Of a stretch of 64,000 nt of DNA, positions 1-64,000 are shown piece after piece (positions within the stretch are counted from its first letter, which is position 1; every line of letters starts with the position of its first letter). The stretch is from contig JBBIVW010000005.1 in the NCBI GenBank assembly GCA_037439525.1, forward strand, positions 7,007 to 71,006. Direction: 5' to 3'. Under the pieces are notes generated by a model. That model was not told where the DNA came from. It made no database searches and saw only the letters and a list, made by a program, of their open reading frames with translations. The translations under genes were made by a program, and so were the position numbers. This DNA is from Anaerolineae bacterium. GTDB taxonomy: Bacteria > Chloroflexota > Anaerolineae > Anaerolineales > UBA4823.

Positions 1-589
1 TTGAGCCCATCTGGCGCATCTCACCGTTGACTTTGCAGTGGATCAGGCGATCCGCGGGATCGAATTCTGTCTCCACCCATGGACCTAGCGGGCAAAAAGT
101 GTCGAAGCCTTTGGCGCGTGTCCATTGGTTGTCTCTCCGCTGAAGGTCCCTGGCGGTGACATCGTTGCCAATCGTATAGCCATAGACATAATCCAGCGCC
201 TCTTCGAGAGGGATCCACCGGCCGCGTTTCCCGATCACCACCACCAATTCTGCTTCGTGCTCCACCTGCTTCGATTGTGGCGGAAGGACGATCGCCTCCC
301 CATGGGCAATGAGCGCGGTGATAGGTTTCATGAATATCAGAGGCACATCGGGCACTTCGGCGTCATGTTCCTTGGCGTGCGCCACGTAGTTACGTCCAAT
401 GCACAGGATTTTACCCGGCAGCACCGGGGGCAAGAGTTGCACTTCTTCGAACTTGAAGACCGCTTCCAGGCGGCGATATTCACCGAAAGGAGAGCCTTCT
501 AGGCGACCGACCTGGTAGCCTTGTTCGTTTTCTAGCACCCAGCCGTATGTAGGGGGTGTGTCCGGGGTTTGGAAGCGTATCAGGCGCAT
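1..589 (-). CDS. Fumarylacetoacetate hydrolase (FAH) family protein; 5' part only, runs off the left edge
   Basis: Missing from the ORF track because there is no stop in the window. My translation from ATG (complement of 587-589) reads MRLIRFQTPDTPPTYGWVLENEQGYQV...KILCIGRNYVAHAKEHDAEVPDVPLIFMKP...EHEAELVVVIGKRG...GYTIGNDVTARDLQ...WTRAKGFDTFCPLGPW, a typical FAH-fold signature. The + strand ORF 125-502 is its antisense shadow. Confidence 0.85.
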   Translation of the reverse strand, partial: MRLIRFQTPDTPPTYGWVLENEQGYQVGRLEGSPFGEYRRLEAVFKFEEVQLLPPVLPGKILCIGRNYVAHAKEHDAEVPDVPLIFMKPITALIAHGEAIVLPPQSKQVEHEAELVVVIGKRGRWIPLEEALDYVYGYTIGNDVTARDLQRRDNQWTRAKGFDTFCPLGPWVETEFDPADRLIHCKVNGEMRQMGS

Positions 590-668
590 TTCTACCTCTG
601 GAGCAAAGATGGTGTTGGCTAAGTACCAACACTGGATTAGCGCTGATTAGTATAACTGAAAATGGAGG

Positions 669-1505
669 CTAATCGAAGGGTTGTTGGATGCGCTCCGACA
701 GTTTGGAGATGCTCTGTTCCGTGCCCGCAAAGCGGTCCGCATAGCGCCATTTGAGCACTTGAGAGAGGGCATAAACAATGGCTTCGATGGAAACGATACC
801 TACTCCAATTGAGGGGTGCGCCTGGGCAGCCAATACGGTATCCGCGAAACGAGCTGTCGCCAGGGAAGCCGAGCCGATGATCGCTGCGGTGGGGATGCCC
901 CTGGATTGAGCTTCACCCAACGCACGGGCAATGTAAGGTGACTGACCAGCCACCTCCATGGCAAGGAGCAGGTCTTGGTCTGTGGCGATGTTCACCGTGC
1001 GCGCCAGGTCGGCCACGCCCGTGCGGGCGATGTACACAGGAAAGCCACCTTGCTCTAAGAAGAGCACCAGGCTATAGGCTGTGGGTTGCGCCGGGCCTTC
1101 GGGTAAGACAACGATGCGCCGGGCGCGGTCCATTTGTTCCACCAAAGCCTCTAAGGAGTCAATGTCCAGAGAGAGGCGCGTCTTGTCCAAAGCCAGTGAG
1201 ACATCCTGCAAGGCTTGATTGGCGATGGCCGCCACAGACCCTTCGACTTGGGCTTCTCTAGGGCGGATCAGCAAATCGCGTTTGACGCGCTCCCGGATTT
1301 CGCGCTGTAATTCGGGGAAGCCCAAATACCCCAGATTTTGGGAAAAGCGTACTACTGTAGCTGCGTCCAGGTCCAGGGCATGTGCCAGCTCACTGGCGGT
1401 CATGAACGCCGCTTCGACATAGGAATCCAAGAGGAAGTCTGCCAGCTTAGCAAAACTCTTCGACATGGTGGTTCTCTCTTTGCGGATGCGCTCTTCATAA
1501 TTCAT
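669..1505 (-). CDS. RpiR/MurR-family transcriptional regulator (HTH_6 + SIS domain)
   Basis: N-terminus reads FAKLADFLLDSYVEAAFMTASELAHALDLDAATVVRFSQNLGYLGFPELQREIRE (RpiR-type HTH). The C-terminal half looks like a SIS sugar-phosphate-binding domain. Confidence 0.85.
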   Translation of the reverse strand: MNYEERIRKERTTMSKSFAKLADFLLDSYVEAAFMTASELAHALDLDAATVVRFSQNLGYLGFPELQREIRERVKRDLLIRPREAQVEGSVAAIANQALQDVSLALDKTRLSLDIDSLEALVEQMDRARRIVVLPEGPAQPTAYSLVLFLEQGGFPVYIARTGVADLARTVNIATDQDLLLAMEVAGQSPYIARALGEAQSRGIPTAAIIGSASLATARFADTVLAAQAHPSIGVGIVSIEAIVYALSQVLKWRYADRFAGTEQSISKLSERIQQPFD

Positions 1506-1727
1506 GGCATGCCTCCATCAGGGCAGGAACCGTTGCTCGCCGATATGATGAGAAGAGGAGTGTGGCGGGCAGAGAATGCAAGGATTGCTATGTTGAGTGT
1601 ATCATAAAACTGGTCGGAATGCAATATTTCATGAAAAATAATATATTTCTATCAACTTTTTATCACAACAGAACCTTCGCCACTCGTTCTCTTCGAGAAT
1701 TGGGTTGTTTGTGTGTTTGCCAATCTA

Positions 1728-1756
1728 TTGACAAAAATCTCTAAACGCACTATAAA
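1728..1756 (+). promoter_or_regulatory. Sigma-70-like promoter for tRNA-Val (TTGACA-N17-TATAAA)
   Basis: TTGACA at 1728-1733, a 17-nt spacer and TATAAA at 1751-1756. The -10 ends 12 nt before the mature tRNA 5' end, in an AT-rich upstream region. Confidence 0.45.
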
Positions 1757-1767
1757 CAAGGAAACAT

Positions 1768-1841
1768 GGGCGCATAGCTCAGTTGGTTAGAGCGCTTCTC
1801 TTACACAGAAGAGGTCAGGGGTTCGAGTCCCTTTGCGCCCA
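1768..1841 (+). tRNA. tRNA-Val (anticodon UAC)
   Basis: Cloverleaf folded by hand. Acceptor GGGCGCA/TGCGCCC, D stem GCTC/GAGC, anticodon stem CTTCT/AGAAG with loop CT-TAC-AC, T arm AGGGG-TTCGAGT-CCCTT, discriminator A. No encoded CCA. Confidence 0.9.
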
Positions 1842-1970
1842 TCACAGTTTGATTGGCAGATTGCAAGGATCCAGCCGAATTGCAGCCTTAGGCTATGATC
1901 CTTAGCCCAAAGAGGCGGGAAATAACACCTTACCTTGAGCTCTGTATTCGATAAATATGACCTTTTTCAC

Positions 1971-1999
1971 TTGACCTATGGGTATCATGCAGCTAAAAT
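1971..1999 (+). promoter_or_regulatory. Candidate promoter of the SHMT-GcvT fusion gene (TTGACC-N17-TAAAAT)
   Basis: TTGACC at 1971-1976, a 17-nt spacer and TAAAAT at 1994-1999. This would give a leader of about 110 nt before the ATG at 2118 (AGGAG at 2107-2111). Confidence 0.4.
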
Positions 2000-2117
2000 C
2001 AACATGGAATGAAGACAATCGACATGTTTTTCACACGCCCGCGGTGGTGGTTCAACGCGCCCCTCGCGGGTAATTTCACCTTTTTCACTCATCCATTTCG
2101 CAATTCAGGAGCCAAAC

Positions 2118-5100
2118 ATGACTGATTTCCTTTTCCGCGGCTCTCTAGCCGATTTAGATGCCACCTTAAACGAACTGATCCAAATAGAAGCAGAACGCCA
2201 AGTGCGCAAGTTGATTTTGATTCCCAGCGAGAGTCAAGCCCCGCTGGCGGTGCGTGAAGCCCTTTCTTGCGCGTTTCAAAACATCTATGCCGAAGGTTAT
2301 CCGGATGAGGACACCCGATGGATGACCGAAGAGGATTTGGTAGATTACAAAAACCGACTGGCGCATTTCCGTCGCTATTCCGATCCACGTTACTATAAAG
2401 GCGTAGAGTATGCGGATATCGCCGAAGCGCTGGCGCGGCGCCGTTGTGCGGAAACCTTTGCCGCTAATGGCATTTCTGCTGACGATATCTATGTGAATGT
2501 ACAGGCGCTTTCCGGAGCGCCGGCAAACAATGCCGTGTATCACGCTCTGGTAGAGCCAGGGGGAACAATCATGGGGATGAATTTATTGCATGGCGGGCAT
2601 CTCACCCACGGCTCTTCGGTGAACCGCTCGGGCAAGTTCTATCGGGCGATCCATTATTCGGTTGATCCACAAACGGAACGCATCGACTACGACCAGGTTG
2701 AAGAATTGGCGCGCACCCACAAACCAAAGTTCATTATTGCCGGTTACTCATCTTATCCCTGGGCAGTAGATTGGGAGCGCTTCCGCCGAATTGCAGATAC
2801 GGTGGGAGCGTTTTTGTTTGCCGATATTGCCCATGTCGCGGGTTTGGTGGCGGCTGGCGTGTACCCCTCCCCCCTGGGATATGCCCATGTGATCACTTTC
2901 ACTACACACAAGTCTTTGTGCGGTCCGCGTGGGGCGTGCATCCTGACTACGGACGCTTCTTTGGCGCGCAAGATCGATCGCGCCGTCTTTCCGGGCGAGC
3001 AAGGTGGTCCCCATGTCAACACGTTTGTTGCCATGGCGCTGGCGTTCAAACTCGCGCAAACAGAACAATTCAAAACCCTGCAAAAGCAGGTGGTGCAAAA
3101 CTGCAAAGTGTTCACCCAAAAGTTGAAAGATTTGGGCTTCCGCATCCCCTATGGCGGCACGGATACACACATGATGAACCTGGATTGCAGCACCATTGTC
3201 GGTGAGGCAGGCGTAACGCTTTCCGGCGATCAGGCGGCACGTATCCTGGATATAGCCGGCATTGTGGTCAATCGCAATACCATCCCCGGTGACCTCTCGG
3301 CGGCTGACCCTTCTGGAATACGCATGGGCACCCATTGGGTAACGCAGCGCGGATTCAAAGAACAGCAAATGGAAGATTTGGCACATCTCATTGGAGATCT
3401 GCTGCACGCGATTACACCCTATGCTGTGGAGACACGTAAAGGATGGGCGCGCCGGGCAAAGGTGGATTTCACAGTGCTGGAAGAAACCAAGATGCGCGTG
3501 CGTGAAATGGCGCTCTCTGCCGGCATGGATTTCCAACCGAACCAACATGGATATCCTCACTTTTATTATCTGGACGACCCTCATCAGGGCGAGTGGGCAT
3601 CATTGGAGATCGGTGGGGAGCGGGTGCGGGCTTTCTTGAACTTTGCCCTCTCCAGCGATGTGGACGCGCTCAAACCCGGTGAAAGTCAAGTCACCAGTGC
3701 CTTTACTCCTCATGGTCACATCCTTGGGAGGTTGTATTGCTTGCAGGAAGATTGTTTTCGCCTGGTAATAGCTGCCCATCAAGCCAGCCTACTGGCTGCC
3801 TGGTTGCGGGATCTTTCCGATGGTTATGTTTCCTTTGATGAGCAGGTGGAGAGGAAACTGCCGGGACCTGTGTGGGTCGCCGAAGGTCAAATGCGCGAAA
3901 AGCCCTTGCTAACTGGCGAGGCAGTGTGTGGCGATAAGCCGTACTTCATCGGGCAAAAGCTGGAAAAAAGTGGCGCCCCATTGGCGGATTTCACCTGGCA
4001 GGCGCTTGAGGCGCCTCTACGCCGCACGCCGATTTTCGAAACCCATAAGCGGCTAGGCGCAAAGCTCATCCCCTTTGCCGGCTGGGAGATGCCGGTATGG
4101 TACACTTCTGTTTTGGAGGAACATTTGGCGGTGCGTCACGCAGCAGGCTTGTTCGATGTGGCGCATATGGGCGTCTATCAGGCGGAAGGACCACATGCTG
4201 CCATCTTTTTGGACAGCGTCGCTGGCAATGATATCAGCGGATTGGAAGTGGGCGAGTCCTGTTATACGCATTTCTTGACCCCGGACGCAGAGGTGATTGA
4301 CGACTTGTTGGTTTATCGTCGTGGGCGCGAAAAATTCCTCATCGTAGTCAATGCTGCAAACGACGATAAAGATTGGGCTTGGTTGAATGCGGTCAAAGCT
4401 GGGGAAGTGCGTGTCAGCCGCCGACTTCCATGGGGGCGCGCTTTTGGCCGGGGTGTCGTACTGCGCAATTTAAGGCACCCCGAGGCGGGAGCGGATATGC
4501 GCGTTGACCTGGCGCTTCAAGGTCCCCGTTCTCGCGAGGTGCTCCTGGCTTTGGAGATGGACGAAGCCACACGCAAGCGCATCCTGGCATTGAAGCGCAC
4601 GCAACTTTGCGAAGCGCAGATTGGAGGCTTCGATTTGGTCATCTCGCGCACCGGATATACCGGCGAAAAGATGGCTTTCGAGTTGTTCGTCCACCCGGAG
4701 ATGGCAGAGCGGTTGTTCAATCGCCTGTTAGAAGTCGGGGAACCTTATGGGTTAAAGCCTATTGGGCTGGGGGCGCGAGACTCTTTGCGCACGGAGGCCG
4801 GTTTGCCCCTCTATGGACATGAGATGGGAGAGGGTTCGGGGCGGATGGGCGTAGCATCTTTAGGGGTCGGGGAAGCCGGGTTTGCTTCCTATGTAAAGGC
4901 CTACAAGCCCTGGTTCATTGGGCGTCAGGCGTTTATCGAACGTGAGAAGAGTCGTGATGGGGAGGTGGTACGCTTTCGCTTTCCGGAGAAGGGTGTGCGC
5001 ATGGCGCATCAGGGCGATGCAGTCCTTGACCGCCGTGGGCGCGTCATCGGTTGGGTGACCAGTTGTGCCGTAGATGCAGATGGCATGCTTACAGGCCAGG

Positions 5101-5255
5101 CATTTGTCGAGAAAAAGGCGTCAACCCCAGGTAGTGCCTTATACATCTATCCAGGAAGTGGAACCCAACTGCCCAAACCCTTTGAGAAACTGGAGCTTGG
5201 AGAACGAACGGCATTGCCCTCGTACGCCGTTGTCCTCGATCGCTTTCCACGATGA
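2118..5255 (+). CDS. Fusion protein: serine hydroxymethyltransferase-like domain + linker domain + glycine cleavage T protein (aminomethyltransferase)
   Basis: Residues ~1-470 carry SHMT signatures: LIPSESQAP, YAEGYP, VNVQALSGAPAN, GGHLTHG, and the PLP-lysine motif TFTTHKSLCGPRGA. Residues ~635-1045 (nt ~4020-5255) read as a full GcvT: THKRLGAKLIPFAGWEMPVWYTSVLEEHLAVRHAAGLFDVAHMG...GARDSLRTEAGLPLYGHE. It is one uninterrupted 1045-codon frame. Confidence 0.9.
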   Translation: MTDFLFRGSLADLDATLNELIQIEAERQVRKLILIPSESQAPLAVREALSCAFQNIYAEGYPDEDTRWMTEEDLVDYKNRLAHFRRYSDPRYYKGVEYADIAEALARRRCAETFAANGISADDIYVNVQALSGAPANNAVYHALVEPGGTIMGMNLLHGGHLTHGSSVNRSGKFYRAIHYSVDPQTERIDYDQVEELARTHKPKFIIAGYSSYPWAVDWERFRRIADTVGAFLFADIAHVAGLVAAGVYPSPLGYAHVITFTTHKSLCGPRGACILTTDASLARKIDRAVFPGEQGGPHVNTFVAMALAFKLAQTEQFKTLQKQVVQNCKVFTQKLKDLGFRIPYGGTDTHMMNLDCSTIVGEAGVTLSGDQAARILDIAGIVVNRNTIPGDLSAADPSGIRMGTHWVTQRGFKEQQMEDLAHLIGDLLHAITPYAVETRKGWARRAKVDFTVLEETKMRVREMALSAGMDFQPNQHGYPHFYYLDDPHQGEWASLEIGGERVRAFLNFALSSDVDALKPGESQVTSAFTPHGHILGRLYCLQEDCFRLVIAAHQASLLAAWLRDLSDGYVSFDEQVERKLPGPVWVAEGQMREKPLLTGEAVCGDKPYFIGQKLEKSGAPLADFTWQALEAPLRRTPIFETHKRLGAKLIPFAGWEMPVWYTSVLEEHLAVRHAAGLFDVAHMGVYQAEGPHAAIFLDSVAGNDISGLEVGESCYTHFLTPDAEVIDDLLVYRRGREKFLIVVNAANDDKDWAWLNAVKAGEVRVSRRLPWGRAFGRGVVLRNLRHPEAGADMRVDLALQGPRSREVLLALEMDEATRKRILALKRTQLCEAQIGGFDLVISRTGYTGEKMAFELFVHPEMAERLFNRLLEVGEPYGLKPIGLGARDSLRTEAGLPLYGHEMGEGSGRMGVASLGVGEAGFASYVKAYKPWFIGRQAFIEREKSRDGEVVRFRFPEKGVRMAHQGDAVLDRRGRVIGWVTSCAVDADGMLTGQAFVEKKASTPGSALYIYPGSGTQLPKPFEKLELGERTALPSYAVVLDRFPR

Positions 5256-5317
5256 GAACCAGCGCATATGTAGTAGAAATAATCACCTAATTTAAACCAA
5301 TTCGAGGAGTGAGATAC

Positions 5318-6550
5318 ATGCAAACCTTATGGGATCATCGTTTCGCACGAAGAACGCAGAGAATGGGCAGCTCTGCAATTCGTGAATTGCTGAAGCTGAC
5401 CGAACTACCGGACATCATTTCCTTTGCCGGAGGCATGCCAGCGCCAGAAGTCTTTCCCACTCAGGCGGTTCAGGAAGCTTGCGCGCGCGTGCTTAAAGAT
5501 GCGGGTCCTCAGGCTTTGCAATATAGCTCTACAGAAGGATATCGACCTCTAAGGGAGCTCATAGTGCGGCACACTGCACGGTATGGCATCAAAGTGACGC
5601 CAGATAACATACTCATTACCTCTGGCTCCCAACAGGCTCTGGATTTATTGGGGAAAATCCTCATCAATCGAGGCGATCACATTTTGGTCGAATCGCCCAC
5701 ATACCTGGGCGCGTTACAAGCCTGGAGCGCGTATGGAGCGGAATATGTGACCGTTCCAATGGATGAATATGGCATGGTCACCGACGCCCTCGAAGAAGCT
5801 TTGCGCAGCGGTCCGAAATTCATTTATGTTCTGCCAAATTTCCAAAACCCAACTGGGGTTACTTTATCCTTGGAGAGGCGGAAGAGGCTGATCGAGTTAG
5901 CCGACCATTACGGAGTGCCCATTGTTGAAGATGACCCTTATGGGCAGTTGCGCTATGAAGGAGAGCACCTCCCCTCGGTGGTTATGCTGGACGACCAGTA
6001 CCGCGGCAACAACCAGGCTGGATACCATGGCAATGTGATTTACCTGAGCACGTTCTCAAAAATCCTTGCGCCAGGGATTCGCCTGGCGTGGGTGATAGCC
6101 CCAGAGGTCGTCATCCGTAAGTTGGTCTTGGCGAAACAAGGCGCGGATCTACATACAGCCACTTTCAATCAGATGGTTGCTTACGAGGTCTCGCGCGGTG
6201 GGTTTTTAGATGAGCATATTCAGCTGATTCGAAACGTATATCGCGAACGCCGCGATGTCATGTTGGCCGCCATGGATACGTATTTCCCGCCCGAGGTAGA
6301 ATGGACCCATCCGGAAGGTGGGTTGTTCTTATGGGGTACCCTTCCTGAGCACTTGGATTCGGCAGAGGTTTTGCAAGACGCCATCGCCAAAAAGGTCGCT
6401 TTTGTACCCGGGAAACCGTTTTTCCCCAAAGAAGGTGGCCACAACACCATGCGCATCAATTTCTCCAACGCGACGCCGGAAAAGATTCGTGAAGGCATCG
6501 CCCGCCTTGGGGAAGTGATTCGCGAAAAGCTGCGCCAGACAGTGCCATGA
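5318..6550 (+). CDS. PLP-dependent aminotransferase, class I/II (2-aminoadipate/aromatic aminotransferase-like, COG1167 type)
   Basis: SSAIRELLKL...ISFAGGMPAPEVFP, NPTGVTLSLERR and YLSTFSKILAPGIRLAW (PLP lysine in SKxL). I prefer the ATG at 5318 (GAGGAG 8 nt upstream) over the GTG at 5309 used by the track. Confidence 0.85.
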   Translation: MQTLWDHRFARRTQRMGSSAIRELLKLTELPDIISFAGGMPAPEVFPTQAVQEACARVLKDAGPQALQYSSTEGYRPLRELIVRHTARYGIKVTPDNILITSGSQQALDLLGKILINRGDHILVESPTYLGALQAWSAYGAEYVTVPMDEYGMVTDALEEALRSGPKFIYVLPNFQNPTGVTLSLERRKRLIELADHYGVPIVEDDPYGQLRYEGEHLPSVVMLDDQYRGNNQAGYHGNVIYLSTFSKILAPGIRLAWVIAPEVVIRKLVLAKQGADLHTATFNQMVAYEVSRGGFLDEHIQLIRNVYRERRDVMLAAMDTYFPPEVEWTHPEGGLFLWGTLPEHLDSAEVLQDAIAKKVAFVPGKPFFPKEGGHNTMRINFSNATPEKIREGIARLGEVIREKLRQTVP

Positions 6551-6656
6551 GGTCCGCGCTACCTGAGTAACATCGGGCAGCTCTTTGGTTCTGGCTGTAC
6601 ATCGAACCGGTCGCGTTTTCCCTACTTGGCAGAAATAGCTCTCGAGGTGTACATGT

Positions 6657-7160
6657 TTACCTCTGAGAGCTTTTTGCTTCTGTTTTTGACCATTCTTGAT
6701 TCATCTGGTCAATCACGTCCAGCAATTCTTGATTGGAGGGGATATCGGACATGGATTTGCCATAGTGAACAAAACGCGCCATGCCGCGTTTGTCGATCAG
6801 CACCTGGGCTGGCATACGCCCCAGTTTGAACAGGTTGACCTCCTGCCCGAATCGTTTAAGGATCGAGTGATCGGGGTTGGGCAAGCCAATGAACGGTAGG
6901 TCATTCTCTTGCCAATAACGTGAAAAGGATTGGGCATCTTCGGGTCCGACGACCAACACAAGCGTATCGCGACGCGTAAATTCCTCGTAATCTTGGCGCA
7001 ACTGCGCCATATGCCTGCGGCAGAACGGTCAACCAAAGCCGCGATTGAACACGAGCAGGACGTTGTTTTTTCCGCGATATGTAGAGAGGCGAACAGTGTT
7101 GCCGTTGAACGCGCTCAGCTCAAAATCGGGGGCGAGCGTATTGATTTCTATGCGTGACAT
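6657..7160 (-). CDS. Peroxiredoxin/AhpC-TSA (thioredoxin-fold) protein with in-frame TGA at the redox-active position; candidate selenoprotein (U-P-F-C)
   Basis: The track reports only the 3' piece (6657-7010). Reading from ATG (complement of 7158-7160) gives MSRIEINTLAPDFELSAFNGNTVRLSTYRGKNNVLLVFNRGFG-TGA-PFCRRHMAQLRQDYEEF... in one frame. The TGA (complement of 7029-7031, codon 44) sits where the family has the first Cys of W-C-P-x-C. The alternative reading is a pseudogene. Confidence 0.6.
6994..7009 (-). promoter_or_regulatory. Candidate bacterial SECIS-like hairpin downstream of the in-frame UGA
   Basis: The mRNA reads UGA-CCGUUCUGCCGCAGGCAUA-UGGCGC-AGUU-GCGCCA. That is a 6-bp GC-rich stem with a 4-nt apical loop containing GU, and the loop begins ~25 nt after the UGA, inside the window usually quoted for bSECIS elements. 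Confidence 0.4.
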
Positions 7161-7180
7161 GGTGACTACCTTTTCCTTAT

Positions 7181-8134
7181 CTAAGGAGAAAATTGTTCCA
7201 GGAATGTTTCAAGAGCGGAGAGAAAAACATCGGGGCACTCTTCTTGAGGGATGTGCCCGCATTCTGGAATGACCACCAATTGGGCGTTGGGTAGTTCGTT
7301 TGCCAGGCGCAAGCTGTCTTCAGTGGGTACAATGCGGTCATCGTCGCCGGTGATCACCAGGGTTGGTGTGGTGATCTCTTTCAGGCGTTGGTCTAAATGT
7401 AAATCACGGCTGGAAGCAGTAAACAGCCATAAAGCACGATCCCAGTTTTCGACTTTGAGCGGGGTCGTGTAGCCTTCCCAGATCTCTGGTGTGATCTTTG
7501 AGGGGTCGTGCCATGCGGAACTGGCGAAATCCCTTCCCCAATTTTGAATGTTGCGCGCCAGCAATGGTCCGAGATGATCCATTTGAGGTGTGCGCGCCAG
7601 CCAGGAAAACCAGGCAGGGCTGCCGCCAGCGTAGATAGCTGCATCCACCAGCACCAGCGCAGTAACGCGCGATGGGTAGAGGATGTCCGTTAGGGCGGCG
7701 ATGCTTCCGCCGGCGGAATTTCCCACCAAAATCGCTTGCTCTAGTTGGTAGTAATCCATCAGCGCAATGACCAGCTCGACCTGAAATTCAGCGGAATAGG
7801 GGTTACTGCCTTCCCATTCCAGGGGGCGTTCACTTAGTCCGAAAGCAAGGCGATCGAAGGCGAGCACCTGCCTTTGTTTGGCGAGCGGTTCCAGCACCTC
7901 CCGCCAAGTAAATACGCTGGAGCCGAAGCCGTGAAGCAAGATCAGCGCGGGTTGACCGCTGCCTTTGTTTTTTACGTGTACTTGATAGCCTCGCAAGCGG
8001 ATGAACTGGCTGTCTGGGTCGGCGAAAGTTTCGGGTGAAGATAAGCCTTCTAGCGGGGGAACAGGGACTAAGAACGGCCCGACCAGCACGATGAGTGCGA
8101 TGAGCACAAGCAGGATCACGAGTGTGCGCTTCAA
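7181..8134 (-). CDS. Alpha/beta-fold hydrolase with N-terminal membrane anchor
   Basis: N-terminus MKRTLVILLVLIALIVLVGPFLV (TM segment), oxyanion-region LLHGFGSS, nucleophile elbow GNSAGG, and C-terminal IPECGHIPQEE (catalytic His). TTG start with GGAGG 7 nt upstream. It ends 20 nt upstream of the Prx-like gene, so the two are probably an operon. Confidence 0.85.
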   Translation of the reverse strand: MKRTLVILLVLIALIVLVGPFLVPVPPLEGLSSPETFADPDSQFIRLRGYQVHVKNKGSGQPALILLHGFGSSVFTWREVLEPLAKQRQVLAFDRLAFGLSERPLEWEGSNPYSAEFQVELVIALMDYYQLEQAILVGNSAGGSIAALTDILYPSRVTALVLVDAAIYAGGSPAWFSWLARTPQMDHLGPLLARNIQNWGRDFASSAWHDPSKITPEIWEGYTTPLKVENWDRALWLFTASSRDLHLDQRLKEITTPTLVITGDDDRIVPTEDSLRLANELPNAQLVVIPECGHIPQEECPDVFLSALETFLEQFSP

Positions 8135-8199
8135 GGTTTTTCCTCCCAGAAAGAAATTTTGTTCATAAATCCAGTTTTTTGGGTGGTCACAGCGATATC

Positions 8200-8228
8200 A
8201 TCATATCATTATGTACATAATTTGTCAA
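8200..8228 (-). promoter_or_regulatory. Promoter of the hydrolase/Prx-like operon (TTGACA-N17-TATGAT) with embedded 14-bp palindrome
   Basis: The minus strand reads TTGACA (8228-8223), then AATTATGTACATAATGA (17 nt), then TATGAT (8205-8200). The spacer contains the perfect palindrome ATTATGTACATAAT (8208-8221). Confidence 0.45.
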
Positions 8229-8298
8229 GGTATTGTATATATTAGAGAACTAATCTAAAGCACCATCCCAAGTCTTAAGGCTTTGTCTTCTGTGAGAG

Positions 8299-8334
8299 AA
8301 AAAAACATGACCTATCCGCAGAGAACAGGTCATG
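8299..8334 (-). terminator. Rho-independent terminator after the L,D-transpeptidase/SH3b-like operon
   Basis: The minus strand reads CATGACCT-13 nt loop-AGGTCATG followed by TTTTTTT (A-run at 8299-8305 on the + strand). It begins about 30 nt after the stop at 8366. Confidence 0.6.
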
Positions 8335-8365
8335 CTATGAAAGGGTTACCCAGTGAAGTAGAAAA

Positions 8366-8905
8366 TCACTCAACAGGTAGAATCCAATAATATTCTCCGT
8401 CACCTTCGGCCATATATCCTTCGATCTCATCATCCTTATTGCTGCGGATCGTGCGGAACAACCAAATGATCATTTTCCCTTCCCAGCACCATGGACCTTT
8501 TTTGACTTCGAGCTGTTCTCCCAATTCAGGCATATATAAAGTGGGTGAGTACTGCACGTCTTTGTCGATGTGCATGCCGGTGTTGCCGGAGAGAGAGACG
8601 ACGTAGGCAATGTCCCCAATATGCAGACGAGAGGCGACGCATCCAGGGATAGGATAGTAGATATCTCCTGGAATGGTGGGTGGGGAGGTGCGTGTGGGGG
8701 TGGGGATGAATTGAGTAGGTGGGGGTAAAGGTTCCGTGGGCAAGGGTGTGGCGACGATCAGGGTAACGATTTGGGTGACAAAGATCGTTTTTTGCACTTC
8801 TTCAGTATCTGTTCCCTCCGAAGAGGCAGCAGTACAGGCATTGGTAAATAGCAGGATACTTGCCAGCAGAATGGCTATCCAACGGTTTTTGCATTTCAGC
8901 ACCAT
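8366..8905 (-). CDS. Secreted/anchored protein: signal anchor + Pro/Thr linker + SH3b-like C-terminal domain (paralog B)
   Basis: I prefer the ATG at 8905 (AAGGAG 8 nt upstream), giving MVLKCKNRWIAILLASILLFTNAC..., over the track start at 9037. The C-terminal ~100 aa read IYYPIPGCVASRLHIGDIAYV...GPWCWEGKMIIWLF...EGDGEYYWILP. Length is 179 aa, the same as the upstream paralog. Confidence 0.6.
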   Translation of the reverse strand: MVLKCKNRWIAILLASILLFTNACTAASSEGTDTEEVQKTIFVTQIVTLIVATPLPTEPLPPPTQFIPTPTRTSPPTIPGDIYYPIPGCVASRLHIGDIAYVVSLSGNTGMHIDKDVQYSPTLYMPELGEQLEVKKGPWCWEGKMIIWLFRTIRSNKDDEIEGYMAEGDGEYYWILPVE

Positions 8906-8937
8906 AAGGCGTTCTCCTTTTGAAATTTTAGGCAGCG

Positions 8938-9477
8938 CTATTGTCGTGGCAATGGCACCAGCCAGTATTCTTCGCCATTGCCTTCTGGAGTGAAGCCGCG
9001 CGTTCCATCGGCCATTTGTACGAACCATACGATCCAACCATGGCTACACCAGGGTCCATCCAGGATGGTCAGGATGCTGCCAGGTTGGGCATAGGTCAGG
9101 ATGTTGTCTTCATGTAAATCCAGTCCCCAACGAATGGCGTTTGGACCACCAATCCATGAGACCATGGCTTGATCGCCAATGTGTAAGCGCGAGGCGACGC
9201 AATTGGGTAGTGGGTAGTATATAGGCGCTGACATCGGATCCCAGGTTGGCGTTGGCGAAGGGAAGGGTGTTGGGCTGGGTAGGGGAGTGTTGGTTGGTCG
9301 TGGAGTGGGGGTAATGATTTGGGTTACCACCTGGGTGATCACTTCTGTCTCCACTATGGGAGTAGCGGTGTCTTGTAGGACGATCTTGGGCGGCTCGATG
9401 CGACAGGCCAGCACGGCAAGCCACAGCATCGCCCCGGCGACAATGAGATGGGTTTTTCTTCGAATGGTCATTTTCAT
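8938..9477 (-). CDS. Secreted/anchored protein: signal anchor + Pro/Thr linker + SH3b-like C-terminal domain (paralog A)
   Basis: The true start is probably the ATG at 9477 (AGGAG 10 nt upstream), giving MKMTIRRKTHLIVAGAMLWLAVLAC.... A PT-rich linker (TPTPRPTNTPLPSPTPFPSPTPT) is followed by IYYPLPNCVASRLHIGDQAMV...GPWCSHGWIVWFV...EGNGEEYWLVP. The 380-aa track ORF (to 10080) overlaps the transpeptidase gene out of frame, so I trimmed it. Confidence 0.6.
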   Translation of the reverse strand: MKMTIRRKTHLIVAGAMLWLAVLACRIEPPKIVLQDTATPIVETEVITQVVTQIITPTPRPTNTPLPSPTPFPSPTPTWDPMSAPIYYPLPNCVASRLHIGDQAMVSWIGGPNAIRWGLDLHEDNILTYAQPGSILTILDGPWCSHGWIVWFVQMADGTRGFTPEGNGEEYWLVPLPRQ

Positions 9478-9517
9478 ACCAATTGAACTCCTACTTGCGT
9501 ACTCAGATGCGCGGGGA

Positions 9518-10522
9518 CTAATATACGATGACCCGCGTTCCCTCATCGGAGGCGACGAAGTCCTCATCGACCGGCACATAGGGATCGGTCCAGCGGTAAA
9601 TCCACTTCGCCGCTTCCGGAGAAAGGTTGATGCATCCATGGCTTTGAGGGGTGCCATAGTTATTATGCCAATATGTCCCATGCAATGATACCCCGGTCCA
9701 GGCAATATAACAAACCCAGGGCACGCCCGGCAAGTCGAACTCATTTCCCTCCAGGTCCGATGCCATATGGCGGGTAGGCTGTTTACGTTCGACGCGGTAT
9801 TCCCCCTGTGGGGTATCTCCGGGGAAGTAGCCGGTGGCGGTGCGCGCAGTAAAGACCGGTTGGGAGCCCTCGAAGGCGATGATGCGTTGGCGATTAAGAT
9901 CGACTTCGATCCGTTTGCCCGGCACGCCTGGAGAAATGGGAGATAGCTCTTCAGCGGTAATCGGTCGGAAATGTTCGCCTTTGGCGAAATAGTGTACCCC
10001 TGCGCGGTCGTCGTACACCTGATACCACACGTCACCATTATCGAGCTTGAAGGCATAATGCACCCAATGGGTGCTGGCATAATACAGCCGATGCTTACGT
10101 TGCCAGATGCCCTCTTTGGGCAGGTACACTTGCGTAAAGGGAACAGTAACCTCCATCAATAACCCACCATTTGGGATGGAAAGCAACGGTTCGTTGATTT
10201 GGTTGCGTACGGGTTGCACGTATGCCGAATGAAGCCAGCCATCCTTGGTGCGTAGCCAAATAGGGTTATGCACCGGTTCCGGGTCGCCGAGCGCTTGCTC
10301 CAGAATCTGGATCACCGTATCGGTGACATAGAAGCCCAGCTCCTGACCCTGGGTGGAGGGTCTGTCATAGTAGCGTAGTGAATAAATGGTACGTCCGAGG
10401 GTGAAGGGAGGAGCCCCTTTATTGTAGGGGTCGTTTCCAGGAGGAAAATCTCGAAATGCAAGGCTGGCCACACTGACCGCGGATAATTTGAGAAAATCTC
10501 TCCTGCTGAGCCTGGTAGTCAT
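9518..10522 (-). CDS. L,D-transpeptidase (YkuD domain) with twin-arginine signal peptide
   Basis: Tat motif MTTRLSRRDFLKLSAVSVASLAF. The C-terminal YkuD catalytic signature is GVSLHGTYWHNNYGTPQSHGCINLSPEAAKWIY (His...Gly-Cys). Confidence 0.9.
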   Translation of the reverse strand: MTTRLSRRDFLKLSAVSVASLAFRDFPPGNDPYNKGAPPFTLGRTIYSLRYYDRPSTQGQELGFYVTDTVIQILEQALGDPEPVHNPIWLRTKDGWLHSAYVQPVRNQINEPLLSIPNGGLLMEVTVPFTQVYLPKEGIWQRKHRLYYASTHWVHYAFKLDNGDVWYQVYDDRAGVHYFAKGEHFRPITAEELSPISPGVPGKRIEVDLNRQRIIAFEGSQPVFTARTATGYFPGDTPQGEYRVERKQPTRHMASDLEGNEFDLPGVPWVCYIAWTGVSLHGTYWHNNYGTPQSHGCINLSPEAAKWIYRWTDPYVPVDEDFVASDEGTRVIVY

Positions 10523-10572
10523 GATTACACCTGTAATGCTATGGGTTCACCTTATGCGGTGAAGATGCCAAA

Positions 10573-10601
10573 ATCATAGCATAAGTGCCCTCATTGTGCA
10601 A
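10573..10601 (-). promoter_or_regulatory. Candidate promoter of the L,D-transpeptidase operon (TTGCAC-N17-TATGAT)
   Basis: The minus strand reads TTGCAC (10601-10596), a 17-nt spacer and TATGAT (10578-10573), about 50 nt upstream of the ATG at 10522. Confidence 0.35.
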
Positions 10602-10866
10602 ATTTCGCAAGTTAAGATTTCTAGAAGCGTTGGATGAGGATAGGTTATTGACAACTCACAATCCGATAACTCACCTTGTGGCTTCGGGGTGTGGCTGAGC
10701 CTAAGAGTCGGTTTGCCGCAACATGCAATGCATGGTTTCTGTGAAAATACATCGGTGTATGCTTTTATGGCATCGAGAGACATGGGAATAGAGGAAAGGT
10801 GGCAGAGTGGTACAATTATAGCAACCGGGATTGTTTGGAAGCTCAATTGTGGAACGAGGAGTGCAA

Positions 10867-11589
10867 ATGCGCGTGGATGGTCGAAGGGCGGACGAATTAC
10901 GCCCGCTCAACTTCGAGGTAGATTTCAGCGCGTTTGCCGAGGGTTCTGTGCTGGCCTCTTTGGGTCGCACGAAAGTGCTCTGCAATGTCACCATTCAAGA
11001 TGGTGTACCACGTTGGATGCAGGAGCAGGGCAAAACTGGCGGTTGGTTGACCGCGGAATACGCCTTGCTGCCGAGAGCCACCTTAATACGCACCCCGCGC
11101 GAAACCTTTGGCTTGAGTGGGCGAACCCAGGAGATTCGCCGCCTGATTGGTAGAAGTTTGCGCGCCGCATTGGACTTAGAGGCTCTAGGCGCGATCACCT
11201 GCATTGTCGATTGTGATGTTTTACAAGCAGATGGAGGCACACGCACCACAGCAATTACGGGTGGGTATGTTGCTTTAGCGCTGGCTTTGGGTAAACTGGT
11301 CTCTCGTGGGACGATCGCCCAGAACCCCTTGCGCGATCCTGTCGCGGCAGTGAGCGTTGGCATGGTGGATGGCGAGGCGCTTTTGGATCTATGTTATGAA
11401 GAGGACCATCGCGCTCAAGTGGACGCTACGGTAGTGAGGTCAGGCGACGGTGATTTTGTGGAGGTGCAATTCTCGGCAGAACGGGGCAGCTTCTCGCCTT
11501 ATGAAATGGAGCGCATGCTCCACCTTGCAAACCAGGGTATCAATGAGATCATCCAGGCACAAACACGGGTGATTAAGGCCTATCCATAA
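10867..11589 (+). CDS. rph: Ribonuclease PH
   Basis: MRVDGRRADELRPLNFE...GSVLASLGRTKVLCNVTIQDGVPRWMQEQGKTGGWLTAEYALLPRAT...DCDVLQADGGTRTTAITGGYVAL matches the RNase PH core. Start is set at the ATG at 10867 (GAGGAG upstream) rather than the track start at 10831. Confidence 0.9.
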   Translation: MRVDGRRADELRPLNFEVDFSAFAEGSVLASLGRTKVLCNVTIQDGVPRWMQEQGKTGGWLTAEYALLPRATLIRTPRETFGLSGRTQEIRRLIGRSLRAALDLEALGAITCIVDCDVLQADGGTRTTAITGGYVALALALGKLVSRGTIAQNPLRDPVAAVSVGMVDGEALLDLCYEEDHRAQVDATVVRSGDGDFVEVQFSAERGSFSPYEMERMLHLANQGINEIIQAQTRVIKAYP

Positions 11590-11632
11590 AACAAGCATAA
11601 AAAGGACATTTAGCCAAGGAGCGAGGCGGATT

Positions 11633-12631
11633 ATGGGAACAGAATTGGATCACAGCTTGAACCCCAACGAAGTGCGCTTTTTTAGCGGTCGCTCGCATGA
11701 GACACTGGCAGCAGATATTGCTGCTTATCTTTCTATACCCCTGGACCCCACGTATTTTTCGAAGTTCAGTAATGACAATATGTACATCCAGTTGGGTGCG
11801 AGCTGCCGAGGGCGTTCGGTCTTCATCTTGCAATCGCTCATTCCACCGGTGAGTGAGCATTTATTGGAACTGTTTATGATGCTGGATATCGCCCGTGGTG
11901 CCGGAGCGCGTGAGATTCACGCCATCATCCCGTACTTCTCATATGCGCGTTCGGATAAAAAAGACGCCCCACGCATTTCCATCACCGCGCGGTTGATTGC
12001 GGACTTGCTCGTCACCGCTGGCGCAACGCACATCATGACCATGACCTTGCACTCTCCTCAGGTGCACGGCTTCTTTAGCGTCCCGACTGATCCGCTCACT
12101 GCGAGGCACTTGTTTGTGCGCCACTTCCACGAGAAGGCGTTGGACCTGCGCGAAACCATCGTTGTATCTCCGGATGTCGGGCGTGCCAAAGCTGCAGCCC
12201 GCTTTGCCAACCGTTTGGGATTGAGCGTCGCGGCAGCGCAAAAACAGCGCAAAGCGGATGATGAAGTCATCATTGGGGGAACGCTGGAACGCCAGGTTGT
12301 CGGGTATCGCCGTGCGCTGATCTATGACGATGAGATTTCTACCGGAGCAACGGTATTAGAGTTGAGTCGCATGCTCGTGGAGTATGGCATTGAGGAGATT
12401 TACGTGATCTGCACACATGGCGTCTTTACCGGCGATTCGATCCAAAAGTTTGCCGATTTCCCCCAGATTGTCGAGATCATCACCACCAATACTGTGCCCA
12501 TACCTCAAGAGAAAAGGCTGGATAAAATGAGCGTTCTAAACGTAGCCCCGATTTTTGGGGAGGCTATTTGGCGAAATTACACCCAACAATCGATTGGCGA
12601 CCTCTACACATATCATGAGGAGATCGACTAG
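11633..12631 (+). CDS. prs: Ribose-phosphate pyrophosphokinase (PRPP synthetase)
   Basis: VRFFSGRSHETLAADIAAYL, FSNDNMYIQL, PYFSYARSDKK, TMTLHSPQVHGFF, and the PRPP-binding loop LIYDDEISTGATV. Confidence 0.9.
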   Translation: MGTELDHSLNPNEVRFFSGRSHETLAADIAAYLSIPLDPTYFSKFSNDNMYIQLGASCRGRSVFILQSLIPPVSEHLLELFMMLDIARGAGAREIHAIIPYFSYARSDKKDAPRISITARLIADLLVTAGATHIMTMTLHSPQVHGFFSVPTDPLTARHLFVRHFHEKALDLRETIVVSPDVGRAKAAARFANRLGLSVAAAQKQRKADDEVIIGGTLERQVVGYRRALIYDDEISTGATVLELSRMLVEYGIEEIYVICTHGVFTGDSIQKFADFPQIVEIITTNTVPIPQEKRLDKMSVLNVAPIFGEAIWRNYTQQSIGDLYTYHEEID

Positions 12632-12856
12632 GGCAAGGTGCACATCCTAGACAAGGCTACAACGAACGGCACAACCTAAAAATGCCTCGGCGTGCTCAGC
12701 GCTCTCATCGGGTATAAAAACCCGTTTCGACAATTCGTCTGGAAACACCGCGTTTGGGGAGCTGATTGAGCATGACAATCTTGCAAGTTGAAGGCTAAGG
12801 GATTTTGCCTTGGAGATGTTAAAATGGTGATCGATATTCCATGATCAGGTGATGCT

Positions 12857-14143
12857 ATGGTGAACCAATTGACCTTGAAGCAAATTTTAGCCGAACCCCA
12901 AACACTGGAAGACCTTCACATTCCCTCCAGCCTGGTGATCGATTTGATCTTTCGCTTGCTCTACAACGAAGGAAACGTCGCCCTATCGCGCTTCACCGAA
13001 GTGTTGAAGATTTCTAAGACGATCATTGATGACATCCTGCTTTGGATGCAAAAAGAACACCTCGTTGAAGTCTCCAAAGCCAGTGTGGAATTAGGGCGAT
13101 TGAGCAATGTCTATGCGTTGACCGATGCAGGGAAGAACCGCGCCCGGGACGCCATGGAACGCAGCGAGTATGTTGGACCGGTGCCGGTGTCTGTGCCTCA
13201 CTACAATCGGGGTATCGAACTGCAGAGCACTCGCGAAATGAACATCACTCCAAACACTGTGAAGGAGTCGCTCTCCGGATTGATCTTGCCTGAGGACTTC
13301 CATCGCCAGATTGGACCGGCTATTCGAGGTGGAAAATCGCTGTTCATTTATGGTCCCCCAGGGAATGGCAAGACCACTATTGCTTTGCGCATCGGCAAGT
13401 TGGTTGCAGGTGCGGATCCGATCTTCATTCCATACGCCATCACGGCCGGTGGACAGATCATTCAAATCTTCGATCGGCTCGTGCATCACCCCGTCCCCAA
13501 TCAAAATCCGCGCCATCCTGAGTATGGCCGTATCGATCAACGCTGGGTGCTGATCCAGCGACCCGCAGTCGCGGCAGGTGGCGAGCTGAAGCTGGATGCG
13601 CTTGAATTGCGCTATGATCCGATTGCCAAATTTTATGAAGCCTCGCTACAGATGAAAGCCAATGGAGGCATGTTCCTGCTGGATGACTTTGGTCGGCAAC
13701 AGGTGAGCCCTACGGATTTGCTGAACCGCTGGATTGTCCCCCTTGAACTGGATATTGACTATTTACGCCTGCAAAATGGACAAACGGTGGTTGTGCCGTT
13801 TCGAGAATTGATCGTGTTTAGCACCAACCTCGACCCCAGAAACCTGGTGGACGATGCTTTCTTGCGCCGTATTCAGATGAAAGTAGGCGTTGTCTCTCCA
13901 GATGAAAAGCTGTTTTACCAGATCTTTGTGATGGAAACGAAGTTGCAGTCTGTGCCGTTCGACAAAGATTCATTTTTACACTTGATCCATCATTGGTACC
14001 GCCAGCCGGGGCGCACCTTTCAGGCAGTGCACCCTCGCGATATCATCCGTATCATTCGCGCCTTGTGCGAGTACGATGGCATCCCGCCGCAAATGAATCC
14101 GCAATTGATTGACACTGCATGTCGCAGTTATTTTGTGGATTAG
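12857..14143 (+). CDS. AAA+ ATPase with N-terminal winged-helix-like domain (function unknown)
   Basis: Walker A LFIYGPPGNGKTTIA, Walker B GMFLLDDFGRQQ, sensor/Arg-finger region VFSTNLDPRNLVDDAFLRRIQMKV. The N-terminal ~100 aa (NVALSRFTEVLKISKTIIDDILLWMQKEHLVEV) look like a wHTH domain. Confidence 0.7.
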   Translation: MVNQLTLKQILAEPQTLEDLHIPSSLVIDLIFRLLYNEGNVALSRFTEVLKISKTIIDDILLWMQKEHLVEVSKASVELGRLSNVYALTDAGKNRARDAMERSEYVGPVPVSVPHYNRGIELQSTREMNITPNTVKESLSGLILPEDFHRQIGPAIRGGKSLFIYGPPGNGKTTIALRIGKLVAGADPIFIPYAITAGGQIIQIFDRLVHHPVPNQNPRHPEYGRIDQRWVLIQRPAVAAGGELKLDALELRYDPIAKFYEASLQMKANGGMFLLDDFGRQQVSPTDLLNRWIVPLELDIDYLRLQNGQTVVVPFRELIVFSTNLDPRNLVDDAFLRRIQMKVGVVSPDEKLFYQIFVMETKLQSVPFDKDSFLHLIHHWYRQPGRTFQAVHPRDIIRIIRALCEYDGIPPQMNPQLIDTACRSYFVD

Positions 14144-14152
14144 AGGTGGTGC

Positions 14153-15286
14153 TTGGCAGAAAAACCTGTGCGTCGCATCGGTGTATTGACGGGCGGGGGA
14201 GACTGTCCTAGTTTGAATGCGGTCATCCGTGCGGTTGTCAAAACGGCGATCATACACTACCAATGGGAAGTGATTGGCATTGAGGATGGGTTCGAAGGAT
14301 TGATCCAGCCCGGTAAGGCGCGCCCTTTGAGCCTGGCAGATGTGCGTGGCATTCTGCCGCGCGGTGGGACAATTCTCGGCACAACCAACCGTGCCAACCC
14401 TTTCCATTATGAAGTAGAGACCCATCAGGGAGTGCAAGTCTTTGATGTGTCCAACGATGTCGTGCGCTATGCACAAATCCTTGGATTGGATGCATTGGTG
14501 GTCATTGGCGGCGATGGCTCACTTCACATCGCCAAGGAATTGATGGCGAAAGGGCTCAATGTAGTTGGCGTGCCGAAGACCATCGACAATGACTTGTTGG
14601 AAACCGAGGTGACATTTGGCTTCGATACCGCGCTGAACACCGCCATGGAAGCACTGGATAAACTGCATACGACTGCCGAGAGTCACCACCGCGTGATCAT
14701 TTTGGAAGTGATGGGGCGCAACGCCGGTTGGATCGCGTTGGAAGCGGGCATTGCGGGTGGCGCCGACGTAATCCTCATCCCTGAAATCCAATACGACATA
14801 GTGGAGGTCACACAGAAAGTTCATCAAAGGAACCAACGCGGCGCTAAGTTCAGTATTATCGTTGCCGCCGAAGGGGCGAAGCCATTGGGCGGGGAAGCGG
14901 TATATCAGGAAGAAAGGGAGCTGGGCGCGGTCAAACGCCTGGGTGGCATCGGCAACCTTCTGGCGCGCCAGCTTAGAGAGAAGAGCGATGTCGAAGTGCG
15001 GGTGACGGTCTTGGGGCATTTACAACGCGGTGGCTCGCCTACCGCGTTCGATCGCTTACTGGCGACACGCTTCGGCGCCATGGCGGTACACACTATTGCC
15101 AGAGGGCAGTTTGGTTGCATGGTAGCTTTGCAAAGTGGGAAAGTGGTTATCGTTCCTTTAGAGCGGGCTGTGGCTAAGCAGAAATCCGTACCCCTGGATA
15201 GCGACATCATCCGCACGGCACTCAGCCTGGATATCTGCCTCGGCAGGTCGATAAACGACCTAAAGGAGAGCCTCGGCGCTCTTTGA
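14153..15286 (+). CDS. pfkA: 6-phosphofructokinase
   Basis: IGVLTGGGDCPSLNAVIRAVV, VVIGGDGSL, GVPKTIDNDL, LEVMGRNAGWIAL. The start is a TTG with GAGGTGG just upstream. Confidence 0.9.
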   Translation: MAEKPVRRIGVLTGGGDCPSLNAVIRAVVKTAIIHYQWEVIGIEDGFEGLIQPGKARPLSLADVRGILPRGGTILGTTNRANPFHYEVETHQGVQVFDVSNDVVRYAQILGLDALVVIGGDGSLHIAKELMAKGLNVVGVPKTIDNDLLETEVTFGFDTALNTAMEALDKLHTTAESHHRVIILEVMGRNAGWIALEAGIAGGADVILIPEIQYDIVEVTQKVHQRNQRGAKFSIIVAAEGAKPLGGEAVYQEERELGAVKRLGGIGNLLARQLREKSDVEVRVTVLGHLQRGGSPTAFDRLLATRFGAMAVHTIARGQFGCMVALQSGKVVIVPLERAVAKQKSVPLDSDIIRTALSLDICLGRSINDLKESLGAL

Positions 15287-15326
15287 AGCCCTTACTTCCA
15301 AGTTACAATTAGAAAGGAGGGTGTTT

Positions 15327-17765
15327 ATGCCAACCATCAAGACCATCTATTCTCTGGCGCGCCGCTCAGGGACTTCTTTTTTACTCCATATTTTGCTCAA
15401 TACCTGGCGAACCAATTACTTGAACCGCAAGTATTTCCACAAAAGGAAAGGAGCACAGAACCTCTTTGAGCATGTTCCGCAGCGCCTGAGCGAGGTTGAA
15501 GAACAGGTTTCAGGCGCGCGCTTTAATTTTTCTACCGCTGAGCTGACCGTGCGATTTCTCAGCGAAGACGTGCTCCATCTTTTGTGGGCACCGGGCAAGG
15601 TGCTGCCTCCGTATGCCATAGCCCAATCGCATTGGCTGCCAGTGGATGTGGAGCTAAAGCGCGAGGGTGACATATGGAAGTTGAGCAGCCGGGAGGTGAC
15701 CCTGGAGGTGCACGCGCATGGTGAACTGCGTTTTTGCCAGCCGAATGGTGCGTTATTACGCCGGGAGGTGCCTCCGCGGTACGGTGGTTTGGCATCCAAT
15801 CCGGGATGGTCCACCTGTGCCCTCTTACAGCCAGATGAAGGTATTTTCGGATTGGGGGAACAAACCGAGGGGCTCAATCTCAGAGGCAGCCGTCACGTGA
15901 TTTGGAATAAAGACCCCGCCGGCAGCTATGCGCCGGGCAAAGATCCCATTTACATGCCCTTGCCGGTATATCTGAGCCTATCCTCTGCTGGAGGATATTA
16001 CATTTTTTATCACAATTCACATCCGGCCCAAATTGATATTGACCCGGTTGTAGAAGGGGAGACAAACACCCCGTCATCCATCCGCGTCAATTTTGAGGGA
16101 GGTGCCTTAGATTATTACTTTATTCTGGGAGACCCCAGGCATGGCTTGAAGAAGTTTAGTGAGTTGACAGGCAAGCCATGTCTTCCGCCACTTTGGAGCC
16201 TGGGCTACCATCAATCGCGCTGGGGCTACTGTTCACAGGAGGATATCCTGGAAGTTTTGGAAGGATTTCTCCGACAAGATATGCCGCTCAGCGCCATCCA
16301 TTTGGACATTGATTATATGCGAGGCTACCGCGTATTCACGGTGGACAAAACGCGCTTTTCGGATTTGAAATCTCTGGCGCAAAGGCTGGCAGCCGTGGGT
16401 GTGAAATTGGTGTGCATCCTAGACCCAGGGGTGAAGCGCGATGCGCATTATGCGGTGTACCAAGAAGGAAAGCACATGAGGGCTTTTTGCACTTTGAGCA
16501 ACGGGCAGGAGTTTGCCGGGGTAGTTTGGCCGGGAACAAGCGCATTCCCCGATTTCACGAATGAGGAGGTGCGGCAATGGTGGGGTTCCCATTACCCGGC
16601 ATTGGTAGAACAGGGTGTGGCTGGTTTTTGGCATGATATGAACGAACCCACTTCGTTTAGCTTATTGGGGCAAAACACCTTACCCTTCGAGGTTCAGCAT
16701 CACATGGAAGGGCAGAAAAGCGACCACCGAGAAGCGCACAACCTGTACGCGTTGATGATGAACCGGGCGGGTTTCGAAGCTTTGCAAGCTTGTGCTCCTC
16801 AACGGCGCCCATGGATCCTTTCGCGCTCTGGATGGGTATCCCAGCAACGGTATGCCTGGAAATGGACCGGTGACTGTGAGAGTTCATGGAAGAGTCTGCG
16901 CGCCACATTACCCAATATTATGGGCATGGGCTTGAGTGGCATCCCCTTCAATGGAGTGGACATCGGCGGTTTTAGCGGGGACCCCTCGCCAGAGCTATAT
17001 CTGCGCTGGTTCCAAATGGCTACCTTCCTGCCTTTGTTTCGCACACATTCTGCCATCGGCACAAAGCGGCGCGAGCCATGGGTTTTTGGAGAACCATACA
17101 CCTCCGTCATTCGCCGTTACTTGAAGTTTCGCTATGCCCTGATGCCGTATCTGTACACCCTGGCTTGGGAATGCTGCCAGACGGGATGGCCGATGGTGCG
17201 ACCTATGTTTTGGGAACATCCCGAACAGATGGAGTACTGGTACATCGAAGACCAGTTTTTCTTGGGTGATGCGTTGTTGGTCGCACCGATTCTCGCTCAA
17301 GGAGAGGTAGGGCGTTTTGTCAGCCTGCCTGAGGGTCGTTGGTGCGACTTGTGGAAGCCCCAGATATATCCCGGTCCTGCCAGGGTAGAGGTGCGCAGTG
17401 GCTTGGAGGATATCCCTGTATTCGTGCGCGCGGGCTGTGTGCTCCCGCTGCAACATGGCGAACGCTTGACCCTGCGCGTATTCCCTCCGGAGGAAGACCA
17501 AATCCATTTGAGCCAGTTATATCTGGATGATGGCGACGGGTATGAGGGTTTTCACCTCTCTCAATTTGAGATCAGACGTGATGAACAGGGCGTCCGGGTT
17601 CACTGGCAGTCCCAAGGGACTTTGCCTTTCCCTTATCCCCTGGTAGAATTTGACCTGCGTGCCTTATCCCCAACAGGGGTGATCCTTCAAGGGCAGCGCA
17701 TTCCGTTAGAAAATGGTTGTATCACTGTAGCACCATTTGACGAGTTATGGATCAAGGAAGGCTGA
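15327..17765 (+). CDS. Glycoside hydrolase family 31 alpha-glucosidase
   Basis: GH31 nucleophile motif GFWHDMNEP, plus IHLDIDYM and KWTGDCESSW...GVDIGGF. Start is the ATG at 15327, 6 nt after AAGGAGG. Confidence 0.9.
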   Translation: MPTIKTIYSLARRSGTSFLLHILLNTWRTNYLNRKYFHKRKGAQNLFEHVPQRLSEVEEQVSGARFNFSTAELTVRFLSEDVLHLLWAPGKVLPPYAIAQSHWLPVDVELKREGDIWKLSSREVTLEVHAHGELRFCQPNGALLRREVPPRYGGLASNPGWSTCALLQPDEGIFGLGEQTEGLNLRGSRHVIWNKDPAGSYAPGKDPIYMPLPVYLSLSSAGGYYIFYHNSHPAQIDIDPVVEGETNTPSSIRVNFEGGALDYYFILGDPRHGLKKFSELTGKPCLPPLWSLGYHQSRWGYCSQEDILEVLEGFLRQDMPLSAIHLDIDYMRGYRVFTVDKTRFSDLKSLAQRLAAVGVKLVCILDPGVKRDAHYAVYQEGKHMRAFCTLSNGQEFAGVVWPGTSAFPDFTNEEVRQWWGSHYPALVEQGVAGFWHDMNEPTSFSLLGQNTLPFEVQHHMEGQKSDHREAHNLYALMMNRAGFEALQACAPQRRPWILSRSGWVSQQRYAWKWTGDCESSWKSLRATLPNIMGMGLSGIPFNGVDIGGFSGDPSPELYLRWFQMATFLPLFRTHSAIGTKRREPWVFGEPYTSVIRRYLKFRYALMPYLYTLAWECCQTGWPMVRPMFWEHPEQMEYWYIEDQFFLGDALLVAPILAQGEVGRFVSLPEGRWCDLWKPQIYPGPARVEVRSGLEDIPVFVRAGCVLPLQHGERLTLRVFPPEEDQIHLSQLYLDDGDGYEGFHLSQFEIRRDEQGVRVHWQSQGTLPFPYPLVEFDLRALSPTGVILQGQRIPLENGCITVAPFDELWIKEG

Positions 17766-17766
17766 C

Positions 17767-19440
17767 ATGGATTTCAATCACTATTTCACCAACGAGGAAG
17801 TTGAGACCATTCTCAAAGAATGGAAGGAGCGTTACGCCGATCTGATCGAAGTGTCTGTGTTGGGCGAGTCGTATGAAAAACGCCCGATTTGGTTGCTCAC
17901 GCTCACGAACCGAGCAACAGGCGATGACCTTTCCAAACCGGCGGTGTGGATGGATGCGAACATTCACGCCGTCGAGTTGAGCGGCACGACAACCATCCTG
18001 CATATCGCCCATACCTTGCTCGAGGGGCATGGGAAGGACGAGCGCGTCACGCGCCTGCTGGACGAATGTACGTATTACCTGGTGCCGCGCGTAAACCCCG
18101 ATGGCGCTGCCTGGGCAATGGCAAAGGTGCCACGCTATATCCGTTCTGGGGTTCGACCTTACCCGTGGGATGATAAAGATGAAGGACTTCATCGACAGGA
18201 CGTTGATGGGGATGGCCGCATTTTGCAAATGCGCCTGGAGGACCCGCATGGGGATTGGAAGATCAGCGAGCTAGACCCGCGTTTGATGCAAAAACGTGAG
18301 CCTCACGAACATGGCGGCAAGTATTACCGCCTCTTCCCGGAAGGTTTATTAGAGGATTACGATGGTTACTTGATCAAGATGGCGCGCCCTCAACAGGGTT
18401 TGGACTTCAACCGCAACTTTCCCTTCGAGTGGCGCACGGAAGAGGAACAGTCCGGCGCCGGTCCATATCCCACCTCTGAGCCCGAAACGCGCGCCATGAT
18501 CGACTTTATCGTGCGGCATGCGAATATTAACCTGGCGATTGCTTACCACACCTTCAGCCGCGTCATCCTGCGTCCGTACAGCACCAAACCCGATGATGCC
18601 ATGGAGACAGAAGACCTATGGGTGTTGCAGAAGATTGGCGAAATCGGCAATAAAATCACCGCATATCCGTGTGTCTCCACTTTTCATGATTTCAAATACC
18701 ACCCCAAGGAAATCACCAGCGGAGCGTTTGACGATTGGATGTTCGATCACCTGGGGGTGTATGCCTATACCATTGAGCTGTGGGATCTGCCCAATGAGGC
18801 AGGCATCAAAGATCGTAAATTTATTGAGTGGTATCGCCAGCATCCACATGAAGAAGATCTTCAAATCTTGAAATGGATCGAAGAACATGGCGAACCTGAT
18901 GCCTATGTGGACTGGTATCCTTTTGACCACCCACAATTGGGACGCGTTGAACTGGGTGGTTGGAACTTGCTGTACTCCTGGTGGAATCCTCCAAAGAGCT
19001 ATATTGGCGCAGAGGCAGGGCGCAATTCACCATTTGCTTTAGCGTTGGGTGATTTGTTGCCTCATCTGCGCGTGCATACTTTGCAAGTATCCCAGATCGG
19101 CGAGGAAGATTTTCATATCAACCTGGTGGTGGAAAACACTGGCTTTCTACCCACATATACCAGCCAACAAGGGAAGAAACGCAAAGCCATGCGACCTGTA
19201 CGCGTCGAATTAGAGGCACCTTCGGGATGTGCGCTGATCAATGGCAAACGCCGCGTGGAATTAGGCCATCTGGAAGGGCGCAGCAATAAATTGTCCGTTA
19301 CCAGCTTATGGGAAGCCTCCCCAACCGATAACCGCGCGCGCACGGAGTGGGTTGTGCATGCTCCGGTTGGGACGCAAGTCCAAATCCATGTGCTCAGTGA
19401 CCGCGCGGGCTGCGTACATCGCACGGTAGAACTACGCTGA
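17767..19440 (+). CDS. M14-family zinc carboxypeptidase
   Basis: MDFNHYFTNEEVETILKEWKERYADLIEVSVLGESYEKRPIWLLTLTN, and the zinc motif NIHAVELSG (HxxE). The ATG at 17767 lies 1 nt after the GH31 stop. Confidence 0.85.
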   Translation: MDFNHYFTNEEVETILKEWKERYADLIEVSVLGESYEKRPIWLLTLTNRATGDDLSKPAVWMDANIHAVELSGTTTILHIAHTLLEGHGKDERVTRLLDECTYYLVPRVNPDGAAWAMAKVPRYIRSGVRPYPWDDKDEGLHRQDVDGDGRILQMRLEDPHGDWKISELDPRLMQKREPHEHGGKYYRLFPEGLLEDYDGYLIKMARPQQGLDFNRNFPFEWRTEEEQSGAGPYPTSEPETRAMIDFIVRHANINLAIAYHTFSRVILRPYSTKPDDAMETEDLWVLQKIGEIGNKITAYPCVSTFHDFKYHPKEITSGAFDDWMFDHLGVYAYTIELWDLPNEAGIKDRKFIEWYRQHPHEEDLQILKWIEEHGEPDAYVDWYPFDHPQLGRVELGGWNLLYSWWNPPKSYIGAEAGRNSPFALALGDLLPHLRVHTLQVSQIGEEDFHINLVVENTGFLPTYTSQQGKKRKAMRPVRVELEAPSGCALINGKRRVELGHLEGRSNKLSVTSLWEASPTDNRARTEWVVHAPVGTQVQIHVLSDRAGCVHRTVELR

Positions 19441-19459
19441 TCTTTTGGAGGGAGAGCGC

Positions 19460-20644
19460 ATGTCTGAAATCGTTCGGCAAAAAGTCAAACAAGCGAAGGA
19501 GATTCTTCAGGAGTTGGACATCGATGTCTGGTTGACCTTTGTGCGCGAGACCAGCGCAGCAGGGGATCCGGCGTTGCAGTTGATCTACGATCACGACCTC
19601 ACCTGGCAAAGTGCGTTGCTCATCAGCAGAAATGGAAAAGATTACATCATTCTTGGACATCTCGAGGCGGAAACTGCCCGGCAGTTGGATGCCTATGCGG
19701 AAGTAATTCCCTATCATGAATCCATCCGCCCCGAATTGCTTCGGGTTTTGGAGGCGCTGAACCCCAGAACGATCGCCATCAATTATTCGCACAACGATGT
19801 CTTAGGAGATGGATTGGGCTATGGTTTGTTTCAAGTGCTGCAAGAAATCCTGGAGGGCACTCCTTGGGCTGGACGGCTGGTTTCGGCGGAGCAGGTGAAC
19901 GCGGCTTTGCGTGGCAGAAAGCTGCCTCTGGAAATAGAGCGCATTCGAGCGGCTATTCAGACCACGCAGCAGATTTTTTCTGAAACTTTTGCCGCTGTCC
20001 AACCAGGGTGGAGTGAGCAGCAGGTGTCTGAATTTATGCGCGCGCGTATGAAAGCCTACCGTGTATTACCAGCCTGGGAGGAGGGTCACTGCCCGACAGT
20101 GAACGCCGGCCCATATTCGCCGATCGGACATGTGAGCGCCGGTGAGCGCATCCTTCAGCCAGGCCACATCCTGCACATCGACTTTGGCGTCAAGCAAGCC
20201 CAGTACTGCGCCGATATTCAAAGGGTAGCATACATGCTGAGGAGAAACGAGCGCAATGCGCCCAAAGAAGTCCAAAAGGGGTTTGACACGATATGGCGTG
20301 CGATAGAGGAGACCGTGCGCCAGATACGACCTGGGATGAGCGGAGTCGAAGTGGATGCCATTGCACGCCGAATCGTTACCGATGTAGGCTACCCTGAATA
20401 TAAATACGCCACAGGTCACCATTTGGGGCGCTTGGCTCACGATGGCGCAGGGGTTTTGGGACCACTTTGGGAACGCTACGGAGAGACGCCGTTATTCCCT
20501 GTAGAGGTGGGCCATGTCTACACCATCGAGCCGGGACTGTTCGTCCCAGAATATGGTTACATCGGCCTGGAAGAGGATATTTGGGTCACCCCAAACGGCG
20601 CAGAGTTTCTCAGCGATCCGCAGACTGAGTTGATCCTGATTTAA
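19460..20644 (+). CDS. M24-family Xaa-Pro aminopeptidase/dipeptidase
   Basis: Pita-bread metal-ligand blocks: HIDFGVKQAQYCADIQR, GHHLGRLAHDG, YTIEPGLF, GLEEDIWV. Start is the ATG at 19460, after GGAGGGAG. Confidence 0.85.
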   Translation: MSEIVRQKVKQAKEILQELDIDVWLTFVRETSAAGDPALQLIYDHDLTWQSALLISRNGKDYIILGHLEAETARQLDAYAEVIPYHESIRPELLRVLEALNPRTIAINYSHNDVLGDGLGYGLFQVLQEILEGTPWAGRLVSAEQVNAALRGRKLPLEIERIRAAIQTTQQIFSETFAAVQPGWSEQQVSEFMRARMKAYRVLPAWEEGHCPTVNAGPYSPIGHVSAGERILQPGHILHIDFGVKQAQYCADIQRVAYMLRRNERNAPKEVQKGFDTIWRAIEETVRQIRPGMSGVEVDAIARRIVTDVGYPEYKYATGHHLGRLAHDGAGVLGPLWERYGETPLFPVEVGHVYTIEPGLFVPEYGYIGLEEDIWVTPNGAEFLSDPQTELILI

Positions 20645-20732
20645 GTCATCCCTTTGTAGTTCCTCATTCCTGCAGATTTATGCTAAAATCCGCAAGAATT
20701 GCCGGCAACAGCTACTTTGGGAAAATGAGAAG

Positions 20733-22019
20733 ATGACGAAACAAGAGATAAAATCCGTCAAAGGCACGCGCGATTACTACCCTCGCGAAATGAGCCTGCG
20801 CAATTTTCTTTATGATAAGGCGCGCCAGGTGTCCGAATCCTTTGGCTATCAGGAGTATGATGGGCCATTCTTAGAAACATTGGAACTGTACGCGGCGAAA
20901 TCTGGAGAAGAGCTGGTCAAGGAGCAATCCTTTGTCTTTCCTGATCGTGGAGGCGAGTTGATCACCTTGCGGCCTGAGCTCACTCCTACTCTGGCGCGCA
21001 TGGTTGCCCAACGCCAAAGGCAATTGGTCTTCCCTTTACGTTGGTGGTCTTGGGGGCCCTTCTGGCGGTATGAGCGACCACAAAAAGGACGCACGCGAGA
21101 GTTTTTTCAATGGAACATCGATTTGATCGGTGTGGATACCCCACAAGCTGATGCGGAAATGGTGGCGATTGCCGCCTCGTTCCTTGAAGCATGTGGCTTG
21201 ACCTCTCAGGAAGTGCACCTGTTGGTGAACAACCGGCAATTGATGGAGGGAGAGATTCTCGCCCTGGGCATACCTATGGAGAAGCGGCTGGAGGTGTTTC
21301 ACCTCATCGATCGAAAAGACAAGCTTTCGCCCGAAGATTGGCGCGCATACGCCCTTGAAATCGGATTGACCTCCTCTCAATATGAAGGGTTATTGAATGT
21401 CCTTCAGGATGAAGGATTATGGCAAAAATCGGAGCGGATGCAGCGCTTCTTTGAGTGTGTACATATGCTGGGTATGGGTGAATTTGTGCGCTTTTCTCCG
21501 CATGTCATTCGCGGTTTAGATTACTATACCAGCACTGTGTTTGAAGCCTGGGATGTCAAGCGGGAGTTTCGCGCCATCCTGGGAGGTGGGCGGTATGACA
21601 ACCTGGTGGCGGATGTGGGCGGGACGCCTGTGCCGGCGGTTGGATTTGCCATGGGGGATCTGGTGATCAGCCTGGTGTTGGAGGCTTATGGGCATTTACC
21701 TTCACATCTGGACACTTCTCCAGCCCCCATTTTAGTCACCGTGTTCAGTGAGGAAACGATGGGTGAGTCGTTTCGCCTGGCAGGCGATTTGCGCCGCCAG
21801 GGCTTCAAAGTGGCTTGTTACCCAGAAGCGACCAAGTTGCCTCGGCAGATCAAATACGCCGATCGCATGGGGATGCGCCTGGTGATATTACTTGGCCCTG
21901 ATGAAATCTCCGAGGGGGTAGTTTCAATTAAAGATTTGGCTCGTATGGAACAGGTACGCGTTACCCGCTCCCAGGTTGGACAAACCTTGTCGGATTTGCT
22001 TGAAAGAGGCTCAGCTTAG
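20733..22019 (+). CDS. hisS: Histidine--tRNA ligase
   Basis: KGTRDYYPREM, ELTPTLARM, WGPFWRYERPQKGRTREFFQWNIDLIG, GGGRYDNL, and a C-terminal anticodon-binding domain. Confidence 0.92.
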   Translation: MTKQEIKSVKGTRDYYPREMSLRNFLYDKARQVSESFGYQEYDGPFLETLELYAAKSGEELVKEQSFVFPDRGGELITLRPELTPTLARMVAQRQRQLVFPLRWWSWGPFWRYERPQKGRTREFFQWNIDLIGVDTPQADAEMVAIAASFLEACGLTSQEVHLLVNNRQLMEGEILALGIPMEKRLEVFHLIDRKDKLSPEDWRAYALEIGLTSSQYEGLLNVLQDEGLWQKSERMQRFFECVHMLGMGEFVRFSPHVIRGLDYYTSTVFEAWDVKREFRAILGGGRYDNLVADVGGTPVPAVGFAMGDLVISLVLEAYGHLPSHLDTSPAPILVTVFSEETMGESFRLAGDLRRQGFKVACYPEATKLPRQIKYADRMGMRLVILLGPDEISEGVVSIKDLARMEQVRVTRSQVGQTLSDLLERGSA

Positions 22020-22039
22020 TGATACAATTTCCCTCACAT

Positions 22040-22113
22040 GGTGGGCGTAGCTCAACTGGCAGAGCACCTGACTGTGGATCAGGCGGTTGAGGGTTCGAGC
22101 CCCTTCGCCCACC
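22040..22113 (+). tRNA. tRNA-His (anticodon GUG) with genome-encoded G-1
   Basis: Folded by hand. G-1 at 22040 sits opposite discriminator C (22113). Acceptor GTGGGCG/CGCCCAC, D stem GCTC/GAGC, anticodon stem CCTGA/TCAGG with loop CT-GTG-GA, T arm GAGGG-TTCGAGC-CCCTT. Confidence 0.9.
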
Positions 22114-22122
22114 CTATAAGAA

Positions 22123-22146
22123 CCATCCGCCCAGGGTGGTTTTTTT
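22123..22146 (+). terminator. Rho-independent terminator after tRNA-His
   Basis: CCATCC-GCCCA-GGGTGG hairpin (6 bp, one G-U pair) followed by seven T residues (22140-22146). Confidence 0.6.
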
Positions 22147-22196
22147 ATTTAGCAGTGACAGAGCTCGATGCGCTCGTATGGAACCACTGCTGAGCC

Positions 22197-23183
22197 TTAT
22201 GAGCTCCTTTTTCCCCTGGAGAACAACAGGCGTTCGATGTTGGCAACGCCTTCCTCAAATGTATCTCCCAAATATTCCCCTGCAATGCGCATCCGCCATT
22301 CCGGATATTCCACGAAAAACCTGCCACCATAGCCGACGACCGGCGTGGCCTCAGTCGCCAGGTTTGGGAAGTAAGCGGGTAAATCGAGCAAAGCCTGGGC
22401 GGTTTCTTCTGACATGGCAACGAGGACGACCAAATCGGGCTCTAAATCACGCACCAGACTGGCTAAATCTGCCATAGGGACTGTTTGCCCGAGATAAGCA
22501 ATAGGCCAACGCCGCCGGCGCAACAAGGCCCCTAGCACCAGCAGACTGCCTTCATGCAGCTCTTGTGGAGCGCATGCCAACATGATAGGAGGGGTCAATC
22601 TGGGTGGTGGCCCACTCACCATCCACATCAATAACCTTTGGCGTAGGAAATTGGTTGCCAGGTGTTCTGTGGCGATATCGATTTCCCCGTTTTCCCAGGC
22701 GCTACCGATCCTATCGAGCACAGGGGCGATCACCTGCAGGATGGTCTCTTCTGGGGAAGCGACAGCAAGGGCATTAGCCAGCACTTGCGCGGCTTCCTCT
22801 TCGAGGTGTGCTACGAGAGCTTCGTAAAGCTGGTCCGCAAACATTGCCAGGTTAGGCCGGGGCTCAGCAGTTGAGACCCGATGCAGGAGAGGCGCAGGTT
22901 CTGGTTGGCTGACATGCCCAAGTTGCGTTTGATGGTAGAGCGCTTGAATGGCTTGGGAGGTTTGCATCCCCTCCTGGATGCGCGCCTTGACCCATTGCAA
23001 CTGCAAGATGTCTTGTTCAGAGTAAAGACGATGACCCCCCTCGGTGCGCTTGGATTGAGGAAAGCCATAGCGGCGCTCCCAAGCACGTAATGTTGCCATG
23101 GAGAGGCCCGTCAGGCGGGAAACCGCTCCAATGTTAAACAAAGGCTTGTCTCCACCAACCAGCACATGCGGTAATGTCGCCAT
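22197..23183 (-). CDS. MerR-family regulator with cobalamin-binding domain (CarH/LitR-type light-responsive repressor)
   Basis: N-terminal MerR HTH FNIGAVSRLTGLSMATLRAWERRYGFPQSKRTEGGHRLYSEQD. The central helical bundle has W-x9-E-H (WENGEIDIATEH). The Rossmann-like B12 domain has ACAPQELHEGSLLVLG, a near match to D/E-x-H-x-x-G. AAGGAG sits 5 nt before the ATG. Confidence 0.8.
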   Translation of the reverse strand: MATLPHVLVGGDKPLFNIGAVSRLTGLSMATLRAWERRYGFPQSKRTEGGHRLYSEQDILQLQWVKARIQEGMQTSQAIQALYHQTQLGHVSQPEPAPLLHRVSTAEPRPNLAMFADQLYEALVAHLEEEAAQVLANALAVASPEETILQVIAPVLDRIGSAWENGEIDIATEHLATNFLRQRLLMWMVSGPPPRLTPPIMLACAPQELHEGSLLVLGALLRRRRWPIAYLGQTVPMADLASLVRDLEPDLVVLVAMSEETAQALLDLPAYFPNLATEATPVVGYGGRFFVEYPEWRMRIAGEYLGDTFEEGVANIERLLFSRGKRSS

Positions 23184-23217
23184 ACATGCTCCTTATTGTT
23201 CAAAAAATTTATACATC

Positions 23218-23246
23218 ATTGTAGCATTGAGGCTTTGTTCTGTCAA
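23218..23246 (-). promoter_or_regulatory. Promoter of the CarH-like gene (TTGACA-N17-TACAAT)
   Basis: The minus strand reads TTGACA (23246-23241), a 17-nt spacer and TACAAT (23223-23218), about 35 nt upstream of the ATG at 23183. Confidence 0.5.
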
Positions 23247-23258
23247 GGAGGTGGCTTG

Positions 23259-23280
23259 AATATGTACAAAACATTGACAT
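23259..23280. promoter_or_regulatory. Candidate CarH/LitR operator: two tandem 11-bp repeats fitting nAnnTnnACAn and overlapping the -35
   Basis: AATATGTACAA (23259-23269) and AACATTGACAT (23270-23280) both fit nAnnTnnACAn. That is the 11-bp direct-repeat pattern I recall for the Thermus CarH operator. The second repeat contains the -35 hexamer. Confidence 0.3.
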
Positions 23281-23302
23281 ATCCTGGTTTTGAGCATATA
23301 AT
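23274..23302 (+). promoter_or_regulatory. Perfect-consensus sigma-70 promoter (TTGACA-N17-TATAAT) for the SDR/aldo-keto reductase genes
   Basis: TTGACA at 23274-23279, a 17-nt spacer and TATAAT at 23297-23302. It lies 42 nt upstream of the GTG at 23344 (AGGAGG at 23333-23338) and is divergent from, and back to back with, the carH-like promoter. Confidence 0.55.
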
Positions 23303-23343
23303 GCAATCATTATCCCATCGGAAAAATGCCTTAGGAGGTTCAT

Positions 23344-24282
23344 GTGATCGTTGTTACAGGTGCATCCGGTTATCTGGGAAGTCATATAACCCGTCGTCTG
23401 GCACAGCAGGGGAAGCAGGTGCGGGCTCTGGTTTTCAATGCGGAAAGAGCCAAGCGTGAAGGACGGCTGCAAGGATTAGGTATTGAATGGGCATCGGGGG
23501 ATGTGACCAACCCCGATGATTTAGAGCGAGCCTTTCAAAGCGCTTCTGCCATTATTCATACTGTAGCCATTGCTATTGAAAAGGGGGGTAAGAGCTATGA
23601 ACGCATTAACTACCAGGGTACAGTGAATGCGGTGGGGGCAGCCGTTAAGTGCGAAGTGCCTCGTTTCATCAATATCTCCCAGTTGGGTGCGGACTCTCGC
23701 CTTCCGTACCGCTTCTTGGCTTCTAAAGGAAAAGCACAAGAATACGTAGCCGCTTCTAGCCTAAAATGGACGGCTTTTCGTCCTTCGGTGATTTGGGGAC
23801 CAGAGGATGAATTTGCCAATACCTTTGCCCGTTTGGTACCATTTTCGCCGCTGATTTTTCCCATCATTGGCACCAAAGAGACGAAGTTTCAACCTGTCTG
23901 GGTGGAAGATGTGGCCACGTGTGTCGTTGCCGCGCTGGAAGATCCGGAAACGATTGGGCAGGAATTCGAGTTGGGTGGACCGGAGATATTGACATTGGAG
24001 GAGATCGAACGTCGTACCCTTGAGGCGGTTGGCGCCCGCCGGTGGATGGTGCGTTTGCCCATGCCTTTGATTCGGTTGGTCGTGATGTTCATGGAGCGGT
24101 TCCTACCCAACCCGCCGGTGACCCGTAGTCTGTTAGAATTGTTGCAGGTGAGCAATGTGACCAGGCAGAATGCCATTCATCGCTTTGTGGAGCAGCCTCG
24201 CCCATTCTCTGTGGAACATATCGCTGCATATATGCGCTTGTTTCGCCCAAAGCAAACAATACAGCAGTTCTTCGGAAGGTAA
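23344..24282 (+). CDS. NAD(P)-binding Rossmann-fold protein, atypical SDR (NmrA / NDUFA9-like epimerase-dehydratase family)
   Basis: N-terminal VIVVTGASGYLGSHITRRL (GxxGxxG). The overall layout resembles the complex-I 39-kDa/NmrA-like subfamily. GTG start after AGGAGG. Confidence 0.8.
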   Translation: MIVVTGASGYLGSHITRRLAQQGKQVRALVFNAERAKREGRLQGLGIEWASGDVTNPDDLERAFQSASAIIHTVAIAIEKGGKSYERINYQGTVNAVGAAVKCEVPRFINISQLGADSRLPYRFLASKGKAQEYVAASSLKWTAFRPSVIWGPEDEFANTFARLVPFSPLIFPIIGTKETKFQPVWVEDVATCVVAALEDPETIGQEFELGGPEILTLEEIERRTLEAVGARRWMVRLPMPLIRLVVMFMERFLPNPPVTRSLLELLQVSNVTRQNAIHRFVEQPRPFSVEHIAAYMRLFRPKQTIQQFFGR

Positions 24283-24318
24283 ACGCTGTTCGACTGAGAA
24301 CCGTTTGGAGGGCCTCAT

Positions 24319-25257
24319 ATGGAAATGCAAAAGATTTTTTTAGGAAAGACCTCGCTTCAGATTAGCCCGCTTGGCATCGGAACCTGGGCTTGGGGGGACA
24401 AATTCTTTTGGGATTATGGACATGGTTACGGTGAACACGACCTGGAGCAAGCTTTTCGCATCAGTGTCGCTGCTGGGGTGAATTTTTTCGACACCGCAGA
24501 GGCGTATGGTATGGGTCGCTCAGAGCGCATTCTCGGACGGCTGGTGGCTGAGGATAAATCCCTGGTTGTGGCAACGAAGTTTTTTCCTTACCCTTGGCGA
24601 TGGCGCGGCAAAGATCTACTTCGCGCTCTACGCTCCAGCCTGGCACGCTTGAAAATGTCGCAGGTGCATCTTTACCAATTGCATTGGCCTTTTCCACCCG
24701 TCTCCATCGAAACTTGGGCAGAAGCGCTTGCCTGGGCTGCTGAGAGTGGACAAACACTTGCCGTAGGGGTTTCGAACTACAACCGCGAACAAATGCTGCG
24801 CGCCTACGAAGTGCTTCAAAGACATAACCTCCCGCTGGCTTCCAATCAGTTGCCCTACCATCTCCTGGATCGACGCGTCGAGTTCAATGGGCTACTCAAG
24901 ACCTGTCAGGAACTTGGAGTAACTTTGATCGCTTACAGCCCCCTGGCACAGGGGATGTTGAGCGGCAAATACACCTGGCAGAATCCCCCACCCGGGGTGC
25001 GCGGTAGAAGGTATTCACGCTCATATTTGCGCAAGATACAACCACTGATCGAAGGATTGAAGCAAATTGGGGAGGCACTAGGCGGGAAGACGCCCGCTCA
25101 AGTCGCCTTGAATTGGGTCATGGCAAAAGGCGCCGTGCCCATTCCAGGCGCGAAAAATGCGCAACAGGCGCAGGAGAACATTGGTGCGCTTGGCTGGCGC
25201 TTGGACGAAGCGCAGGTTGCGATGTTCGATCAACTGAGCACGCAAGTGCACCGATGA
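24319..25257 (+). CDS. Aldo/keto reductase
   Basis: GIGTWAWG, FFDTAEAYG, LYQLHWP, and AYSPLAQGMLSGKY...IPGAKNAQQAQEN are typical AKR blocks. Confidence 0.9.
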   Translation: MEMQKIFLGKTSLQISPLGIGTWAWGDKFFWDYGHGYGEHDLEQAFRISVAAGVNFFDTAEAYGMGRSERILGRLVAEDKSLVVATKFFPYPWRWRGKDLLRALRSSLARLKMSQVHLYQLHWPFPPVSIETWAEALAWAAESGQTLAVGVSNYNREQMLRAYEVLQRHNLPLASNQLPYHLLDRRVEFNGLLKTCQELGVTLIAYSPLAQGMLSGKYTWQNPPPGVRGRRYSRSYLRKIQPLIEGLKQIGEALGGKTPAQVALNWVMAKGAVPIPGAKNAQQAQENIGALGWRLDEAQVAMFDQLSTQVHR

Positions 25258-25415
25258 CCTAAAAAGGTTTCCCCTAAGCGGGTCATGCAGAAAGCTTTAT
25301 CCCGTTGGAGTGATCTGGCGCGCGTCATCCATGCCTCCAATGAGATGAAAGTGTGTTAATATTGTGGGTGCCCTTTTCCTAAATTGCATCCACTTTAATC
25401 ACATCTGGAGGAATT

Positions 25416-26549
25416 ATGCTAACCGTTGAAAAAGTTGACACCCACCTGAAAGCACAGGTGAAACGTTTTGTTCATCTCCCTTTCCAGTTCTATCAATCCA
25501 CGCCTCAATGGGTGCCGCCCATCTTGATGGACGTCGAAACCATGCTCAATCGTGAGAAGCATCCTTTCTTCGAACATTCGGATGGCGATTTCTTCATTGC
25601 CGTGCGGGATGGCAAAGACGTGGGGAGAATCGGAGTCTTTGAAAACAAGCGCTTCAATCAGTATCATGGAACAAAGTATGCGCACTTCTACTTATTTGAG
25701 TGTGAGAACAACCTGGAAACTGCCCAAGCATTGTTTGAACGCGCCTATGAATGGGCGCATCAGCGTGGCCTGGATACGATGCTGGGTCCAAAAGGAATGG
25801 GTCCCCTGGATGGTTATGGCATGCTCATCGAGGGCTTTGAGCACCGCCAGATGATGACCATGGTGAGTTATAACCATGCTTACCTGCCTTCCTTTATGGA
25901 GCAAATGGGCTTTCAAAAAGAAGTGGATTTTGTCTCTTGTTATCTGCCGCGGGAGAGTTTTCATCTGGATGAGCGCATCCACCGCATTGCCGAACGCGTT
26001 CAACAGCGAGGCACTTTGCAGGTGAAACGCTTCAAGAACAAACGTGAGCTGATCGACTGGTCGCCACGCATTGGCAAGGCTTACAACAACGCCTTTGTCA
26101 ACAATTGGGAGTATTACCCTTTGACCGAGCGAGAGGTCAAGTTCGTCGTGGATAACATCATGACCATAGCAGACCATCGATTGATCAAAATCATCACCCA
26201 TGGCGAAGATGTGGTTGGGTTCTTGTTAGGATTTCCAGATGTCTCGGCGGCGATCCAGCGGTGTAAAGGCAAAATCCTTCCGTTCGGTATCGTGGACATT
26301 CTCATGGAATTGCGCCGTACAGATTGGATCGCGTTGAATGGTGCCGGCATCCTGCCCGAGTTTCAGGGCCGGGGAGGGAACGCCTTGCTGTATTCCGAAA
26401 TGGAAAAGACTGTGCGCTCTCCGGATTTCAATTTCGCGCATGCGGAGATGACCCAGGTGGCAGAAACGGCGGTACAAATGCGCAAAGATTTGATCAACCT
26501 GGGCGGAAAACCGTATAAAAACCACCGCGTGTTCATCAAGAAGATTTGA
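25416..26549 (+). CDS. GNAT-family N-acetyltransferase-like protein
   Basis: The C-terminal half carries the acetyl-CoA motif A, ILPEFQGRGGNALLYSEM (Q/R-x-x-G-x-G/A). The N-terminal half has no motif I recognise. GGAGG RBS. Confidence 0.65.
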   Translation: MLTVEKVDTHLKAQVKRFVHLPFQFYQSTPQWVPPILMDVETMLNREKHPFFEHSDGDFFIAVRDGKDVGRIGVFENKRFNQYHGTKYAHFYLFECENNLETAQALFERAYEWAHQRGLDTMLGPKGMGPLDGYGMLIEGFEHRQMMTMVSYNHAYLPSFMEQMGFQKEVDFVSCYLPRESFHLDERIHRIAERVQQRGTLQVKRFKNKRELIDWSPRIGKAYNNAFVNNWEYYPLTEREVKFVVDNIMTIADHRLIKIITHGEDVVGFLLGFPDVSAAIQRCKGKILPFGIVDILMELRRTDWIALNGAGILPEFQGRGGNALLYSEMEKTVRSPDFNFAHAEMTQVAETAVQMRKDLINLGGKPYKNHRVFIKKI

Positions 26550-26597
26550 TTTCGCCTACGCATTTGACCTCGTCAAGAGCGCAAGATCCGATGCGCG

Positions 26598-27488
26598 GTG
26601 AGCCTTGCCCCAACCTCTCGATTAACCTGGGAGATGTTCTCAAGTAGAACCGCTCAACCCTTAGTGTTGTTCTGTGCCAAAAAGAGGCAGACAAAACGAT
26701 TTTTAAGTCAGCTCGGCGCAACGGATTTCCCGCTGATCTGGATCACTGAACGTGACCAGATCGCCCCTCGCACGCAGGAGGGAGACTTCCACCAATTTGC
26801 GGAACCGACTGTCGGTTCGAAGGCATTGCTTGTGGATCAAATCACCCTCTGGCAACCCGCGTTGACCTTCTTTGATTTGGATCACCATGCGCTGCCCTGG
26901 CAGGAGTGGATGCCTTTGCTGAAGTCCGTCCCTGCCAGCCGTCGGTTCCCGGTGATTGCCTTTGCGAACCGATGTGATGCTCGAATATCCGCATTAGGCC
27001 ATCGCTATGGCGCGGATGACGTGCTCTCCTGGAAAGAAGTAAGCGCTCACGCGGCGCGCATCGTGAAGGAATATGCCCGCGTGCCCGATTTTTCTGCAAT
27101 TGAAGCTTTTTGTCAACGACCTTTGTCTCCATATGCCGAGAAAGGCATCGCATTGTTCAACCGCGGCTTGTATTTTGAGGCGCATGAGGCGCTCGAAGAA
27201 GCCCTGAAACTAGAGACCTCTACACAAGGTGAACTATATCGGGCGATCTTACAGGTCGCGGTGGCTTATTTGCAGATCAGGCGCAAGAACTATAGAGGCG
27301 CGCTGAAGATGTTTATGCGCCTCAGGCAGTGGTTGTACCCGCTTCCTGAGCGTTGTCAGGGCGTGGATGTGGCTGCTCTACGCATGGATGTGGCGCAGGC
27401 TTATCGTCATCTGCGCGCTTTAGGAGCAGAGCGCATGGATGCATTCGACCTGGAATTATTACGCCCAGTAAGGCTTTTGACTGATTGA
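26598..27488 (+). CDS. DUF309-domain protein with receiver-like N-terminal region
   Basis: C-terminus reads GIALFNRGLYFEAHEALEEALK...YRAILQVAVAYLQIRRKNYRGALKMF (DUF309 signature). The N-terminal ~150 aa have a CheY-like alternation (VLFCAKK..., FFDLDHHALPWQEWMPLLK, PVIAFAN..., GADDVLSW), but the assignment is weak. The start is uncertain (GTG at 26598 or ATG at 26634). Confidence 0.55.
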   Translation: MSLAPTSRLTWEMFSSRTAQPLVLFCAKKRQTKRFLSQLGATDFPLIWITERDQIAPRTQEGDFHQFAEPTVGSKALLVDQITLWQPALTFFDLDHHALPWQEWMPLLKSVPASRRFPVIAFANRCDARISALGHRYGADDVLSWKEVSAHAARIVKEYARVPDFSAIEAFCQRPLSPYAEKGIALFNRGLYFEAHEALEEALKLETSTQGELYRAILQVAVAYLQIRRKNYRGALKMFMRLRQWLYPLPERCQGVDVAALRMDVAQAYRHLRALGAERMDAFDLELLRPVRLLTD

Positions 27489-27539
27489 ATTGCTCCGGCT
27501 ACCTTGTTGTGGACCTCTCTATCAACCTTGGGCGGTGAT

Positions 27540-28445
27540 ATGCTTGTCGATGATGTATTCGTGAGTCGAGGCATTCAACTCCCCTCTGCCTTGACCGTTC
27601 CGCAAGCCTGGGAGGAAGCCCTGCCTCATAACATGGAAGGAACAGTATTGGTGGTTGGGGGAACGGATGTGGGCAAGTCCACCTTGGCGCGTTTTCTATA
27701 CCAGAAGTGGAAGGCTTCGGGGAGAAAGGTGGCACTTTTAGATGGCGATCCGGGGCAAAGTTCCTTAGGTCCACCGGCAACGCTCACACTGTTCTTCGAA
27801 GAGCAGGCGGGTGAGGAGGAAAAACGCGCCGCAGTGCGTTATTTTATCGGTTCAACAACGCCGCGCGGTCATATGCTTCCCATTTTGATTGGGAGTGCAT
27901 ACTTAATCAATCTAGCGAAAGAGCGCAACATTCCGATGGTGCTTTATGACACTTCGGGATTAGTGGACGCCGCGCAGGGTGGGCTGGCGTTGAAGCTGGC
28001 AAAGGTGGAACTGCATCGCCCTCAATGGGTGATCGCCATTCAGCGCGAAGAGGAATTAGTGCCTTTGATCCTACCGCTCCAACGGAGCGGCCGAACCAGG
28101 GTGATTGTTTTGAAACCTGCCCCATCCGTGGTGGTGCGCTCACCTCAGGAAAGGCGTGCCCATCGGCAACAAAGCTTTGCGAAGTATTTTCAAAACACTA
28201 AATCATTGCGTGTACATTGGACGGAATTCGCCATCTTTCCCCTTCCCTGGTTTCGTTTACATGGATTACTTGCCTTTGAAGATCGGGACGGGTCTTGTCT
28301 GGCTTTGGGAATCATCACCGAGGTGGATCGAGTGAAGCGCATCATCCAGGTGCAGACCCCCTTGCATTCTTTGGATGCAGTTGCCGCGCTGCGCTTGGGG
28401 AGATTGCTGGTCGACCCCAACAGTTACGAAGATCAACAGATATAA
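27540..28445 (+). CDS. Clp1/Grc3/Nol9-type P-loop protein (putative polynucleotide 5'-hydroxyl kinase)
   Basis: VLVVGGTDVGKSTLARFLYQKW...VALLDGDPGQSSLGPPATLTL matches the Clp1 P-loop plus the DxDxGQ 'clasp'. It is followed by LYDTSGLVD...HRPQWVIAIQRE. The start is uncertain (ATG at 27540 or TTG at 27504). Confidence 0.65.
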   Translation: MLVDDVFVSRGIQLPSALTVPQAWEEALPHNMEGTVLVVGGTDVGKSTLARFLYQKWKASGRKVALLDGDPGQSSLGPPATLTLFFEEQAGEEEKRAAVRYFIGSTTPRGHMLPILIGSAYLINLAKERNIPMVLYDTSGLVDAAQGGLALKLAKVELHRPQWVIAIQREEELVPLILPLQRSGRTRVIVLKPAPSVVVRSPQERRAHRQQSFAKYFQNTKSLRVHWTEFAIFPLPWFRLHGLLAFEDRDGSCLALGIITEVDRVKRIIQVQTPLHSLDAVAALRLGRLLVDPNSYEDQQI

Positions 28446-28486
28446 TGTCATCATAAAAACTGACGAAAAACCACGAGGAGAATGTC

Positions 28487-28999
28487 ATGGAATACATGGA
28501 GCTGATTCGCAAACGATATAGCGTGCGGGCATATAAGTCAGATGAAGTAGAGCCAGAGAAACTGGAAATGATCTTGGAGGCAGCCAGGTTAGCCCCTACC
28601 GCCGCTAATCGCCAGCCATTTCAAATCATTGTCATCCATACGCGCGGGCGCGAGGAAGAGCTGTTGCGTATTTACTCTAAGGAATGGTTCGTCCAGGCGC
28701 CGTTGATCATCTGTGCGTGTGGCGTGCCGCGCACTGCCTGGGTGCGCTCGGAAGATCAGCGCCGCTACCTGGATGTAGATGTGGCAATCGTCATGGATCA
28801 TCTCATCCTGGCAGCCACAGATTTGGGGTTGGGCACCTGCTGGATCGCGGCATTTAACGCCCAGGCAGCGCGCGAAATTTTAAAGCTGCCCAAAGGGATC
28901 GAGCCGCTCATCTTTACCCCATTAGGTTACCCGGCGGATCAACCCACTGAAAAAGAGCGCAAACCATTATCTGAACTTGTGCGTTACGAACATTGGTAA
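28487..28999 (+). CDS. Nitroreductase-family (FMN-dependent) oxidoreductase
   Basis: LIRKRYSVRAYKSDEVEPEKLEMILEAARLAPTAANRQPFQIIVI...LGLGTCWIAAF is the canonical nitroreductase fold signature. Confidence 0.85.
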   Translation: MEYMELIRKRYSVRAYKSDEVEPEKLEMILEAARLAPTAANRQPFQIIVIHTRGREEELLRIYSKEWFVQAPLIICACGVPRTAWVRSEDQRRYLDVDVAIVMDHLILAATDLGLGTCWIAAFNAQAAREILKLPKGIEPLIFTPLGYPADQPTEKERKPLSELVRYEHW

Positions 29000-29005
29000 A
29001 ATAAT

Positions 29006-29051
29006 AGAGCATAGATCCGAGTTTGTGCTCCTTTATCCTCATCTATGCTCT
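29006..29051 (+). terminator. 11-bp perfect inverted repeat downstream of the nitroreductase gene (possible terminator or binding site)
   Basis: AGAGCATAGAT (29006-29016) and ATCTATGCTCT (29041-29051) are separated by 24 nt. No T-run follows, so a terminator role is uncertain. Confidence 0.3.
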
Positions 29052-29163
29052 GCGTATCGGCTTGAAGAGGTGCCGCTCGGACGGTCACTGCGCGTCAGTT
29101 GACCCAAGCGCGATCCACATGCACACCGATTTTTATTGAGAAAGGGTATTCAGGAGATTCGCT

Positions 29164-30672
29164 ATGAATGTTATTGTGGAACAAGGTAGTATTGAGAAGA
29201 CCACCGCAGATACGATGATTGTCAACCTGTTTGAAGGCACCCCAGAACCCGGTGGGGCGACAGGCGCGGTGGATCAGGCGCTCCATGGGGCGATTCGCGA
29301 ATTGATTTCCAACGGAGACTTCAAAGGCAAACAAAAGGAAATGGTGGTGCTGTATCCGCGCGGTGCTCTGCCTGCTAAGCGGGTAATACTGCTGGGTTTG
29401 GGCAAGCGCGAGAAGTTCGATGTAGAAGTCATCCGCCAGGTAGCTTCGGCTGGCATCCGTCGCGCCAGGGAGCTGAATGCACAAAGCGTGGCCACAGTGG
29501 TGCATGGAGGCGGGGAAGGAGGCGTTTCGCCCGAATTGGCTGCCCAGGCAACCGTTGAAGGATCCATTCTAGGCTTATATCGTTATGACGCGCTTCAAAA
29601 TGCGGAAGAGCGGCCTAAAGATCCGCAGGAATTGCGCCTGGTGGAATTCGCTACAGAAAAAATTGAGAGCGTACGCCAAGGGGCGCAACTTGCTGAAAGG
29701 ATTTGTCAGGGCGTGCAGTTGGCGCGCGACCTGGTAAACATGCCGCCAAACATGGCCACGCCCAAGAAAATGGCCGAAGTAGCCGCCCAGATTGCCGATG
29801 ACCATCACATGAACGTTTTTGTGGGTGATCGCCAATGGGCAGAAAGCCAAAAGATGGGCGCCTTTCTGGCTGTAGCCAAAGGCGCTGGGGAGGAGCCTCA
29901 ATTTATCGTTTTGGAACATGCACCCTCCCAATCTAATCTTGGGACGTTGGTAATCATTGGAAAGGGGATCACCTTCGATACAGGCGGTATCTCCCTGAAG
30001 CCTGGCGAGAAGATGGAGGAAATGAAATGTGACATGGCCGGGGCTGCGGCTGTGTTGGGGGCGATGAAGGTGGTCGGCCTTCTAAACCTGCCATTGCATG
30101 TGGTGTGCTTGGCTCCTTGCACCGAGAACATGCCGGATGCCAGCGCGTATCACCCGGCAGATGTGATCTTCGCCAGCAATGGCAAAAGCATTGAAATCAT
30201 CAGCACCGATGCAGAAGGGCGTTTGATCCTCGCGGATGCATTGGTGTATGCCCATCGCTACCAGCCTAAAGCCGTGGTCAACCTGGCAACTCTAACGGGT
30301 GCATGTGTCATCGCATTGGGTGCGAATGTCGCCGCCGGCTTGTTTAGCAATGACGATGCCTTGCGGCAAAAATTGCTGGATAGTGCGGAAATCACCCACG
30401 AGCGTCTCTGGCCTCTTCCTCTGTACGAAGATTACAGTCGAAAGATAAAATCGGACGTCGCGGATATCAAAAACAGCGGTGGGCGCAATGGAGGTGTAGG
30501 GACTTCGGCAGCTTTTCTTAAGGAGTTCGTTTCCTATCCATGGGCGCATATCGACATGGCCGGTATGGCGTTAAGCGATAAGGACGAAGGTTACATTCAG
30601 AAAGGTGGAACGGGTTTTGGAGTTCGGTTATTGGTGCAGCTCCTGTTGAATTGGACGAAGTCAGCCTCCTGA
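29164..30672 (+). CDS. pepA: Leucyl aminopeptidase (M17)
   Basis: VIIGKGITFDTGGISLKP, MKCDMAGAAAV, and ISTDAEGRLILADAL (NTDAEGRL motif). Confidence 0.92.
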   Translation: MNVIVEQGSIEKTTADTMIVNLFEGTPEPGGATGAVDQALHGAIRELISNGDFKGKQKEMVVLYPRGALPAKRVILLGLGKREKFDVEVIRQVASAGIRRARELNAQSVATVVHGGGEGGVSPELAAQATVEGSILGLYRYDALQNAEERPKDPQELRLVEFATEKIESVRQGAQLAERICQGVQLARDLVNMPPNMATPKKMAEVAAQIADDHHMNVFVGDRQWAESQKMGAFLAVAKGAGEEPQFIVLEHAPSQSNLGTLVIIGKGITFDTGGISLKPGEKMEEMKCDMAGAAAVLGAMKVVGLLNLPLHVVCLAPCTENMPDASAYHPADVIFASNGKSIEIISTDAEGRLILADALVYAHRYQPKAVVNLATLTGACVIALGANVAAGLFSNDDALRQKLLDSAEITHERLWPLPLYEDYSRKIKSDVADIKNSGGRNGGVGTSAAFLKEFVSYPWAHIDMAGMALSDKDEGYIQKGGTGFGVRLLVQLLLNWTKSAS

Positions 30673-30676
30673 GGCA

Positions 30677-31441
30677 ATGCCACCACGGTACCCTCTTCCC
30701 TGGAACGAGCTGCCTGCTTGGCTGGTTGACCTCTTTTTGATGCGTCAACGCTCCTTCGCGCAGGATGCACGTCGATGTGTGGAAGTCCTCTCCCCCCCTT
30801 GTATCGTAACGGGTTTACAAAATATCCCTGAGCAAGGGGGGTTTGTTATGACGGTAAACCATTATTCACGGCCTGGGTTTCGCGCCTGGTGGTTGGCGCT
30901 TGCGGCCAGTGCTTACCTGCCCGGTGAAGTGCGCTGGATTATGACCAACGCCTGGCGCTTCACCGATTCTCTGCGTCATCGGCTGTTCACCCCGCTTACA
31001 CGCCGGGTTTTTATCAGGATTGCGCACATGTATCAATTTTTCCTCATGCCTCCAATGCCGCCTCAACGCGGTGAAGAGCAGCAACGCGCCACCAGTGTAC
31101 GTCAGGTGTTAAGTTATGTGAAGGTTCACCCCGATGCGGTGATTGGTCTGGCTCCGGAAGGGCAGGATCACCCAGGCGGTCAGTTGCACCTCCCCCCAAG
31201 CGGTGTCGGGCGATTTATCGCCAAACTCGTAGAATTGGGGCTGATGATCCTTCCTGTGGGATTCTATGAAGAAGGTGAACATGCATGCCTTCATTTTGGA
31301 GCCCCCTATACTTTATGCGCCTCGGGGAAATCCTTAAAGAAAGAGGATGAATTATTCGTTGCTCGTAAAGTAATGCAACACATCGCTGCCTGCCTGCCGA
31401 GCAATTTGCGCGGCGAATTTGATCACGGAGGGATGTCATGA
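30677..31441 (+). CDS. Divergent PlsC/LPLAT-like acyltransferase (tentative)
   Basis: VMTVNHYSRPGFRAWW resembles acyltransferase motif I (NHxxxxD) but has Gly in place of Asp. GLAPEGQD resembles motif III. Its stop overlaps the MFS start (ATGA). Confidence 0.4.
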   Translation: MPPRYPLPWNELPAWLVDLFLMRQRSFAQDARRCVEVLSPPCIVTGLQNIPEQGGFVMTVNHYSRPGFRAWWLALAASAYLPGEVRWIMTNAWRFTDSLRHRLFTPLTRRVFIRIAHMYQFFLMPPMPPQRGEEQQRATSVRQVLSYVKVHPDAVIGLAPEGQDHPGGQLHLPPSGVGRFIAKLVELGLMILPVGFYEEGEHACLHFGAPYTLCASGKSLKKEDELFVARKVMQHIAACLPSNLRGEFDHGGMS

Positions 31442-32715
31442 AACCCATCAGTATCTCTAAAATCCTTGCTCTGAATGCGTATTGGTTTGGGTTGTCTTTT
31501 ATGTGGAACGGATTACATGTGCTCATCCTGCCAGCCGTGCTGCTTCATCTGGTGCCGGAAGCACAAAAGAACACCTATTTGGGCTTGCTCACCTTTTTCG
31601 GTTTGATCATTGCTATGGTGGTGCAGCCGTTCTCTGGTGGCTTGAGTGACCGTTGGGCTTCGGCATGGGGGCGCCGTCGGCCATTGATTGCCTTGGGCAC
31701 CCTGGTTGACTTCGTATTCCTGGCCATTTTAGGTTGGTCGGGAGGATTGGGGTGGATCGCTTTGGGATATCTCGGCTTGCAGTTCAGCTCGAACATCGCC
31801 CATGGTCCAGCGCAAGGGCTGCTCCCCGACCAGGTGCCGGACAAACAGATGGGATTAGCCAGCGGCATCAAGAATTTGATCGACATGAGCGGTTTGGTCG
31901 TTTCTTCTCTGCTTTTAGGGAACATTTTTCGTGCCGAGACACGCCATCCAATAGGGGTTTTAGCGCTCATTGCGGGTGTTTTGGCAGCAGGTGCATTGAT
32001 TACCCTGTTTGGGGTGAAGGAGTCCGACTCGCGCAATGCGCCTCCTTCAACACGTTACCTGCCATGGTGGAGGACGATTATCTCGGATGCGCGGAGACAT
32101 ACCGAATTTTTTCGCCTGATCGCTTCCCGGTTGTTTTATTTGATTGGCATCTATGGAGTGCAAACCTTTGCCCAGTATTACGTGCGCGATGTGCTCGCTG
32201 TGGAGAACGCAGTGCAACTGACGGGCAACCTTTTAGCCGTGATCACCCTTACGATTTTAGTCTTTGTGCTTGCCGGGGGTTGGCTGGGTGACCGCATAGG
32301 AAACAGGCGCATCTCTTTTATTGCCAGTGGGATTGGGTGTATTGGCTTTTTACTCCTCCTGCTGGTACGCACTCCGACTCAATTGCTCTTTTTTGGTAGT
32401 GTATTAGGGGTGGGGATTGGCTTATTCCTCACTTCCAACTGGGCGCTGGCAAACAAGCTTGCTCCATCAGGTGAGGAAGGGAAATTCCTGGGGCTGACCA
32501 ACCTGGCAACGGCTGGAGCCGCAGCCATTGGCCGGCTCGAAGGGCCGATGATCGACATCCTTAACGCTTTGCGCCCAAATGCCTGGTGGGGTTATTTCAG
32601 CATCTTTATCTTAGGAGCGTTATGTGTGTTGGTTAGCGCATATCTTCTGCGCCGCGTTCCTGAAGAAAGGAGCCTCGCCGTGCCTGCCTTGGGAGGTCAG
32701 GGCAGTTCCCAATAG
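31438..32715 (+). CDS. MFS transporter (GPH-like loop motif)
   Basis: About 12 predicted TM segments. The loop 2-3 motif GGLSDRWASAWGRRRP resembles the D-R-x-x-x-x-G-R-R-R-P motif of GPH/MFS symporters. Confidence 0.8.
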   Translation: MKPISISKILALNAYWFGLSFMWNGLHVLILPAVLLHLVPEAQKNTYLGLLTFFGLIIAMVVQPFSGGLSDRWASAWGRRRPLIALGTLVDFVFLAILGWSGGLGWIALGYLGLQFSSNIAHGPAQGLLPDQVPDKQMGLASGIKNLIDMSGLVVSSLLLGNIFRAETRHPIGVLALIAGVLAAGALITLFGVKESDSRNAPPSTRYLPWWRTIISDARRHTEFFRLIASRLFYLIGIYGVQTFAQYYVRDVLAVENAVQLTGNLLAVITLTILVFVLAGGWLGDRIGNRRISFIASGIGCIGFLLLLLVRTPTQLLFFGSVLGVGIGLFLTSNWALANKLAPSGEEGKFLGLTNLATAGAAAIGRLEGPMIDILNALRPNAWWGYFSIFILGALCVLVSAYLLRRVPEERSLAVPALGGQGSSQ

Positions 32716-33632
32716 GCGACCTTTTCGATCTTGACGGTGAAGTTCGGGGTAGTGAACGCGCCAACAAAGAGGCCGAACGCACCTTGAAGAGAAGTTTCGT
32801 CGCTTATTTCACCCAGAAGATGACCATTGGCGTATAAACTGATTTTTGCGCCCTCTGCTAAGAATCCCAATCGGTTGGTCTGGTCTTTGCCTGCCAGGAT
32901 GAATTCGCTGAATGTCCAGCCGATCAACGCGCGAAAACTGTTCCCATTCCAATAGCGTAGCGCGTACTTGCCATCGCAAGTAAAACCGAACAGGTAGGCA
33001 TGCATGGGGTCGGAGGCGCGCGCCAACAGGCCATAGCGATCTGCGCCGCTACATTCTCCAAGTGTGGCCGTCACTTCGAGGTAGAAATCGGTGAGAAAGG
33101 GCCAGGAGAGCATCCACGCCTCATACTTATCGGGATTGAGCGCTTTCATGTAAAGCGCCTCATCTGCCAGTCGCATCTCTACATGATCGTCGGTGTAAAT
33201 TGGCCAATTCGTGGTGTCTTGGAAATTGTCTTCCCAATCGGGCGCCCCTAACCGCACAGCGGGGTCTTCTGCGGAAAGGTCGGGTGAGGGGGATGGAGAA
33301 AGCGTTGCCGTCGGTGTGGGTGTATCGGTAAGCAGCGGTGTGCGCGTCGGCATGGGCGTTGAAGTAGGCGGGAAGGTCTCCGTGGGTGTTGTCCCATTGG
33401 TCGGTTGGAGGGTGCTTTCAGCAGTCTGGCTTATCGCGGTGCTACCCTCCGGTTGAGAGATAGCCGTAAGCTGCGCGGCAATGGTTTGCGCTGCGGCTGT
33501 ATATGCTGCGCCTGTGTCCGGGGTGGAGGTGATGGTTGGCTCTAAAGGTAAGTTGCAGCTTGGGCTTAGGAAAATGATGAACATGAACGCGGCAGGAAGG
33601 TATCGCTTTGATTTCTGCATAAGTTTCTCCAC
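32697..33632 (-). CDS. Secreted protein: signal peptide + Thr/Pro-rich linker + ConA/LamG-like beta-sandwich domain (tentative)
   Basis: N-terminal YLPAAFMFIIFLSPSC, a long TP-rich region (PTSTPMPTRTPLLTDTPTPTATLSPSPSP), and a C-terminal ~190 aa with beta-rich periodicity (YLEVTATLGECSGADRYGLLAR...ISLYANGHLLGEI...FGLFVGAF). Confidence 0.55.
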   Translation of the reverse strand: MEKLMQKSKRYLPAAFMFIIFLSPSCNLPLEPTITSTPDTGAAYTAAAQTIAAQLTAISQPEGSTAISQTAESTLQPTNGTTPTETFPPTSTPMPTRTPLLTDTPTPTATLSPSPSPDLSAEDPAVRLGAPDWEDNFQDTTNWPIYTDDHVEMRLADEALYMKALNPDKYEAWMLSWPFLTDFYLEVTATLGECSGADRYGLLARASDPMHAYLFGFTCDGKYALRYWNGNSFRALIGWTFSEFILAGKDQTNRLGFLAEGAKISLYANGHLLGEISDETSLQGAFGLFVGAFTTPNFTVKIEKVAYWELP

Positions 33633-33708
33633 AAATCGTCAGCTGTTGTGCTACAATAATAACCGAGAACGATGAAGTTGTCATCGAATTTCATATAGAG
33701 GTTATCTC

Positions 33709-33933
33709 ATGCCTATATACGAATATCGCTGTGTGGATTGCGGCACACGGTTTGAGGTGCTGCGCAGCATCCAAGAAGCCGACGAACCGATCGCCTGTCA
33801 ACAATGCCATAGCGCACACACCAATCGGGTGTTATCGGTATTCTTCGCGCAAAGCGATGGACGGGCAGTCACCGCCAGCGGCTCGACCTGTGCCACATGT
33901 CATTCGAACTCATGTGCTACCTGCAGGGGTTAG
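33709..33933 (+). CDS. FmdB-family zinc-ribbon protein
   Basis: [35 protein letters not shown] is the CxxC...CxxC FmdB signature. The tail is Cys-rich. Confidence 0.8.
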
Positions 33934-33952
33934 AGATCAATAGGGCTTGTCC

Positions 33953-35134
33953 TTATTCGCTTGAATTTTGTTCTTGTGAGAGCAGCCTCTCATAAAGCTG
34001 GTCGATTTGCGCAATCATAGTTCGCAAATCGAAATCCTTTCGCACTGAAGCGCGCGCCCTTTCAGCCATTTGCTGGCGCAACGAAGCATTCTCGATGAGT
34101 GTCAGGCAGCTTTGGCTGAGGGCGTTTATATCGTCAGGCGGGCAAAGGTAGCCATTGACACCGTGTTCAACGATATCTGAAATCCCATCGATGCGATGGG
34201 CGACGATGGGTAGCCCCATAGCCAGCGCCTGGGGCAAGACGCGCGGCAAGCCTTCCCATAATGATGTGAGCAGGAAGATGTCCATGGCCGCGAGCATGCG
34301 CGGGACATCGCGCCGCAAGCCTGTGAGCCGGGTTCGATCTTGCAAGCCCAAGTCACGCAGTCGCGCCTCCACCTGGGGGCGTAATGGGCCATCCCCTACC
34401 AGCAGAAAAAATGTCTCTTGGTTTTTGCGGGCGATTTCCGCAGCGGTTTGGATCCAGGTGAGTGGGTTCTTCTGTGCCGAAAAACGGCCGACATTGCCGA
34501 CTACGAGCGTGTGTATTGGGATATCTAATTCCTTTCTGATTGCATCTCTGTGATAACGCCTGACGTCAAATATCTCTAGAGGGATGGCGCTGCGAATGAG
34601 CTGGTATTGGCGCTTTTCTCCTATATGCGCAGCCAGCCCTTTGAACGTATCCTGCTGCGCCACCACGATTAGAGCATGGGTAAAACGTGCCATCCACCGT
34701 TCAAGCAAAATGTAGATGTGTCGCATTACGGGGCTCATGTGTTCATGGAAGCTCCAGCCATGCACGGTATGCACGATGATGGGCACATGGGCAAGCCTGG
34801 CTGCCAGGCGCCCTAAGATGCCGGCTTTGGAACTGTGCGTGTGGACGATATGCACCTGATTCTGACGGAAGAGACGGTAGAGTTGAATTAAAGCGCGCAA
34901 ATCCTTTAGTGGGTGAATCTGACGCACCAGGTCATTCAGCACAAGCAGGTCTATGCCATGCGTGCGTGTTTCTTCAAGAAGGCTGCCCTCGCTGCCCGTT
35001 TGTGCTCCGCTGATCAGGCGGGTTTGATAGCGCTGTTTGTCGAGAAGCGCGCAGGTGTACAGCGTGTTCTCTTGCGCCCCTCCAACGATCATGCGCGTGA
35101 TGACATGATACACGCGGGCAGGCGTTTCAGGCAT
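33953..35134 (-). CDS. Glycosyltransferase family 4 (GT-B)
   Basis: C-terminal sugar-nucleotide motif SLWEGLPRVLPQALAMGLPIVAHRIDGISDIVEHGVNGYL (E-x7-E type). I prefer the ATG at 35134 (GGAG upstream; 8-nt overlap with the upstream stop) over the GTG at 35149. Confidence 0.85.
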   Translation of the reverse strand: MPETPARVYHVITRMIVGGAQENTLYTCALLDKQRYQTRLISGAQTGSEGSLLEETRTHGIDLLVLNDLVRQIHPLKDLRALIQLYRLFRQNQVHIVHTHSSKAGILGRLAARLAHVPIIVHTVHGWSFHEHMSPVMRHIYILLERWMARFTHALIVVAQQDTFKGLAAHIGEKRQYQLIRSAIPLEIFDVRRYHRDAIRKELDIPIHTLVVGNVGRFSAQKNPLTWIQTAAEIARKNQETFFLLVGDGPLRPQVEARLRDLGLQDRTRLTGLRRDVPRMLAAMDIFLLTSLWEGLPRVLPQALAMGLPIVAHRIDGISDIVEHGVNGYLCPPDDINALSQSCLTLIENASLRQQMAERARASVRKDFDLRTMIAQIDQLYERLLSQEQNSSE

Positions 35135-36272
35135 GCTGCTCCATTTCACATGTGGCGCGATAGATTTCTAGAGTCTGGCGAGCGCATTGCTCCCAGGTAA
35201 ATTGCTTGACGCGTTCCTTGCCGCGGGCAATCAGCCATTGGCGCATTGCTCCACCAGGCACGACTTTCAGCAAGGCATGCGCTGCCTGCTCGGGCTCATA
35301 CGGAGAGACGAGGATACCCGCCTCCCCGACGACTTCCGGGATCGCCGTGCAATGGGAAGCGACCACAGGAGTTCCCGCCGCCATGGCTTCGATTAGAGGT
35401 AAGCCAAAGCCTTCATAGGTGGAAAGCAAGACGAAGGCATCTGCCAGGTGATATAAGGAGATCAATGCCTCACCTTCTTGATGGTCAATGAAATGTACGT
35501 GTTGCTCCAGCCCCAATCGCCTGACGTAATCTTCAGGCTCATGATAGTCTGCATATCGTTTCCCAGCGATGACTAGGGAATAATTTTTTTGGCTGAGTTC
35601 CCGGAAGATGCGATAGGCTTCGATGAGCGTGGGGATGTTTTTATGCGGCCGACGTTCTCCCACAAAGAGTAGGAATGGGGGGGAGAGGCGATACTCTTCC
35701 AGCAATTGGGTCCCGCTGTTTCGGCTGAACTGCTGAAACTGATGCCGCTCAACTCCGTGATGGATCACGGTGATTTTTTCTAGGGGGATTTTTGCCCTAG
35801 AATGCACCTCACTTTTGATGAAGTGGGAAACGGCAATCACCCTATCGGCTTTACGCGCGGCCAGTTGGGTCATGCTTTGTACTACTCTCCCTTTGAGCCT
35901 GCTCCAGCCACTTAGCCATTGGGGATGGGTGAAATACAGGAGGTTGTGGATGGTAACGACGAGTTTGCCGGGGTAGTGTAAGGGAATGTTAAAATGAGGC
36001 ACATGTAACACGTCGGCACCTTGTTGCATCAGGCGGGCAGGCATGCCCCAAAGCTGATGCATGCTCTTGTGATTCATCGTGAGCCATTGGACATGGATAT
36101 TATGGAATTTGATTGTCCTGAGGGGGTGATTCGGGGGCAACCCGGCATGAGCCCAGACTTCCACGGTTTCATCGCGGATCGTGGTTTCCAACCCTTGGAT
36201 CAATCCCAACAGATAGCGTCCAATGCCGGTCATTTCGGGAAGGATCAATCGGGCATCAATTACAACGCGCAT
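35127..36272 (-). CDS. Glycosyltransferase family 4 (GT-B)
   Basis: YEGFGLPLIEAMAAGTPVVASHCTAIPEVVGEAGILV. I prefer the start at the ATG at 36272 (MRVVIDARLI...), because the track's longer start would intrude into the divergent promoter region. Confidence 0.85.
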   Translation of the reverse strand: MRVVIDARLILPEMTGIGRYLLGLIQGLETTIRDETVEVWAHAGLPPNHPLRTIKFHNIHVQWLTMNHKSMHQLWGMPARLMQQGADVLHVPHFNIPLHYPGKLVVTIHNLLYFTHPQWLSGWSRLKGRVVQSMTQLAARKADRVIAVSHFIKSEVHSRAKIPLEKITVIHHGVERHQFQQFSRNSGTQLLEEYRLSPPFLLFVGERRPHKNIPTLIEAYRIFRELSQKNYSLVIAGKRYADYHEPEDYVRRLGLEQHVHFIDHQEGEALISLYHLADAFVLLSTYEGFGLPLIEAMAAGTPVVASHCTAIPEVVGEAGILVSPYEPEQAAHALLKVVPGGAMRQWLIARGKERVKQFTWEQCARQTLEIYRATCEMEQHA

Positions 36273-36363
36273 TTTGCATCCTTTTGCGCCATGTTTGGGA
36301 GCCGCTGCCTGGCGAAAGTATAACATCTACACGCGCGTTCAATGCTATACTTACCCCGCTTTT

Positions 36364-37962
36364 ATGGAACAAAATGGAACACCACCTGTACCACAAGATG
36401 CGGCGATGACCTCACCGTCGGGCATGCCTCTTGCCAGCCGTAGTGTCACCTCGATCACCTGGAACATCGTAGCCCAATTTTTCCACCTGCCGGTCAGTTT
36501 TGTTCAAACCGTTTTGCTGGCGCGCCTGTTGCCGGTTGAGTTCTTTGGCATCACCGAGGGGATGACCGCGGTGGGGATGATCAGTTACACGCTGTTTGAA
36601 TTTGGCATGACCGGGGCGTTTTTTCACCGCTCCCCCGAAACCGAGGATGAGAGCAAGGCTGCAGCGGCGTTTTTTACATTGCGACTGATCTTCACCGCCA
36701 TTTGGTCGCTTTTACTCATCGGCGGTAGCCTGCTCTTCTTGACCGAAACACGCCAGATGGTTTTGTTGATTTATGCCACGACCGGGTTCCTTTCAAAAGT
36801 GCTGGATATGCCGCGCCTGATCCTTATGCGCCGCGTGCAACATAAACGCCTGGCGATCATCGATGTGCTCAATGCGGTATTTGTCTTCATTGCTTCTGCC
36901 GCAATTGCCTTATCCACGCGCTCAATTTGGGCGTTGCTCATCTCACCGGTTGTCACGCTGATTTGGAATGTGATGGCCATGTATTTTTGGCGTCCGATCT
37001 GGATGCCACGCCTCTATTGGGATGCCCCAGTGATGCGCTATTTTCTTGACTTTGGAAGCCGATTTGTGTGGGCAAATGCGCTGGGCATCGCTTTGGATCA
37101 TATCGATGACCTATGGACGAACATCTTCTTGGGCGATCGGGCTTTGGGATATTACTCGCGCGCTTATAAGATCGCCATCTATCCGCGCCTGGTGCTGTCG
37201 GCGCCGATCAATTTGGTCGCCATGGGCACATATGCCGAGTTGAAATATGCGCGTGAACGGCTCTCTCAAGCCTTCATGAAAATCAATATCATCATGATTC
37301 GCACCGCCTTCTTGCTTGGTGGGTGGTTGGCGCTGATCGCGCCCTATTTCACCCGCCTGCTCCTGGGAGAACAATGGTTACCTATGGTACCGGCTTATCG
37401 TTTGATGTTGGTGTTCACCCTGTTGGATCCGATCAAGGTGACCATTGGCTCCGTTTTAATTGCCGTAGGAAGACCAGAGAAACTGAGCCTGGCGCGCATA
37501 GTCCAATTTTTCGTGTTGCTCGTTTGCCTGTTCGCATTAGGATTACCGTTCGGTATTCAAGGTGTGGCTTTGGGTGTGGATGTAATGTTGTTCATAGGTA
37601 TGGCGCTTTTGTTACATTTCGTGCGCCAGCATATCGATTTTTCGTTGACCAAGTTGTTCTTCTCCCCTCTGCTTGCCCTGTTGGTTGGGGTCTTATTCAG
37701 CCTGGCATTGAACAGGGTGGATATGCTCTTTGCTTCGGATTTATTGGCTTTGGTGACCCTAAGCGTTAGTTATGTGACCACGTTCCTGGCAGTTCTCATC
37801 ATCGCCGAGGGGCGAATGCTCATGCAAACCGGACGCGAAATTGTGTTGATCCTAGATTTGAAGAATAGACTGATAAAGCTACTTGAAAGGGACGAGATAA
37901 ACAGCTTCTGGAAGGAACCATTGGTGGATTTATTGAATAAGCGAGGTACCCCGCGTGGATAA
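36364..37962 (+). CDS. Wzx-type polysaccharide/oligosaccharide flippase (MOP superfamily)
   Basis: About 12-14 TM helices with a typical polysaccharide-biosynthesis-protein layout (ITWNIVAQFF...LLARLLPVEFFG...YSRAYKIAIYP). I prefer the start at the ATG at 36364 (MEQNGTPP); the track start at 36223 overlaps the divergent GT4 gene. Confidence 0.8.
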   Translation: MEQNGTPPVPQDAAMTSPSGMPLASRSVTSITWNIVAQFFHLPVSFVQTVLLARLLPVEFFGITEGMTAVGMISYTLFEFGMTGAFFHRSPETEDESKAAAAFFTLRLIFTAIWSLLLIGGSLLFLTETRQMVLLIYATTGFLSKVLDMPRLILMRRVQHKRLAIIDVLNAVFVFIASAAIALSTRSIWALLISPVVTLIWNVMAMYFWRPIWMPRLYWDAPVMRYFLDFGSRFVWANALGIALDHIDDLWTNIFLGDRALGYYSRAYKIAIYPRLVLSAPINLVAMGTYAELKYARERLSQAFMKINIIMIRTAFLLGGWLALIAPYFTRLLLGEQWLPMVPAYRLMLVFTLLDPIKVTIGSVLIAVGRPEKLSLARIVQFFVLLVCLFALGLPFGIQGVALGVDVMLFIGMALLLHFVRQHIDFSLTKLFFSPLLALLVGVLFSLALNRVDMLFASDLLALVTLSVSYVTTFLAVLIIAEGRMLMQTGREIVLILDLKNRLIKLLERDEINSFWKEPLVDLLNKRGTPRG

Positions 37963-38007
37963 CAGCCATGGATATGGATGTAAAAACCGATAACGGAAGG
38001 ATGAACG

Positions 38008-38805
38008 ATGATTTCGGTGGTCATCAACACCCTTAACGAAGAGCGTAACATTGAGGCGTGCATCCGCAGTGTACAGAACCTGGCAGATGAGCTCTTGGTG
38101 TGCGATATGTATAGCGATGACCGAACGGTGGAAATCGCTAAAAGCTTCGGCGCGCGGGTGATCTATCACGCACGGACAGGCTTTGTCGAACCTGCCCGCC
38201 ATTTTGCCATCTCGCAAGCCAAAAATGAATGGATTTTGGTTTTAGACGCTGATGAGCGGATGACCGCGCCATTGGCAGAAAAGCTCAAAGAGATCGTCGA
38301 AACACAGAAGGTGCAGGTCGTCTCATTTAGGCGGTTGAACTGGTATTTTGGCGGCTGGATGCGTCATGGGCAGTTTTTTCGTAGTGAGTTTGCCCGCTTT
38401 TTTCGTAAGTCAACGTACCTGGAAAGCTACCGAAAGAGCGAAGAGGATGTGCACCAAAACTTCAAGGCAGTCGCCATGCATCCCAGTATGGTGCGGTTAC
38501 CGGCGGATTATTACATACTGCACATCGCAGCTCACACGATTGAAGCGTATGTCCACAAAACATTAGGGATGTATGCCCGTTTGGAAGCCGAACAGATGTT
38601 TCGAGATGGTGCTCGATTTCGGTTATGGCGTCTCTTTTGGGAACCGGTAAAATCCTTTGGAAAAAATTTTATCTATTTACAAGCTTTTAGGGATGGGATT
38701 CGCGGTTTTGTGTTATCCGTGCTGTATGCGGTCTATCGCTTTAATGTCTGGGCAAACCTTTGGTTGATGGAAGAAAAACCATCGCCGGATGCCCCTCTTA
38801 GTTAG
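38008..38805 (+). CDS. Glycosyltransferase family 2
   Basis: ISVVINTLNEERNIEACIRSV...CDMYSDDRT...LVLDADE (GT-A fold with DxD). Confidence 0.85.
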   Translation: MISVVINTLNEERNIEACIRSVQNLADELLVCDMYSDDRTVEIAKSFGARVIYHARTGFVEPARHFAISQAKNEWILVLDADERMTAPLAEKLKEIVETQKVQVVSFRRLNWYFGGWMRHGQFFRSEFARFFRKSTYLESYRKSEEDVHQNFKAVAMHPSMVRLPADYYILHIAAHTIEAYVHKTLGMYARLEAEQMFRDGARFRLWRLFWEPVKSFGKNFIYLQAFRDGIRGFVLSVLYAVYRFNVWANLWLMEEKPSPDAPLS

Positions 38806-38816
38806 CTGGGGTTCCT

Positions 38817-39764
38817 ATGGCACAGGGTGCACCTTTGGTTTCGATCGTCACGCCGACACTCAACCAGGAGATGTTCCTGGAAGAGACCATCCGTTCGGTA
38901 CTTCAGCAGAGCTATCCGAACATTGAGTACATCATCATTGACGGAGGTTCGTCAGATCGCAGTCTCAAAATCATCCAGCGCTATGCCCCACGCCTGGCTT
39001 ATTGGGAATCGACTAAAGACCGCGGTCAGGCACATGCGATTAACAAGGGACTGATGCGCGCCAAGGGAGAAGTTCTGGGGTGGCTGAACGCCGATGACCT
39101 CTTGCTACCCCAGGCGGTGCAACGTTGTGTGCAAACCTTCCTGGAACATAAAGAAGTGGATGTCGTCTATGGTCATGTGCAGCGCATCGATGCGCGCGGC
39201 CAATTGGTGCCAACTCCTGAACTGCCTAAGGATCGGGTGGTTTTCAATAAACAGTTTGTTTTGGGAGAGTGCTTGGTCAACCAGCCTGGTGCTCTCTGGA
39301 GGCGTACCATCATGGAACAGGCGGGCATACTCGATGAATCTTTGCACTATGTCATGGATTATGAGTTCTGGATTCGCCTGGCGTTGCATGGGGCGAAATT
39401 TTTCCGTGTGCCAGATACATTAGCCTATTTTCGGATCAGCGCGCGTTCTAAGACCGCCACTCAATCTGCCCAGATGGCATTGGAGCACTTGATGGTGCTG
39501 GAGCGCACGCGCAGTGTACCTCACCTTGCCTCGATAACCGGCCTTTCAGAGGCAGAGCTACAGGAACAGGAAAGAAAGACGCGAAGCCTGGTCTGCCTGT
39601 ATGCCTTCTATGGGTTTTTAAAGTCAAAGCGTTACTTGCAGGCCTGGCATTGGTTTCAGCAGGCATTGCGCGCAGATTGGCGTGTGTTGTTCCAGAGGCG
39701 CTGGTTCGATTTAGCCCGCGCCGGGGCGGTGCGACGCCTCTCATCCATGCGCGGGTTGTTATAA
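38817..39764 (+). CDS. Glycosyltransferase family 2
   Basis: VSIVTPTLNQEMFLEETIRSVLQQSYPNIEYIIIDGGSSDRS...GWLNADD. Confidence 0.85.
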   Translation: MAQGAPLVSIVTPTLNQEMFLEETIRSVLQQSYPNIEYIIIDGGSSDRSLKIIQRYAPRLAYWESTKDRGQAHAINKGLMRAKGEVLGWLNADDLLLPQAVQRCVQTFLEHKEVDVVYGHVQRIDARGQLVPTPELPKDRVVFNKQFVLGECLVNQPGALWRRTIMEQAGILDESLHYVMDYEFWIRLALHGAKFFRVPDTLAYFRISARSKTATQSAQMALEHLMVLERTRSVPHLASITGLSEAELQEQERKTRSLVCLYAFYGFLKSKRYLQAWHWFQQALRADWRVLFQRRWFDLARAGAVRRLSSMRGLL

Positions 39765-39803
39765 TATGGTGTATGGCACCAGGGCTGCTCAGCCCAATTT
39801 GGG

Positions 39804-42800
39804 ATGATCAGCACACTTCTCGATGAATATGGATTAAAGCCTTTGGACATAAAACTAAGTCGCCTGGCGGATGGGTTGATCGAGGCTGCGTGGCTGGCTG
39901 CTGTGCTATTAACCCCCGTTTTTTTCAACATCTACTCCAGCCGCATCTTTGAGCCGGACAAAATTGCCCTGTTGCGCTCTTTGGCGTTGGTCATTATCGC
40001 CGCGTGGTTGGTCAAAAGTCTGGGGAAAGGTTCTTTGCGCCTGCCTAGTAAAGAGGAAGTAAAAACCGCGTTTCGCCGTTGGTGGCGCACACCGATTCTT
40101 TTGCCGGTGGGACTCATGCTCTTAGTGGTGTGCCTTTCAACCCTTTTTTCGCTCAATCCACGCGTCAGCTTATTGGGGTCTTATCAAAGGCTACAAGGGG
40201 CATATACCACCCTCTCCTATCTGGTGATTCTTACTGCCATACTGGCTCATCTCCGAAGAAAGGAGCAAATCGATCGCCTGGTGCTGACCATCATCCTCGG
40301 CAGCCTCCCGGTCAGCCTTTATGGGGTGCTGCAACGCTATGGTTTAGATCCGATTCCTTGGGGAGGCAATGTGCAAGAGCGCATTGCCGCCAATATGGGC
40401 AACTCCATTTTTGTGGCTGCATACTTCATCATGGTTTTCCCGCTGACCTTTATGCGCATGGTGGATGCCTTCGAAGCCATGCTTCAAGAAGAGGGATTTT
40501 CCATAGCGCATTTCAGTCGGGCGACGATTTATGTATTCATTGCCTGTTTGCAACTTGCCGCGTTATATTTCACCGGAAGCCGTGGACCGTGGTTGGGTTG
40601 GGGTGCCAGCATGGTGTTTCTGTGGCTGGGCTTCTCTTTGATTTGGAAAAAGCGATGGCTGACGTTCAGCGGCGTGGCCGTTGCCCAACTTGTGGCTGTC
40701 TTTTTGATTTTGCTCAACGTCGCCGGCGGCGCGTTTGAGCAACTACGTGCCAGGCCAGAGTTCCAACGCCTGGGGCAATTGTTGGATGTCGAGAGCCGCA
40801 CCGGAAAGGTGCGTACGCTGATCTGGACCGGGGCTGCAGAACTGGTGATGCCCCATGCGCCTCTTGAATTTCCAGATGGTAGAAAGGATGCGCTCAACGG
40901 CGTTCGATGGATGTTGGGGTATGGTCCGGAGAGCATGTATGTGGCTTATAACCCCTTCTATCCGCCTGAGCTCACCCTGGTGGAGCAGCGCAACGCCTCT
41001 CCCGATCGCTCTCATAATGAAACCTGGGATGTGTTGGTGACCATGGGGTTGCCTGGGTTGATTGCCTATTTGTGGCTTTTTGGCGCGGTGCTGTACTATG
41101 GATTGAAATGGCTTGGTTTGGTGCCGGGTACAGCGCAGCGCAATTTGTTTCTGGGTTTGTATCTGGCAGGAGGCGTCGTAAGCACCGTTGTTTTTCTCCT
41201 ATGGAAGGGCTTACCGTTTCTGGGGGTTGCTCTACCTTTTGGTATGGTGGCAGGAGTCCTGGTTTATCTGCTCATCGTCTCTCTTCAAGGGAGGTACACT
41301 GCGCCTGCTGATGCTGCCTCTCGCATGCGGGCTTATCTGCTCTTGGGTCTTCTGGCAGCGATTGTGGCTCACTTTGTCGAGATCAATTTTGGCATTGCCA
41401 TTGCAGTAACGCGCACGTATTTTTGGATGTACACCGCCCTGCTCATCGTGGTAGGTTATTCTGCTTCGGAAGGTTTTGGTGTATTCACGCCAGGCGTGGA
41501 TTCGCCACAGGAGAGTCCCGCTTCCCAGCCTGTTGAGGCGGGGGGGAGAAGAGTTAAAACCTCCACACGGCGGGTACGGAGTTCCGCTCGACACCGACGG
41601 GGAAGTTCAGCACTAAGACGATGGGAGTTTTCTTCCATTCAAAAATGGAGCACGGAGTTACGCGGCGCTTTGATTTTGGGCTTGTTGCTGGCTACATTAG
41701 GCTTTGACTTCTTCACCACGGCTTCGAAAGCGACCTCTGCATGGGGGATCATCGGGGATTCTCTTTTCAAAATATCGGCTACCGAACAGGCAACGAGGAA
41801 CGGCATTTTTTCGATCATACTTATCACCTGGTTATGTGGGGCGCTTTTATGGGCTTCTGAAGGATGGAGAAGCACTGCTACGAACGCAGGAGAAGCTCGC
41901 CAACGATGGTCGCGCGCTGCAGGTATGGTGGGTATCGGGGCGCTTTCCCTGGCAGGTTTGTTCTGGCTTTGGCATGCCAACCAACTCGCCTGGCTGATTA
42001 AAACCTCGGTCACTAATGTGGCGCAGGTGTTGGAACAGGTTGAACGTTCCCAAGGATTGATCACAGGGTTTTATGTCATGGTGCTCGTCTTCCTATCTGC
42101 CATGGGCATATTAGCGATGGCGGGTGGTTCGGCAAATTCCAAACCAGGAAGCTCTGCCCGCCGGTGGATTGCTTTGGGTTGCGCGCTGATCGTGTGCCTT
42201 CTGGTGGTGTTTAGCAATCTACACGTCATTCAGGCGGATATTGCGTTTAAAACTGCTGAGTTGTTCACCCAACCCAATTCGTGGCCTGTGGCCATTGAAA
42301 TCTATCATCGGGCAATCGACCTGGCACCTAACGAAGATTATTATTACCTGTTTCTTGGGCGCGCGTATCTGGAACACGCTAAGACGTTTGCCGATGAAAC
42401 TGAACGGGATGGTTTCATGGCCGCCTCGGCAAATGACCTGCGTACAGCACAGGAAATCAACCCATTGAACCCCGATCACACCGCCAATCTGGCCAGGTTA
42501 TACAGCCTCTGGGCTTCGTTTACCACCGATGCCGATTTGCGTGAGCAGCGCACTCGGGTTTCGGACGAATATTTCTCCCGCGCCCTGGTGCTCAGCCCGA
42601 GGAACGCGCGCTTGTGGGACGAGTGGGCGTTGCTGTATATCAACCTGAAGCCTCTACCTGAGGAAGCTCAATGGCGGCTCGAGAAGTCATTAGAGATTGA
42701 CCCGTATTATGATTGGAGCTACGCGCTGATGGGGGAGTTATATATGCGCTTTGGAGGCTTGCAGGCTGGGGAAGAATCCGAATTGAGGATGCAAGCACTG

Positions 42801-43124
42801 AACACAGCATTGTCGTACTTTAAGAAAGCCTACGACCTGGCTGGCGAGAACATCTCCATGAAAATGAACTATGCATTGGCCATTGCCAACGTTCAAAACC
42901 AAATCGGGAATACGAATGAAGCCATAGCAACCTTAAGTGAGGCCATTCTCCTGGACCCCACAAACACTGAACGTTGGCGTTTGGAATTCAACATCGCCCG
43001 GCTTTATGCCCAAATCGGAGATCTTCAAAAAGCGCTGGAACACGCTCAAATCGCATTGTCGTTAGCACCCGAAGAGGGAAAAACTGCCATTCAGCAAGAG
43101 ATTACAGATTGGTTGGCGCCTTAG
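39804..43124 (+). CDS. Wzy_C (O-antigen ligase/polymerase-like) polytopic membrane protein with extra TM block and C-terminal TPR array
   Basis: The first ~560 aa are polytopic and carry the Wzy_C-type loop YFTGSRGPWLGWG. A basic Arg/Ser-rich loop follows, then about 6 more TM segments. The C-terminal ~280 aa read as TPR repeats (YHRAIDLAPNEDYYYLFLGRAYLE..., YFSRALVLSPRNARLWDEWALLY..., IARLYAQIGDLQKALEHAQIALSL). Confidence 0.8.
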   Translation: MISTLLDEYGLKPLDIKLSRLADGLIEAAWLAAVLLTPVFFNIYSSRIFEPDKIALLRSLALVIIAAWLVKSLGKGSLRLPSKEEVKTAFRRWWRTPILLPVGLMLLVVCLSTLFSLNPRVSLLGSYQRLQGAYTTLSYLVILTAILAHLRRKEQIDRLVLTIILGSLPVSLYGVLQRYGLDPIPWGGNVQERIAANMGNSIFVAAYFIMVFPLTFMRMVDAFEAMLQEEGFSIAHFSRATIYVFIACLQLAALYFTGSRGPWLGWGASMVFLWLGFSLIWKKRWLTFSGVAVAQLVAVFLILLNVAGGAFEQLRARPEFQRLGQLLDVESRTGKVRTLIWTGAAELVMPHAPLEFPDGRKDALNGVRWMLGYGPESMYVAYNPFYPPELTLVEQRNASPDRSHNETWDVLVTMGLPGLIAYLWLFGAVLYYGLKWLGLVPGTAQRNLFLGLYLAGGVVSTVVFLLWKGLPFLGVALPFGMVAGVLVYLLIVSLQGRYTAPADAASRMRAYLLLGLLAAIVAHFVEINFGIAIAVTRTYFWMYTALLIVVGYSASEGFGVFTPGVDSPQESPASQPVEAGGRRVKTSTRRVRSSARHRRGSSALRRWEFSSIQKWSTELRGALILGLLLATLGFDFFTTASKATSAWGIIGDSLFKISATEQATRNGIFSIILITWLCGALLWASEGWRSTATNAGEARQRWSRAAGMVGIGALSLAGLFWLWHANQLAWLIKTSVTNVAQVLEQVERSQGLITGFYVMVLVFLSAMGILAMAGGSANSKPGSSARRWIALGCALIVCLLVVFSNLHVIQADIAFKTAELFTQPNSWPVAIEIYHRAIDLAPNEDYYYLFLGRAYLEHAKTFADETERDGFMAASANDLRTAQEINPLNPDHTANLARLYSLWASFTTDADLREQRTRVSDEYFSRALVLSPRNARLWDEWALLYINLKPLPEEAQWRLEKSLEIDPYYDWSYALMGELYMRFGGLQAGEESELRMQALNTALSYFKKAYDLAGENISMKMNYALAIANVQNQIGNTNEAIATLSEAILLDPTNTERWRLEFNIARLYAQIGDLQKALEHAQIALSLAPEEGKTAIQQEITDWLAP

Positions 43125-43150
43125 TTGACATCCGCAATTGGGTTTGACGA

Positions 43151-44998
43151 ATGATCTGGTTGCTTTTCCCACTCAGCTTTGTTTTCAGTTTGGTGGTCTT
43201 TCCGTTGGTACGCTGGCTCAGCTTTCGAACCGGGGTGATTGCACAGCCACGCCTGGATCGCTGGCATAAAACACCCACACCGGCGTTGGGTGGGTTGGGC
43301 ATGTTTTTGGCTTTCAGCTTAGGCATCGGACTTTCAATGGTATGGCTACCAGGGGATATGCGCCTGCCCGGTATTTTATGGGTTGGGGGTGGGGTGATGT
43401 TTGCGATAGGCTTGCTGGACGACTTGCGTCCCCTTTCTCCAACCGCAAAATTGATCGGCGAGATTGCGGCAGCGACGCTTGTCATTGCCTTTGGCGTGCG
43501 CACAGACTTCTTTTCCCCGCGCATCGCGGATCGAGTGCTCGCCGAGAGTTTGAACATCGCCCTGACCTTTGTCTGGTTGGTGGGGATCACCAATGCGATC
43601 AACCTGCTCGACAACATGGACGGCCTGGCGGGAGGCATTGCTTTCATCGCCTGCCTGGTATTGGCATATTACTTTGGCAAGAATGGCGAACATCAACTGC
43701 TTGCCCTCGCCTTGACTTTATTGGGCAGCATTCTGGGGTTTTTATGGGTCAATTTCCCACCGGCGAAGATTTTTATGGGGGATAGTGGCAGCCTGTTCTT
43801 AGGATTTACCCTGGCTTCATTGGCTATTGCCCGCCAACCGCAGGCTTCGAATGTCTTTGCGGTGATTGGTGTGCCCACGGTGCTTTTTTCTTTGCCCATA
43901 CTGGATACTGCGTTCGTCACCTTTACGCGGTTACTGCGTGGTCAGTCTCCAGTTCGGGGAGGGCGGGATCACACCTCGCATCGTTTGATGGCCTTCGGGT
44001 TCAGCGAAAGGCAGACTTTGCTGGTGTTATACGCCATGGCGGGTATCTCAGGGTTGTTGGCGGCGACCCTGGAATCGATCCAATATTGGTTTAGCCTGGT
44101 GTTGGTGCCGGTGTTGATCATTACGCTTGCCTTGTTCACCGCTTACCTGGGGCGGGTTAAAGTAGAAGAGGGCCGCCCCGCCTCCACGGAAAAACCCGGT
44201 GCTCTGACTCGCATTCTACTGCGCCTCACCTTTCAGACGCGCATCCTGGAATTGTTGTTGGATTTCCTGCTCGTTGGGGTGGCTTATACAATGGCGATTC
44301 TACTGGCTTTTGGTTTTTCCCTGAGCGAGACGCAAGCCTCTCTTTTGCTTTCCTCGCTGCCCCTTGCCTTCGCCGCGGCGTTTCTCGCCTTCTTCTTCAG
44401 CGGGGTCTACCGTGGAGTGTGGCGATATATCGGGCTGACTGAATTGTGGCGCTTCTTGTGGGCCTCGGCGTTCAGTGTGATCCTGCTTTCGGCGATGATT
44501 TTTATTTTGGAATCGGTGGGCGAACTTCCCTGGCAGGGCGCTTATCCACCGCAAATCATCCTCCTCTTTTTCTTCTTTCTTTTCGTTGGACTAACGGCTA
44601 CTCGTCTTTCGTTCCGTCTGCTGGATGTCTTCTTCCGCAGCCATTCTCAAGAAGAGGAAATACGTTTACTGGTTGTTGGTGTGGGGGATAACAGCGAAAT
44701 GGTTTTACGTTGGATCCAAATGAACCCTCAACTGGGCTATCTCCCAATCGGGTTGATCGACCAGGATGAGTTTTTACGCGGGCGCAGTATTCATGGCGTG
44801 GAAGTATTAGGCGGGCTAGCAGATTTGCCGCACATCATTCAAGCCAGGCGTATCCAGGGGATCGTCCTCGCTGACGAAAACCTCTCACCGGCGAGCCTGC
44901 AGATGATCTCCCATGCGTGCCAGACGTATGGGTGTTGGCTGAAACGCTTTCACCAGGGTTTCGAGGATCTAAACCCGGCTAATCTGCCATCGCGCTAA
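43151..44998 (+). CDS. Polyprenyl-phosphate HexNAc-1-phosphate transferase (WecA/MraY family, GT4 'initiating' enzyme) fused to extra TM segments and a C-terminal Rossmann-like domain
   Basis: The N-terminal ~330 aa carry LLDDLRPLSP, ITNAINLLDNMDGLAGG and IFMGDSGSLFLGF (MraY/WecA motifs). The C-terminus reads RLLVVGVGDNSEMVLRWIQMNPQLGYLPIGLIDQDEFLRGRSIHGVEVLGGLADLP, which resembles the N-terminal nucleotide-binding-like module of WbaP/CapD-type proteins. Confidence 0.85.
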   Translation: MIWLLFPLSFVFSLVVFPLVRWLSFRTGVIAQPRLDRWHKTPTPALGGLGMFLAFSLGIGLSMVWLPGDMRLPGILWVGGGVMFAIGLLDDLRPLSPTAKLIGEIAAATLVIAFGVRTDFFSPRIADRVLAESLNIALTFVWLVGITNAINLLDNMDGLAGGIAFIACLVLAYYFGKNGEHQLLALALTLLGSILGFLWVNFPPAKIFMGDSGSLFLGFTLASLAIARQPQASNVFAVIGVPTVLFSLPILDTAFVTFTRLLRGQSPVRGGRDHTSHRLMAFGFSERQTLLVLYAMAGISGLLAATLESIQYWFSLVLVPVLIITLALFTAYLGRVKVEEGRPASTEKPGALTRILLRLTFQTRILELLLDFLLVGVAYTMAILLAFGFSLSETQASLLLSSLPLAFAAAFLAFFFSGVYRGVWRYIGLTELWRFLWASAFSVILLSAMIFILESVGELPWQGAYPPQIILLFFFFLFVGLTATRLSFRLLDVFFRSHSQEEEIRLLVVGVGDNSEMVLRWIQMNPQLGYLPIGLIDQDEFLRGRSIHGVEVLGGLADLPHIIQARRIQGIVLADENLSPASLQMISHACQTYGCWLKRFHQGFEDLNPANLPSR

Positions 44999-45621
44999 AG
45001 TCGCGAAAGCAGTTGCTCCTTTTTGGTTTGAAACTCTGCTTCGCTGAGCAAGCCTTGTTTGCGAAGTTGGTCGAGCTGTGCGATGAGCTTTGGGATGCTT
45101 TGGTCATCCTCGGCGAAATCGCCATGCTCTAGCCGTTCTTTGGCGTTCAACATGGTGGTTTTGAACTGGACGGGTTTGGCAATGCGTTTAAAGAGGTTCA
45201 CGCCCAATTCACTCGCCGTGAGAATTTCGATATCACCATAATCGAAGAGGCGCCCTAAAAAAGACTGGGTCATTTTGACATCGTTCACCTTTTCGAGCGA
45301 TGAATCCGTAACGCTTTTGTTGATGACCCCAGAAATTTGCATCACGCGTCGATTTGTGATCACATATTGATGATGTGTCCAATTGAGGATATCGCGCGTC
45401 ATGGTGAACGTAGGAATCAACAAGATGAGGAAGCCTCCAAGGAGGATCCACAGGGTATATTCTCTGAAGTTCAGTGAGGTGAAGACAATCGTTGCCAGGA
45501 TGATGAAAATCAACACAATTTCCAGCAGGATCATGCTCGCCAGGATGAACCAGTGTTGCCTCGAAGTCATATGAATGGTTTCTCGCGCGCCAAGCAGGTT
45601 TTCCAGGTACGACTTTGCCAT
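44995..45621 (-). CDS. Membrane protein with bacterial PH (bPH_2/YdbT-like) domain and C-terminal SHOCT domain
   Basis: Two N-terminal TM helices, then HQYVITNRRVMQISGVINKSVTDSSLEKVNDVKMTQSFLGRLFDYGDIEI (bPH_2). The tail is LDQLRKQGLLSEAEFQTKKEQLL (SHOCT). Confidence 0.7.
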   Translation of the reverse strand: MAKSYLENLLGARETIHMTSRQHWFILASMILLEIVLIFIILATIVFTSLNFREYTLWILLGGFLILLIPTFTMTRDILNWTHHQYVITNRRVMQISGVINKSVTDSSLEKVNDVKMTQSFLGRLFDYGDIEILTASELGVNLFKRIAKPVQFKTTMLNAKERLEHGDFAEDDQSIPKLIAQLDQLRKQGLLSEAEFQTKKEQLLSRL

Positions 45622-45751
45622 AGGCTACCTCCAGGTTATTGATCAGACTCGGTTTGAGTACTATGGGTGGTCATCGCTACACTCCAATTGTATCATCCGA
45701 TTGCAGTATGTCTTGATAGAGCGACTTTGGAAACGGTTGTGCGTGTGGTAG

Positions 45752-47023
45752 TTACGCCTGCGCCTTGCGGCGCTGCAGCTTTGCTTCTAAGCGCGTTTTT
45801 CGGTGCAACAGTCTATCGAGCATGGGATGTGCGTCGCTTAGATGCTCAAAGGAGGTTTGCGGCGCGCATCTTTCGAGAGACTGAATAGCGCGCTCCGTCC
45901 AGCTTAGGGCGGTTAGATAATCCTTCGCTTGGTGTTCGTAGAACATTGCCAACTCGATGTGCGCCTGCAGGTGGTCGAGGCGCGCGGCTTCTTCCCACAG
46001 GTTTACCGCGCGCGCCAGGTCCTGCTGGCGTTTATAGATCAGCGCCAGGCGATGAAGCGCTTCGACAATCAAAACCTGCGGAACGCGCGCGGAGCGCACA
46101 TCGGCGTGCGTAAGCGCTTTGAGGTACAGTTCTGCCGCAGTATGCAGGTCTTGCAAATCTTCAAACAACCTGGCGAGGGAGAATAAATCCACGCTGTATC
46201 GTTCACCTTCCTGAACGGGGTGTTCTAAAAGCAGGCTCAGGCGGCGCATGAGTACAACAAGTGAAAGCACATCCATTGCGTTATGGTACACCACGCGTTT
46301 GAGGGGTTCGGTTTCTCCAAAGCGCAGGTAGGCAAAATACAGGCTGGGAATCATCCAGCCGGGGAGGTCTGCATCTGTGCGCTGTGCCCCTAGAATTTGC
46401 GCTTCCAGGTTGGATAGCGTACGGGTGGGTAGGCGCAGTCGCCACAAGCGCCGGGCAAGATGGAGCAAATCCAGATGTTTCAATCCATTGAGCGGGGGGT
46501 TCCATCCATGGGTGAGATAGCGCGTGTTCAATAACGGTGCGTCGAAGCTTTTCCCATTGAATGTAACCAAAACCCGGCAATCGCCCAGAAATTCTTCCAG
46601 GGCGTAGAGTTGGGCAGGTTCTTCGAGGGGATCGCGCAGAAAGAACTGGTCGAGGCGGAAACGATCTGCTTCGAACTTTCCTACGCCTATGAGAAAGGTA
46701 TAGGTGCCTGTCCCTCCAGATAAGCCGGTCGTTTCTATATCCAGGAAAACAATCGAGGCGGGCGGAAGGCTAGAAAGGTCGGGGATTTCCGCCCAACGTG
46801 CCAACCCTTCTAAAGAAACGTCTAAATCCAAAGGGTAATCCCCGTGCCGATAACCTATGGGGTAGTATTGCTCAATGACGAAGGTTTCTCCGTGAGGGTT
46901 TTGCACCCCCCTGCCTCCCAGGATGTCTTCTAATGCAAGCTTCTTGCGCGGTTGGGGTGGGGAAATCGCCTCACTCCCCAAGTGGACACCCATTGATTTG
47001 AGCAATTCAGATAAGGAGGACAT
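45752..47023 (-). CDS. RNase H-fold DEDDh exonuclease (YprB/MrfB-like) with C-terminal TPR region
   Basis: Exo motifs IVFLDIETTGL, LVTFNGKSFDAPLL and YHNAMDVLSL. The C-terminal ~130 aa are TPR-like (AAELYLKAL..., LALIYKRQQDLARAVNLWEEAA..., LAMFYEHQAKDYLTALSWTERAI). Confidence 0.75.
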   Translation of the reverse strand: MSSLSELLKSMGVHLGSEAISPPQPRKKLALEDILGGRGVQNPHGETFVIEQYYPIGYRHGDYPLDLDVSLEGLARWAEIPDLSSLPPASIVFLDIETTGLSGGTGTYTFLIGVGKFEADRFRLDQFFLRDPLEEPAQLYALEEFLGDCRVLVTFNGKSFDAPLLNTRYLTHGWNPPLNGLKHLDLLHLARRLWRLRLPTRTLSNLEAQILGAQRTDADLPGWMIPSLYFAYLRFGETEPLKRVVYHNAMDVLSLVVLMRRLSLLLEHPVQEGERYSVDLFSLARLFEDLQDLHTAAELYLKALTHADVRSARVPQVLIVEALHRLALIYKRQQDLARAVNLWEEAARLDHLQAHIELAMFYEHQAKDYLTALSWTERAIQSLERCAPQTSFEHLSDAHPMLDRLLHRKTRLEAKLQRRKAQA

Positions 47024-47162
47024 GCTTGGATTTTAACATACTCCGAGGATGAAATCGCCTCACGCACTTTGAATTATATGAGGAATCCCCCACCCGTTTG
47101 GATGTATGTGCTCCGACTCTTAACTGAAATGAAGTCAAGGGAAGTTCGAGTCGGGTGAGAAC

Positions 47163-47885
47163 TTACGCCATATTGCGCAGGCGCACGTCGATGTCTTGCG
47201 CTTCTTTCAACAAATCAACGAGCGTTTGCACCGGGGTGTTGCCAAAGTGATAAGGGTACAGCACACGCGGGCGAAAGCGCCGTGCGGCTTCGGCTACCAT
47301 CTCAGGAGTCATGGTATAGGGCAGGTTCATGGGTAGGAAGGCGATATCGATATTTTTTAGCTCGCCCATCTCCGGGATGTTTTCGGTATCGCCAGCCACA
47401 TAAACGCGCAGGGGGTCAAATGTCATGAGATAGCCATTGCCTACCCCTTTGGGGTGGTACGGTTCGCCGCTCTCGCGTTTGTGGATCAGGTTGTAGGCAG
47501 GCACGGCTTCGATGGTAAGCTCTTCGATGATGATCTGGTCCCCATTGCGCATCACCATCCCCTTGCCCAATTTCTCGGCGCACTTTTCCGTAACCACCAG
47601 GTGTGTGTGTGGCGTCAGAATGGCATTTAACGCCTGGAGATCGAGATGGTCGATGTGTTCGTGGGTGATCAGCACCAGATCGGCGTTGGGCATTTGCATG
47701 TAATCTGCCACACGGCTGTATGGGTCTATATAGATTGTTTTTCCGTTCCATTGAAAGAGCAAAGAGCCATGACCCAAAAAGTAGATGAGCAGGTCTCCCC
47801 GATGGGTGGGAAAGGAGTCGCTCACGAAATTTTGGAGATAAGCCATGGATTTCACCAAATATTTCCTAATAATGCTTTTAAACAA
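47163..47885 (-). CDS. Metallo-beta-lactamase-fold hydrolase (UPF0173/UlaG-like)
   Basis: LIYFLGHGSLLF...IYIDPY...DLVLITHEHIDHLD (HxHxDH). The start may instead be the internal ATG at 47846. Confidence 0.8.
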   Translation of the reverse strand: MFKSIIRKYLVKSMAYLQNFVSDSFPTHRGDLLIYFLGHGSLLFQWNGKTIYIDPYSRVADYMQMPNADLVLITHEHIDHLDLQALNAILTPHTHLVVTEKCAEKLGKGMVMRNGDQIIIEELTIEAVPAYNLIHKRESGEPYHPKGVGNGYLMTFDPLRVYVAGDTENIPEMGELKNIDIAFLPMNLPYTMTPEMVAEAARRFRPRVLYPYHFGNTPVQTLVDLLKEAQDIDVRLRNMA

Positions 47886-47945
47886 TTTGAATGAACTTTT
47901 GTCTCATCCAATTGCTCGATGGCGTTATTCTACCCCAGAAAATGC

Positions 47946-47975
47946 TTGAGATAGGGGATCAGAACGGGCTATAAT
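47946..47975 (+). promoter_or_regulatory. Candidate promoter of the giant surface-protein gene (TTGAGA-N18-TATAAT)
   Basis: TTGAGA at 47946-47951, an 18-nt spacer and TATAAT at 47970-47975, about 30 nt upstream of the ATG at 48007 (GAGGAGG RBS). Confidence 0.4.
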
Positions 47976-48006
47976 GGTATCGAAGGTCGCGGGCGAGGAG
48001 GTGAAC

Positions 48007-51000
48007 ATGTGGATCAAGAGAGCTGGCAAGGCAGCGATGTTTTTCTTTCTGTTGAGCCTTTGCGCTGGGGCGATGCATCCATCTCGAGTGGGGGCTTCAA
48101 ATGCCGGTGATGCTTCTCAAGAGGGTCATCCTTACCGGCTAGAGCCTTTGGTGGTCAGTGCTTCGAGATATGACTTATCGAGACCATTAACCGAATTGGC
48201 CGCGCGATCGCAGGAGGAAGAAGCCGAAACACCTCCTCCTTCCGCTTTTCGCCTGCCAAAAGCTTTGCAAAGTGAGCAACACAGCGAGCAGACGCCTGGA
48301 ATCCCTAGGCAGAGCGGCGGACTTTCAAATAGCATGCCGACGCCCTTTCTAAACTTCCCCGGACTGGCAAATGTACATGGTGTCACTCCGCCGGACACGC
48401 AAGGGGATGTTGGCCCAAACCACTACGTGCAGTGGGTTAATGTACACTTCGCGGTCTGGCAACTGGACAGGGCCAATCACACGGCAACCATGATCTTAGG
48501 TCCCGCGGATGGCAATACATTGTTTCAGGGCTTTGGGGGACCGTGTGAAACCACCAATCATGGCGATCCCATCACGTTATATGACTCATTAGCCGATCGC
48601 TGGTTGATGAGTCAATTTGCCTTGCCCAACTTTCCTGAGGCGCCATTTTTTCAATGCATTGCTATCTCGCAAAGCGGAGACCCCACCGGAGCGTGGTACC
48701 GCTATGCATATCGCATTCCGGTGGATAAGATGAACGACTATCCGAAGTTCGGCGTGTGGCTGGATGCCTATTATATGAGCGTCAACCAGTTTCAAAGTGG
48801 GACATTGAATTGGATGGGGGCTGGGGTAGCCGCGTTTGAACGTGCGGCGATGCTCAAAGGCAAGCCAGCGCGCATGATTTATTTCGACCTTTATGGCGTG
48901 AACGAAAATTATGGAGGGATTCTCCCCGCGGATTTTGATGGGCATAATCCTCCATCCACAGGCGCTCCGGGCATTTATCTGGAGTGGGATGACGGCGCCT
49001 GGCTGCCAAATGAAGATGCCCTGCGTTTATGGGAGTTTCGTGTGAATTGGAACGATCCTTCCCGTTCCAGTTTCGGTCTTGCTGGAAATCCTCATCAGAT
49101 CATTCCTACGATGGATGTGGACCCCAATATGTGTGCGTATGCACGTGCATGTATTCCACAACCTGAGACACCCAATAAACTCGATGCCCTGTCTGATCGT
49201 TTGATGTATCGTTTGCAGTACCGAAACTTTGGGACACACGAAAGCCTGGTGAGCAACCATACGGTAGACGTGGATGGAGAGGATCATGCAGGTATTCACT
49301 GGTTTGAGTTGCGCAAAAGTGGTGGCTTGTGGAATCTATATCAAGAGGGCATTTATGCGCCGGATGGACATCATCGCTGGATGGGCAGCCTGGCACAAGA
49401 TGGCATGGGCAATATGGCTTTGGGGTTCAGCCTCTCTTCGAGCGAGGTTTATCCATCTGTGGGCTACACCGGCCGCCTGGCGACTGACGCGCTGGGTAGC
49501 CTGCCGCAGGGCGAGGTCATCCTTATTGGGGGTGGTGGATCACAAACAGGTTCGAACCGCTGGGGAGACTACAGCATGATGGCGGTGGATGCGCTGGATG
49601 GCTGCACGTTTTGGTACACCCAGGAGTATGTTGCCGTTACGGGCAGCGATACCTGGCAGACACACATTGGTGCATTTCGATTTCCCAATTGCATTACCGA
49701 CGAAGTAGGCATATTGCAGGGCAGGGTCACGCAGGCGGTCAGTGGCGAAGGCTTATCAGGGGCGCGCGTTACGGCGACAAAAGACGGCCAACAACCCATA
49801 GCCACTGATGCTCAAAGCGATGGCGCGTTTACACTCTATTTGCCAGCAGGCACCTATGAGGTAAAAGCGGAGGCGTTTGGCTACCTGCCGGAAACCATTT
49901 CCGGGGTGACCATCCCTGCCTATGGTGTGACCGAACAGGATTTTGCCCTGTATCTCGCCCCCACCTACCTGATCTCCGGGACAGTGAAAGATGGCCAATC
50001 GGGGTGGCCGGTGTATGCGCGCTTGCAGGTATCCGGTATGCCGTCATTCGCGGTTTGGAGCGATCCTTTAAGTGGTGCGTATCAGATAGAACTTCCTCAG
50101 GGGGAGGATTATTCACTGGAAGTGGCTGCTTTTGTGGAAGGTTATCAAGAGAAGACCGTTCCCATTGGGGCGGTCCATACACCGCGCACAGTGGATATTG
50201 TGTTGGATGTAGAGCCAAATTGCACAGCCCCTGGCTACAGGATGGAATTGGGCGATGTGTATGCCTACGATTTTGAATTGAGCGGAGCAGGTTTTTCTGT
50301 ATCGGGTGCCAGCTCCTGGGAATGGGGTAAACCCACCAGTGGACCTGGCGTGGCGCATTCCGGGCAGCGCGTGTGGGCGACCAATGTGGATGGGCGTTAT
50401 GGCAATTATGAAGATGGATATCTCACTTCACCCATCTTGGACTTGAGCGCCTATGCAGGCCAGAGCCCGATTTTGAGTTGGTGGCAATGGTTGAGTACCG
50501 AGGCGGAGTTTGATTTTGCCAGTCTGGAGGTGAGCCGTGACGCGGGTGCCCATTGGGAGGTGGTGTATGGTCCAGTGAGTGGCGGTGTAGATCTTTCATG
50601 GGCGTTCCATGAAATTCAGTTGGAGTCTTCTTATGCCACAAACGCATTCGTGTTCCGCTTTCATTTGGTCACCGATTCGTCCACCTCGGAGTTTGGTTGG
50701 TATGTCGATGATGTGACTGTAAAAGCCGGGGTGTGTCAACCTCGTGATGGTGGGTTAGTGGTCGGACATGTTTACGATGCGAATACCGCCATGCCGTTGA
50801 ACGGAGTCACCATTTCGAATGCATTTGGGGACACGACCCAAACCGCAGCCACGCCTCAGGATGAGGCGCAGGAGGATGGAATATTCACAATATTTGCGCC
50901 TGATGGTGTTCAGGTGATCACAGCCACGGGGAGCACACGCTATTCCCCGGCAATGGAGGTAGTCGCCATCACACCAGGTAGCTCTGTGGAACGGGATTTC

Positions 51001-52902
51001 TACCTGGAGGCTGGCTGGCTGCTGCCTTCGCAGGCAGAGGTAGTGGTGGAATTGAAGTGGGGCACCACGCGCACTTTGCCCATTACCGTGACCAATCAGG
51101 GCGGTAAAACGGCATGGATGGAATGGATGGAATTATCAGCGAGCCCAAATATCTATGGACCGATGGAGACACCCGCACGTGTGGAAGTGCTTCCAGAGCA
51201 GAACTACCTCGATGCACAGCGGTTAGACTGGCCCTCGCTGCCTCCAGCACCGCCTCTGAGCGCCGGTGAAGTGATCGCTTCATGGGTGGCTGAAGAAGTG
51301 GTCAATCCATGGGGCATCGCTCTGGACGCAAGGAATGAGCGCCTGTGGATCAGCAGCCCCGCCTCCACCTGGTCGGGAACCAATCGGATATATGAGTTCA
51401 CAACGAATGGCTTATTCAACGGCAGAAGTTTTGTCCATACCATGCCTCACCAGTATGGTCCGGCGGACCTGGCGTACAACTGGAATAGCGGGATGATTTG
51501 GGTGATGAACGTGAATACCGAAGAACAAAAGAACTGCATCTATGAACTCGACCCGGCTTCGGGATACACTGGGGCGTTTATCTGCCCCGGTGAGAGCGGC
51601 TTTGCCGTTTCCCAGCGCGGACTTGCCTACGACCCGGTTACCGATACTTGGTTCGCCGGTGGATGGAATGATGGCATGCTGTATCGTTTCGATACAAAAG
51701 GAACGATCCTTGCCAGCGTAAACCTCAACCTCCCGACCGCTGGTCTGGCGTTCAACCCTACGACGCAACACCTATTCGTGATGATCAACGCAAACCCCAA
51801 CCCGGTGTATGTATTGGATGTCGCAAACAACTATGAAATGATTGGAAGCTTTGCGGTTGCAGAAGGATTTGGCGCCTACAGTGGCGCCGGTTTAGAGATG
51901 GACTGCCAGGGGAACTTGTGGGGGGTGGATCAGAGCTCGGATCGTATTTATCTCTTCCGTTCTGGCGAAACGACAGACGTGTGCGGCGAGCAAATACCCT
52001 GGTTGGATGAAATTCCCCGAGGCGCGGAAATCGCGGGAATGGAGCAGCAGGTCTTTTGGCTCCATTTCGATGCCAGGGTTGACGAGGTGAACCAACCAGG
52101 GACGTATCGTGCCAATTTGAGATTGTTCAGTGATACCCCGTATAGCTATCCTCTCATCCCCGTCGAGATGGTCGTCCTTCCGCCAAGTTATGGGGTGAGC
52201 ATTGAGCCAGATCAGATGGGTCATACGGTGCCTGGCTGGGTAGTTACGTACACGCTCACCCTGACCAATACCAGTGAGGGTTTGGTAGATACATTCGATA
52301 TATTTGTCGGCGAGAGCGCGTGGCCAGTGGAATTAGAACGCACTATCGTTGGCCCATTGGAAAGTGGCGCCTCTGAGAGTTTTTACGCCTGGGTGTATCC
52401 CCCCCTGGGGACCACACCGGGGGAGAGCAATACCACATCCATCCTGGCACGTTCCCAGGGGGATGCATTGATCTCTGACACTGTTGTGCTCACCACAATT
52501 GTTGACCCGACGGAGGCAGACCTTTCGCTGGTGAAAACTGCTTTGCCACTCGAATTGCGCGTTGGAGAGTTGCTTACCTATACGCTCACAGTGACGAACG
52601 CCGGACCAACGCCTGTGGGGCGGGTGACTTTGGTGGATATTCTGCCTGTGGCTGTGAACTATCTTAGAAATGATGCGGGGTGCGGATTGGATGGAAGCGT
52701 GTTGAGTTGTGAGTTAGGGGGTATGGCAGTGGGTGCCGTGAAGCGGGTGTTGCTTTGGGTGCGACCGACCTATGTCGGTCAGTTGGTCAACCATGCCGTG
52801 GTTGCAGCAGACGGCGATCCTTACCTGGAGAATAATTGGTCGATCATGTACAACCTGGTCCATCCCTGTCTGATATTCTTGAGCATCATCTTCATGCCTT
52901 AG
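48007..52902 (+). CDS. Giant (1631 aa) secreted multidomain surface protein
   Basis: Signal peptide MWIKRAGKAAMFFFLLSLCAGA. A conserved N-terminal module of unknown function follows (PPDTQGDVGPNHYVQWVNVHFAVW...). Next come CarboxypepD_reg-like beta-sandwiches (GILQGRVTQAVSGEGLSGARVTAT...GTYEVKAEAFGY), a MAM/jelly-roll-like module (SSWEWGKPTSGPGVAHSGQRVWATN...FGWYVDDVTV) and a beta-propeller-like region (RIYEFTTNG..., LYRFDTKGT..., RIYLFRSGE). The C-terminus has a DUF11 repeat (ADLSLVKTALPLELRVGELLTYTLTVTNAGP) and a hydrophobic tail. Confidence 0.8.
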   Translation: MWIKRAGKAAMFFFLLSLCAGAMHPSRVGASNAGDASQEGHPYRLEPLVVSASRYDLSRPLTELAARSQEEEAETPPPSAFRLPKALQSEQHSEQTPGIPRQSGGLSNSMPTPFLNFPGLANVHGVTPPDTQGDVGPNHYVQWVNVHFAVWQLDRANHTATMILGPADGNTLFQGFGGPCETTNHGDPITLYDSLADRWLMSQFALPNFPEAPFFQCIAISQSGDPTGAWYRYAYRIPVDKMNDYPKFGVWLDAYYMSVNQFQSGTLNWMGAGVAAFERAAMLKGKPARMIYFDLYGVNENYGGILPADFDGHNPPSTGAPGIYLEWDDGAWLPNEDALRLWEFRVNWNDPSRSSFGLAGNPHQIIPTMDVDPNMCAYARACIPQPETPNKLDALSDRLMYRLQYRNFGTHESLVSNHTVDVDGEDHAGIHWFELRKSGGLWNLYQEGIYAPDGHHRWMGSLAQDGMGNMALGFSLSSSEVYPSVGYTGRLATDALGSLPQGEVILIGGGGSQTGSNRWGDYSMMAVDALDGCTFWYTQEYVAVTGSDTWQTHIGAFRFPNCITDEVGILQGRVTQAVSGEGLSGARVTATKDGQQPIATDAQSDGAFTLYLPAGTYEVKAEAFGYLPETISGVTIPAYGVTEQDFALYLAPTYLISGTVKDGQSGWPVYARLQVSGMPSFAVWSDPLSGAYQIELPQGEDYSLEVAAFVEGYQEKTVPIGAVHTPRTVDIVLDVEPNCTAPGYRMELGDVYAYDFELSGAGFSVSGASSWEWGKPTSGPGVAHSGQRVWATNVDGRYGNYEDGYLTSPILDLSAYAGQSPILSWWQWLSTEAEFDFASLEVSRDAGAHWEVVYGPVSGGVDLSWAFHEIQLESSYATNAFVFRFHLVTDSSTSEFGWYVDDVTVKAGVCQPRDGGLVVGHVYDANTAMPLNGVTISNAFGDTTQTAATPQDEAQEDGIFTIFAPDGVQVITATGSTRYSPAMEVVAITPGSSVERDFYLEAGWLLPSQAEVVVELKWGTTRTLPITVTNQGGKTAWMEWMELSASPNIYGPMETPARVEVLPEQNYLDAQRLDWPSLPPAPPLSAGEVIASWVAEEVVNPWGIALDARNERLWISSPASTWSGTNRIYEFTTNGLFNGRSFVHTMPHQYGPADLAYNWNSGMIWVMNVNTEEQKNCIYELDPASGYTGAFICPGESGFAVSQRGLAYDPVTDTWFAGGWNDGMLYRFDTKGTILASVNLNLPTAGLAFNPTTQHLFVMINANPNPVYVLDVANNYEMIGSFAVAEGFGAYSGAGLEMDCQGNLWGVDQSSDRIYLFRSGETTDVCGEQIPWLDEIPRGAEIAGMEQQVFWLHFDARVDEVNQPGTYRANLRLFSDTPYSYPLIPVEMVVLPPSYGVSIEPDQMGHTVPGWVVTYTLTLTNTSEGLVDTFDIFVGESAWPVELERTIVGPLESGASESFYAWVYPPLGTTPGESNTTSILARSQGDALISDTVVLTTIVDPTEADLSLVKTALPLELRVGELLTYTLTVTNAGPTPVGRVTLVDILPVAVNYLRNDAGCGLDGSVLSCELGGMAVGAVKRVLLWVRPTYVGQLVNHAVVAADGDPYLENNWSIMYNLVHPCLIFLSIIFMP

Positions 52903-55465
52903 GGGACGAAGACTGATCGATCAGACATTCCAGAATCGCCAGCGTCTCCTGTTTCGAGCCCATACCTCCTTCGCCTCCTGGGCCGCTGCAGGAAGGGCAG
53001 CCATCCTCGCAGGCGCAATACCGAATCAACTCTCGGGCAGCCTCCAGGATGCGACTGTGTTCTGCGTATAGCCGTCTTGCCAATCCAATGCCGGCAGGAA
53101 GACGATCATAGAGCACGACAACCGCTCTGCCCTCGGCGAGAGGTGCGTGGGGGTCAGCATGGGTGGCTAAATCTTGCACATCGCATAAGATAAAGAGCGG
53201 GGCAAGGTGGTGAAGCAAGTATGCCAGCCCAGACAATCCGCTACGCACGCGCACGGCAAGCTCTGCTTTCTGGTGGCAGGCTGGGCATAGGGTTACTAGA
53301 TTCTCCAAAGCGTTCGCCTGGATATAAGAAGAGAAAGCGCGAAAGGGAATCAAATGATGCACATCGTGCTGACGGGAACTCTCGGGCGCGTTGCAGTGGC
53401 GACAGCGAAATCCGTCTCGCTGGCGCGCCGCCTGGCGTTGTTGAGGCCAATTTGGTCCATAATCGTTGGGATCGTTGTTCCACAACCCTGCCAAACGCAG
53501 TTGCTCCACCGTGGCTTCCTCCAATGCCAGCCAGTAGGCCGTGGTGATTAAATCTACGGGAGGCAAATCGAGGGCTTCTGTGCCCAAGATTTCATGGGTG
53601 AAGAAACGCACTTTACGAAAGCCTGACCATTGCGTGGTGACTTTGATCTCGCCGTAGTGCCTGGTTGCCCCGGTAACCTTAGAACGCTCGAATTCGCTCA
53701 AGCGCTGAATTTGGGTCTCCTGCATCGCTTCGGTGAAGTAATCGCTTTGCACAGGGTGCAATCGGGCGAGGTGATTTTCGAGGTCTAATGCATCCACGAA
53801 GTACGTCTGTCCTTGATGGAGGTAAATTGCCTTTGGATGCACCATCCAATAGGCACTAAGGTAATCCACCTGTCCGATCGTTTCCCAACCTTGAGGAGAT
53901 TGTGCCTGAAGGAGTACAGGGGAAGCAGGCAGACTGCGCAGAGAAATCCCTTCCGCAGGATATTGTTCCGCCATCCAAAAATAGCGACCGTTCGAGGCGT
54001 GCAGCCACCCCTGCGCCTGCAAATGATGTAGATATTCTTGCAAGTCGCCTGCAGAGAGATTGCCGTAGCCTTCGTTTTCATCAAAGGGCAATTCGAACGC
54101 GGCGCATTGGAGATGCGCCAGCAGGATCAAGGGGTTGTTGGGGTCGATCAAGGCGTGCTCAGCAGAGGTATCGAACAGGTATTCGGGGTGTCTCACCAGA
54201 TACTGATCCAGTGGGGAAGCAGAGGCGATCAATACAGCAAGTGAATCTGCTTGCGTCCTTCCGGCGCGACCCGCCTGTTGAAGCGTCGCTGCAATGCTGC
54301 CGGGATAGCCTACCAGTAGCGAGGCGCTCATCTGGCCAATATCGATGCCCAGCTCCAGGGCGTTGGTGGCGATCACCACGCGAATCTCCCCCGCACGTAG
54401 CCTGCGCTCAATGAGGCGCCTCTCTTGCGCCAGATAGCCGCTGCGATACCCATGGATAAGAACTTCTGGTGAAGCGCCTTTGAAATGCGCACGCAACCAT
54501 TGTGCCTCTTGCATGCGTTGCCGCAGATAGGTCAACGCCATCTCAACGGCATGCCGAGAGGGGACGAAGATGATCGATTGTAGTTGATAGGCGAGCAAAT
54601 CCTCTGCCAGACGCAGGCTTTCCTGCAAGGCGCTACGGCGGATGCCGAGCTCAGGATTTACGAATGGGGGATTGTACAGCAGGAAGGTCTGCGCGCCACG
54701 TTGAGAAGCGTCCTGCTGGATGAGCTCCACTTCATGTTCGATCAGCCATTCGGCAAGCTCCGCTGGATTGGCGATGGTTGCCGAAGTCAGGATGAATTGC
54801 GGCTGACTACCATAATGCTTGGCAACGCGTTTGAGCCGGCGGATGACATTGCTCACATGAGAGCCGAATACGCCCCGATAGACATGCATCTCATCGATCA
54901 CCACAAAGCGCAGGTTGGAGAAAAAGCGTGCCCACAGGGTATGCTGCGGCAAGATACCGAGGTGGAGCATGTCTGCATTGGTGATGAGTAAACGCACATG
55001 CTCGCGGATTGCCTTTCTATGGTGCTGTGGGGTATCTCCATCGTAAATTGCCAGTGTAGGGGCATGGCTTCTCTCATGGGGTTGGATGGCCTGGATAAAG
55101 CCTTCAAGGTGCTCCTTTTGGTCTTGAGCCAATGCTTTGGTAGGGAAAAGGAACAGGGCACAGGTGGAGCTTTGTTTGAACGCCTCATCCAACACCGGCA
55201 AGTTGTAGCACAATGTCTTCCCACTGGCAGTGGTAGTGCATACAACAAGGTGTTTTCCTGCTCGCGCTTGTGCATAAGCCTGGAATTGATGTGCATACAA
55301 TTGGCTATATCCCGAACGCGCCAGAGCTTCTTTGACTAGAGGATGGAGTTCATCGGGTAGGGGGACATAGTGCGCCTGGCGCGCGGGCAGGGTGCGGCGC
55401 ACCACCAGGTTTTTGGCAATACTTGGATCGTTGTACCAGTTCTCAAGCAGCGCGGGTACAGACAT
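52892..55465 (-). CDS. SF2 DEAD/DEAH-box helicase of the YprA/MrfA (COG1205) type with embedded HNH nuclease motif and C-terminal Cys-cluster (DUF1998-like) domain
   Basis: Walker A VVCTTTASGKTLCYNLP, DEAH-like VVIDEMH, helicase-C VIATNALELGIDIG...QQAGRAGR. The HNH-like block is FRCRHCN...HDVHHLIPF...NLVTLCPACHQKAE (nt ~53255-53415). The terminal Cys cluster is YCACEDGCPSCSG. Confidence 0.85.
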   Translation of the reverse strand: MSVPALLENWYNDPSIAKNLVVRRTLPARQAHYVPLPDELHPLVKEALARSGYSQLYAHQFQAYAQARAGKHLVVCTTTASGKTLCYNLPVLDEAFKQSSTCALFLFPTKALAQDQKEHLEGFIQAIQPHERSHAPTLAIYDGDTPQHHRKAIREHVRLLITNADMLHLGILPQHTLWARFFSNLRFVVIDEMHVYRGVFGSHVSNVIRRLKRVAKHYGSQPQFILTSATIANPAELAEWLIEHEVELIQQDASQRGAQTFLLYNPPFVNPELGIRRSALQESLRLAEDLLAYQLQSIIFVPSRHAVEMALTYLRQRMQEAQWLRAHFKGASPEVLIHGYRSGYLAQERRLIERRLRAGEIRVVIATNALELGIDIGQMSASLLVGYPGSIAATLQQAGRAGRTQADSLAVLIASASPLDQYLVRHPEYLFDTSAEHALIDPNNPLILLAHLQCAAFELPFDENEGYGNLSAGDLQEYLHHLQAQGWLHASNGRYFWMAEQYPAEGISLRSLPASPVLLQAQSPQGWETIGQVDYLSAYWMVHPKAIYLHQGQTYFVDALDLENHLARLHPVQSDYFTEAMQETQIQRLSEFERSKVTGATRHYGEIKVTTQWSGFRKVRFFTHEILGTEALDLPPVDLITTAYWLALEEATVEQLRLAGLWNNDPNDYGPNWPQQRQAARQRDGFRCRHCNAPESSRQHDVHHLIPFRAFSSYIQANALENLVTLCPACHQKAELAVRVRSGLSGLAYLLHHLAPLFILCDVQDLATHADPHAPLAEGRAVVVLYDRLPAGIGLARRLYAEHSRILEAARELIRYCACEDGCPSCSGPGGEGGMGSKQETLAILECLIDQSSSPKA

Positions 55466-55501
55466 CGTTGATCTCTCAACCGGCAGTGGATACAGGGAGG
55501 C

Positions 55502-58500
55502 TCAGGTCACCTGCACCTGTGTGGTAACGGAGTTGTTGGAGGTGTTCGGATCGCTCTCGCTGGCGTTAACTTCAACCAGGTTGGTGATCGTCCCTGGGAG
55601 TAGAGGCGTTTGTATAACAATCGAAACCTGTATGCTGCTTCCGGGGGGCAGATTTCCCAAGGTGCAGGTGATCACGCCGAGCGAGCTGGTGCAGGTAGGC
55701 GCAGAAGGGGATGAAGAGATGAAAATTACCCCAAGATCAAGCGTATCTTTGAGTTGAACATTTGTGGCGGTTGACGGACCAGTATTGGTAATGGTAATCG
55801 TATAAGTAATGGGCGTGTTGGTTGGAGCGGTCACAGGGGCGTTAACCGAGACAACCAGATCTGCCTGAGGGACGATATTGGTTGCGTCGCTGGCAGTTTT
55901 GTTGTTGGTTGATGGATCAATGGGGGATGCCAGGTACGCCGTGTTGTTGATTGTGCCACTTGCGGTGAGTTTTACCGTGGCATTGGCAGTGATGGTCGCC
56001 GTGCCTCCGGGATACAGGTTCAAGCCAATGTTGATGTTGCCGCTTTGAACGCCGGCGATGGAGCAGCTTGAGTTTGTGGAAGCGTTGCAGCTCCAAGTGA
56101 CCGATTGTAAGGCGTTCGGGAAGGAATCGGTCAGAGTCGCTCCTGAGACCGCGCTTATCCCATTGTTTGTAACCACGATGGTATAGACGAGCGTTTCGCC
56201 CGGCGCAACTGTCGTACGTCCATCGGTTTTGGTGAGGCTGAAGGAGACTTGTGGGGTAAGCGTATCCGTATCGATGGCTAAATTGTTAACGGTGTTCAAT
56301 TCCGTAATGCCGCTGGGTACATTTGCCGTAGCAGAGTTGATGAGCAAGCCTGTCGCCGTTGGGCTGATGGTTGCATTAGCCAGGAAGGTCGCGCTTCCAT
56401 TTACGGCGAGGTTCACCAACGCATTGATGGCTCCTGTGCCATTCGCTGTTTGGCAGACAGATCCGGCGGAGGCGGTGCAGGTCCAGGAGGCATTGAGTAT
56501 GGTGGTAGGAAATTGATCGATCACCTGGACGTTGTTCACCGCTGCGGGACCGTGATTGGTTACGATGATCGTATAGGATACGCTGGTGCCGGGGATGGAA
56601 TTTGTACGACCATTGTTCATGCTCACACTGATATCGACGCTGGGCGTCGTGGGTGTGGGGGTGAGTGTGGGCGTGCCAGGCGTTGGGGTGATCGAGGGGG
56701 TGCTGGTGGAGGTTTGCAAAGGCGCAGGGTCTATGCCGTCCTGTAAACCATCTCCATCTGTATCTCTGTTCAACGCGTTCAACCCTAAACGAATTTCTTC
56801 GCCATCTTTGAGGCCATCGCCATCCGAATCCGGGTTGAGCGGGTTTGTATTGTATGTGTTGACTTCTTCACCATCGTTCAGGCCGTCTTCGTCCGTGTCG
56901 GCTTTATCCGGTCGGGTCTGCAGGAGCAGCTCTTGATTGTTGTTCAAACCATCCTGATCGTCGTCCAATTGCAACCATTGGGCGGTTGCTGTGGCTGCCT
57001 GTATCGTTGCCTGATTGGCATTGACATACGCGGAAGCCGTGGCTGTTTGAGCAAACAACGTGTTATAAACTACCAGCGCGGTCGCAGTTTGCATGGCTGC
57101 ATTGGTGGCTTGCAGGTTACGATTTGGCATGGTGAGCGCCATATACAGGATGAGGCTGACACAGGAAATTACCAAGCATAGGCTCACCAGAGCGATGGGC
57201 GCCCAACTTGGGATGATGCCTCGGCTGATGTACTCCCCAAGATGGGTCTGCGCCTGACCACTTGGCGAGCGAATGGTCACTTGAAAGGAGTGGAGCATTT
57301 CCTTTCCCAACCAACGCGCTTGAAGGGGCTGGGCTTTGAATTCCGCTTTGGCAGCGTGACCCGGAGGTATGGTGACTTTTGCCTGTGGAGGGTCAAAGGC
57401 TAAGCTGTTGCTGGCATCCTCCCAGGATAAATGGTAGGTCTCTACCGCGTTTCCCTGGTTTTGGATGGTTACCTCACCCAATTGGTTCATAGACATGCGC
57501 GCAGGCTGTAAAACAGAACTGAAGAGAGAGAAAGGCGTAATCGAAAAAACCAGGCGCGCTTCGACAATTTGAGTTGCGTCGTTTCGACTCTTGATGAGAA
57601 TGGTCGCTGTGTGTCTGCCAGCCTGGCTGGAAGGTGAACGAGGTGGCGTGAGGGTGTAGGTGGCTTTGGATTGTCCCAACGCGCCGACATATACCTCTTG
57701 GGGACCTTTGATCCACTCTTCAGGAATGCCGCGAAAACGCACGCTTAGAGTGTCTGCTTGATTGCTGCGATTATATAAGTACAAGGATATAGACGCGCTT
57801 TTCCCTGGGGTGATCGATACAATGGTTGAATCCACATATAGCCCAATTTTTCCTGCTCCGGGGCTGAGACGCACCTGATGCTCATCTAACGTGGTGCCAT
57901 CTGGGCCGAGGTAGATCATCTCGGTGTCGTAAGCGCTTTTCTGGTCAAATTTATCCTTGGGAAGGGAGACTGCGATGGTGGTTTTGTCCTGCCCGGCGCG
58001 TTCCAGGCGTAGCCAGAAATTACCAATGCGCACATTTTCGCCTGCATGCCAGGGAGCAGCTTGTTCTGGTTGGAGGCGGTGCTCGTCGATGAAGGTGCCA
58101 TTCTTACTGCCCAGATCACGAATGGTATATTCCTTTGCAGTGAAATCCAAAATGGCATGATGGCGAGAAACGCTGCTGTGTTCTAACACCAGGTCATTAT
58201 CTGCATCCCTTCCAATGCGTATGGGCGTGCTTTTTATGGGTAGGCTTTTGACGCTCTGGTCGGGGTATAAAATGTGCAAGGTGTCGAGGCGTTTCATTTG
58301 AGCGGTTTCATCGAGCGAGGCTGTGTCCGCCGATGGCGCCCCCGGATGGATATCCGCTGGAGGTTGGAGGTAGTTGAGCAGGCTAAGCAGCCCAGGCTTT
58401 CCGCGCGGGGGTGCGATATCCAGCCGCACTGAGGTGAGGCTTTCGGAAAGCGCGGCGGCAAATTCATCGGCGCTTTGGAAGCGCATGGAGGGCGAGGGAG

Positions 58501-59254
58501 AAATAGCTTTATCCAGGATTTGAAGCAGGCGCGCGGGCAGGTCTGGGCGCAAACTCTGTGCCGCAGGAAGCGAAAAATGGGGTTTAACCACCTCAGAACG
58601 ATGTAAGTCGCGGGTATCATCCGGAATACCGCCAACGCATAGTTCGTAGAGAAGGATGCCTAGGGAGAACAAATCGGTGCGCATATCGGCCTGGTGCCCC
58701 ATGCGCAGTTCGGGTGCCATGTAAATCTGTGGCGTTTTCCATTGTTCTCCTCCGGCAAAGCCCAGGTTATACACTACTGGCTGATAAGGCAGGTCTTCGG
58801 CCGGTTGGTTTTTGAAGAATATATCCTCTGGGCAAAGCTGGCTGTGAATCACGCCCCTCTTATGAGCAAAAGCCAGGGCGAGGCTGATCTGGCGAACCAG
58901 GGCGATGGCTTCGATCAGATTGATCCAGGCTGAGGAGGTTTGCAGTTGGGTGAGGATGGTCTGCAGCGATGGGCTGAGGGGCAGTTCTCTGGCAATAAAG
59001 ATCGTGTTCTCTTCTATGCCGAAATCATATATGCGCGGGATGCTGGCATAGCGCCAACGTGAGCGTGTTTGGGCTATTTGGATGAAGGGGTGTTCATCTT
59101 TCTTTGGTGCGTCCGCAGGCAACGGTACAAGAAGCAATTCGACATCCAGGTCCAACTTTGCATCCCTGGCGAGATAGGTCGCCAACGGGTGATGGCGTTC
59201 CAATCGGCTCTGTACCTGGTAGCGGCTGATGTGTTGAACGATTGTTTCGGGCAT
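55502..59254 (-). CDS. Receptor-type pseudokinase: degenerate STK domain + FHA + Ig-like repeats + TM + thrombospondin type-3-like Ca-binding repeats + DUF11 repeats
   Basis: The kinase fold is recognisable (APE: YMAPE; DLFSLGILLYEL) but the catalytic residues are lost. The G-loop is ERHHPL, VAIK becomes VELL, HRDIKPGN becomes HSQLCPED, and DLG becomes NLG. FHA: IRIGRDADNDLVLEHSSVSRHHAILDF...LGSKNGTF. TM: WAPIALVSLCLVISCVSLILY. The ectodomain has DxDxDGLxDGEE repeats followed by at least 4 DUF11-type repeats (YTIIVTNHGPAAV, YTIVVTNNGISAV, YTITITNTGPSTA). Confidence 0.8.
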   Translation of the reverse strand: MPETIVQHISRYQVQSRLERHHPLATYLARDAKLDLDVELLLVPLPADAPKKDEHPFIQIAQTRSRWRYASIPRIYDFGIEENTIFIARELPLSPSLQTILTQLQTSSAWINLIEAIALVRQISLALAFAHKRGVIHSQLCPEDIFFKNQPAEDLPYQPVVYNLGFAGGEQWKTPQIYMAPELRMGHQADMRTDLFSLGILLYELCVGGIPDDTRDLHRSEVVKPHFSLPAAQSLRPDLPARLLQILDKAISPSPSMRFQSADEFAAALSESLTSVRLDIAPPRGKPGLLSLLNYLQPPADIHPGAPSADTASLDETAQMKRLDTLHILYPDQSVKSLPIKSTPIRIGRDADNDLVLEHSSVSRHHAILDFTAKEYTIRDLGSKNGTFIDEHRLQPEQAAPWHAGENVRIGNFWLRLERAGQDKTTIAVSLPKDKFDQKSAYDTEMIYLGPDGTTLDEHQVRLSPGAGKIGLYVDSTIVSITPGKSASISLYLYNRSNQADTLSVRFRGIPEEWIKGPQEVYVGALGQSKATYTLTPPRSPSSQAGRHTATILIKSRNDATQIVEARLVFSITPFSLFSSVLQPARMSMNQLGEVTIQNQGNAVETYHLSWEDASNSLAFDPPQAKVTIPPGHAAKAEFKAQPLQARWLGKEMLHSFQVTIRSPSGQAQTHLGEYISRGIIPSWAPIALVSLCLVISCVSLILYMALTMPNRNLQATNAAMQTATALVVYNTLFAQTATASAYVNANQATIQAATATAQWLQLDDDQDGLNNNQELLLQTRPDKADTDEDGLNDGEEVNTYNTNPLNPDSDGDGLKDGEEIRLGLNALNRDTDGDGLQDGIDPAPLQTSTSTPSITPTPGTPTLTPTPTTPSVDISVSMNNGRTNSIPGTSVSYTIIVTNHGPAAVNNVQVIDQFPTTILNASWTCTASAGSVCQTANGTGAINALVNLAVNGSATFLANATISPTATGLLINSATANVPSGITELNTVNNLAIDTDTLTPQVSFSLTKTDGRTTVAPGETLVYTIVVTNNGISAVSGATLTDSFPNALQSVTWSCNASTNSSCSIAGVQSGNINIGLNLYPGGTATITANATVKLTASGTINNTAYLASPIDPSTNNKTASDATNIVPQADLVVSVNAPVTAPTNTPITYTITITNTGPSTATNVQLKDTLDLGVIFISSSPSAPTCTSSLGVITCTLGNLPPGSSIQVSIVIQTPLLPGTITNLVEVNASESDPNTSNNSVTTQVQVT

Positions 59255-59296
59255 CCGTTAGCGCCTATCTGCGGGTGAAATGACCGGGCATGAAGT

Positions 59297-62275
59297 TTAT
59301 CCTGGAATGAGATATTCGATGAGATTGATGAAGATCTTTTGCCCTTTGTTCGTCATCGAAGCTGGCCGACCATCGAAGCCCCACAGGAAGAATGGTCCAA
59401 CCTGAGTGATCAATGGATAATGATTGGGCGAGGTGGTTGTGCGGGCAATGGCTTCTGTGCCCATCAGAGGTGTGGGGTAGTAAATCGCCGCGTAATTTAC
59501 ATCGCTGGTGTACAGTGAGATGATGCCGTCGCCAGGCATGGAGACATGGTTCGGCGTGTTCCAGATGGGGCTGGCGGGTTCAACGACTTGAACATCTTTC
59601 CCGCTGCCATGGGCACCCTTGGGGTAGCCGATTTGTAAGCCGAGCTTGCCGAAGTAGGCATATCCCCCTTCGCCCATACCCAGAATCGGTTTATCAAAGG
59701 AAGCGATGTGCGTCGCCATGCTCCCACCAGCGTCTCCCCAACTGTCGGCATAGCCTGTATCATAGCCGATGATGACCAGATGGTACACGCTAAAGTTTGT
59801 CGCCATGATGTTGCTCATATGCACAGTGTCCACGCGGTAGCCGTTTTCGTCCAGGAAGTTATAGAAGTTGTTCGCTGTGGCGTTATCCGATGAATACACG
59901 TAGGCAATCTTTTTCTGCGCCGCTGCGGTCAAAGTGGCTGCCATTTGGGCAGTAGCGTTGGCGGAGATGGCGTTGGCTGTGGCATTCGCTGCTACTGCGG
60001 TCGAGGTGGCATTAATGCTCGCCTGGTAGGCAGCTTGCGTTTGCGTTGCTGCCCAGAATTGTGTTGAGGCGAGATCCGGCGTTGGCGTGGATGTTTGCAA
60101 CGGTGCACCATCTGTGCCATCGGGAATGCCATCAGCATCGCTGTCCGCGTTGAGGGGATCGCTACCCGAATTGATTTCGTTCCCGTCGTTCAGGCCGTCA
60201 TGATCAGAATCGGAATCCAGGGGGTTGGTATTCAAATTGAGCTCTTTCTCATCGGATAGGCCGTCTCCATCGCTATCTGCATTGGTTGGAGAGGTGCCCA
60301 ACTCGAGCTCTTTTGCGTTGATCAGTCCATCCCCATCGCTATCGGCGTTCAACCACTCTGAGGTTGCCGTTGCCATCGCCTGGGTAGCTTGCTTTGCACT
60401 TTCCAGGGCTTTTGAGGTCGCCGTGATGACCAACTCTGTTTGCTGGGCGACGAGGGCGATTTCGGTTTTTGCGGAAGCGGTTTGGGTGGCATTGCGATTT
60501 TGCGCCAGTACGTCTCCGCCCAAGAATACGATGCCTCCCACAACCAAAGCACACAAGAGCAGGAACAATGGTGCCATCCACATGGGGATCATCCCCCGGC
60601 TGGACACCTCGCCTTGCAGGCGTTGAGGCTTGCCGCTTTCCGGTTGCACGACCATCTGGAATGGATGGGTTTTTTCTCCGCCGAATAGGGAAGAGGAGCG
60701 TGGCGAAGCGCGAAACTCGACGATCGCCGATTTTCCGGGTGGAATGGAGATGTTCAAGTTCGAAGGGCTGAAAGTTAATGCCTCGGCCGGGTCCTTCCAG
60801 GATAGATTGAATTCCTGTGTGGTATTTCCTTGGTTGACAAGCCTGGCACGACCGACTTGATTGGCTTTGATGCGCGGGGTTTCCAGAGAAGCCTGGAATT
60901 GAGCGATTGGGGAAATTGGAGAGGGAACGCGCAACGTCCCCGGAATGGGTTCTGGAGTAATTTTCAAAGTAGCTTCAGGCACCGCACCCATACCTTTGGG
61001 GATGAGTAACCGTAGCCAGGTATCGCCCACGCGGAGCGGTTGTTCCGGGCTCCAAATTTGAGAGACCCCTGGCATCAGGCGTTTATCCCCTAGGAAAGTA
61101 CCGTTTGTGCTGTTCAAGTCCAACACGCGGTATTGCTGACCGTCGAATTCGATGCGCGCGTGCTGGCGGGATACTTTTTGATCGTCAACCTGAATGTCGC
61201 AGGTTGCCTCGCGCCCGATGATCATCCCCTCCTTTTTCGCCAGGATGGTGCGCGTGGTTTTGTCTTGTGCCAGAACCTGGATGCGGTCGCGGGAGATGTC
61301 TTGTGGGGTTTCGAATTCCTCGAGAATGGAAGCGCCACGTTTCTCTACCAGGCTTTGCTGATATTGGGTGAACAAGCTGACCGTCCCTTGAAGCGTTGGT
61401 GGGGCAGAGGTGATTTTCTTGGTATCCTGGCTCACTTTCTTGAGAAATTCGGCAAACTCCGCTGCGCTCTGGAAGCGTTTGTTTGGGTCTTTTTCCATGG
61501 ATTTCAGGATGGCTTGCTCCAGAATGTCTGGCAAATCCGGTCGGGAAAGGCGTGGAGATGGCGGTGGGGTTTCCGCGTGGAATTTACGCGCTTCGAACAG
61601 ACTTGCAGCCGGGAAGGGGAGTTGACCGGTGCACAGCTCGAACAGCAGCACGCCCAGAGAGTAGACATCGCTGCGCGCGTCTGTGGTCTCTCCCTTGGTC
61701 TGCTCTGGAGACATGTACGCCGGGGTGCCCAAATATGTGCCATCTTGGGTCACCACTGCGCCACCGGCCAATTTTGCCAAGCCCAGGTCGGTGATCACCG
61801 GACGATAAGGGAGTCCATCGGAGGCTTCCGGCTCGATCATGATGTTGCCGGGTTTGATATCGCGGTGCAGCACACCCTGCCGATGAGCGTAATCCAAGGC
61901 CAGGGCAATTTGACGGATGAGCAGAACAGCTTCGTTCAGCAACATCCATTGGCCTTGTGCGCGCAGTTGTTCGAGCATTTTATCCAGGTTATCGCCAGGG
62001 ATGAATTCCATGACGATGTATAGATAACCCTGATCCTGACCGAAGTCATGCACCTGGACGATGCTGGGGTGGTCTAAGCGCGCTGCGGATCGCGCCTCTT
62101 GAAGGAAGCGCTCTTGGAAGTCACTCTGCCGCGCAAAATGAGGATATAAGACCTTGATGGCGACATCGCGTTGCAGGGTGAGATCGTGGGCTTTGAACAC
62201 CGCGCCCATACCGCCCTCACCCAATAGATTAAGGATGCGGTAGCGATTTAGCGTTTTTCCAACCAGTTCTTTCAT
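59297..62275 (-). CDS. Receptor Ser/Thr protein kinase: active Hanks kinase + FHA + Ig-like domain + TM + thrombospondin type-3-like repeats + unknown C-terminal ectodomain
   Basis: All catalytic motifs are intact: LGEGGMGAVFKA, VAIKVL, HRDIKPGNIMI, DLGLAK, GTPAYMSPEQ. FHA: IIGREATCDIQVDDQKVSRQHARIEFDG...LNSTNGTF. TM: MAPLFLLLCALVVGGIVFLGG. The ectodomain has DSDGDGL/DSDHDGL/DSDADGI repeats, an Ala/Thr/Gln-rich region and a ~230-aa domain with no motif I recognise. Confidence 0.9.
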   Translation of the reverse strand: MKELVGKTLNRYRILNLLGEGGMGAVFKAHDLTLQRDVAIKVLYPHFARQSDFQERFLQEARSAARLDHPSIVQVHDFGQDQGYLYIVMEFIPGDNLDKMLEQLRAQGQWMLLNEAVLLIRQIALALDYAHRQGVLHRDIKPGNIMIEPEASDGLPYRPVITDLGLAKLAGGAVVTQDGTYLGTPAYMSPEQTKGETTDARSDVYSLGVLLFELCTGQLPFPAASLFEARKFHAETPPPSPRLSRPDLPDILEQAILKSMEKDPNKRFQSAAEFAEFLKKVSQDTKKITSAPPTLQGTVSLFTQYQQSLVEKRGASILEEFETPQDISRDRIQVLAQDKTTRTILAKKEGMIIGREATCDIQVDDQKVSRQHARIEFDGQQYRVLDLNSTNGTFLGDKRLMPGVSQIWSPEQPLRVGDTWLRLLIPKGMGAVPEATLKITPEPIPGTLRVPSPISPIAQFQASLETPRIKANQVGRARLVNQGNTTQEFNLSWKDPAEALTFSPSNLNISIPPGKSAIVEFRASPRSSSLFGGEKTHPFQMVVQPESGKPQRLQGEVSSRGMIPMWMAPLFLLLCALVVGGIVFLGGDVLAQNRNATQTASAKTEIALVAQQTELVITATSKALESAKQATQAMATATSEWLNADSDGDGLINAKELELGTSPTNADSDGDGLSDEKELNLNTNPLDSDSDHDGLNDGNEINSGSDPLNADSDADGIPDGTDGAPLQTSTPTPDLASTQFWAATQTQAAYQASINATSTAVAANATANAISANATAQMAATLTAAAQKKIAYVYSSDNATANNFYNFLDENGYRVDTVHMSNIMATNFSVYHLVIIGYDTGYADSWGDAGGSMATHIASFDKPILGMGEGGYAYFGKLGLQIGYPKGAHGSGKDVQVVEPASPIWNTPNHVSMPGDGIISLYTSDVNYAAIYYPTPLMGTEAIARTTTSPNHYPLITQVGPFFLWGFDGRPASMTNKGQKIFINLIEYLIPG

Positions 62276-62438
62276 CTTCTCCGTCCTCCATGGCGAAGAT
62301 TAACGATCACGAGCTACCCAGAGTATAACCTAAATTGGGCATGAGTGACAAAATATATCTGTGAAGTTCACTTAGATTCAGGATGTGCTGATCATGGGCT
62401 CCTTTTCCTGGTCAGGCTGGGAGGGCGCGAGTTTGCGA

Positions 62439-63851
62439 TCAGGGCAAGAGGTTTTGCCAGGCTTTTTGCATGATGCGCTCCAATTCTGCTTCCTGAGCTT
62501 CCTGAAGTGGATCAGGATGGTGCTGTTGGAGGAGGTGCATGGCGCGATGGTGAGCCTGTATGGCGATGTCTTCCGCTCCACGCCTGTGCCAGTCTTCAAA
62601 GCTTCCCCGTTCGGCGAGATTGGTAAGCAAAACCTCGCCTGCGCGCAGGAACTTGCGCGTGTGAGGTTGCCCCAGGAAGTTGCGTGCGCCGTACATCACC
62701 TCTTGCACCACATCCACTGCCAGGGCTTCTTCATTCACCTGAAAGGAGCGCAATACACGGCGCACGCTGGAGGCGATTTCATGGTCGCATACCATTTGTG
62801 CATAGGCGCCGCTGGCGCCTGCGGCAAGCTCGCCGATGCCGGAAAGCTCATCCGCTCCAGCTAGCGCCGGCAAGAGCGCGTTCATGGCGCGTTCATATCC
62901 GCTTTGCAGGTTGGGCACATGGGCATTGGTGGACAGCCCATAGACATTCACCGGAAGTTGGTAGAAATGACCGATCTGCACGGTTGCTGCAGAAGCCAAT
63001 CCCAGTTCCACGCCGCCCCAAACCGAGCTGCCACGGCGCGGTTCCAACATCGCCAAGCGCCCGCTGTACATCACGGGTAATCCAGGATGGACTTGTTGCA
63101 CGATCACCAGGGAGGCGAGAATCTCCGCGTTTTGCAGAGCCAGAGCGCCAGCCAATGACATCGGTGCCGTTGAGCCAGCCGTCGGGCAGGGGAGGGGGGC
63201 GAAAGGGATGCCGTGACGGGCAACTGCCGCCATTGCCTCTACCAGGTGAAAGGGAAAATGCAGCGGACTTACCGGCGAAACGCTTAGAGTGAGCATTTGT
63301 TCTGGCGGGCCAATTACACTGGCCATTTCAAGGATGTATTCCACCTCAAATGCGGATTGCAACCCAGGACCATGGATTGGTTTGAGCGTATGGGGCAGAT
63401 ATGGCGGTACATCGCCAGCGACATGAGCACTCCAGGCACATCCGTTGGAGTGAAAAAAGGAGTGATGATCGTTGCCTGATCCAGGGCGTCCAACAAGCGT
63501 GCGCTGTCGATGACATCTTGGACGGTGGCTGGACGCAACTTCCCTTGTAGAGGCTCGTACACCTCACGCGCTCCACCCAGGTTGTGCCAGTGTAATTCCC
63601 CGGCGCCAATCGTTCGAACCAGCCCATCCCGCCCAGATATTGAACGCAACGGTTGACACTCCTCCAACGCCTTTTCGACCAGCGCCTGGGGAAGGAGCAG
63701 GCGTTCTTGGTGCATAGACGCGCCTGCTTCCCATCAATGTCTGGCACATACCGGGGTGTTCTAATGATATGCCCACCTCGCTCAGGATGCGCAGGCTTGC
63801 CAGATGGATTTTCGCGACCTCATCGTCTGAAAGCACATTCCATGGCTGCAT
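62439..63851 (-). pseudogene. MttB-superfamily (trimethylamine/quaternary-amine corrinoid methyltransferase-like) gene disrupted by two frameshifts
   Basis: Three consecutive minus-strand ORFs in three frames together read as one MttB-like protein. Piece 1 is MQPWNVLSDDEVAKIHLASLRILSEVGISLEHPG... (from 63851). Piece 2 is ...EAGASMHQERLLLPQALVEKAL...ATVQDVIDSARLLDAL...LMSLAMYRH. Piece 3 is ...HTLKPIHGPGLQSAFEVEYILEMA... to the stop at 62439. The frame changes map to a G3 run (complement of 63730-63732) and a C4 run (complement of 63392-63395). Confidence 0.65.
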
Positions 63852-64000
63852 GGTAAAACCTTTCTCCACTCACGGAAACCCTGTGATGGATATAGTACAC
63901 CCACAATTCTACCCTTACCAGACATCATGTTCAGGGATTAATACATCCAATGAAGCAGGGTATAATCTGAGCTTGCAGTAGACCATTTCGCCAGGGAGCA

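Follow-up and report, generated by a model that had tools for sequence, protein, structure and literature searches.

Serine hydroxymethyltransferase (SHMT) and the glycine cleavage system (GCS) are the two main points at which one-carbon (C1) units enter folate metabolism. GDC and SHMT are functionally coupled in plant mitochondria, where photorespiration turns two glycines into serine, and in the reductive glycine pathway. For plant mitochondria there has been debate over a direct passage of 5,10-methylene-tetrahydrofolate (5,10-CH2-THF) between SHMT and the GCS, and the question matters for engineering of the reductive glycine pathway. The systems of plant mitochondria and of the reductive glycine pathway use the same pair of reactions through CH2-THF that we propose below for a fusion protein, with the difference that their T protein and SHMT are separate, while in the fusion the two are covalently joined.

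The nearest precedent for passing a C1 unit to folate within one molecule is provided by dimethylglycine oxidase/dehydrogenase (1PJ5, 4PAB), the alpha subunit of heterotetrameric sarcosine oxidase (2GAG) and TMAO demethylase (9Q5A), which likewise carry a C1-generating site and a GcvT-fold THF site on one polypeptide. In these enzymes the partner domain frees an iminium or formaldehyde, and the GcvT-like domain works independently of H protein. The fusion described here differs from them in that its partner domain, SHMT, is a THF enzyme itself and the profile scores of its GcvT module are those of a true T protein.

Domain architecture of the fusion protein

The fusion gene lies in a 64-kb stretch of DNA, which was analysed as a whole and is called the window here. 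The gene and its modules, with the evidence by which each was assigned, are as follows:

1971..1999, + strand: weak promoter-like TTGACC-17-TAAAAT, 5′ of the fusion gene (the count of promoter-like sites is no higher than the shuffled expectation)
2107..2111, + strand: Shine-Dalgarno-like AGGAG, 6 nt before the ATG (direct sequence reading)
2118..5255, + strand: whole fusion gene, 1045 aa and stop, SHMT followed by a GcvT remnant (GcvT′) and GcvT (reading of the open reading frame, profile searches, homologue alignment)
2118..3410, + strand: SHMT catalytic module, residues 1-431 (Pfam/NCBIfam, alignment to 1DFO, family conservation, TM-score)
2304..2387, + strand: family-specific insertion of 28 aa, residues 63-90 (alignment to 1DFO)
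3411..3572, + strand: post-SHMT extension, residues 432-485 (AF2 secondary structure, invariant Y479-P480-H481)
3573..3887, + strand: GcvT′ pseudo-domain, residues 486-590, assigned as the central sub-domain remnant of a second GCV_T folate-binding domain (Pfam, blastp, AF2, Foldseek)
3888..4001, + strand: variable linker, residues 591-628, with a conserved KPYFIG at 607-612 (family alignment, self-match)
4002..5252, + strand: complete GcvT (aminomethyltransferase) module, residues 629-1045 (profiles, alignments, conservation, TM-score)
4410..4505, + strand: family-specific GcvT insertion of ~30 aa, residues ~765-796 (gap against 1WOO, 1YX2 and 3A8I)
5318..6550, + strand: class-I aminotransferase of the MsAT / PH0207 / LysN group, downstream (profile searches, neighbourhood comparison)

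The open reading frame begins with ATG and contains no internal stops. An initial annotation of this DNA had described an SHMT and a complete GcvT in one frame, and profile searches agree (Pfam SHMT, E = 2.5e-126; GCV_T, E = 1.2e-78), with the curated NCBIfam cut-offs of NF000586 and TIGR00528 passed. No riboswitch or leader RNA was detected 5′ of the gene, either at the Rfam gathering threshold over the window and three loci, where tRNAs were the sole matches, or in a permissive scan of positions 1844-2160.

The SHMT module scores 422 bits against PF00464 (cut-off 27) and 433.4 bits against NF000586 (cut-off 335). It resembles canonical GlyA of E. coli (1DFO) in fold, sharing 40-43% identity, and reaches TM-scores, normalised to the target, of 0.80-0.83 against solved SHMTs. 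The PLP-binding lysine, HGGHLTHG, the D/H pair, the carboxylate-binding arginine and the catalytic Glu/Tyr residues are common to both. The PLP-lysine motif FTTHKSLCGPRG, already recognised in the initial annotation, aligns with E. coli TTTHKTLAGPRG, placing K265 at the position of K229, while E59, Y93, H161, D236, H239 and R402 correspond to E57, Y65, H126, D200, H203 and R363. Conservation was counted over 69 family members of 34-62% identity, of which 67 retain the lysine of the T-T-H-K motif. Equivalents of E. coli Y55, E57, Y65, H126, D200, H203, R235, N347 and R363 are all found in the window protein and are 91-99% conserved over the same 69 members (E57 in 68, R363 in 67).

Canonical GlyA is a single module (~417 aa in E. 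coli, and ~415-480 aa as an architecture), whereas the fusion has 1045 aa, with 580 extra C-terminal residues that include a hairpin-helix extension and the covalently attached GcvT′-GcvT, and with an insertion that splits the alignment to 1DFO. The insertion had been noticed after YAEGYP, and the alignment places it between the equivalents of E. coli G61 and R63, followed by RYYKG in place of the canonical RYYGG (E. coli residues 63-67). It thus sits between the equivalents of the active-site residues E57 and Y65. In 67 of the 69 divergent members it comprises 27-29 aa, with exactly 28 in 63 of them, and R67, L81, R85, R86 and D89 are invariant within the close clade. The extension that follows the SHMT module consists of a beta-hairpin, a helix at 451-467 and a conserved HGYPHF.

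The middle module was first said to match no motif, a statement now superseded by a match to positions 49-131 of the Pfam GCV_T profile (27.9 bits, cut-off 25.6). It also matches the protein's own GcvT module in blastp (E = 3e-6), its predicted structure has a pLDDT of ~90, and Foldseek aligns ~100 aa of it with 3GIR, 1YX2 and 1WOO at 2.0-2.6 Å. The equivalents of the catalytic Asp and Asn are lost, the Asp being kept in 0 of 38 sequences. Since longer members of the family have a complete GCV_T domain in the middle, the family architecture can be written as SHMT-GcvT′-GcvT. The middle module is what is left of a second, duplicated GcvT domain, and it is catalytically dead. YgfZ and Iba57 (1VLY, 1NRK, 7Z3H), GcvT-fold proteins that have lost THF-dependent catalysis (PMC9551070), are among its fold matches. 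GcvT′ differs from them in comprising the central sub-domain alone, embedded in a fusion, and in being closest to bona fide T proteins and to its own GcvT module. The fusion also illustrates how a GcvT domain can decay to a structural spacer. In the linker beyond it, the stretch 586-606 has between 21 and 183 aa depending on the family member, and K607 is nearly invariant; KPYFIG resembles the K-x-W/F-F-I-G-R with which domain 3 of GcvT begins, with a weak self-match to YKPWFIGRQ.

The GcvT module passes the TIGR00528 equivalog cut-off (258.4 bits against 235.85) and that of PF01571 (264 against 25.6), falls slightly under that of the subfamily NF001567 (293.8 against 300) and matches GCV_T_C (PF08669) below threshold (17.7 against 25.9). 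The initial annotation had read the C-terminus as a full GcvT, and its ~417 aa do align end to end with the solved T proteins 1YX2 and 1WOO. The three-domain fold is complete including the C-terminal barrel, covering residues 1-342 of the 364 of 1WOO, with a target TM-score of 0.84 against 1YX2. The likeness to GcvT (1YX2, 1WOO, 3A8I; TIGR00528) extends to the catalytic Asp, the Asn of VNAAN and GLGARDxLRxEA; across the family D729 is kept in 69 of 69 members, N745 in 66, E850 in 68 and R887 in 66. In the E. coli T protein the N-terminal region matters for association with H protein, and Arg292 contacts the lipoyl arm. In human GcvT the counterpart of D729, Asp101, is described as the catalytic residue (PMC9551070). 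The module differs from stand-alone GcvT in its N-terminus, which is tethered by the fusion and not free, in GYTGEKMAFE replacing the GYTGEDGFE motif, in a gene position outside a gcvH-gcvP operon, and in its LRNLR insertion, which is 27-32 aa long in all 69 members and contains an invariant L782-R783-N784-L785-R786.

Family spread and gene neighbourhood

The fusion is a large family conserved in hundreds of Chloroflexota species. Close homologues with the SHMT-GcvT architecture form more than 120 clusters at 67-85% identity, divergent homologues contribute ~70 full-length representatives at the 50%-identity level, and at least 589 tblastn-confirmed matches were found in species-representative genomes, scanned with a query from the closer subset of the middle-module alignment. 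Those genomes that carry a name belong to Anaerolineae, cultured Thermanaerothrix among them, and one distant member (L090) belongs to Ktedonobacteraceae. Among complete or cultured genomes, CP070639.1, Thermanaerothrix daxensis GNS-1 (NZ_LGKO01), T. solaris and Anaerolinea thermophila UNI-1 carry the fusion. Candidate "split" members, with SHMT only or GcvT′-GcvT only, were rejected: the shorter representative matches begin within the SHMT domain or end abruptly, and are thus fragments at contig edges.

For a single metagenome-derived contig it is fair to worry that an error in sequencing or an overlooked stop joined two neighbouring genes during assembly or annotation. We found nothing in favour of such an artefact, and the comparative data refute it. 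Collinearity over the full length of the protein with the more than 120 independent homologues, where the same uninterrupted architecture recurs at 100% coverage, rules out a frameshift or an overlooked stop codon. The architecture also occurs in the ~70 divergent representatives and in the cultured-strain and complete-chromosome assemblies, and the junction is a folded, conserved domain in its own right.

The initial annotation had found no gcvH or gcvP nearby and an aminotransferase as the next gene, and this holds over the whole window, in which tblastn with GcvPA, GcvPB and GcvH of relatives and an E. coli GcvH sequence detected neither gene. Queried in the same way with each of the three modules of the protein, the window returned nothing but the fusion. 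Among related loci, a gcvH-gcvPA-gcvPB cluster lies 2-8 kb downstream of the fusion in 12 of 56 (21%), which are mostly from related genomes and thus not independent, and no gcvT was found within 1.7-3.6 kb 5′ of gcvH in the four loci L023, L051, L056 and L074. No second SHMT or GcvT was found in 1.56 Mb of related loci, although stand-alone glyA or gcvT may lie elsewhere in fusion-bearing genomes. One distant member has GDC-P within 10 kb. GCS genes are missing from the surroundings of most distant members, and the neighbourhoods of distant members are varied and housekeeping in character, as expected of a core enzyme.

In 54 of 71 related Anaerolineae loci the aminotransferase is the next gene after the fusion, a linkage absent from distant members. 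In the window its ATG at 5318 follows GAGGAG, the mechanically called start being a GTG at 5309. The 62-nt gap between the two genes holds no terminator-like site, and the aminotransferase is probably co-transcribed with the fusion.

Proposed coupling of glycine cleavage to serine-glycine interconversion

The fusion is an uncharacterised variant of two known enzymes, SHMT and GcvT. We consider it fairly probable, from the conserved residues, the profile scores, the size of the family and the gcvT-less gcvH-gcvP clusters of relatives, that it is a housekeeping bifunctional enzyme in which 5,10-CH2-THF links glycine cleavage with the interconversion of serine and glycine. The N-terminal module would act as a PLP- and THF-dependent SHMT (Ser + THF <-> Gly + 5,10-CH2-THF). 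The GcvT module, together with separately encoded lipoyl-H, P (GcvPA/PB) and L proteins, would catalyse aminomethyl-H + THF <-> CH2-THF + NH3 + dihydrolipoyl-H, and the GcvT′ remnant would be a structural spacer joining the two. Coupled on one polypeptide, the reactions would amount to 2 Gly + NAD+ <-> Ser + CO2 + NH4+ + NADH, or the reverse. With both CH2-THF-handling sites on the same chain, the labile CH2-THF would therefore be used at the site of its production. Speaking against this reading are the absence of gcvH and gcvP from the 64-kb window, a linkage to gcvP in no more than 21% of related loci, the tethered N-terminus of the GcvT module, its altered GYTGEDGFE motif and its scores below the NF001567 and GCV_T_C thresholds. 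The initial annotation had suggested that such a fusion might channel glycine or THF; coupling of serine and glycine cleavage through shared folate is the best supported part of that idea. The sequence comparisons establish the architecture, the intact catalytic residues, the wide conservation, the origin of the middle module and the gcvT-less gcvH-gcvP clusters of relatives, while both enzyme activities, the dependence on H protein, any folate channelling and the replacement of stand-alone glyA and gcvT are inferred. The initial reading of an intact SHMT fused to a complete GcvT stands; it had missed the GcvT-derived middle domain, the large family and the gcvT-less gcvH-gcvPA-gcvPB clusters of relatives.

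The precedent of the oxidases and demethylases suggests another role for the GcvT module, namely that of an H-protein-independent folate domain acting in cis, which would take up, keep or hand over a C1 unit or THF for the fused SHMT, as in dimethylglycine oxidase, sarcosine oxidase and TMAO demethylase, with the GCS relying on another T protein. GcvT-like domains fused to other catalytic domains do appear as weaker matches to the module, whose N-terminus is blocked by the fusion, which carries the family-specific insertion of ~30 aa and the altered GYTGE(K-M-A)FE motif, and which has no GCS genes near it in most distant members. We nevertheless regard this role as improbable. The module scores above the cut-off of the gcvT equivalog and fully keeps the three-domain T-protein fold, whereas the scores of the fusion lie far below the cut-offs for TMAO demethylase (134.7 against 1100), SoxA (109.2 against 1164), DmdA (44.5 against 410) and LigM (34.8 against 580). 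The gcvH-gcvP clusters of relatives come without a gcvT of their own. Moreover, SHMT binds THF itself and frees no C1 unit that would need capture.

It is also rather unlikely that the fusion is a specialised paralogue, in which the insertion-bearing SHMT has a different beta-hydroxy or alpha-substituted amino acid as its substrate and works alongside the adjacent broad-specificity aminotransferase, with canonical glyA and gcvT elsewhere doing the housekeeping. The position of the 28-aa insertion between two active-site residues is consistent with such a change of substrate, as is the tight, probably operonic link that Anaerolineae loci show with a MsAT/LysN/KAT-II-group aminotransferase. The initial annotation had left room for a divergent SHMT-like enzyme of this sort, and the 90-100% family-wide conservation of all tested substrate, PLP and folate residues, together with a score above the SHMT subfamily threshold, argues against it. 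Distant members without the aminotransferase, the lack of a second SHMT or GcvT in the 1.56 Mb of related sequence, and a score of 85.4 bits against a cut-off of 650 for fluorothreonine transaldolase-type SHMT fusions (TIGR04506) point the same way.

Returning to the bifunctional housekeeping enzyme, a stronger version is possible, which we put forward tentatively. The fusion may have replaced stand-alone glyA and gcvT across much of Chloroflexota, with one tightly held (polyglutamyl-)THF shuttling C1 units between the T-protein and SHMT sites without equilibrating with the free pool, and with GcvT′ and the two insertions making up an interface or tunnel, or else a surface on which H protein docks. 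If this were true, SHMT and the GCS would for the first time be seen covalently joined in a natural complex, and there would be direct evidence of CH2-THF channelling between these enzymes. A natural fusion present in hundreds of species offers a defined protein for measuring coupling or channelling.

Digesters, sediments and wastewater harbour Anaerolineae in abundance. Our literature searches found no account of an SHMT-GcvT fusion, and an Anaerolineae SAOB preprint takes GlyA and GcvT for two distinct functions of the usual kind. Annotation pipelines label homologues of the 1045-aa protein as either "SHMT" or "GcvT", so that the count of one of these functions may be wrong in metabolic reconstructions of Anaerolineae.

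Architecture of the SHMT-GcvT fusion

The fusion gene and the modules of its product, numbered by residue of the 1045-aa protein, are as follows.

2118-5255, + strand: fusion ORF, uninterrupted, ATG start, 1045 aa
6 nt 5′ of the fusion ATG, + strand: AGGAG, seen in the sequence
Residues 1-431, + strand: SHMT module (Pfam/NCBIfam, alignment to 1DFO)
Residues 432-485, + strand: hairpin-helix extension after SHMT (invariant YPH motif; AF2)
Residues ∼486-590, + strand: GcvT′ middle module (GCV_T profile, self-match, fold comparison)
Residues 591-628, + strand: linker, its first part variable, with a conserved KPYFIG motif
Residues 629-1045, + strand: complete GcvT module (TIGR00528, alignment to T proteins)

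The initial annotation had proposed that one frame encodes both SHMT and GcvT, which is upheld by the uninterrupted ORF and by Pfam matches of the single 1045-aa protein to SHMT (E = 2.5e-126) and the GCV_T folate-binding domain (E = 1.2e-78). The N-terminal part scores 433 bits against the NCBIfam SHMT subfamily NF000586 (cut-off 335), and the C-terminal part 258.4 bits against the gcvT equivalog TIGR00528 (cut-off 235.85). By profile score, fold and catalytic residues, each half alone belongs to a textbook family; the fusion does not have the canonical single-module architecture, and structure comparison found no solved structure spanning more than one of its modules. An artefact of merged genes, a frameshift or a missed stop is refuted by the family-wide architecture, which recurs across homologues.

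Alignment to E. coli SHMT (PDB 1DFO) shows the PLP-lysine motif, as first noted, and conservation among 69 divergent members is 91-99% at each position corresponding to E. coli Y55, E57, Y65, H126, D200, H203, T226, K229, R235, N347, and R363. The insertion reported in this module is real, comprising 28 aa (residues 63-90) between the counterparts of E. coli G61 and R63, but the RYYKG originally counted in with it corresponds to the canonical RYYGG. Its length is 27-29 aa in 67 of the 69 divergent members (exactly 28 in 63), and R67, L81, R85, R86, and D89 are invariant within the close clade. The two active-site residues flanking the insertion are supplied by the partner subunit of the dimer in solved SHMTs, and the AF2 monomer model has low confidence at the insertion.

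At the other end of the protein, the final ∼417 residues align with residues 1-342 (of 364) of the T. maritima T protein (PDB 1WOO) and equally well with that of B. subtilis (PDB 1YX2), bearing out the full C-terminal GcvT of ∼410 aa first read there. Conservation of D729 (69/69 members), N745 (66/69), E850 (68/69), and R887 (66/69) is near complete, and the module carries a family-wide insertion of ∼30 aa with an invariant LRNLR motif.

The middle module had been thought to match no motif; instead, it scores above the Pfam threshold over GCV_T profile positions 49-131 and aligns to residues 69-143 of the fusion’s own GcvT module (E = 3e-6). Its predicted fold is confident (pLDDT ∼90), and a model of this module by itself overlays the central sub-domain of the T proteins 3GIR, 1YX2, 1WOO, and 3A8K (∼100 residues, 2.0-2.6 Å, E ∼2e-5). 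Many family members of 1150-1340 aa (P0128, P0150, P0123, and P0125 among these long forms) hold a complete second GCV_T domain between SHMT and GcvT. Since the long-form region covers profile positions 1-243 of 255 (E = 4.8e-36 and 1e-21), the family architecture is SHMT-GcvT′-GcvT, with GcvT′ trimmed in the window protein. None of the 38 close homologues has the catalytic-Asp equivalent in GcvT′, and only about one-third of the wider family has it, while the Asn equivalent is conserved nowhere in the family; judged from its residues, GcvT′ is catalytically dead. Compared with the catalytic modules, it also evolves faster (52% vs. 73-80% identity in the close clade). Some long-form members keep a ‘DD’ catalytic motif in the middle domain, which in those lineages might therefore retain folate binding or even activity. 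In the family, the first part of the linker that follows varies in length between 21 and 183 aa, and the linker’s KPYFIG motif resembles K-x-W/F-F-I-G-R, the opening motif of GcvT domain 3.

Distribution and gene neighbourhood

Among 5.8 billion clustered proteins, at least 120 clusters matched at 100% query coverage (67-85% identity, 1040-1082 aa), labelled plainly as ‘serine hydroxymethyltransferase’ or ‘GcvT’, whose named members come from Anaerolineales or Chloroflexota MAGs. Exhaustive HMMER searching of 1.84 billion 50%-identity representatives added ∼70 full-length proteins of 999-1339 aa, 34-62% identical and covered in both halves. One genome per GTDB species was also scanned with the fusion-specific middle-module motif [WY]Lx[DA]LSDGY[VI], giving at least 589 matches confirmed by tblastn; the best 80 are all from Anaerolineae and include the cultured Thermanaerothrix daxensis GNS-1 and T. 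solaris, together with the complete MAG chromosome CP070639.1. The flanking genes of one distant member (L090, 38% identical) cluster at ≥90% identity with Ktedonobacteraceae proteins, which puts the family in at least two Chloroflexota classes. In the literature searched, we found no description of the SHMT-GcvT combination, the GcvT′ pseudo-domain, or the two conserved insertions.

Three features adjoin the fusion gene.

669-1505, - strand: RpiR/SIS regulator gene, divergent, upstream of the fusion
1767-1843, + strand: tRNA-Val (anticodon TAC), between the RpiR/SIS gene and the fusion
ATG at 5318, + strand: class-I aminotransferase, preceded by GAGGAG, 62 nt after the fusion

The RpiR/SIS-to-fusion intergenic region is 612 nt long, AT-rich, and holds the tRNA-Val, which is followed by ∼270 nt of untranslated sequence before the fusion ATG with no Rfam match; no riboswitch was found upstream of the fusion gene, and no terminator-like element in the 62-nt gap on its other side. 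The next gene is an aminotransferase, as initially described, and falls in the broad-specificity MsAT / PH0207 / LysN group (E ∼1e-117 to 1e-113), with archaeal alanine:glyoxylate transaminase as a more distant relative (E = 1e-72). Neither gcvH nor gcvP was found within the 64-kb window, in line with the first reading. Among related loci, which are phylogenetically clustered and hence non-independent observations, an aminotransferase lies immediately 3′ of the fusion in 54 of the 71 with enough downstream sequence (from 80 Anaerolineae loci), and 12 of 56 have a convergent gcvH-gcvPA-gcvPB cluster 2-8 kb downstream. In four loci with 1.7-3.6 kb visible beyond gcvH, gcvT is absent there, and 1.56 Mb of related loci held no second SHMT-like or GcvT-like sequence.

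Around distant members, the aminotransferase is missing and the neighbouring genes are unrelated housekeeping ones. A GDC-P gene stands ∼9 kb from the fusion in one of these members (L088, 22193-23144, - strand) and a lipoyl synthase gene 7.5 kb away in another (L091, 20657-21562, - strand), weak hints of linkage to lipoyl/glycine-cleavage functions. In L090 (positions 1-9933, JBAIHC010000219.1, Ktedonobacteraceae-like), the fusion orthologue sits directly downstream of three NRPS genes with condensation, adenylation, PCP, and thioesterase domains, which could be coincidence or reflect a role in serine/glycine supply.

Proposed function

The modules are intact, conserved, and co-inherited. The glycine cleavage system needs a T protein to work, and relatives have an H/P cluster without one near a fusion whose T module is equivalog-level and catalytically intact; the fused modules are therefore most simply read as these organisms’ T protein and SHMT. 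On sequence grounds, we moderately favour this assignment, in which glycine cleavage would be coupled to serine-glycine interconversion. THF and 5,10-CH2-THF are the cofactor pair common to both enzymes, and the fusion would put a CH2-THF-making site beside a CH2-THF-using site, for 2 Gly → Ser + CO2 + NH3 or the reverse. We infer both activities, a dependence on H protein, channelling, and that no stand-alone copies exist.

Following the precedent of dimethylglycine oxidase, sarcosine oxidase, and TMAO demethylase, the T module could instead handle folate independently of H protein, which we consider unlikely given its profile scores and the H/P clusters that lack gcvT. It is similarly improbable that the fusion is a specialised paralogue acting on another substrate together with the aminotransferase, a second idea of the initial annotation: the insertion close to the SHMT active site speaks for it, but the SHMT residues are fully conserved and the aminotransferase linkage is lost outside Anaerolineae. 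The fusion stays within known chemistry and, as a naturally occurring covalent connection of SHMT with the glycine cleavage system, is notable and experimentally useful to specialists in one-carbon metabolism. The factual elements of the initial annotation are all correct save its statement on the middle module.

Other genes in the window

The remainder of the window, as examined, holds ordinary housekeeping genes, and the following features stand out.

17737-19440, + strand: M14 carboxypeptidase gene (33% over 119 aa to the relatives’ M14 gene)
20733-22019: HisRS, near the MerR/B12 regulator
22041-22114: tRNA-His, adjoining that regulator
22197-23183, - strand: MerR-HTH and B12-binding-domain regulator, with the architecture of CarH-type light- or B12-responsive regulators

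Two neighbouring ORFs (8366-9037 and 8938-∼9500, both - strand) share a Cys-containing C-terminal domain, YYP[IL]P.CVASRLHIGD ... GPWC ... W, and resemble secreted or lipoprotein-like paralogues in tandem because a hydrophobic N-terminus and a Pro/Thr-rich linker precede this domain. The former has no Pfam match; for the latter, the 380-aa mechanical ORF (8938-10080) overlaps the YkuD gene (9518-10522), so the true start is probably internal. Pfam returned nothing at E ≤ 1e-5 for two further ORFs, 12857-14143 (+ strand, 428 aa) and 25416-26549 (+ strand, 377 aa). Along its entire length, the second shares 26% identity with the gene that precedes the fusion in a related locus (L001), which itself has only faint acetyltransferase matches. 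Very large ORFs, of 1106, 1642, 857, 1250, and 992 aa, occupy the last third of the window (39804-43124, + strand; 47974-52902, + strand; 52892-62275, - strand). The M14 gene is weakly related to one that relatives carry in the interval separating the fusion from the gcvP cluster, and may be a remnant of an ancestral neighbourhood rearranged in this genome.

What the first reader, a model, noticed from the sequence alone, without database searches (positions are those of the whole stretch)
6657..7160. Unannotated candidate selenoprotein: peroxiredoxin-like gene with UGA at the CxxC cysteine position plus a SECIS-like hairpin
The six-frame track shows only a 117-aa ORF starting at HMAQLRQ. That ORF would lack the first beta-strand and the redox motif of the thioredoxin fold. 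Reading upstream in the same frame from a well-placed ATG (7160) gives 43 more codons with the typical AhpC/TSA N-terminus (LAPDFELSAFNGNTVRLSTYRGKNNVLLVFNRGFG), then TGA, then PFCRRHM. In Cys-containing relatives this block is R-G-x-W-C-P-x-C, so the TGA aligns with the peroxidatic/redox Cys and gives U-P-F-C. A GC-rich hairpin (UGGCGC-AGUU-GCGCCA, complement of 6994-7009) has its apical loop ~25 nt after the UGA and a G in the loop, as expected for a bacterial SECIS. Prx-like/thioredoxin-fold selenoproteins are a known class, but gene callers miss them systematically. The gene sits 20 nt downstream of an alpha/beta hydrolase, probably in one operon.
Basis: partly seen in the sequence, partly recalled or inferred. 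Interest (0 to 1): 0.75.

Follow-up and report, generated by a model that had tools for sequence, protein, structure and literature searches.

The report
Unannotated peroxiredoxin-like selenoprotein gene
This is a real but mis-annotated gene for a small redox enzyme. A "stop" codon in its active site is read as the rare amino acid selenocysteine, directed by a short conserved RNA hairpin. It is a new member of a known selenoprotein class that gene callers routinely truncate or mistranslate.

Summary
On the minus strand, 7160..6657 reads ATG, 43 codons, TGA (7031..7029), then P-F-C-R-R-H-M-A-Q-L-R-Q, and so on to TAA. With U replaced by C the product is an AhpC/TSA domain protein.

Comparative evidence is strong. 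Of 44 related loci from different GTDB species, mostly Anaerolineae, 37 carry TGA at the same column and 7 carry Cys. Both sides of the TGA evolve as coding sequence in one frame. The invariant Pro45, Cys47 and His50 lie between the TGA and the next Met.

The hairpin GGCGC-AGUU-GCGCC is invariant at synonymous sites in the TGA forms. Relatives keep it through compensatory pair changes, and it meets the published bacterial SECIS consensus. TGA is an ordinary stop elsewhere in the window (16 of 43 genes).

Two corrections apply:
- The Sec aligns with the first Cys of a CxxC motif, which is the Thr position of the peroxiredoxin TxxC. It does not align with the peroxidatic Cys, which is Cys47.
- Many database "homologues with Trp" at this column are TGA translated with genetic code 4.

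The Sec machinery could not be checked, because none lies in the window. The verdict is a new member of the known "Prx-like thiol:disulfide oxidoreductase (UxxC)" selenoprotein class. Confidence is about 0.9 and interest is moderate to low.

The parts
6657..7160 (-). Full coding sequence of the Prx-like selenoprotein: 167 codons including Sec44, plus the TAA stop
   Evidence: Searches give the translation. One search gives the Pfam AhpC-TSA and Redoxin hits. Searches show orthologues aligning from Met1 to the C-terminus. One search shows the codon-position substitution pattern of coding sequence on both sides of the TGA.
7029..7031 (-). In-frame UGA (codon 44), read as selenocysteine; first residue of the U-P-F-C redox motif
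   Evidence: TGA at this column in 37 of 44 related loci and TGC/TGT in 7. TGA in 7 further metagenome loci.
7020..7022 (-). Cys47 codon (TGC). It is the inferred resolving partner in U-x-x-C and lies in the column of the peroxiredoxin peroxidatic Cys
   Evidence: Cys47 is invariant in alignments A2 and A3. PDB alignments place it opposite the Prx C_P. It lies between the TGA and Met51, so it is translated only if the UGA is read through.
6994..7009 (-). SECIS hairpin UGGCGC-AGUU-GCGCCA: stem 7009..7004 paired with 6999..6994, loop 7003..7000. It is encoded by the codons for M-A-Q-L-R-Q
   Evidence: -10.8 kcal/mol, z = -3.6. GCG, CAG and TTG are each 37/37 and Arg is only CGC or CGT; 97.7% of cells paired, with compensatory GC to AU/UG and CG to UA changes, and the AGUU loop in 43/43; the motif occurs once in the window.
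6657..7010 (-). The 117-aa ORF that standard gene calling reports. It is the truncated C-terminal part and starts at Met51
   Evidence: One search lists the ORF. P0001 is a 117-aa NCBI-sourced protein, 100% identical; orthologue MBN1148494.1 is annotated as a 122-aa 'redoxin domain-containing protein' starting at MAQLRQ.
7161..7180 (-). 20-nt spacer between the hydrolase stop codon and the ATG, containing a purine-rich ribosome-binding stretch (AAGGAAAAGG)
   Evidence: sequence read directly.
7181..8134 (-). Alpha/beta hydrolase gene (317 aa) directly upstream, probably co-transcribed
   Evidence: Abhydrolase_1 at 2.6e-31; an alpha/beta hydrolase lies directly upstream on the same strand in 14 of 45 loci.
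8200..8228 (-). Sigma-70-like promoter match (TTGACA-17-TATGAT, 11 of 12, with TG) upstream of the hydrolase. It is a candidate promoter for the two-gene unit
   Evidence: This is a consensus match only. No promoter-like site was found between the hydrolase and the selenoprotein gene.

Best explanation
The region encodes a 167-residue cytoplasmic, peroxiredoxin-fold redox protein whose codon 44 is a UGA decoded as selenocysteine.

Translation starts at ATG 7160. When the ribosome reaches UGA 7031..7029, the hairpin 19 nt downstream (GGCGC-AGUU-GCGCC, 7009..6994) is inferred to recruit SelB carrying Sec-tRNA(Sec), so that Sec is inserted instead of terminating.

The product carries a U44-P-F-C47 motif at the N-terminus of the first active-site helix of a BCP-like thioredoxin fold. 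Sec44 is inferred to be the attacking nucleophile. Cys47 is inferred to resolve the oxidised selenium as a selenenylsulfide, which a thioredoxin-type reductant then recycles. The enzyme would therefore act as a thiol/selenol:disulfide oxidoreductase, possibly also as a peroxidase.

Shown here:
- the reading frame and the domain;
- conservation of TGA paired with Cys at that column;
- coding constraint on both sides of the TGA;
- an RNA-level constraint on the hairpin.

Inferred: SelB dependence, selenium incorporation, the catalytic cycle and the substrate.
For: 1; the frame is intact and the AhpC-TSA domain spans the TGA (residues 7-127).
2; of 44 loci from different GTDB species, 37 have TGA at the same column followed by P-[FY]-C, and 7 have Cys.
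3; pairwise differences at codon positions 1/2/3 are 0.36/0.25/0.63 upstream of the TGA and 0.27/0.21/0.57 downstream. Both parts are therefore under protein-coding selection in one frame.
4. Pro45 and Cys47 are invariant and His50 nearly so. They lie between the TGA and the next Met, so that stretch must be translated.
5; in 37 TGA forms the codons GCG-CAG-TTG are each 37/37 and Arg is only CGC or CGT. Other conserved residues use 2-6 synonymous codons.
6; relatives keep the stem through GC to AU, GC to UG and CG to UA changes that even alter the peptide (A..R to M..H, T..R, S..R). The AGUU loop is invariant in 43/43. Slid-register controls pair only 17-58% of cells, against 97.7% for the real register.
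7; the bSECIS consensus is met. That consensus requires a loop of 3-9 nt with G in its first two positions, a stem of 4-16 bp, 16-37 nt from UGA to loop, and MFE of -7.5 kcal/mol or lower. Here the values are AGUU, 6 bp, 25 nt and -10.8 kcal/mol.
8. TGA terminates 16 of 43 proxy genes in the window, so there is no code reassignment.
9; an AF2 model of the Cys orthologue (pLDDT 92) starts the helix at residue 45. The best folds are BCP/PrxQ (TM 0.87) and ResA.
10. PF00578 UxxC 'Prx-like' proteins are an established predicted selenoprotein family.
11. SelB and Sec-containing formate dehydrogenases are reported in Anaerolineales.
Against: - No tRNA-Sec, selA, selB or selD was found in the 64-kb window. 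The rest of the genome could not be searched.
- The fold energy of the wider region is not above chance.
- The stem is short (4-6 bp).
- The same hairpin persists in two Cys forms (L038 and L048). It could therefore have another role, or it could be a recent fossil.
- There is no experimental evidence of selenium incorporation.
- The source is probably a metagenome-assembled genome.
- The enzymatic activity and substrate are not established. The Prx catalytic Pro, Thr and Arg are not conserved.
Confidence: 0.9

Rival explanations
1. Pseudogene or sequencing error. A Cys (TGC/TGT) or Trp (TGG) codon mutated or was miscalled as TGA, and the gene is dead or wrongly assembled in this genome.
For: Single-nucleotide variants of the codon do occur in rare relatives: TTA in L054 and CGA in L055, the latter with a disrupted N-terminus. 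L040 carries a frameshift. The window probably comes from a MAG.
Against: TGA is at the same column in 37 species-level loci plus 7 metagenome loci. The coding constraint is intact on both sides. The window copy has no frameshift and a full-length conserved N-terminus.
Confidence: 0.03
2. UGA is read as Trp (or another standard amino acid), either through an alternative genetic code or through near-cognate read-through, giving W-P-F-C rather than U-P-F-C.
For: 73 of the top 120 database homologues are recorded with Trp at this column.
Against: All 7 loci checked on DNA (encoding 6 of those proteins) carry TGA. They were translated with code 4 by metagenome gene callers, and 'translates_to_query' is 'no' under table 11. 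TGA is a normal stop in 16 of 43 window genes. True non-TGA homologues have Cys, not TGG-Trp. A dedicated conserved hairpin is not needed for a reassigned codon.
Confidence: 0.03
3. Termination really occurs at the TGA. The functional product is the 117-aa C-terminal ORF starting at Met51, with or without a separate 43-aa peptide. The hairpin would serve translational coupling or re-initiation rather than Sec insertion.
For: A Met codon sits within the 5' arm of the hairpin in most orthologues, and gene callers pick it. The hairpin survives in two Cys forms.
Against: The 117-aa product would lack the first two beta-strands and the whole redox motif. Pro45 and Cys47 are invariant and His50 nearly so, and they lie in the supposedly untranslated gap. 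Met51 is Leu (CTG or TTG) in several orthologues (L012, L029, L031, L032, L037, L042). Cys forms are continuous single ORFs.
Confidence: 0.03

Closest known systems
Prx-like thiol:disulfide oxidoreductase selenoproteins. These are 'Prx-like 1' (PF00578, UxxC) of the Kryukov/Zhang/Gladyshev catalogues, with reference member WP_010940744.1 from Geobacter sulfurreducens
   Same: It shares the Pfam AhpC/TSA domain, Sec as the first residue of a UxxC motif, Cys-containing homologues, and a bSECIS hairpin directly downstream in the coding region.
   Different: Direct homology to the reference members was not tested. This clade is centred on Anaerolineae/Chloroflexota rather than Deltaproteobacteria or marine plankton. 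It has its own signature (FNRGFxUP[FY]C..HMAQLRQD, GRMPAQ) and a nearly sequence-invariant SECIS.
SelL and the NCBIfam subfamily NF040769 'SelL-related redox protein'
   Same: NF040769 is the best NCBIfam hit for the window protein (80.8 bits) and matches all 38 aligned family members, the top hit where the per-member table is shown. Both are Prx-like folds with a redox motif at the same helix N-terminus. From my own knowledge, SelL is a Prx-like selenoprotein with UxxU.
   Different: The score is below the curated cut-off of 120 bits, and only model positions 3-99 of 173 match. It is a related family, not a member. The motif is UxxC, not UxxU.
BCP/PrxQ peroxiredoxins, for example Sulfolobus Bcp1 (3drn) and E. 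coli BCP (NF006960)
   Same: These are the closest solved structures by sequence (3drn, E = 4.9e-14) and by fold (TM 0.87). They are of similar size and, like this protein, lack a signal peptide.
   Different: The Prx signature PxxxTxxC reads RxxxUxxC here. The Thr position is Sec, and the Prx catalytic Arg column holds Gln119 (HMMER alignment) or Pro117 (ungapped reading). NF006960 scores 38 bits against a cut-off of 140.
ResA/TlpA-type thiol-disulfide oxidoreductases (CxxC)
   Same: The CxxC motif aligns residue for residue (3hdc WCPYC against UPFC). An R-x-P element precedes the beta-strand in both. ResA structures are among the top fold matches.
   Different: ResA and TlpA are membrane-anchored and extracytoplasmic. 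This protein starts directly with the first beta-strand and has no hydrophobic N-terminus. NF002854 scores 39 bits against a cut-off of 170.
PrxU, the Sec-containing peroxiredoxin (NF040737; TxxU)
   Same: It is a bacterial selenoprotein of the AhpC/TSA superfamily.
   Different: In PrxU the Sec replaces the peroxidatic Cys (TxxU). Here Sec is three residues earlier (UxxC). The score is 24.6 bits against a cut-off of 270.

Membership tests
Bacterial selenoprotein gene (Sec-UGA plus bSECIS) | In-frame TGA aligned with Cys in homologues (Sec/Cys pair) | tested here: met
   7 of 44 loci have TGC/TGT at the column. L048 and L049 have TGC; 15 Cys forms among the top 120 database proteins.
Bacterial selenoprotein gene (Sec-UGA plus bSECIS) | TGA conserved at the same position in orthologues from other organisms, with conserved flanks | tested here: met
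   37 GTDB-species loci and 7 metagenome loci; coding-type substitution pattern on both sides.
Bacterial selenoprotein gene (Sec-UGA plus bSECIS) | Stem-loop fitting the bSECIS consensus. That consensus requires a loop of 3-9 nt with G in positions 1-2, an upper stem of 4-16 bp, 16-37 nt from UGA to loop, and MFE of -7.5 kcal/mol or lower | tested here: met
   The consensus is taken from PMC13188914. Here the loop is AGUU, the stem is 6 bp, the spacing is 25 nt and the MFE is -10.8 kcal/mol. Covariation and synonymous-site constraint are shown.
Bacterial selenoprotein gene (Sec-UGA plus bSECIS) | Genome encodes selA, selB, selD and tRNA-Sec | not testable with these tools
   The window contains only tRNA-Val and tRNA-His. 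None of about 25 window proteins scanned is SelA, SelB or SelD. The literature reports SelB and Sec-containing formate dehydrogenases in Anaerolineales (PMC4959059).
Bacterial selenoprotein gene (Sec-UGA plus bSECIS) | Selenium actually incorporated at the UGA | not testable with these tools
   This needs 75Se labelling or mass spectrometry.
Prx-like thiol:disulfide oxidoreductase selenoprotein family (PF00578, UxxC) | AhpC/TSA (PF00578) domain above the gathering score | tested here: met
   71.2 bits against a cut-off of 26, covering residues 7-127 and spanning the UGA.
Prx-like thiol:disulfide oxidoreductase selenoprotein family (PF00578, UxxC) | Sec as the first residue of UxxC at the active-site helix N-terminus | tested here: met
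   U44-P-F-C47; the helix begins at residue 45 in the model of the Cys orthologue; the motif aligns with CxxC of 3hdc and with TxxC of the Prxs.
Prx-like thiol:disulfide oxidoreductase selenoprotein family (PF00578, UxxC) | Close homology to the reference members (for example WP_010940744.1) | not tested
Peroxiredoxin proper (BCP/PrxQ) | PxxxTxxC active-site signature with a peroxidatic Cys | tested here: not met
   the signature reads R40-G-F-G-U44-P-F-C47. Pro is replaced by Arg and Thr by Sec. Only the Cys column is kept.
Peroxiredoxin proper (BCP/PrxQ) | Conserved catalytic Arg before the beta-strand (..R.TF.ID) | tested here: inconclusive
   HMMER aligns the Arg of 3drn with Gln119, while an ungapped reading aligns it with Pro117. 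An invariant Arg115 lies 2-4 residues upstream, and its spatial role was not examined.
Peroxiredoxin proper (BCP/PrxQ) | Prx/BCP fold | tested here: met
   the model has pLDDT 92.1, and 3drn matches at TM 0.87 and rmsd 2.2.
NCBIfam NF040769 SelL-related redox protein | Score at or above the curated cut-off (120 bits) | tested here: not met
   80.8 bits; all 38 relatives hit the model, with a best E-value of 2.1e-23; the one member with a listed score (P0019) has 72.8 bits.
ResA/TlpA thiol-disulfide oxidoreductases | CxxC motif together with extracytoplasmic location (signal peptide or membrane anchor) | tested here: not met
   The CxxC column is met, but there is no N-terminal hydrophobic segment. 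NF002854 scores 39.3 bits against a cut-off of 170.

The most novel reading that the evidence does not exclude
This could be a distinct, so far uncatalogued selenoprotein subfamily, sister to the SelL-related redox proteins. In this reading:
- Sec is the dominant state (roughly 80% of close relatives) across Anaerolineae and some low-GC and actinobacterial lineages.
- Sec insertion is directed by an unusually small, almost sequence-invariant SECIS (a GC-clamped AGUU tetraloop) that dictates the peptide M-A-Q-L-R.
- The protein is functionally coupled to alpha/beta hydrolases, for example in detoxifying ester or lipid hydroperoxides.
Probability: 0.2. Interest if true: 0.45.

Novelty: new member of a known kind. 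Interest (0 to 1): 0.33.

Why it matters
The practical value lies in annotation. The gene in this window, and apparently most of its relatives, is recorded in public databases in one of two wrong forms. One is a 106-122-aa fragment lacking the active site. The other is a full-length protein with a false Trp at the catalytic position, because the TGA was translated with genetic code 4.

Recognising it adds a selenoprotein to a lineage (Anaerolineae) whose selenium use is little described, and it implies that this organism decodes Sec. The family also gives a clean natural example of a coding-region SECIS. Its stem constrains synonymous sites and even co-varies through amino-acid changes, which makes it useful for training selenoprotein and SECIS predictors.

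It does not change current understanding of Sec biology.

Tried and rejected
- **Fold energy of the wider region.** The 61-nt and 47-nt stretches after the UGA do not differ from shuffles. Only the 16-24-nt hairpin stands out.
- **Rfam.** The search at E up to 10 found nothing relevant, only a chance snoRNA match. I know of no bacterial SECIS model in Rfam.
- **Sec machinery in the window.** ARAGORN found no tRNA-Sec. NCBIfam scans of about 25 proteins found no SelA, SelB or SelD. tRNA scans of the 44 related loci found none either.
- **Exact look-up of the window's 117-aa product.** It returned no contig, so the source genome could not be identified.
- **Other UGA-interrupted genes in the window.** The only other candidate is an ordinary small zinc-ribbon gene that starts after the TGA.
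- **A possible 3-bp lower helix (UGC...GCA).** It shows no covariation and is uninformative.
- **Search of representatives at 50% identity.** It added little. There are 44 representatives at E of 1e-30 or better, and 30 of the best 150 begin at M-A-Q-L-R.
- **Rejected readings.** These are pseudogene, UGA read as Trp, and a split gene or re-initiation at Met51 (see the rival explanations).

Full report
**Observation.** On the minus strand an ATG at 7160 opens a frame of 43 sense codons: MSRIEINTLAPDFELSAFNGNTVRLSTYRGKNNVLLVFNRGFG. A TGA follows at 7031..7029, then PFCRRHMAQLRQ... down to a TAA ending at 6657. Mechanical ORF listing gives only the 117-aa piece 7010..6657, which starts at Met51, plus a separate 43-aa piece. 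With the TGA read as Cys, the 167-aa product matches Pfam AhpC-TSA (71.2 bits, cut-off 26, residues 7-127) and Redoxin (56.2 bits). The domain therefore spans the TGA. The hairpin UGGCGC-AGUU-GCGCCA lies at 7009..6994, and its loop starts 25 nt after the UGA. The alpha/beta hydrolase gene 8134..7181 ends 20 nt before the ATG.

**Is the TGA more than an accident?** A scan of one genome per GTDB species returned 44 related loci. Most are Anaerolineae/Chloroflexota MAGs and they share 42-71% amino-acid identity with the window protein. Translating them in frame shows TGA at exactly this column in 37 loci, always followed by P-[FY]-C, and TGC/TGT in the other 7.

The sequences upstream of the TGA evolve like coding DNA in the same frame. 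Mean pairwise differences at codon positions 1/2/3 are 0.36/0.25/0.63 upstream, against 0.27/0.21/0.57 downstream. Pro45 and Cys47 are invariant and His50 is nearly so. All three lie between the TGA and the next Met, so that stretch can only be under selection if the ribosome reads through the UGA.

TGA is not reassigned in this organism, because it terminates 16 of 43 proxy genes in the window. In a neighbour-joining tree, six of the seven Cys forms form one neighbouring clade and the seventh (L033) branches nearby; the TGA forms make up the rest.

**The hairpin.** Energy alone is weak evidence. The 61-nt region after the UGA folds no better than shuffles (z = 0.08). The 24-nt hairpin segment does stand out (-10.8 kcal/mol, z = -3.6).

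The comparative signal is decisive. In 37 TGA forms the codons for Ala52, Gln53 and Leu54 are GCG, CAG and TTG in 37/37, and Arg55 is only CGC or CGT. Every other conserved residue of the same gene uses 2-6 synonymous codons, with the commonest at 30-86% apart from Cys47 (TGC in 36 of 37). Differences at codon position 3 fall to 0.08 in these five codons.

DNA fetched for more distant relatives shows the stem kept through paired changes:
- ACG...CGU gives A-U.
- UCG...CGG gives U-G.
- GUG...CGC gives U-G.
- In a 33%-GC lineage, AUG...CAU changes two pairs at once and turns the peptide A-Q-L-R into M-Q-L-H.

On a 43-sequence alignment, the pair at columns 25:36 is GC 30, GU 10, AU 2 and UG 1. 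The pair at 26:35 is CG 41, UA 1 and UG 1. Neither is ever broken. The AGUU loop is invariant. Overall 97.7% of cells pair, against 17-58% in slid registers.

The element meets the published bacterial SECIS consensus (PMC13188914). [quoted passage not shown] From my own knowledge, the N-G-U-N tetraloop resembles the GGUC loop of E. coli fdhF that SelB recognises.

In the older Cys lineages these codons vary freely. Two Cys forms (L038 and L048/L049) still carry the hairpin. I read this as recent Sec-to-Cys conversion with a fossil SECIS, but it is also the main reason to keep a small doubt about a second role for the hairpin.

**A database trap.** In the large protein database, 73 of the 120 best cluster representatives do show RGFxWPFC. 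Another 24 are 106-135-aa proteins, nearly all starting at or just before M-A-Q-L-R, and only 15 have Cys.

I fetched the DNA for six of the 'Trp' proteins, at seven loci. All have TGA, and the look-up tool reports that they do not translate to the database protein under table 11. They are metagenome gene calls made with genetic code 4.

So about 80% of the closest relatives are TGA forms, recorded either truncated or with a false Trp. NCBI annotates one orthologue (MBN1148494.1) as a 122-aa 'redoxin domain-containing protein' that begins at MAQLRQ. The window's own product is present in the database only as the 117-aa fragment. Rare Leu (TTA) and Arg (CGA) variants are single-nucleotide neighbours of TGA with the hairpin intact, and one of them has a damaged N-terminus.

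**What kind of protein is it?** The closest solved structures by sequence are BCP-type peroxiredoxins (3drn, E = 4.9e-14) and a Geobacter TlpA-like thioredoxin-family protein (3hdc). An AlphaFold model of the 60%-identical Cys orthologue P0019 is confident (pLDDT 92.1, pTM 0.88). It places residue 44 immediately before the helix that starts at residue 45. Its best fold matches are BCP/PrxQ proteins (TM 0.87), followed by other peroxiredoxins and ResA.

The Sec column matches the first Cys of CxxC in 3hdc and the Thr of the peroxiredoxin TxxC. The peroxidatic-Cys column is Cys47. The Prx Pro is Arg40 here. The Prx catalytic Arg aligns with Gln119 in the HMMER alignment, or with Pro117 in an ungapped reading.

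The best NCBIfam model is NF040769 'SelL-related redox protein', but at 80.8 bits against a cut-off of 120. All 38 aligned relatives hit the same model; the one with a listed score (P0019, 72.8 bits) is also below the cut-off.

There is no signal peptide or membrane anchor. I therefore file it as a cytoplasmic Prx-fold protein with a thioredoxin-like U-x-x-C centre. This is the class the selenoprotein literature calls 'Prx-like thiol:disulfide oxidoreductase' or 'Prx-like 1' (PF00578, UxxC) (PMC2398784; PMC13188914; PMC1794560).

The catalytic cycle is inferred from that family resemblance and was not tested. In it, the selenolate attacks, a Sec44-Cys47 selenenylsulfide forms, and a thioredoxin-type reductant recycles it.

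**Context.** A strong sigma-70-like match (TTGACA-17-TATGAT with TG) lies at 8228..8200 upstream of the hydrolase. A terminator-like hairpin precedes it, and no promoter-like site separates the hydrolase from the selenoprotein gene. This is consistent with a two-gene transcript.

Across the 45 loci an alpha/beta hydrolase lies directly upstream on the same strand in 14 (9 Sec forms and 5 Cys forms). These hydrolases belong to two families (Abhydrolase_1 and Abhydrolase_5), and the two are sometimes in tandem. The association is recurrent but far from universal, so a functional link is only a lead.

**What could not be shown.** No tRNA-Sec, SelA, SelB or SelD lies in the window or in the fetched loci, and the rest of the genome was out of reach. 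The literature reports Sec-specific elongation factors and Sec-containing formate dehydrogenases in Anaerolineales single-cell genomes, SelB in Anaerolinea thermophila (PMC4959059), and selenoproteins in Chloroflexi (PMC1794560). The trait therefore exists in the lineage. No other UGA-interrupted gene was found in the window, and the SECIS motif occurs there only once.

**Verdict.** It is an unannotated (publicly truncated) selenoprotein gene with a well-supported coding-region SECIS. It belongs to a known kind, the Prx-like UxxC selenoproteins, so the novelty is that of a new member or clade. Its interest is mainly for annotation and as a clean example of SECIS and codon co-constraint. My confidence that it is a genuine Sec-decoding gene is about 0.9, and I score interest at about 0.33.

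Noticed in passing
window 2118..5255 (+): A single 1045-aa ORF fuses a serine hydroxymethyltransferase (residues about 87-465) to a GcvT-type aminomethyltransferase (residues about 630-1010). I do not know how common this fusion is.
   Followed up: no
Database proteins P0002-P0095; loci L045, L046, L047, L050-L053: Metagenome gene callers (ENA, Logan, JGI) translated the Sec-TGA of this family as Trp, using genetic code 4. 73 of the top 120 cluster representatives read RGFxWPFC, and all 7 loci checked carry TGA. This is a systematic artefact that can mislead Sec/Cys column checks.
   Followed up: yes
L046:5736-6197 and L047:1444-1905: A 33%-GC lineage carries the TGA form between rpsO (S15) and pnp (PNPase). 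Its SECIS stem is GAUGC/GCAUC, which is two compensatory pair changes, and the peptide reads M-Q-L-H. The whole contig was called with code 4, and its ribF-like gene has a TGA 8 codons before the called end.
   Followed up: partly
L048:3001-3471, L049:2975-3445, L038:1363-1824: These Cys (TGC) forms still carry the intact GGCGC-AGUU-GCG(C/G) hairpin. It may be a fossil SECIS left after a recent Sec-to-Cys change, or a hint that the hairpin has a further role.
   Followed up: partly
L040:3001-3452; L054:501-974; L055:501-908: These look like damaged or variant copies. L040 has a frameshift after about codon 62. L054 has TTA (Leu) and L055 has CGA (Arg) in place of TGA, and L055 has a non-homologous N-terminus. 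They could be pseudogenes or long-read consensus errors.
   Followed up: partly
L001:88-843(-), L005:2360-2980, L006:2165-2788(-), L007:1671-2276(-): A second redoxin paralogue lies within 1-3 kb of the selenoprotein gene in four loci. The L001 and L005 copies match AhpC-TSA_2 (PF13911) plus AhpC-TSA.
   Followed up: partly
window 8366..9037 (-) and the 3' half of 8938..10080 (-): Two adjacent paralogous genes have Pro/Thr-rich linkers and a shared C-terminal domain (IYYP.P.CVASRLHIGD ... GPWC ... W). The one scanned against NCBIfam (8366..9037) has no match. The 380-aa ORF is probably over-extended at its 5' end, where it overlaps the neighbouring L,D-transpeptidase-like gene 9518..10522.
   Followed up: no
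Proteins P0130, P0161, P0203, P0214: Very long proteins (1188-1717 aa) contain 4-6 separate stretches matching this Prx-like profile. They are either tandem-domain proteins or gene-calling artefacts.
   Followed up: no
window 22197..23183 (-); window 33953..47023: The window also holds a CarH-like B12-dependent light-responsive regulator. It also holds a polysaccharide biosynthesis cluster with GT4 and GT2 glycosyltransferases, a Wzx-type flippase and a WecA/sugar-transferase fusion.
   Followed up: no
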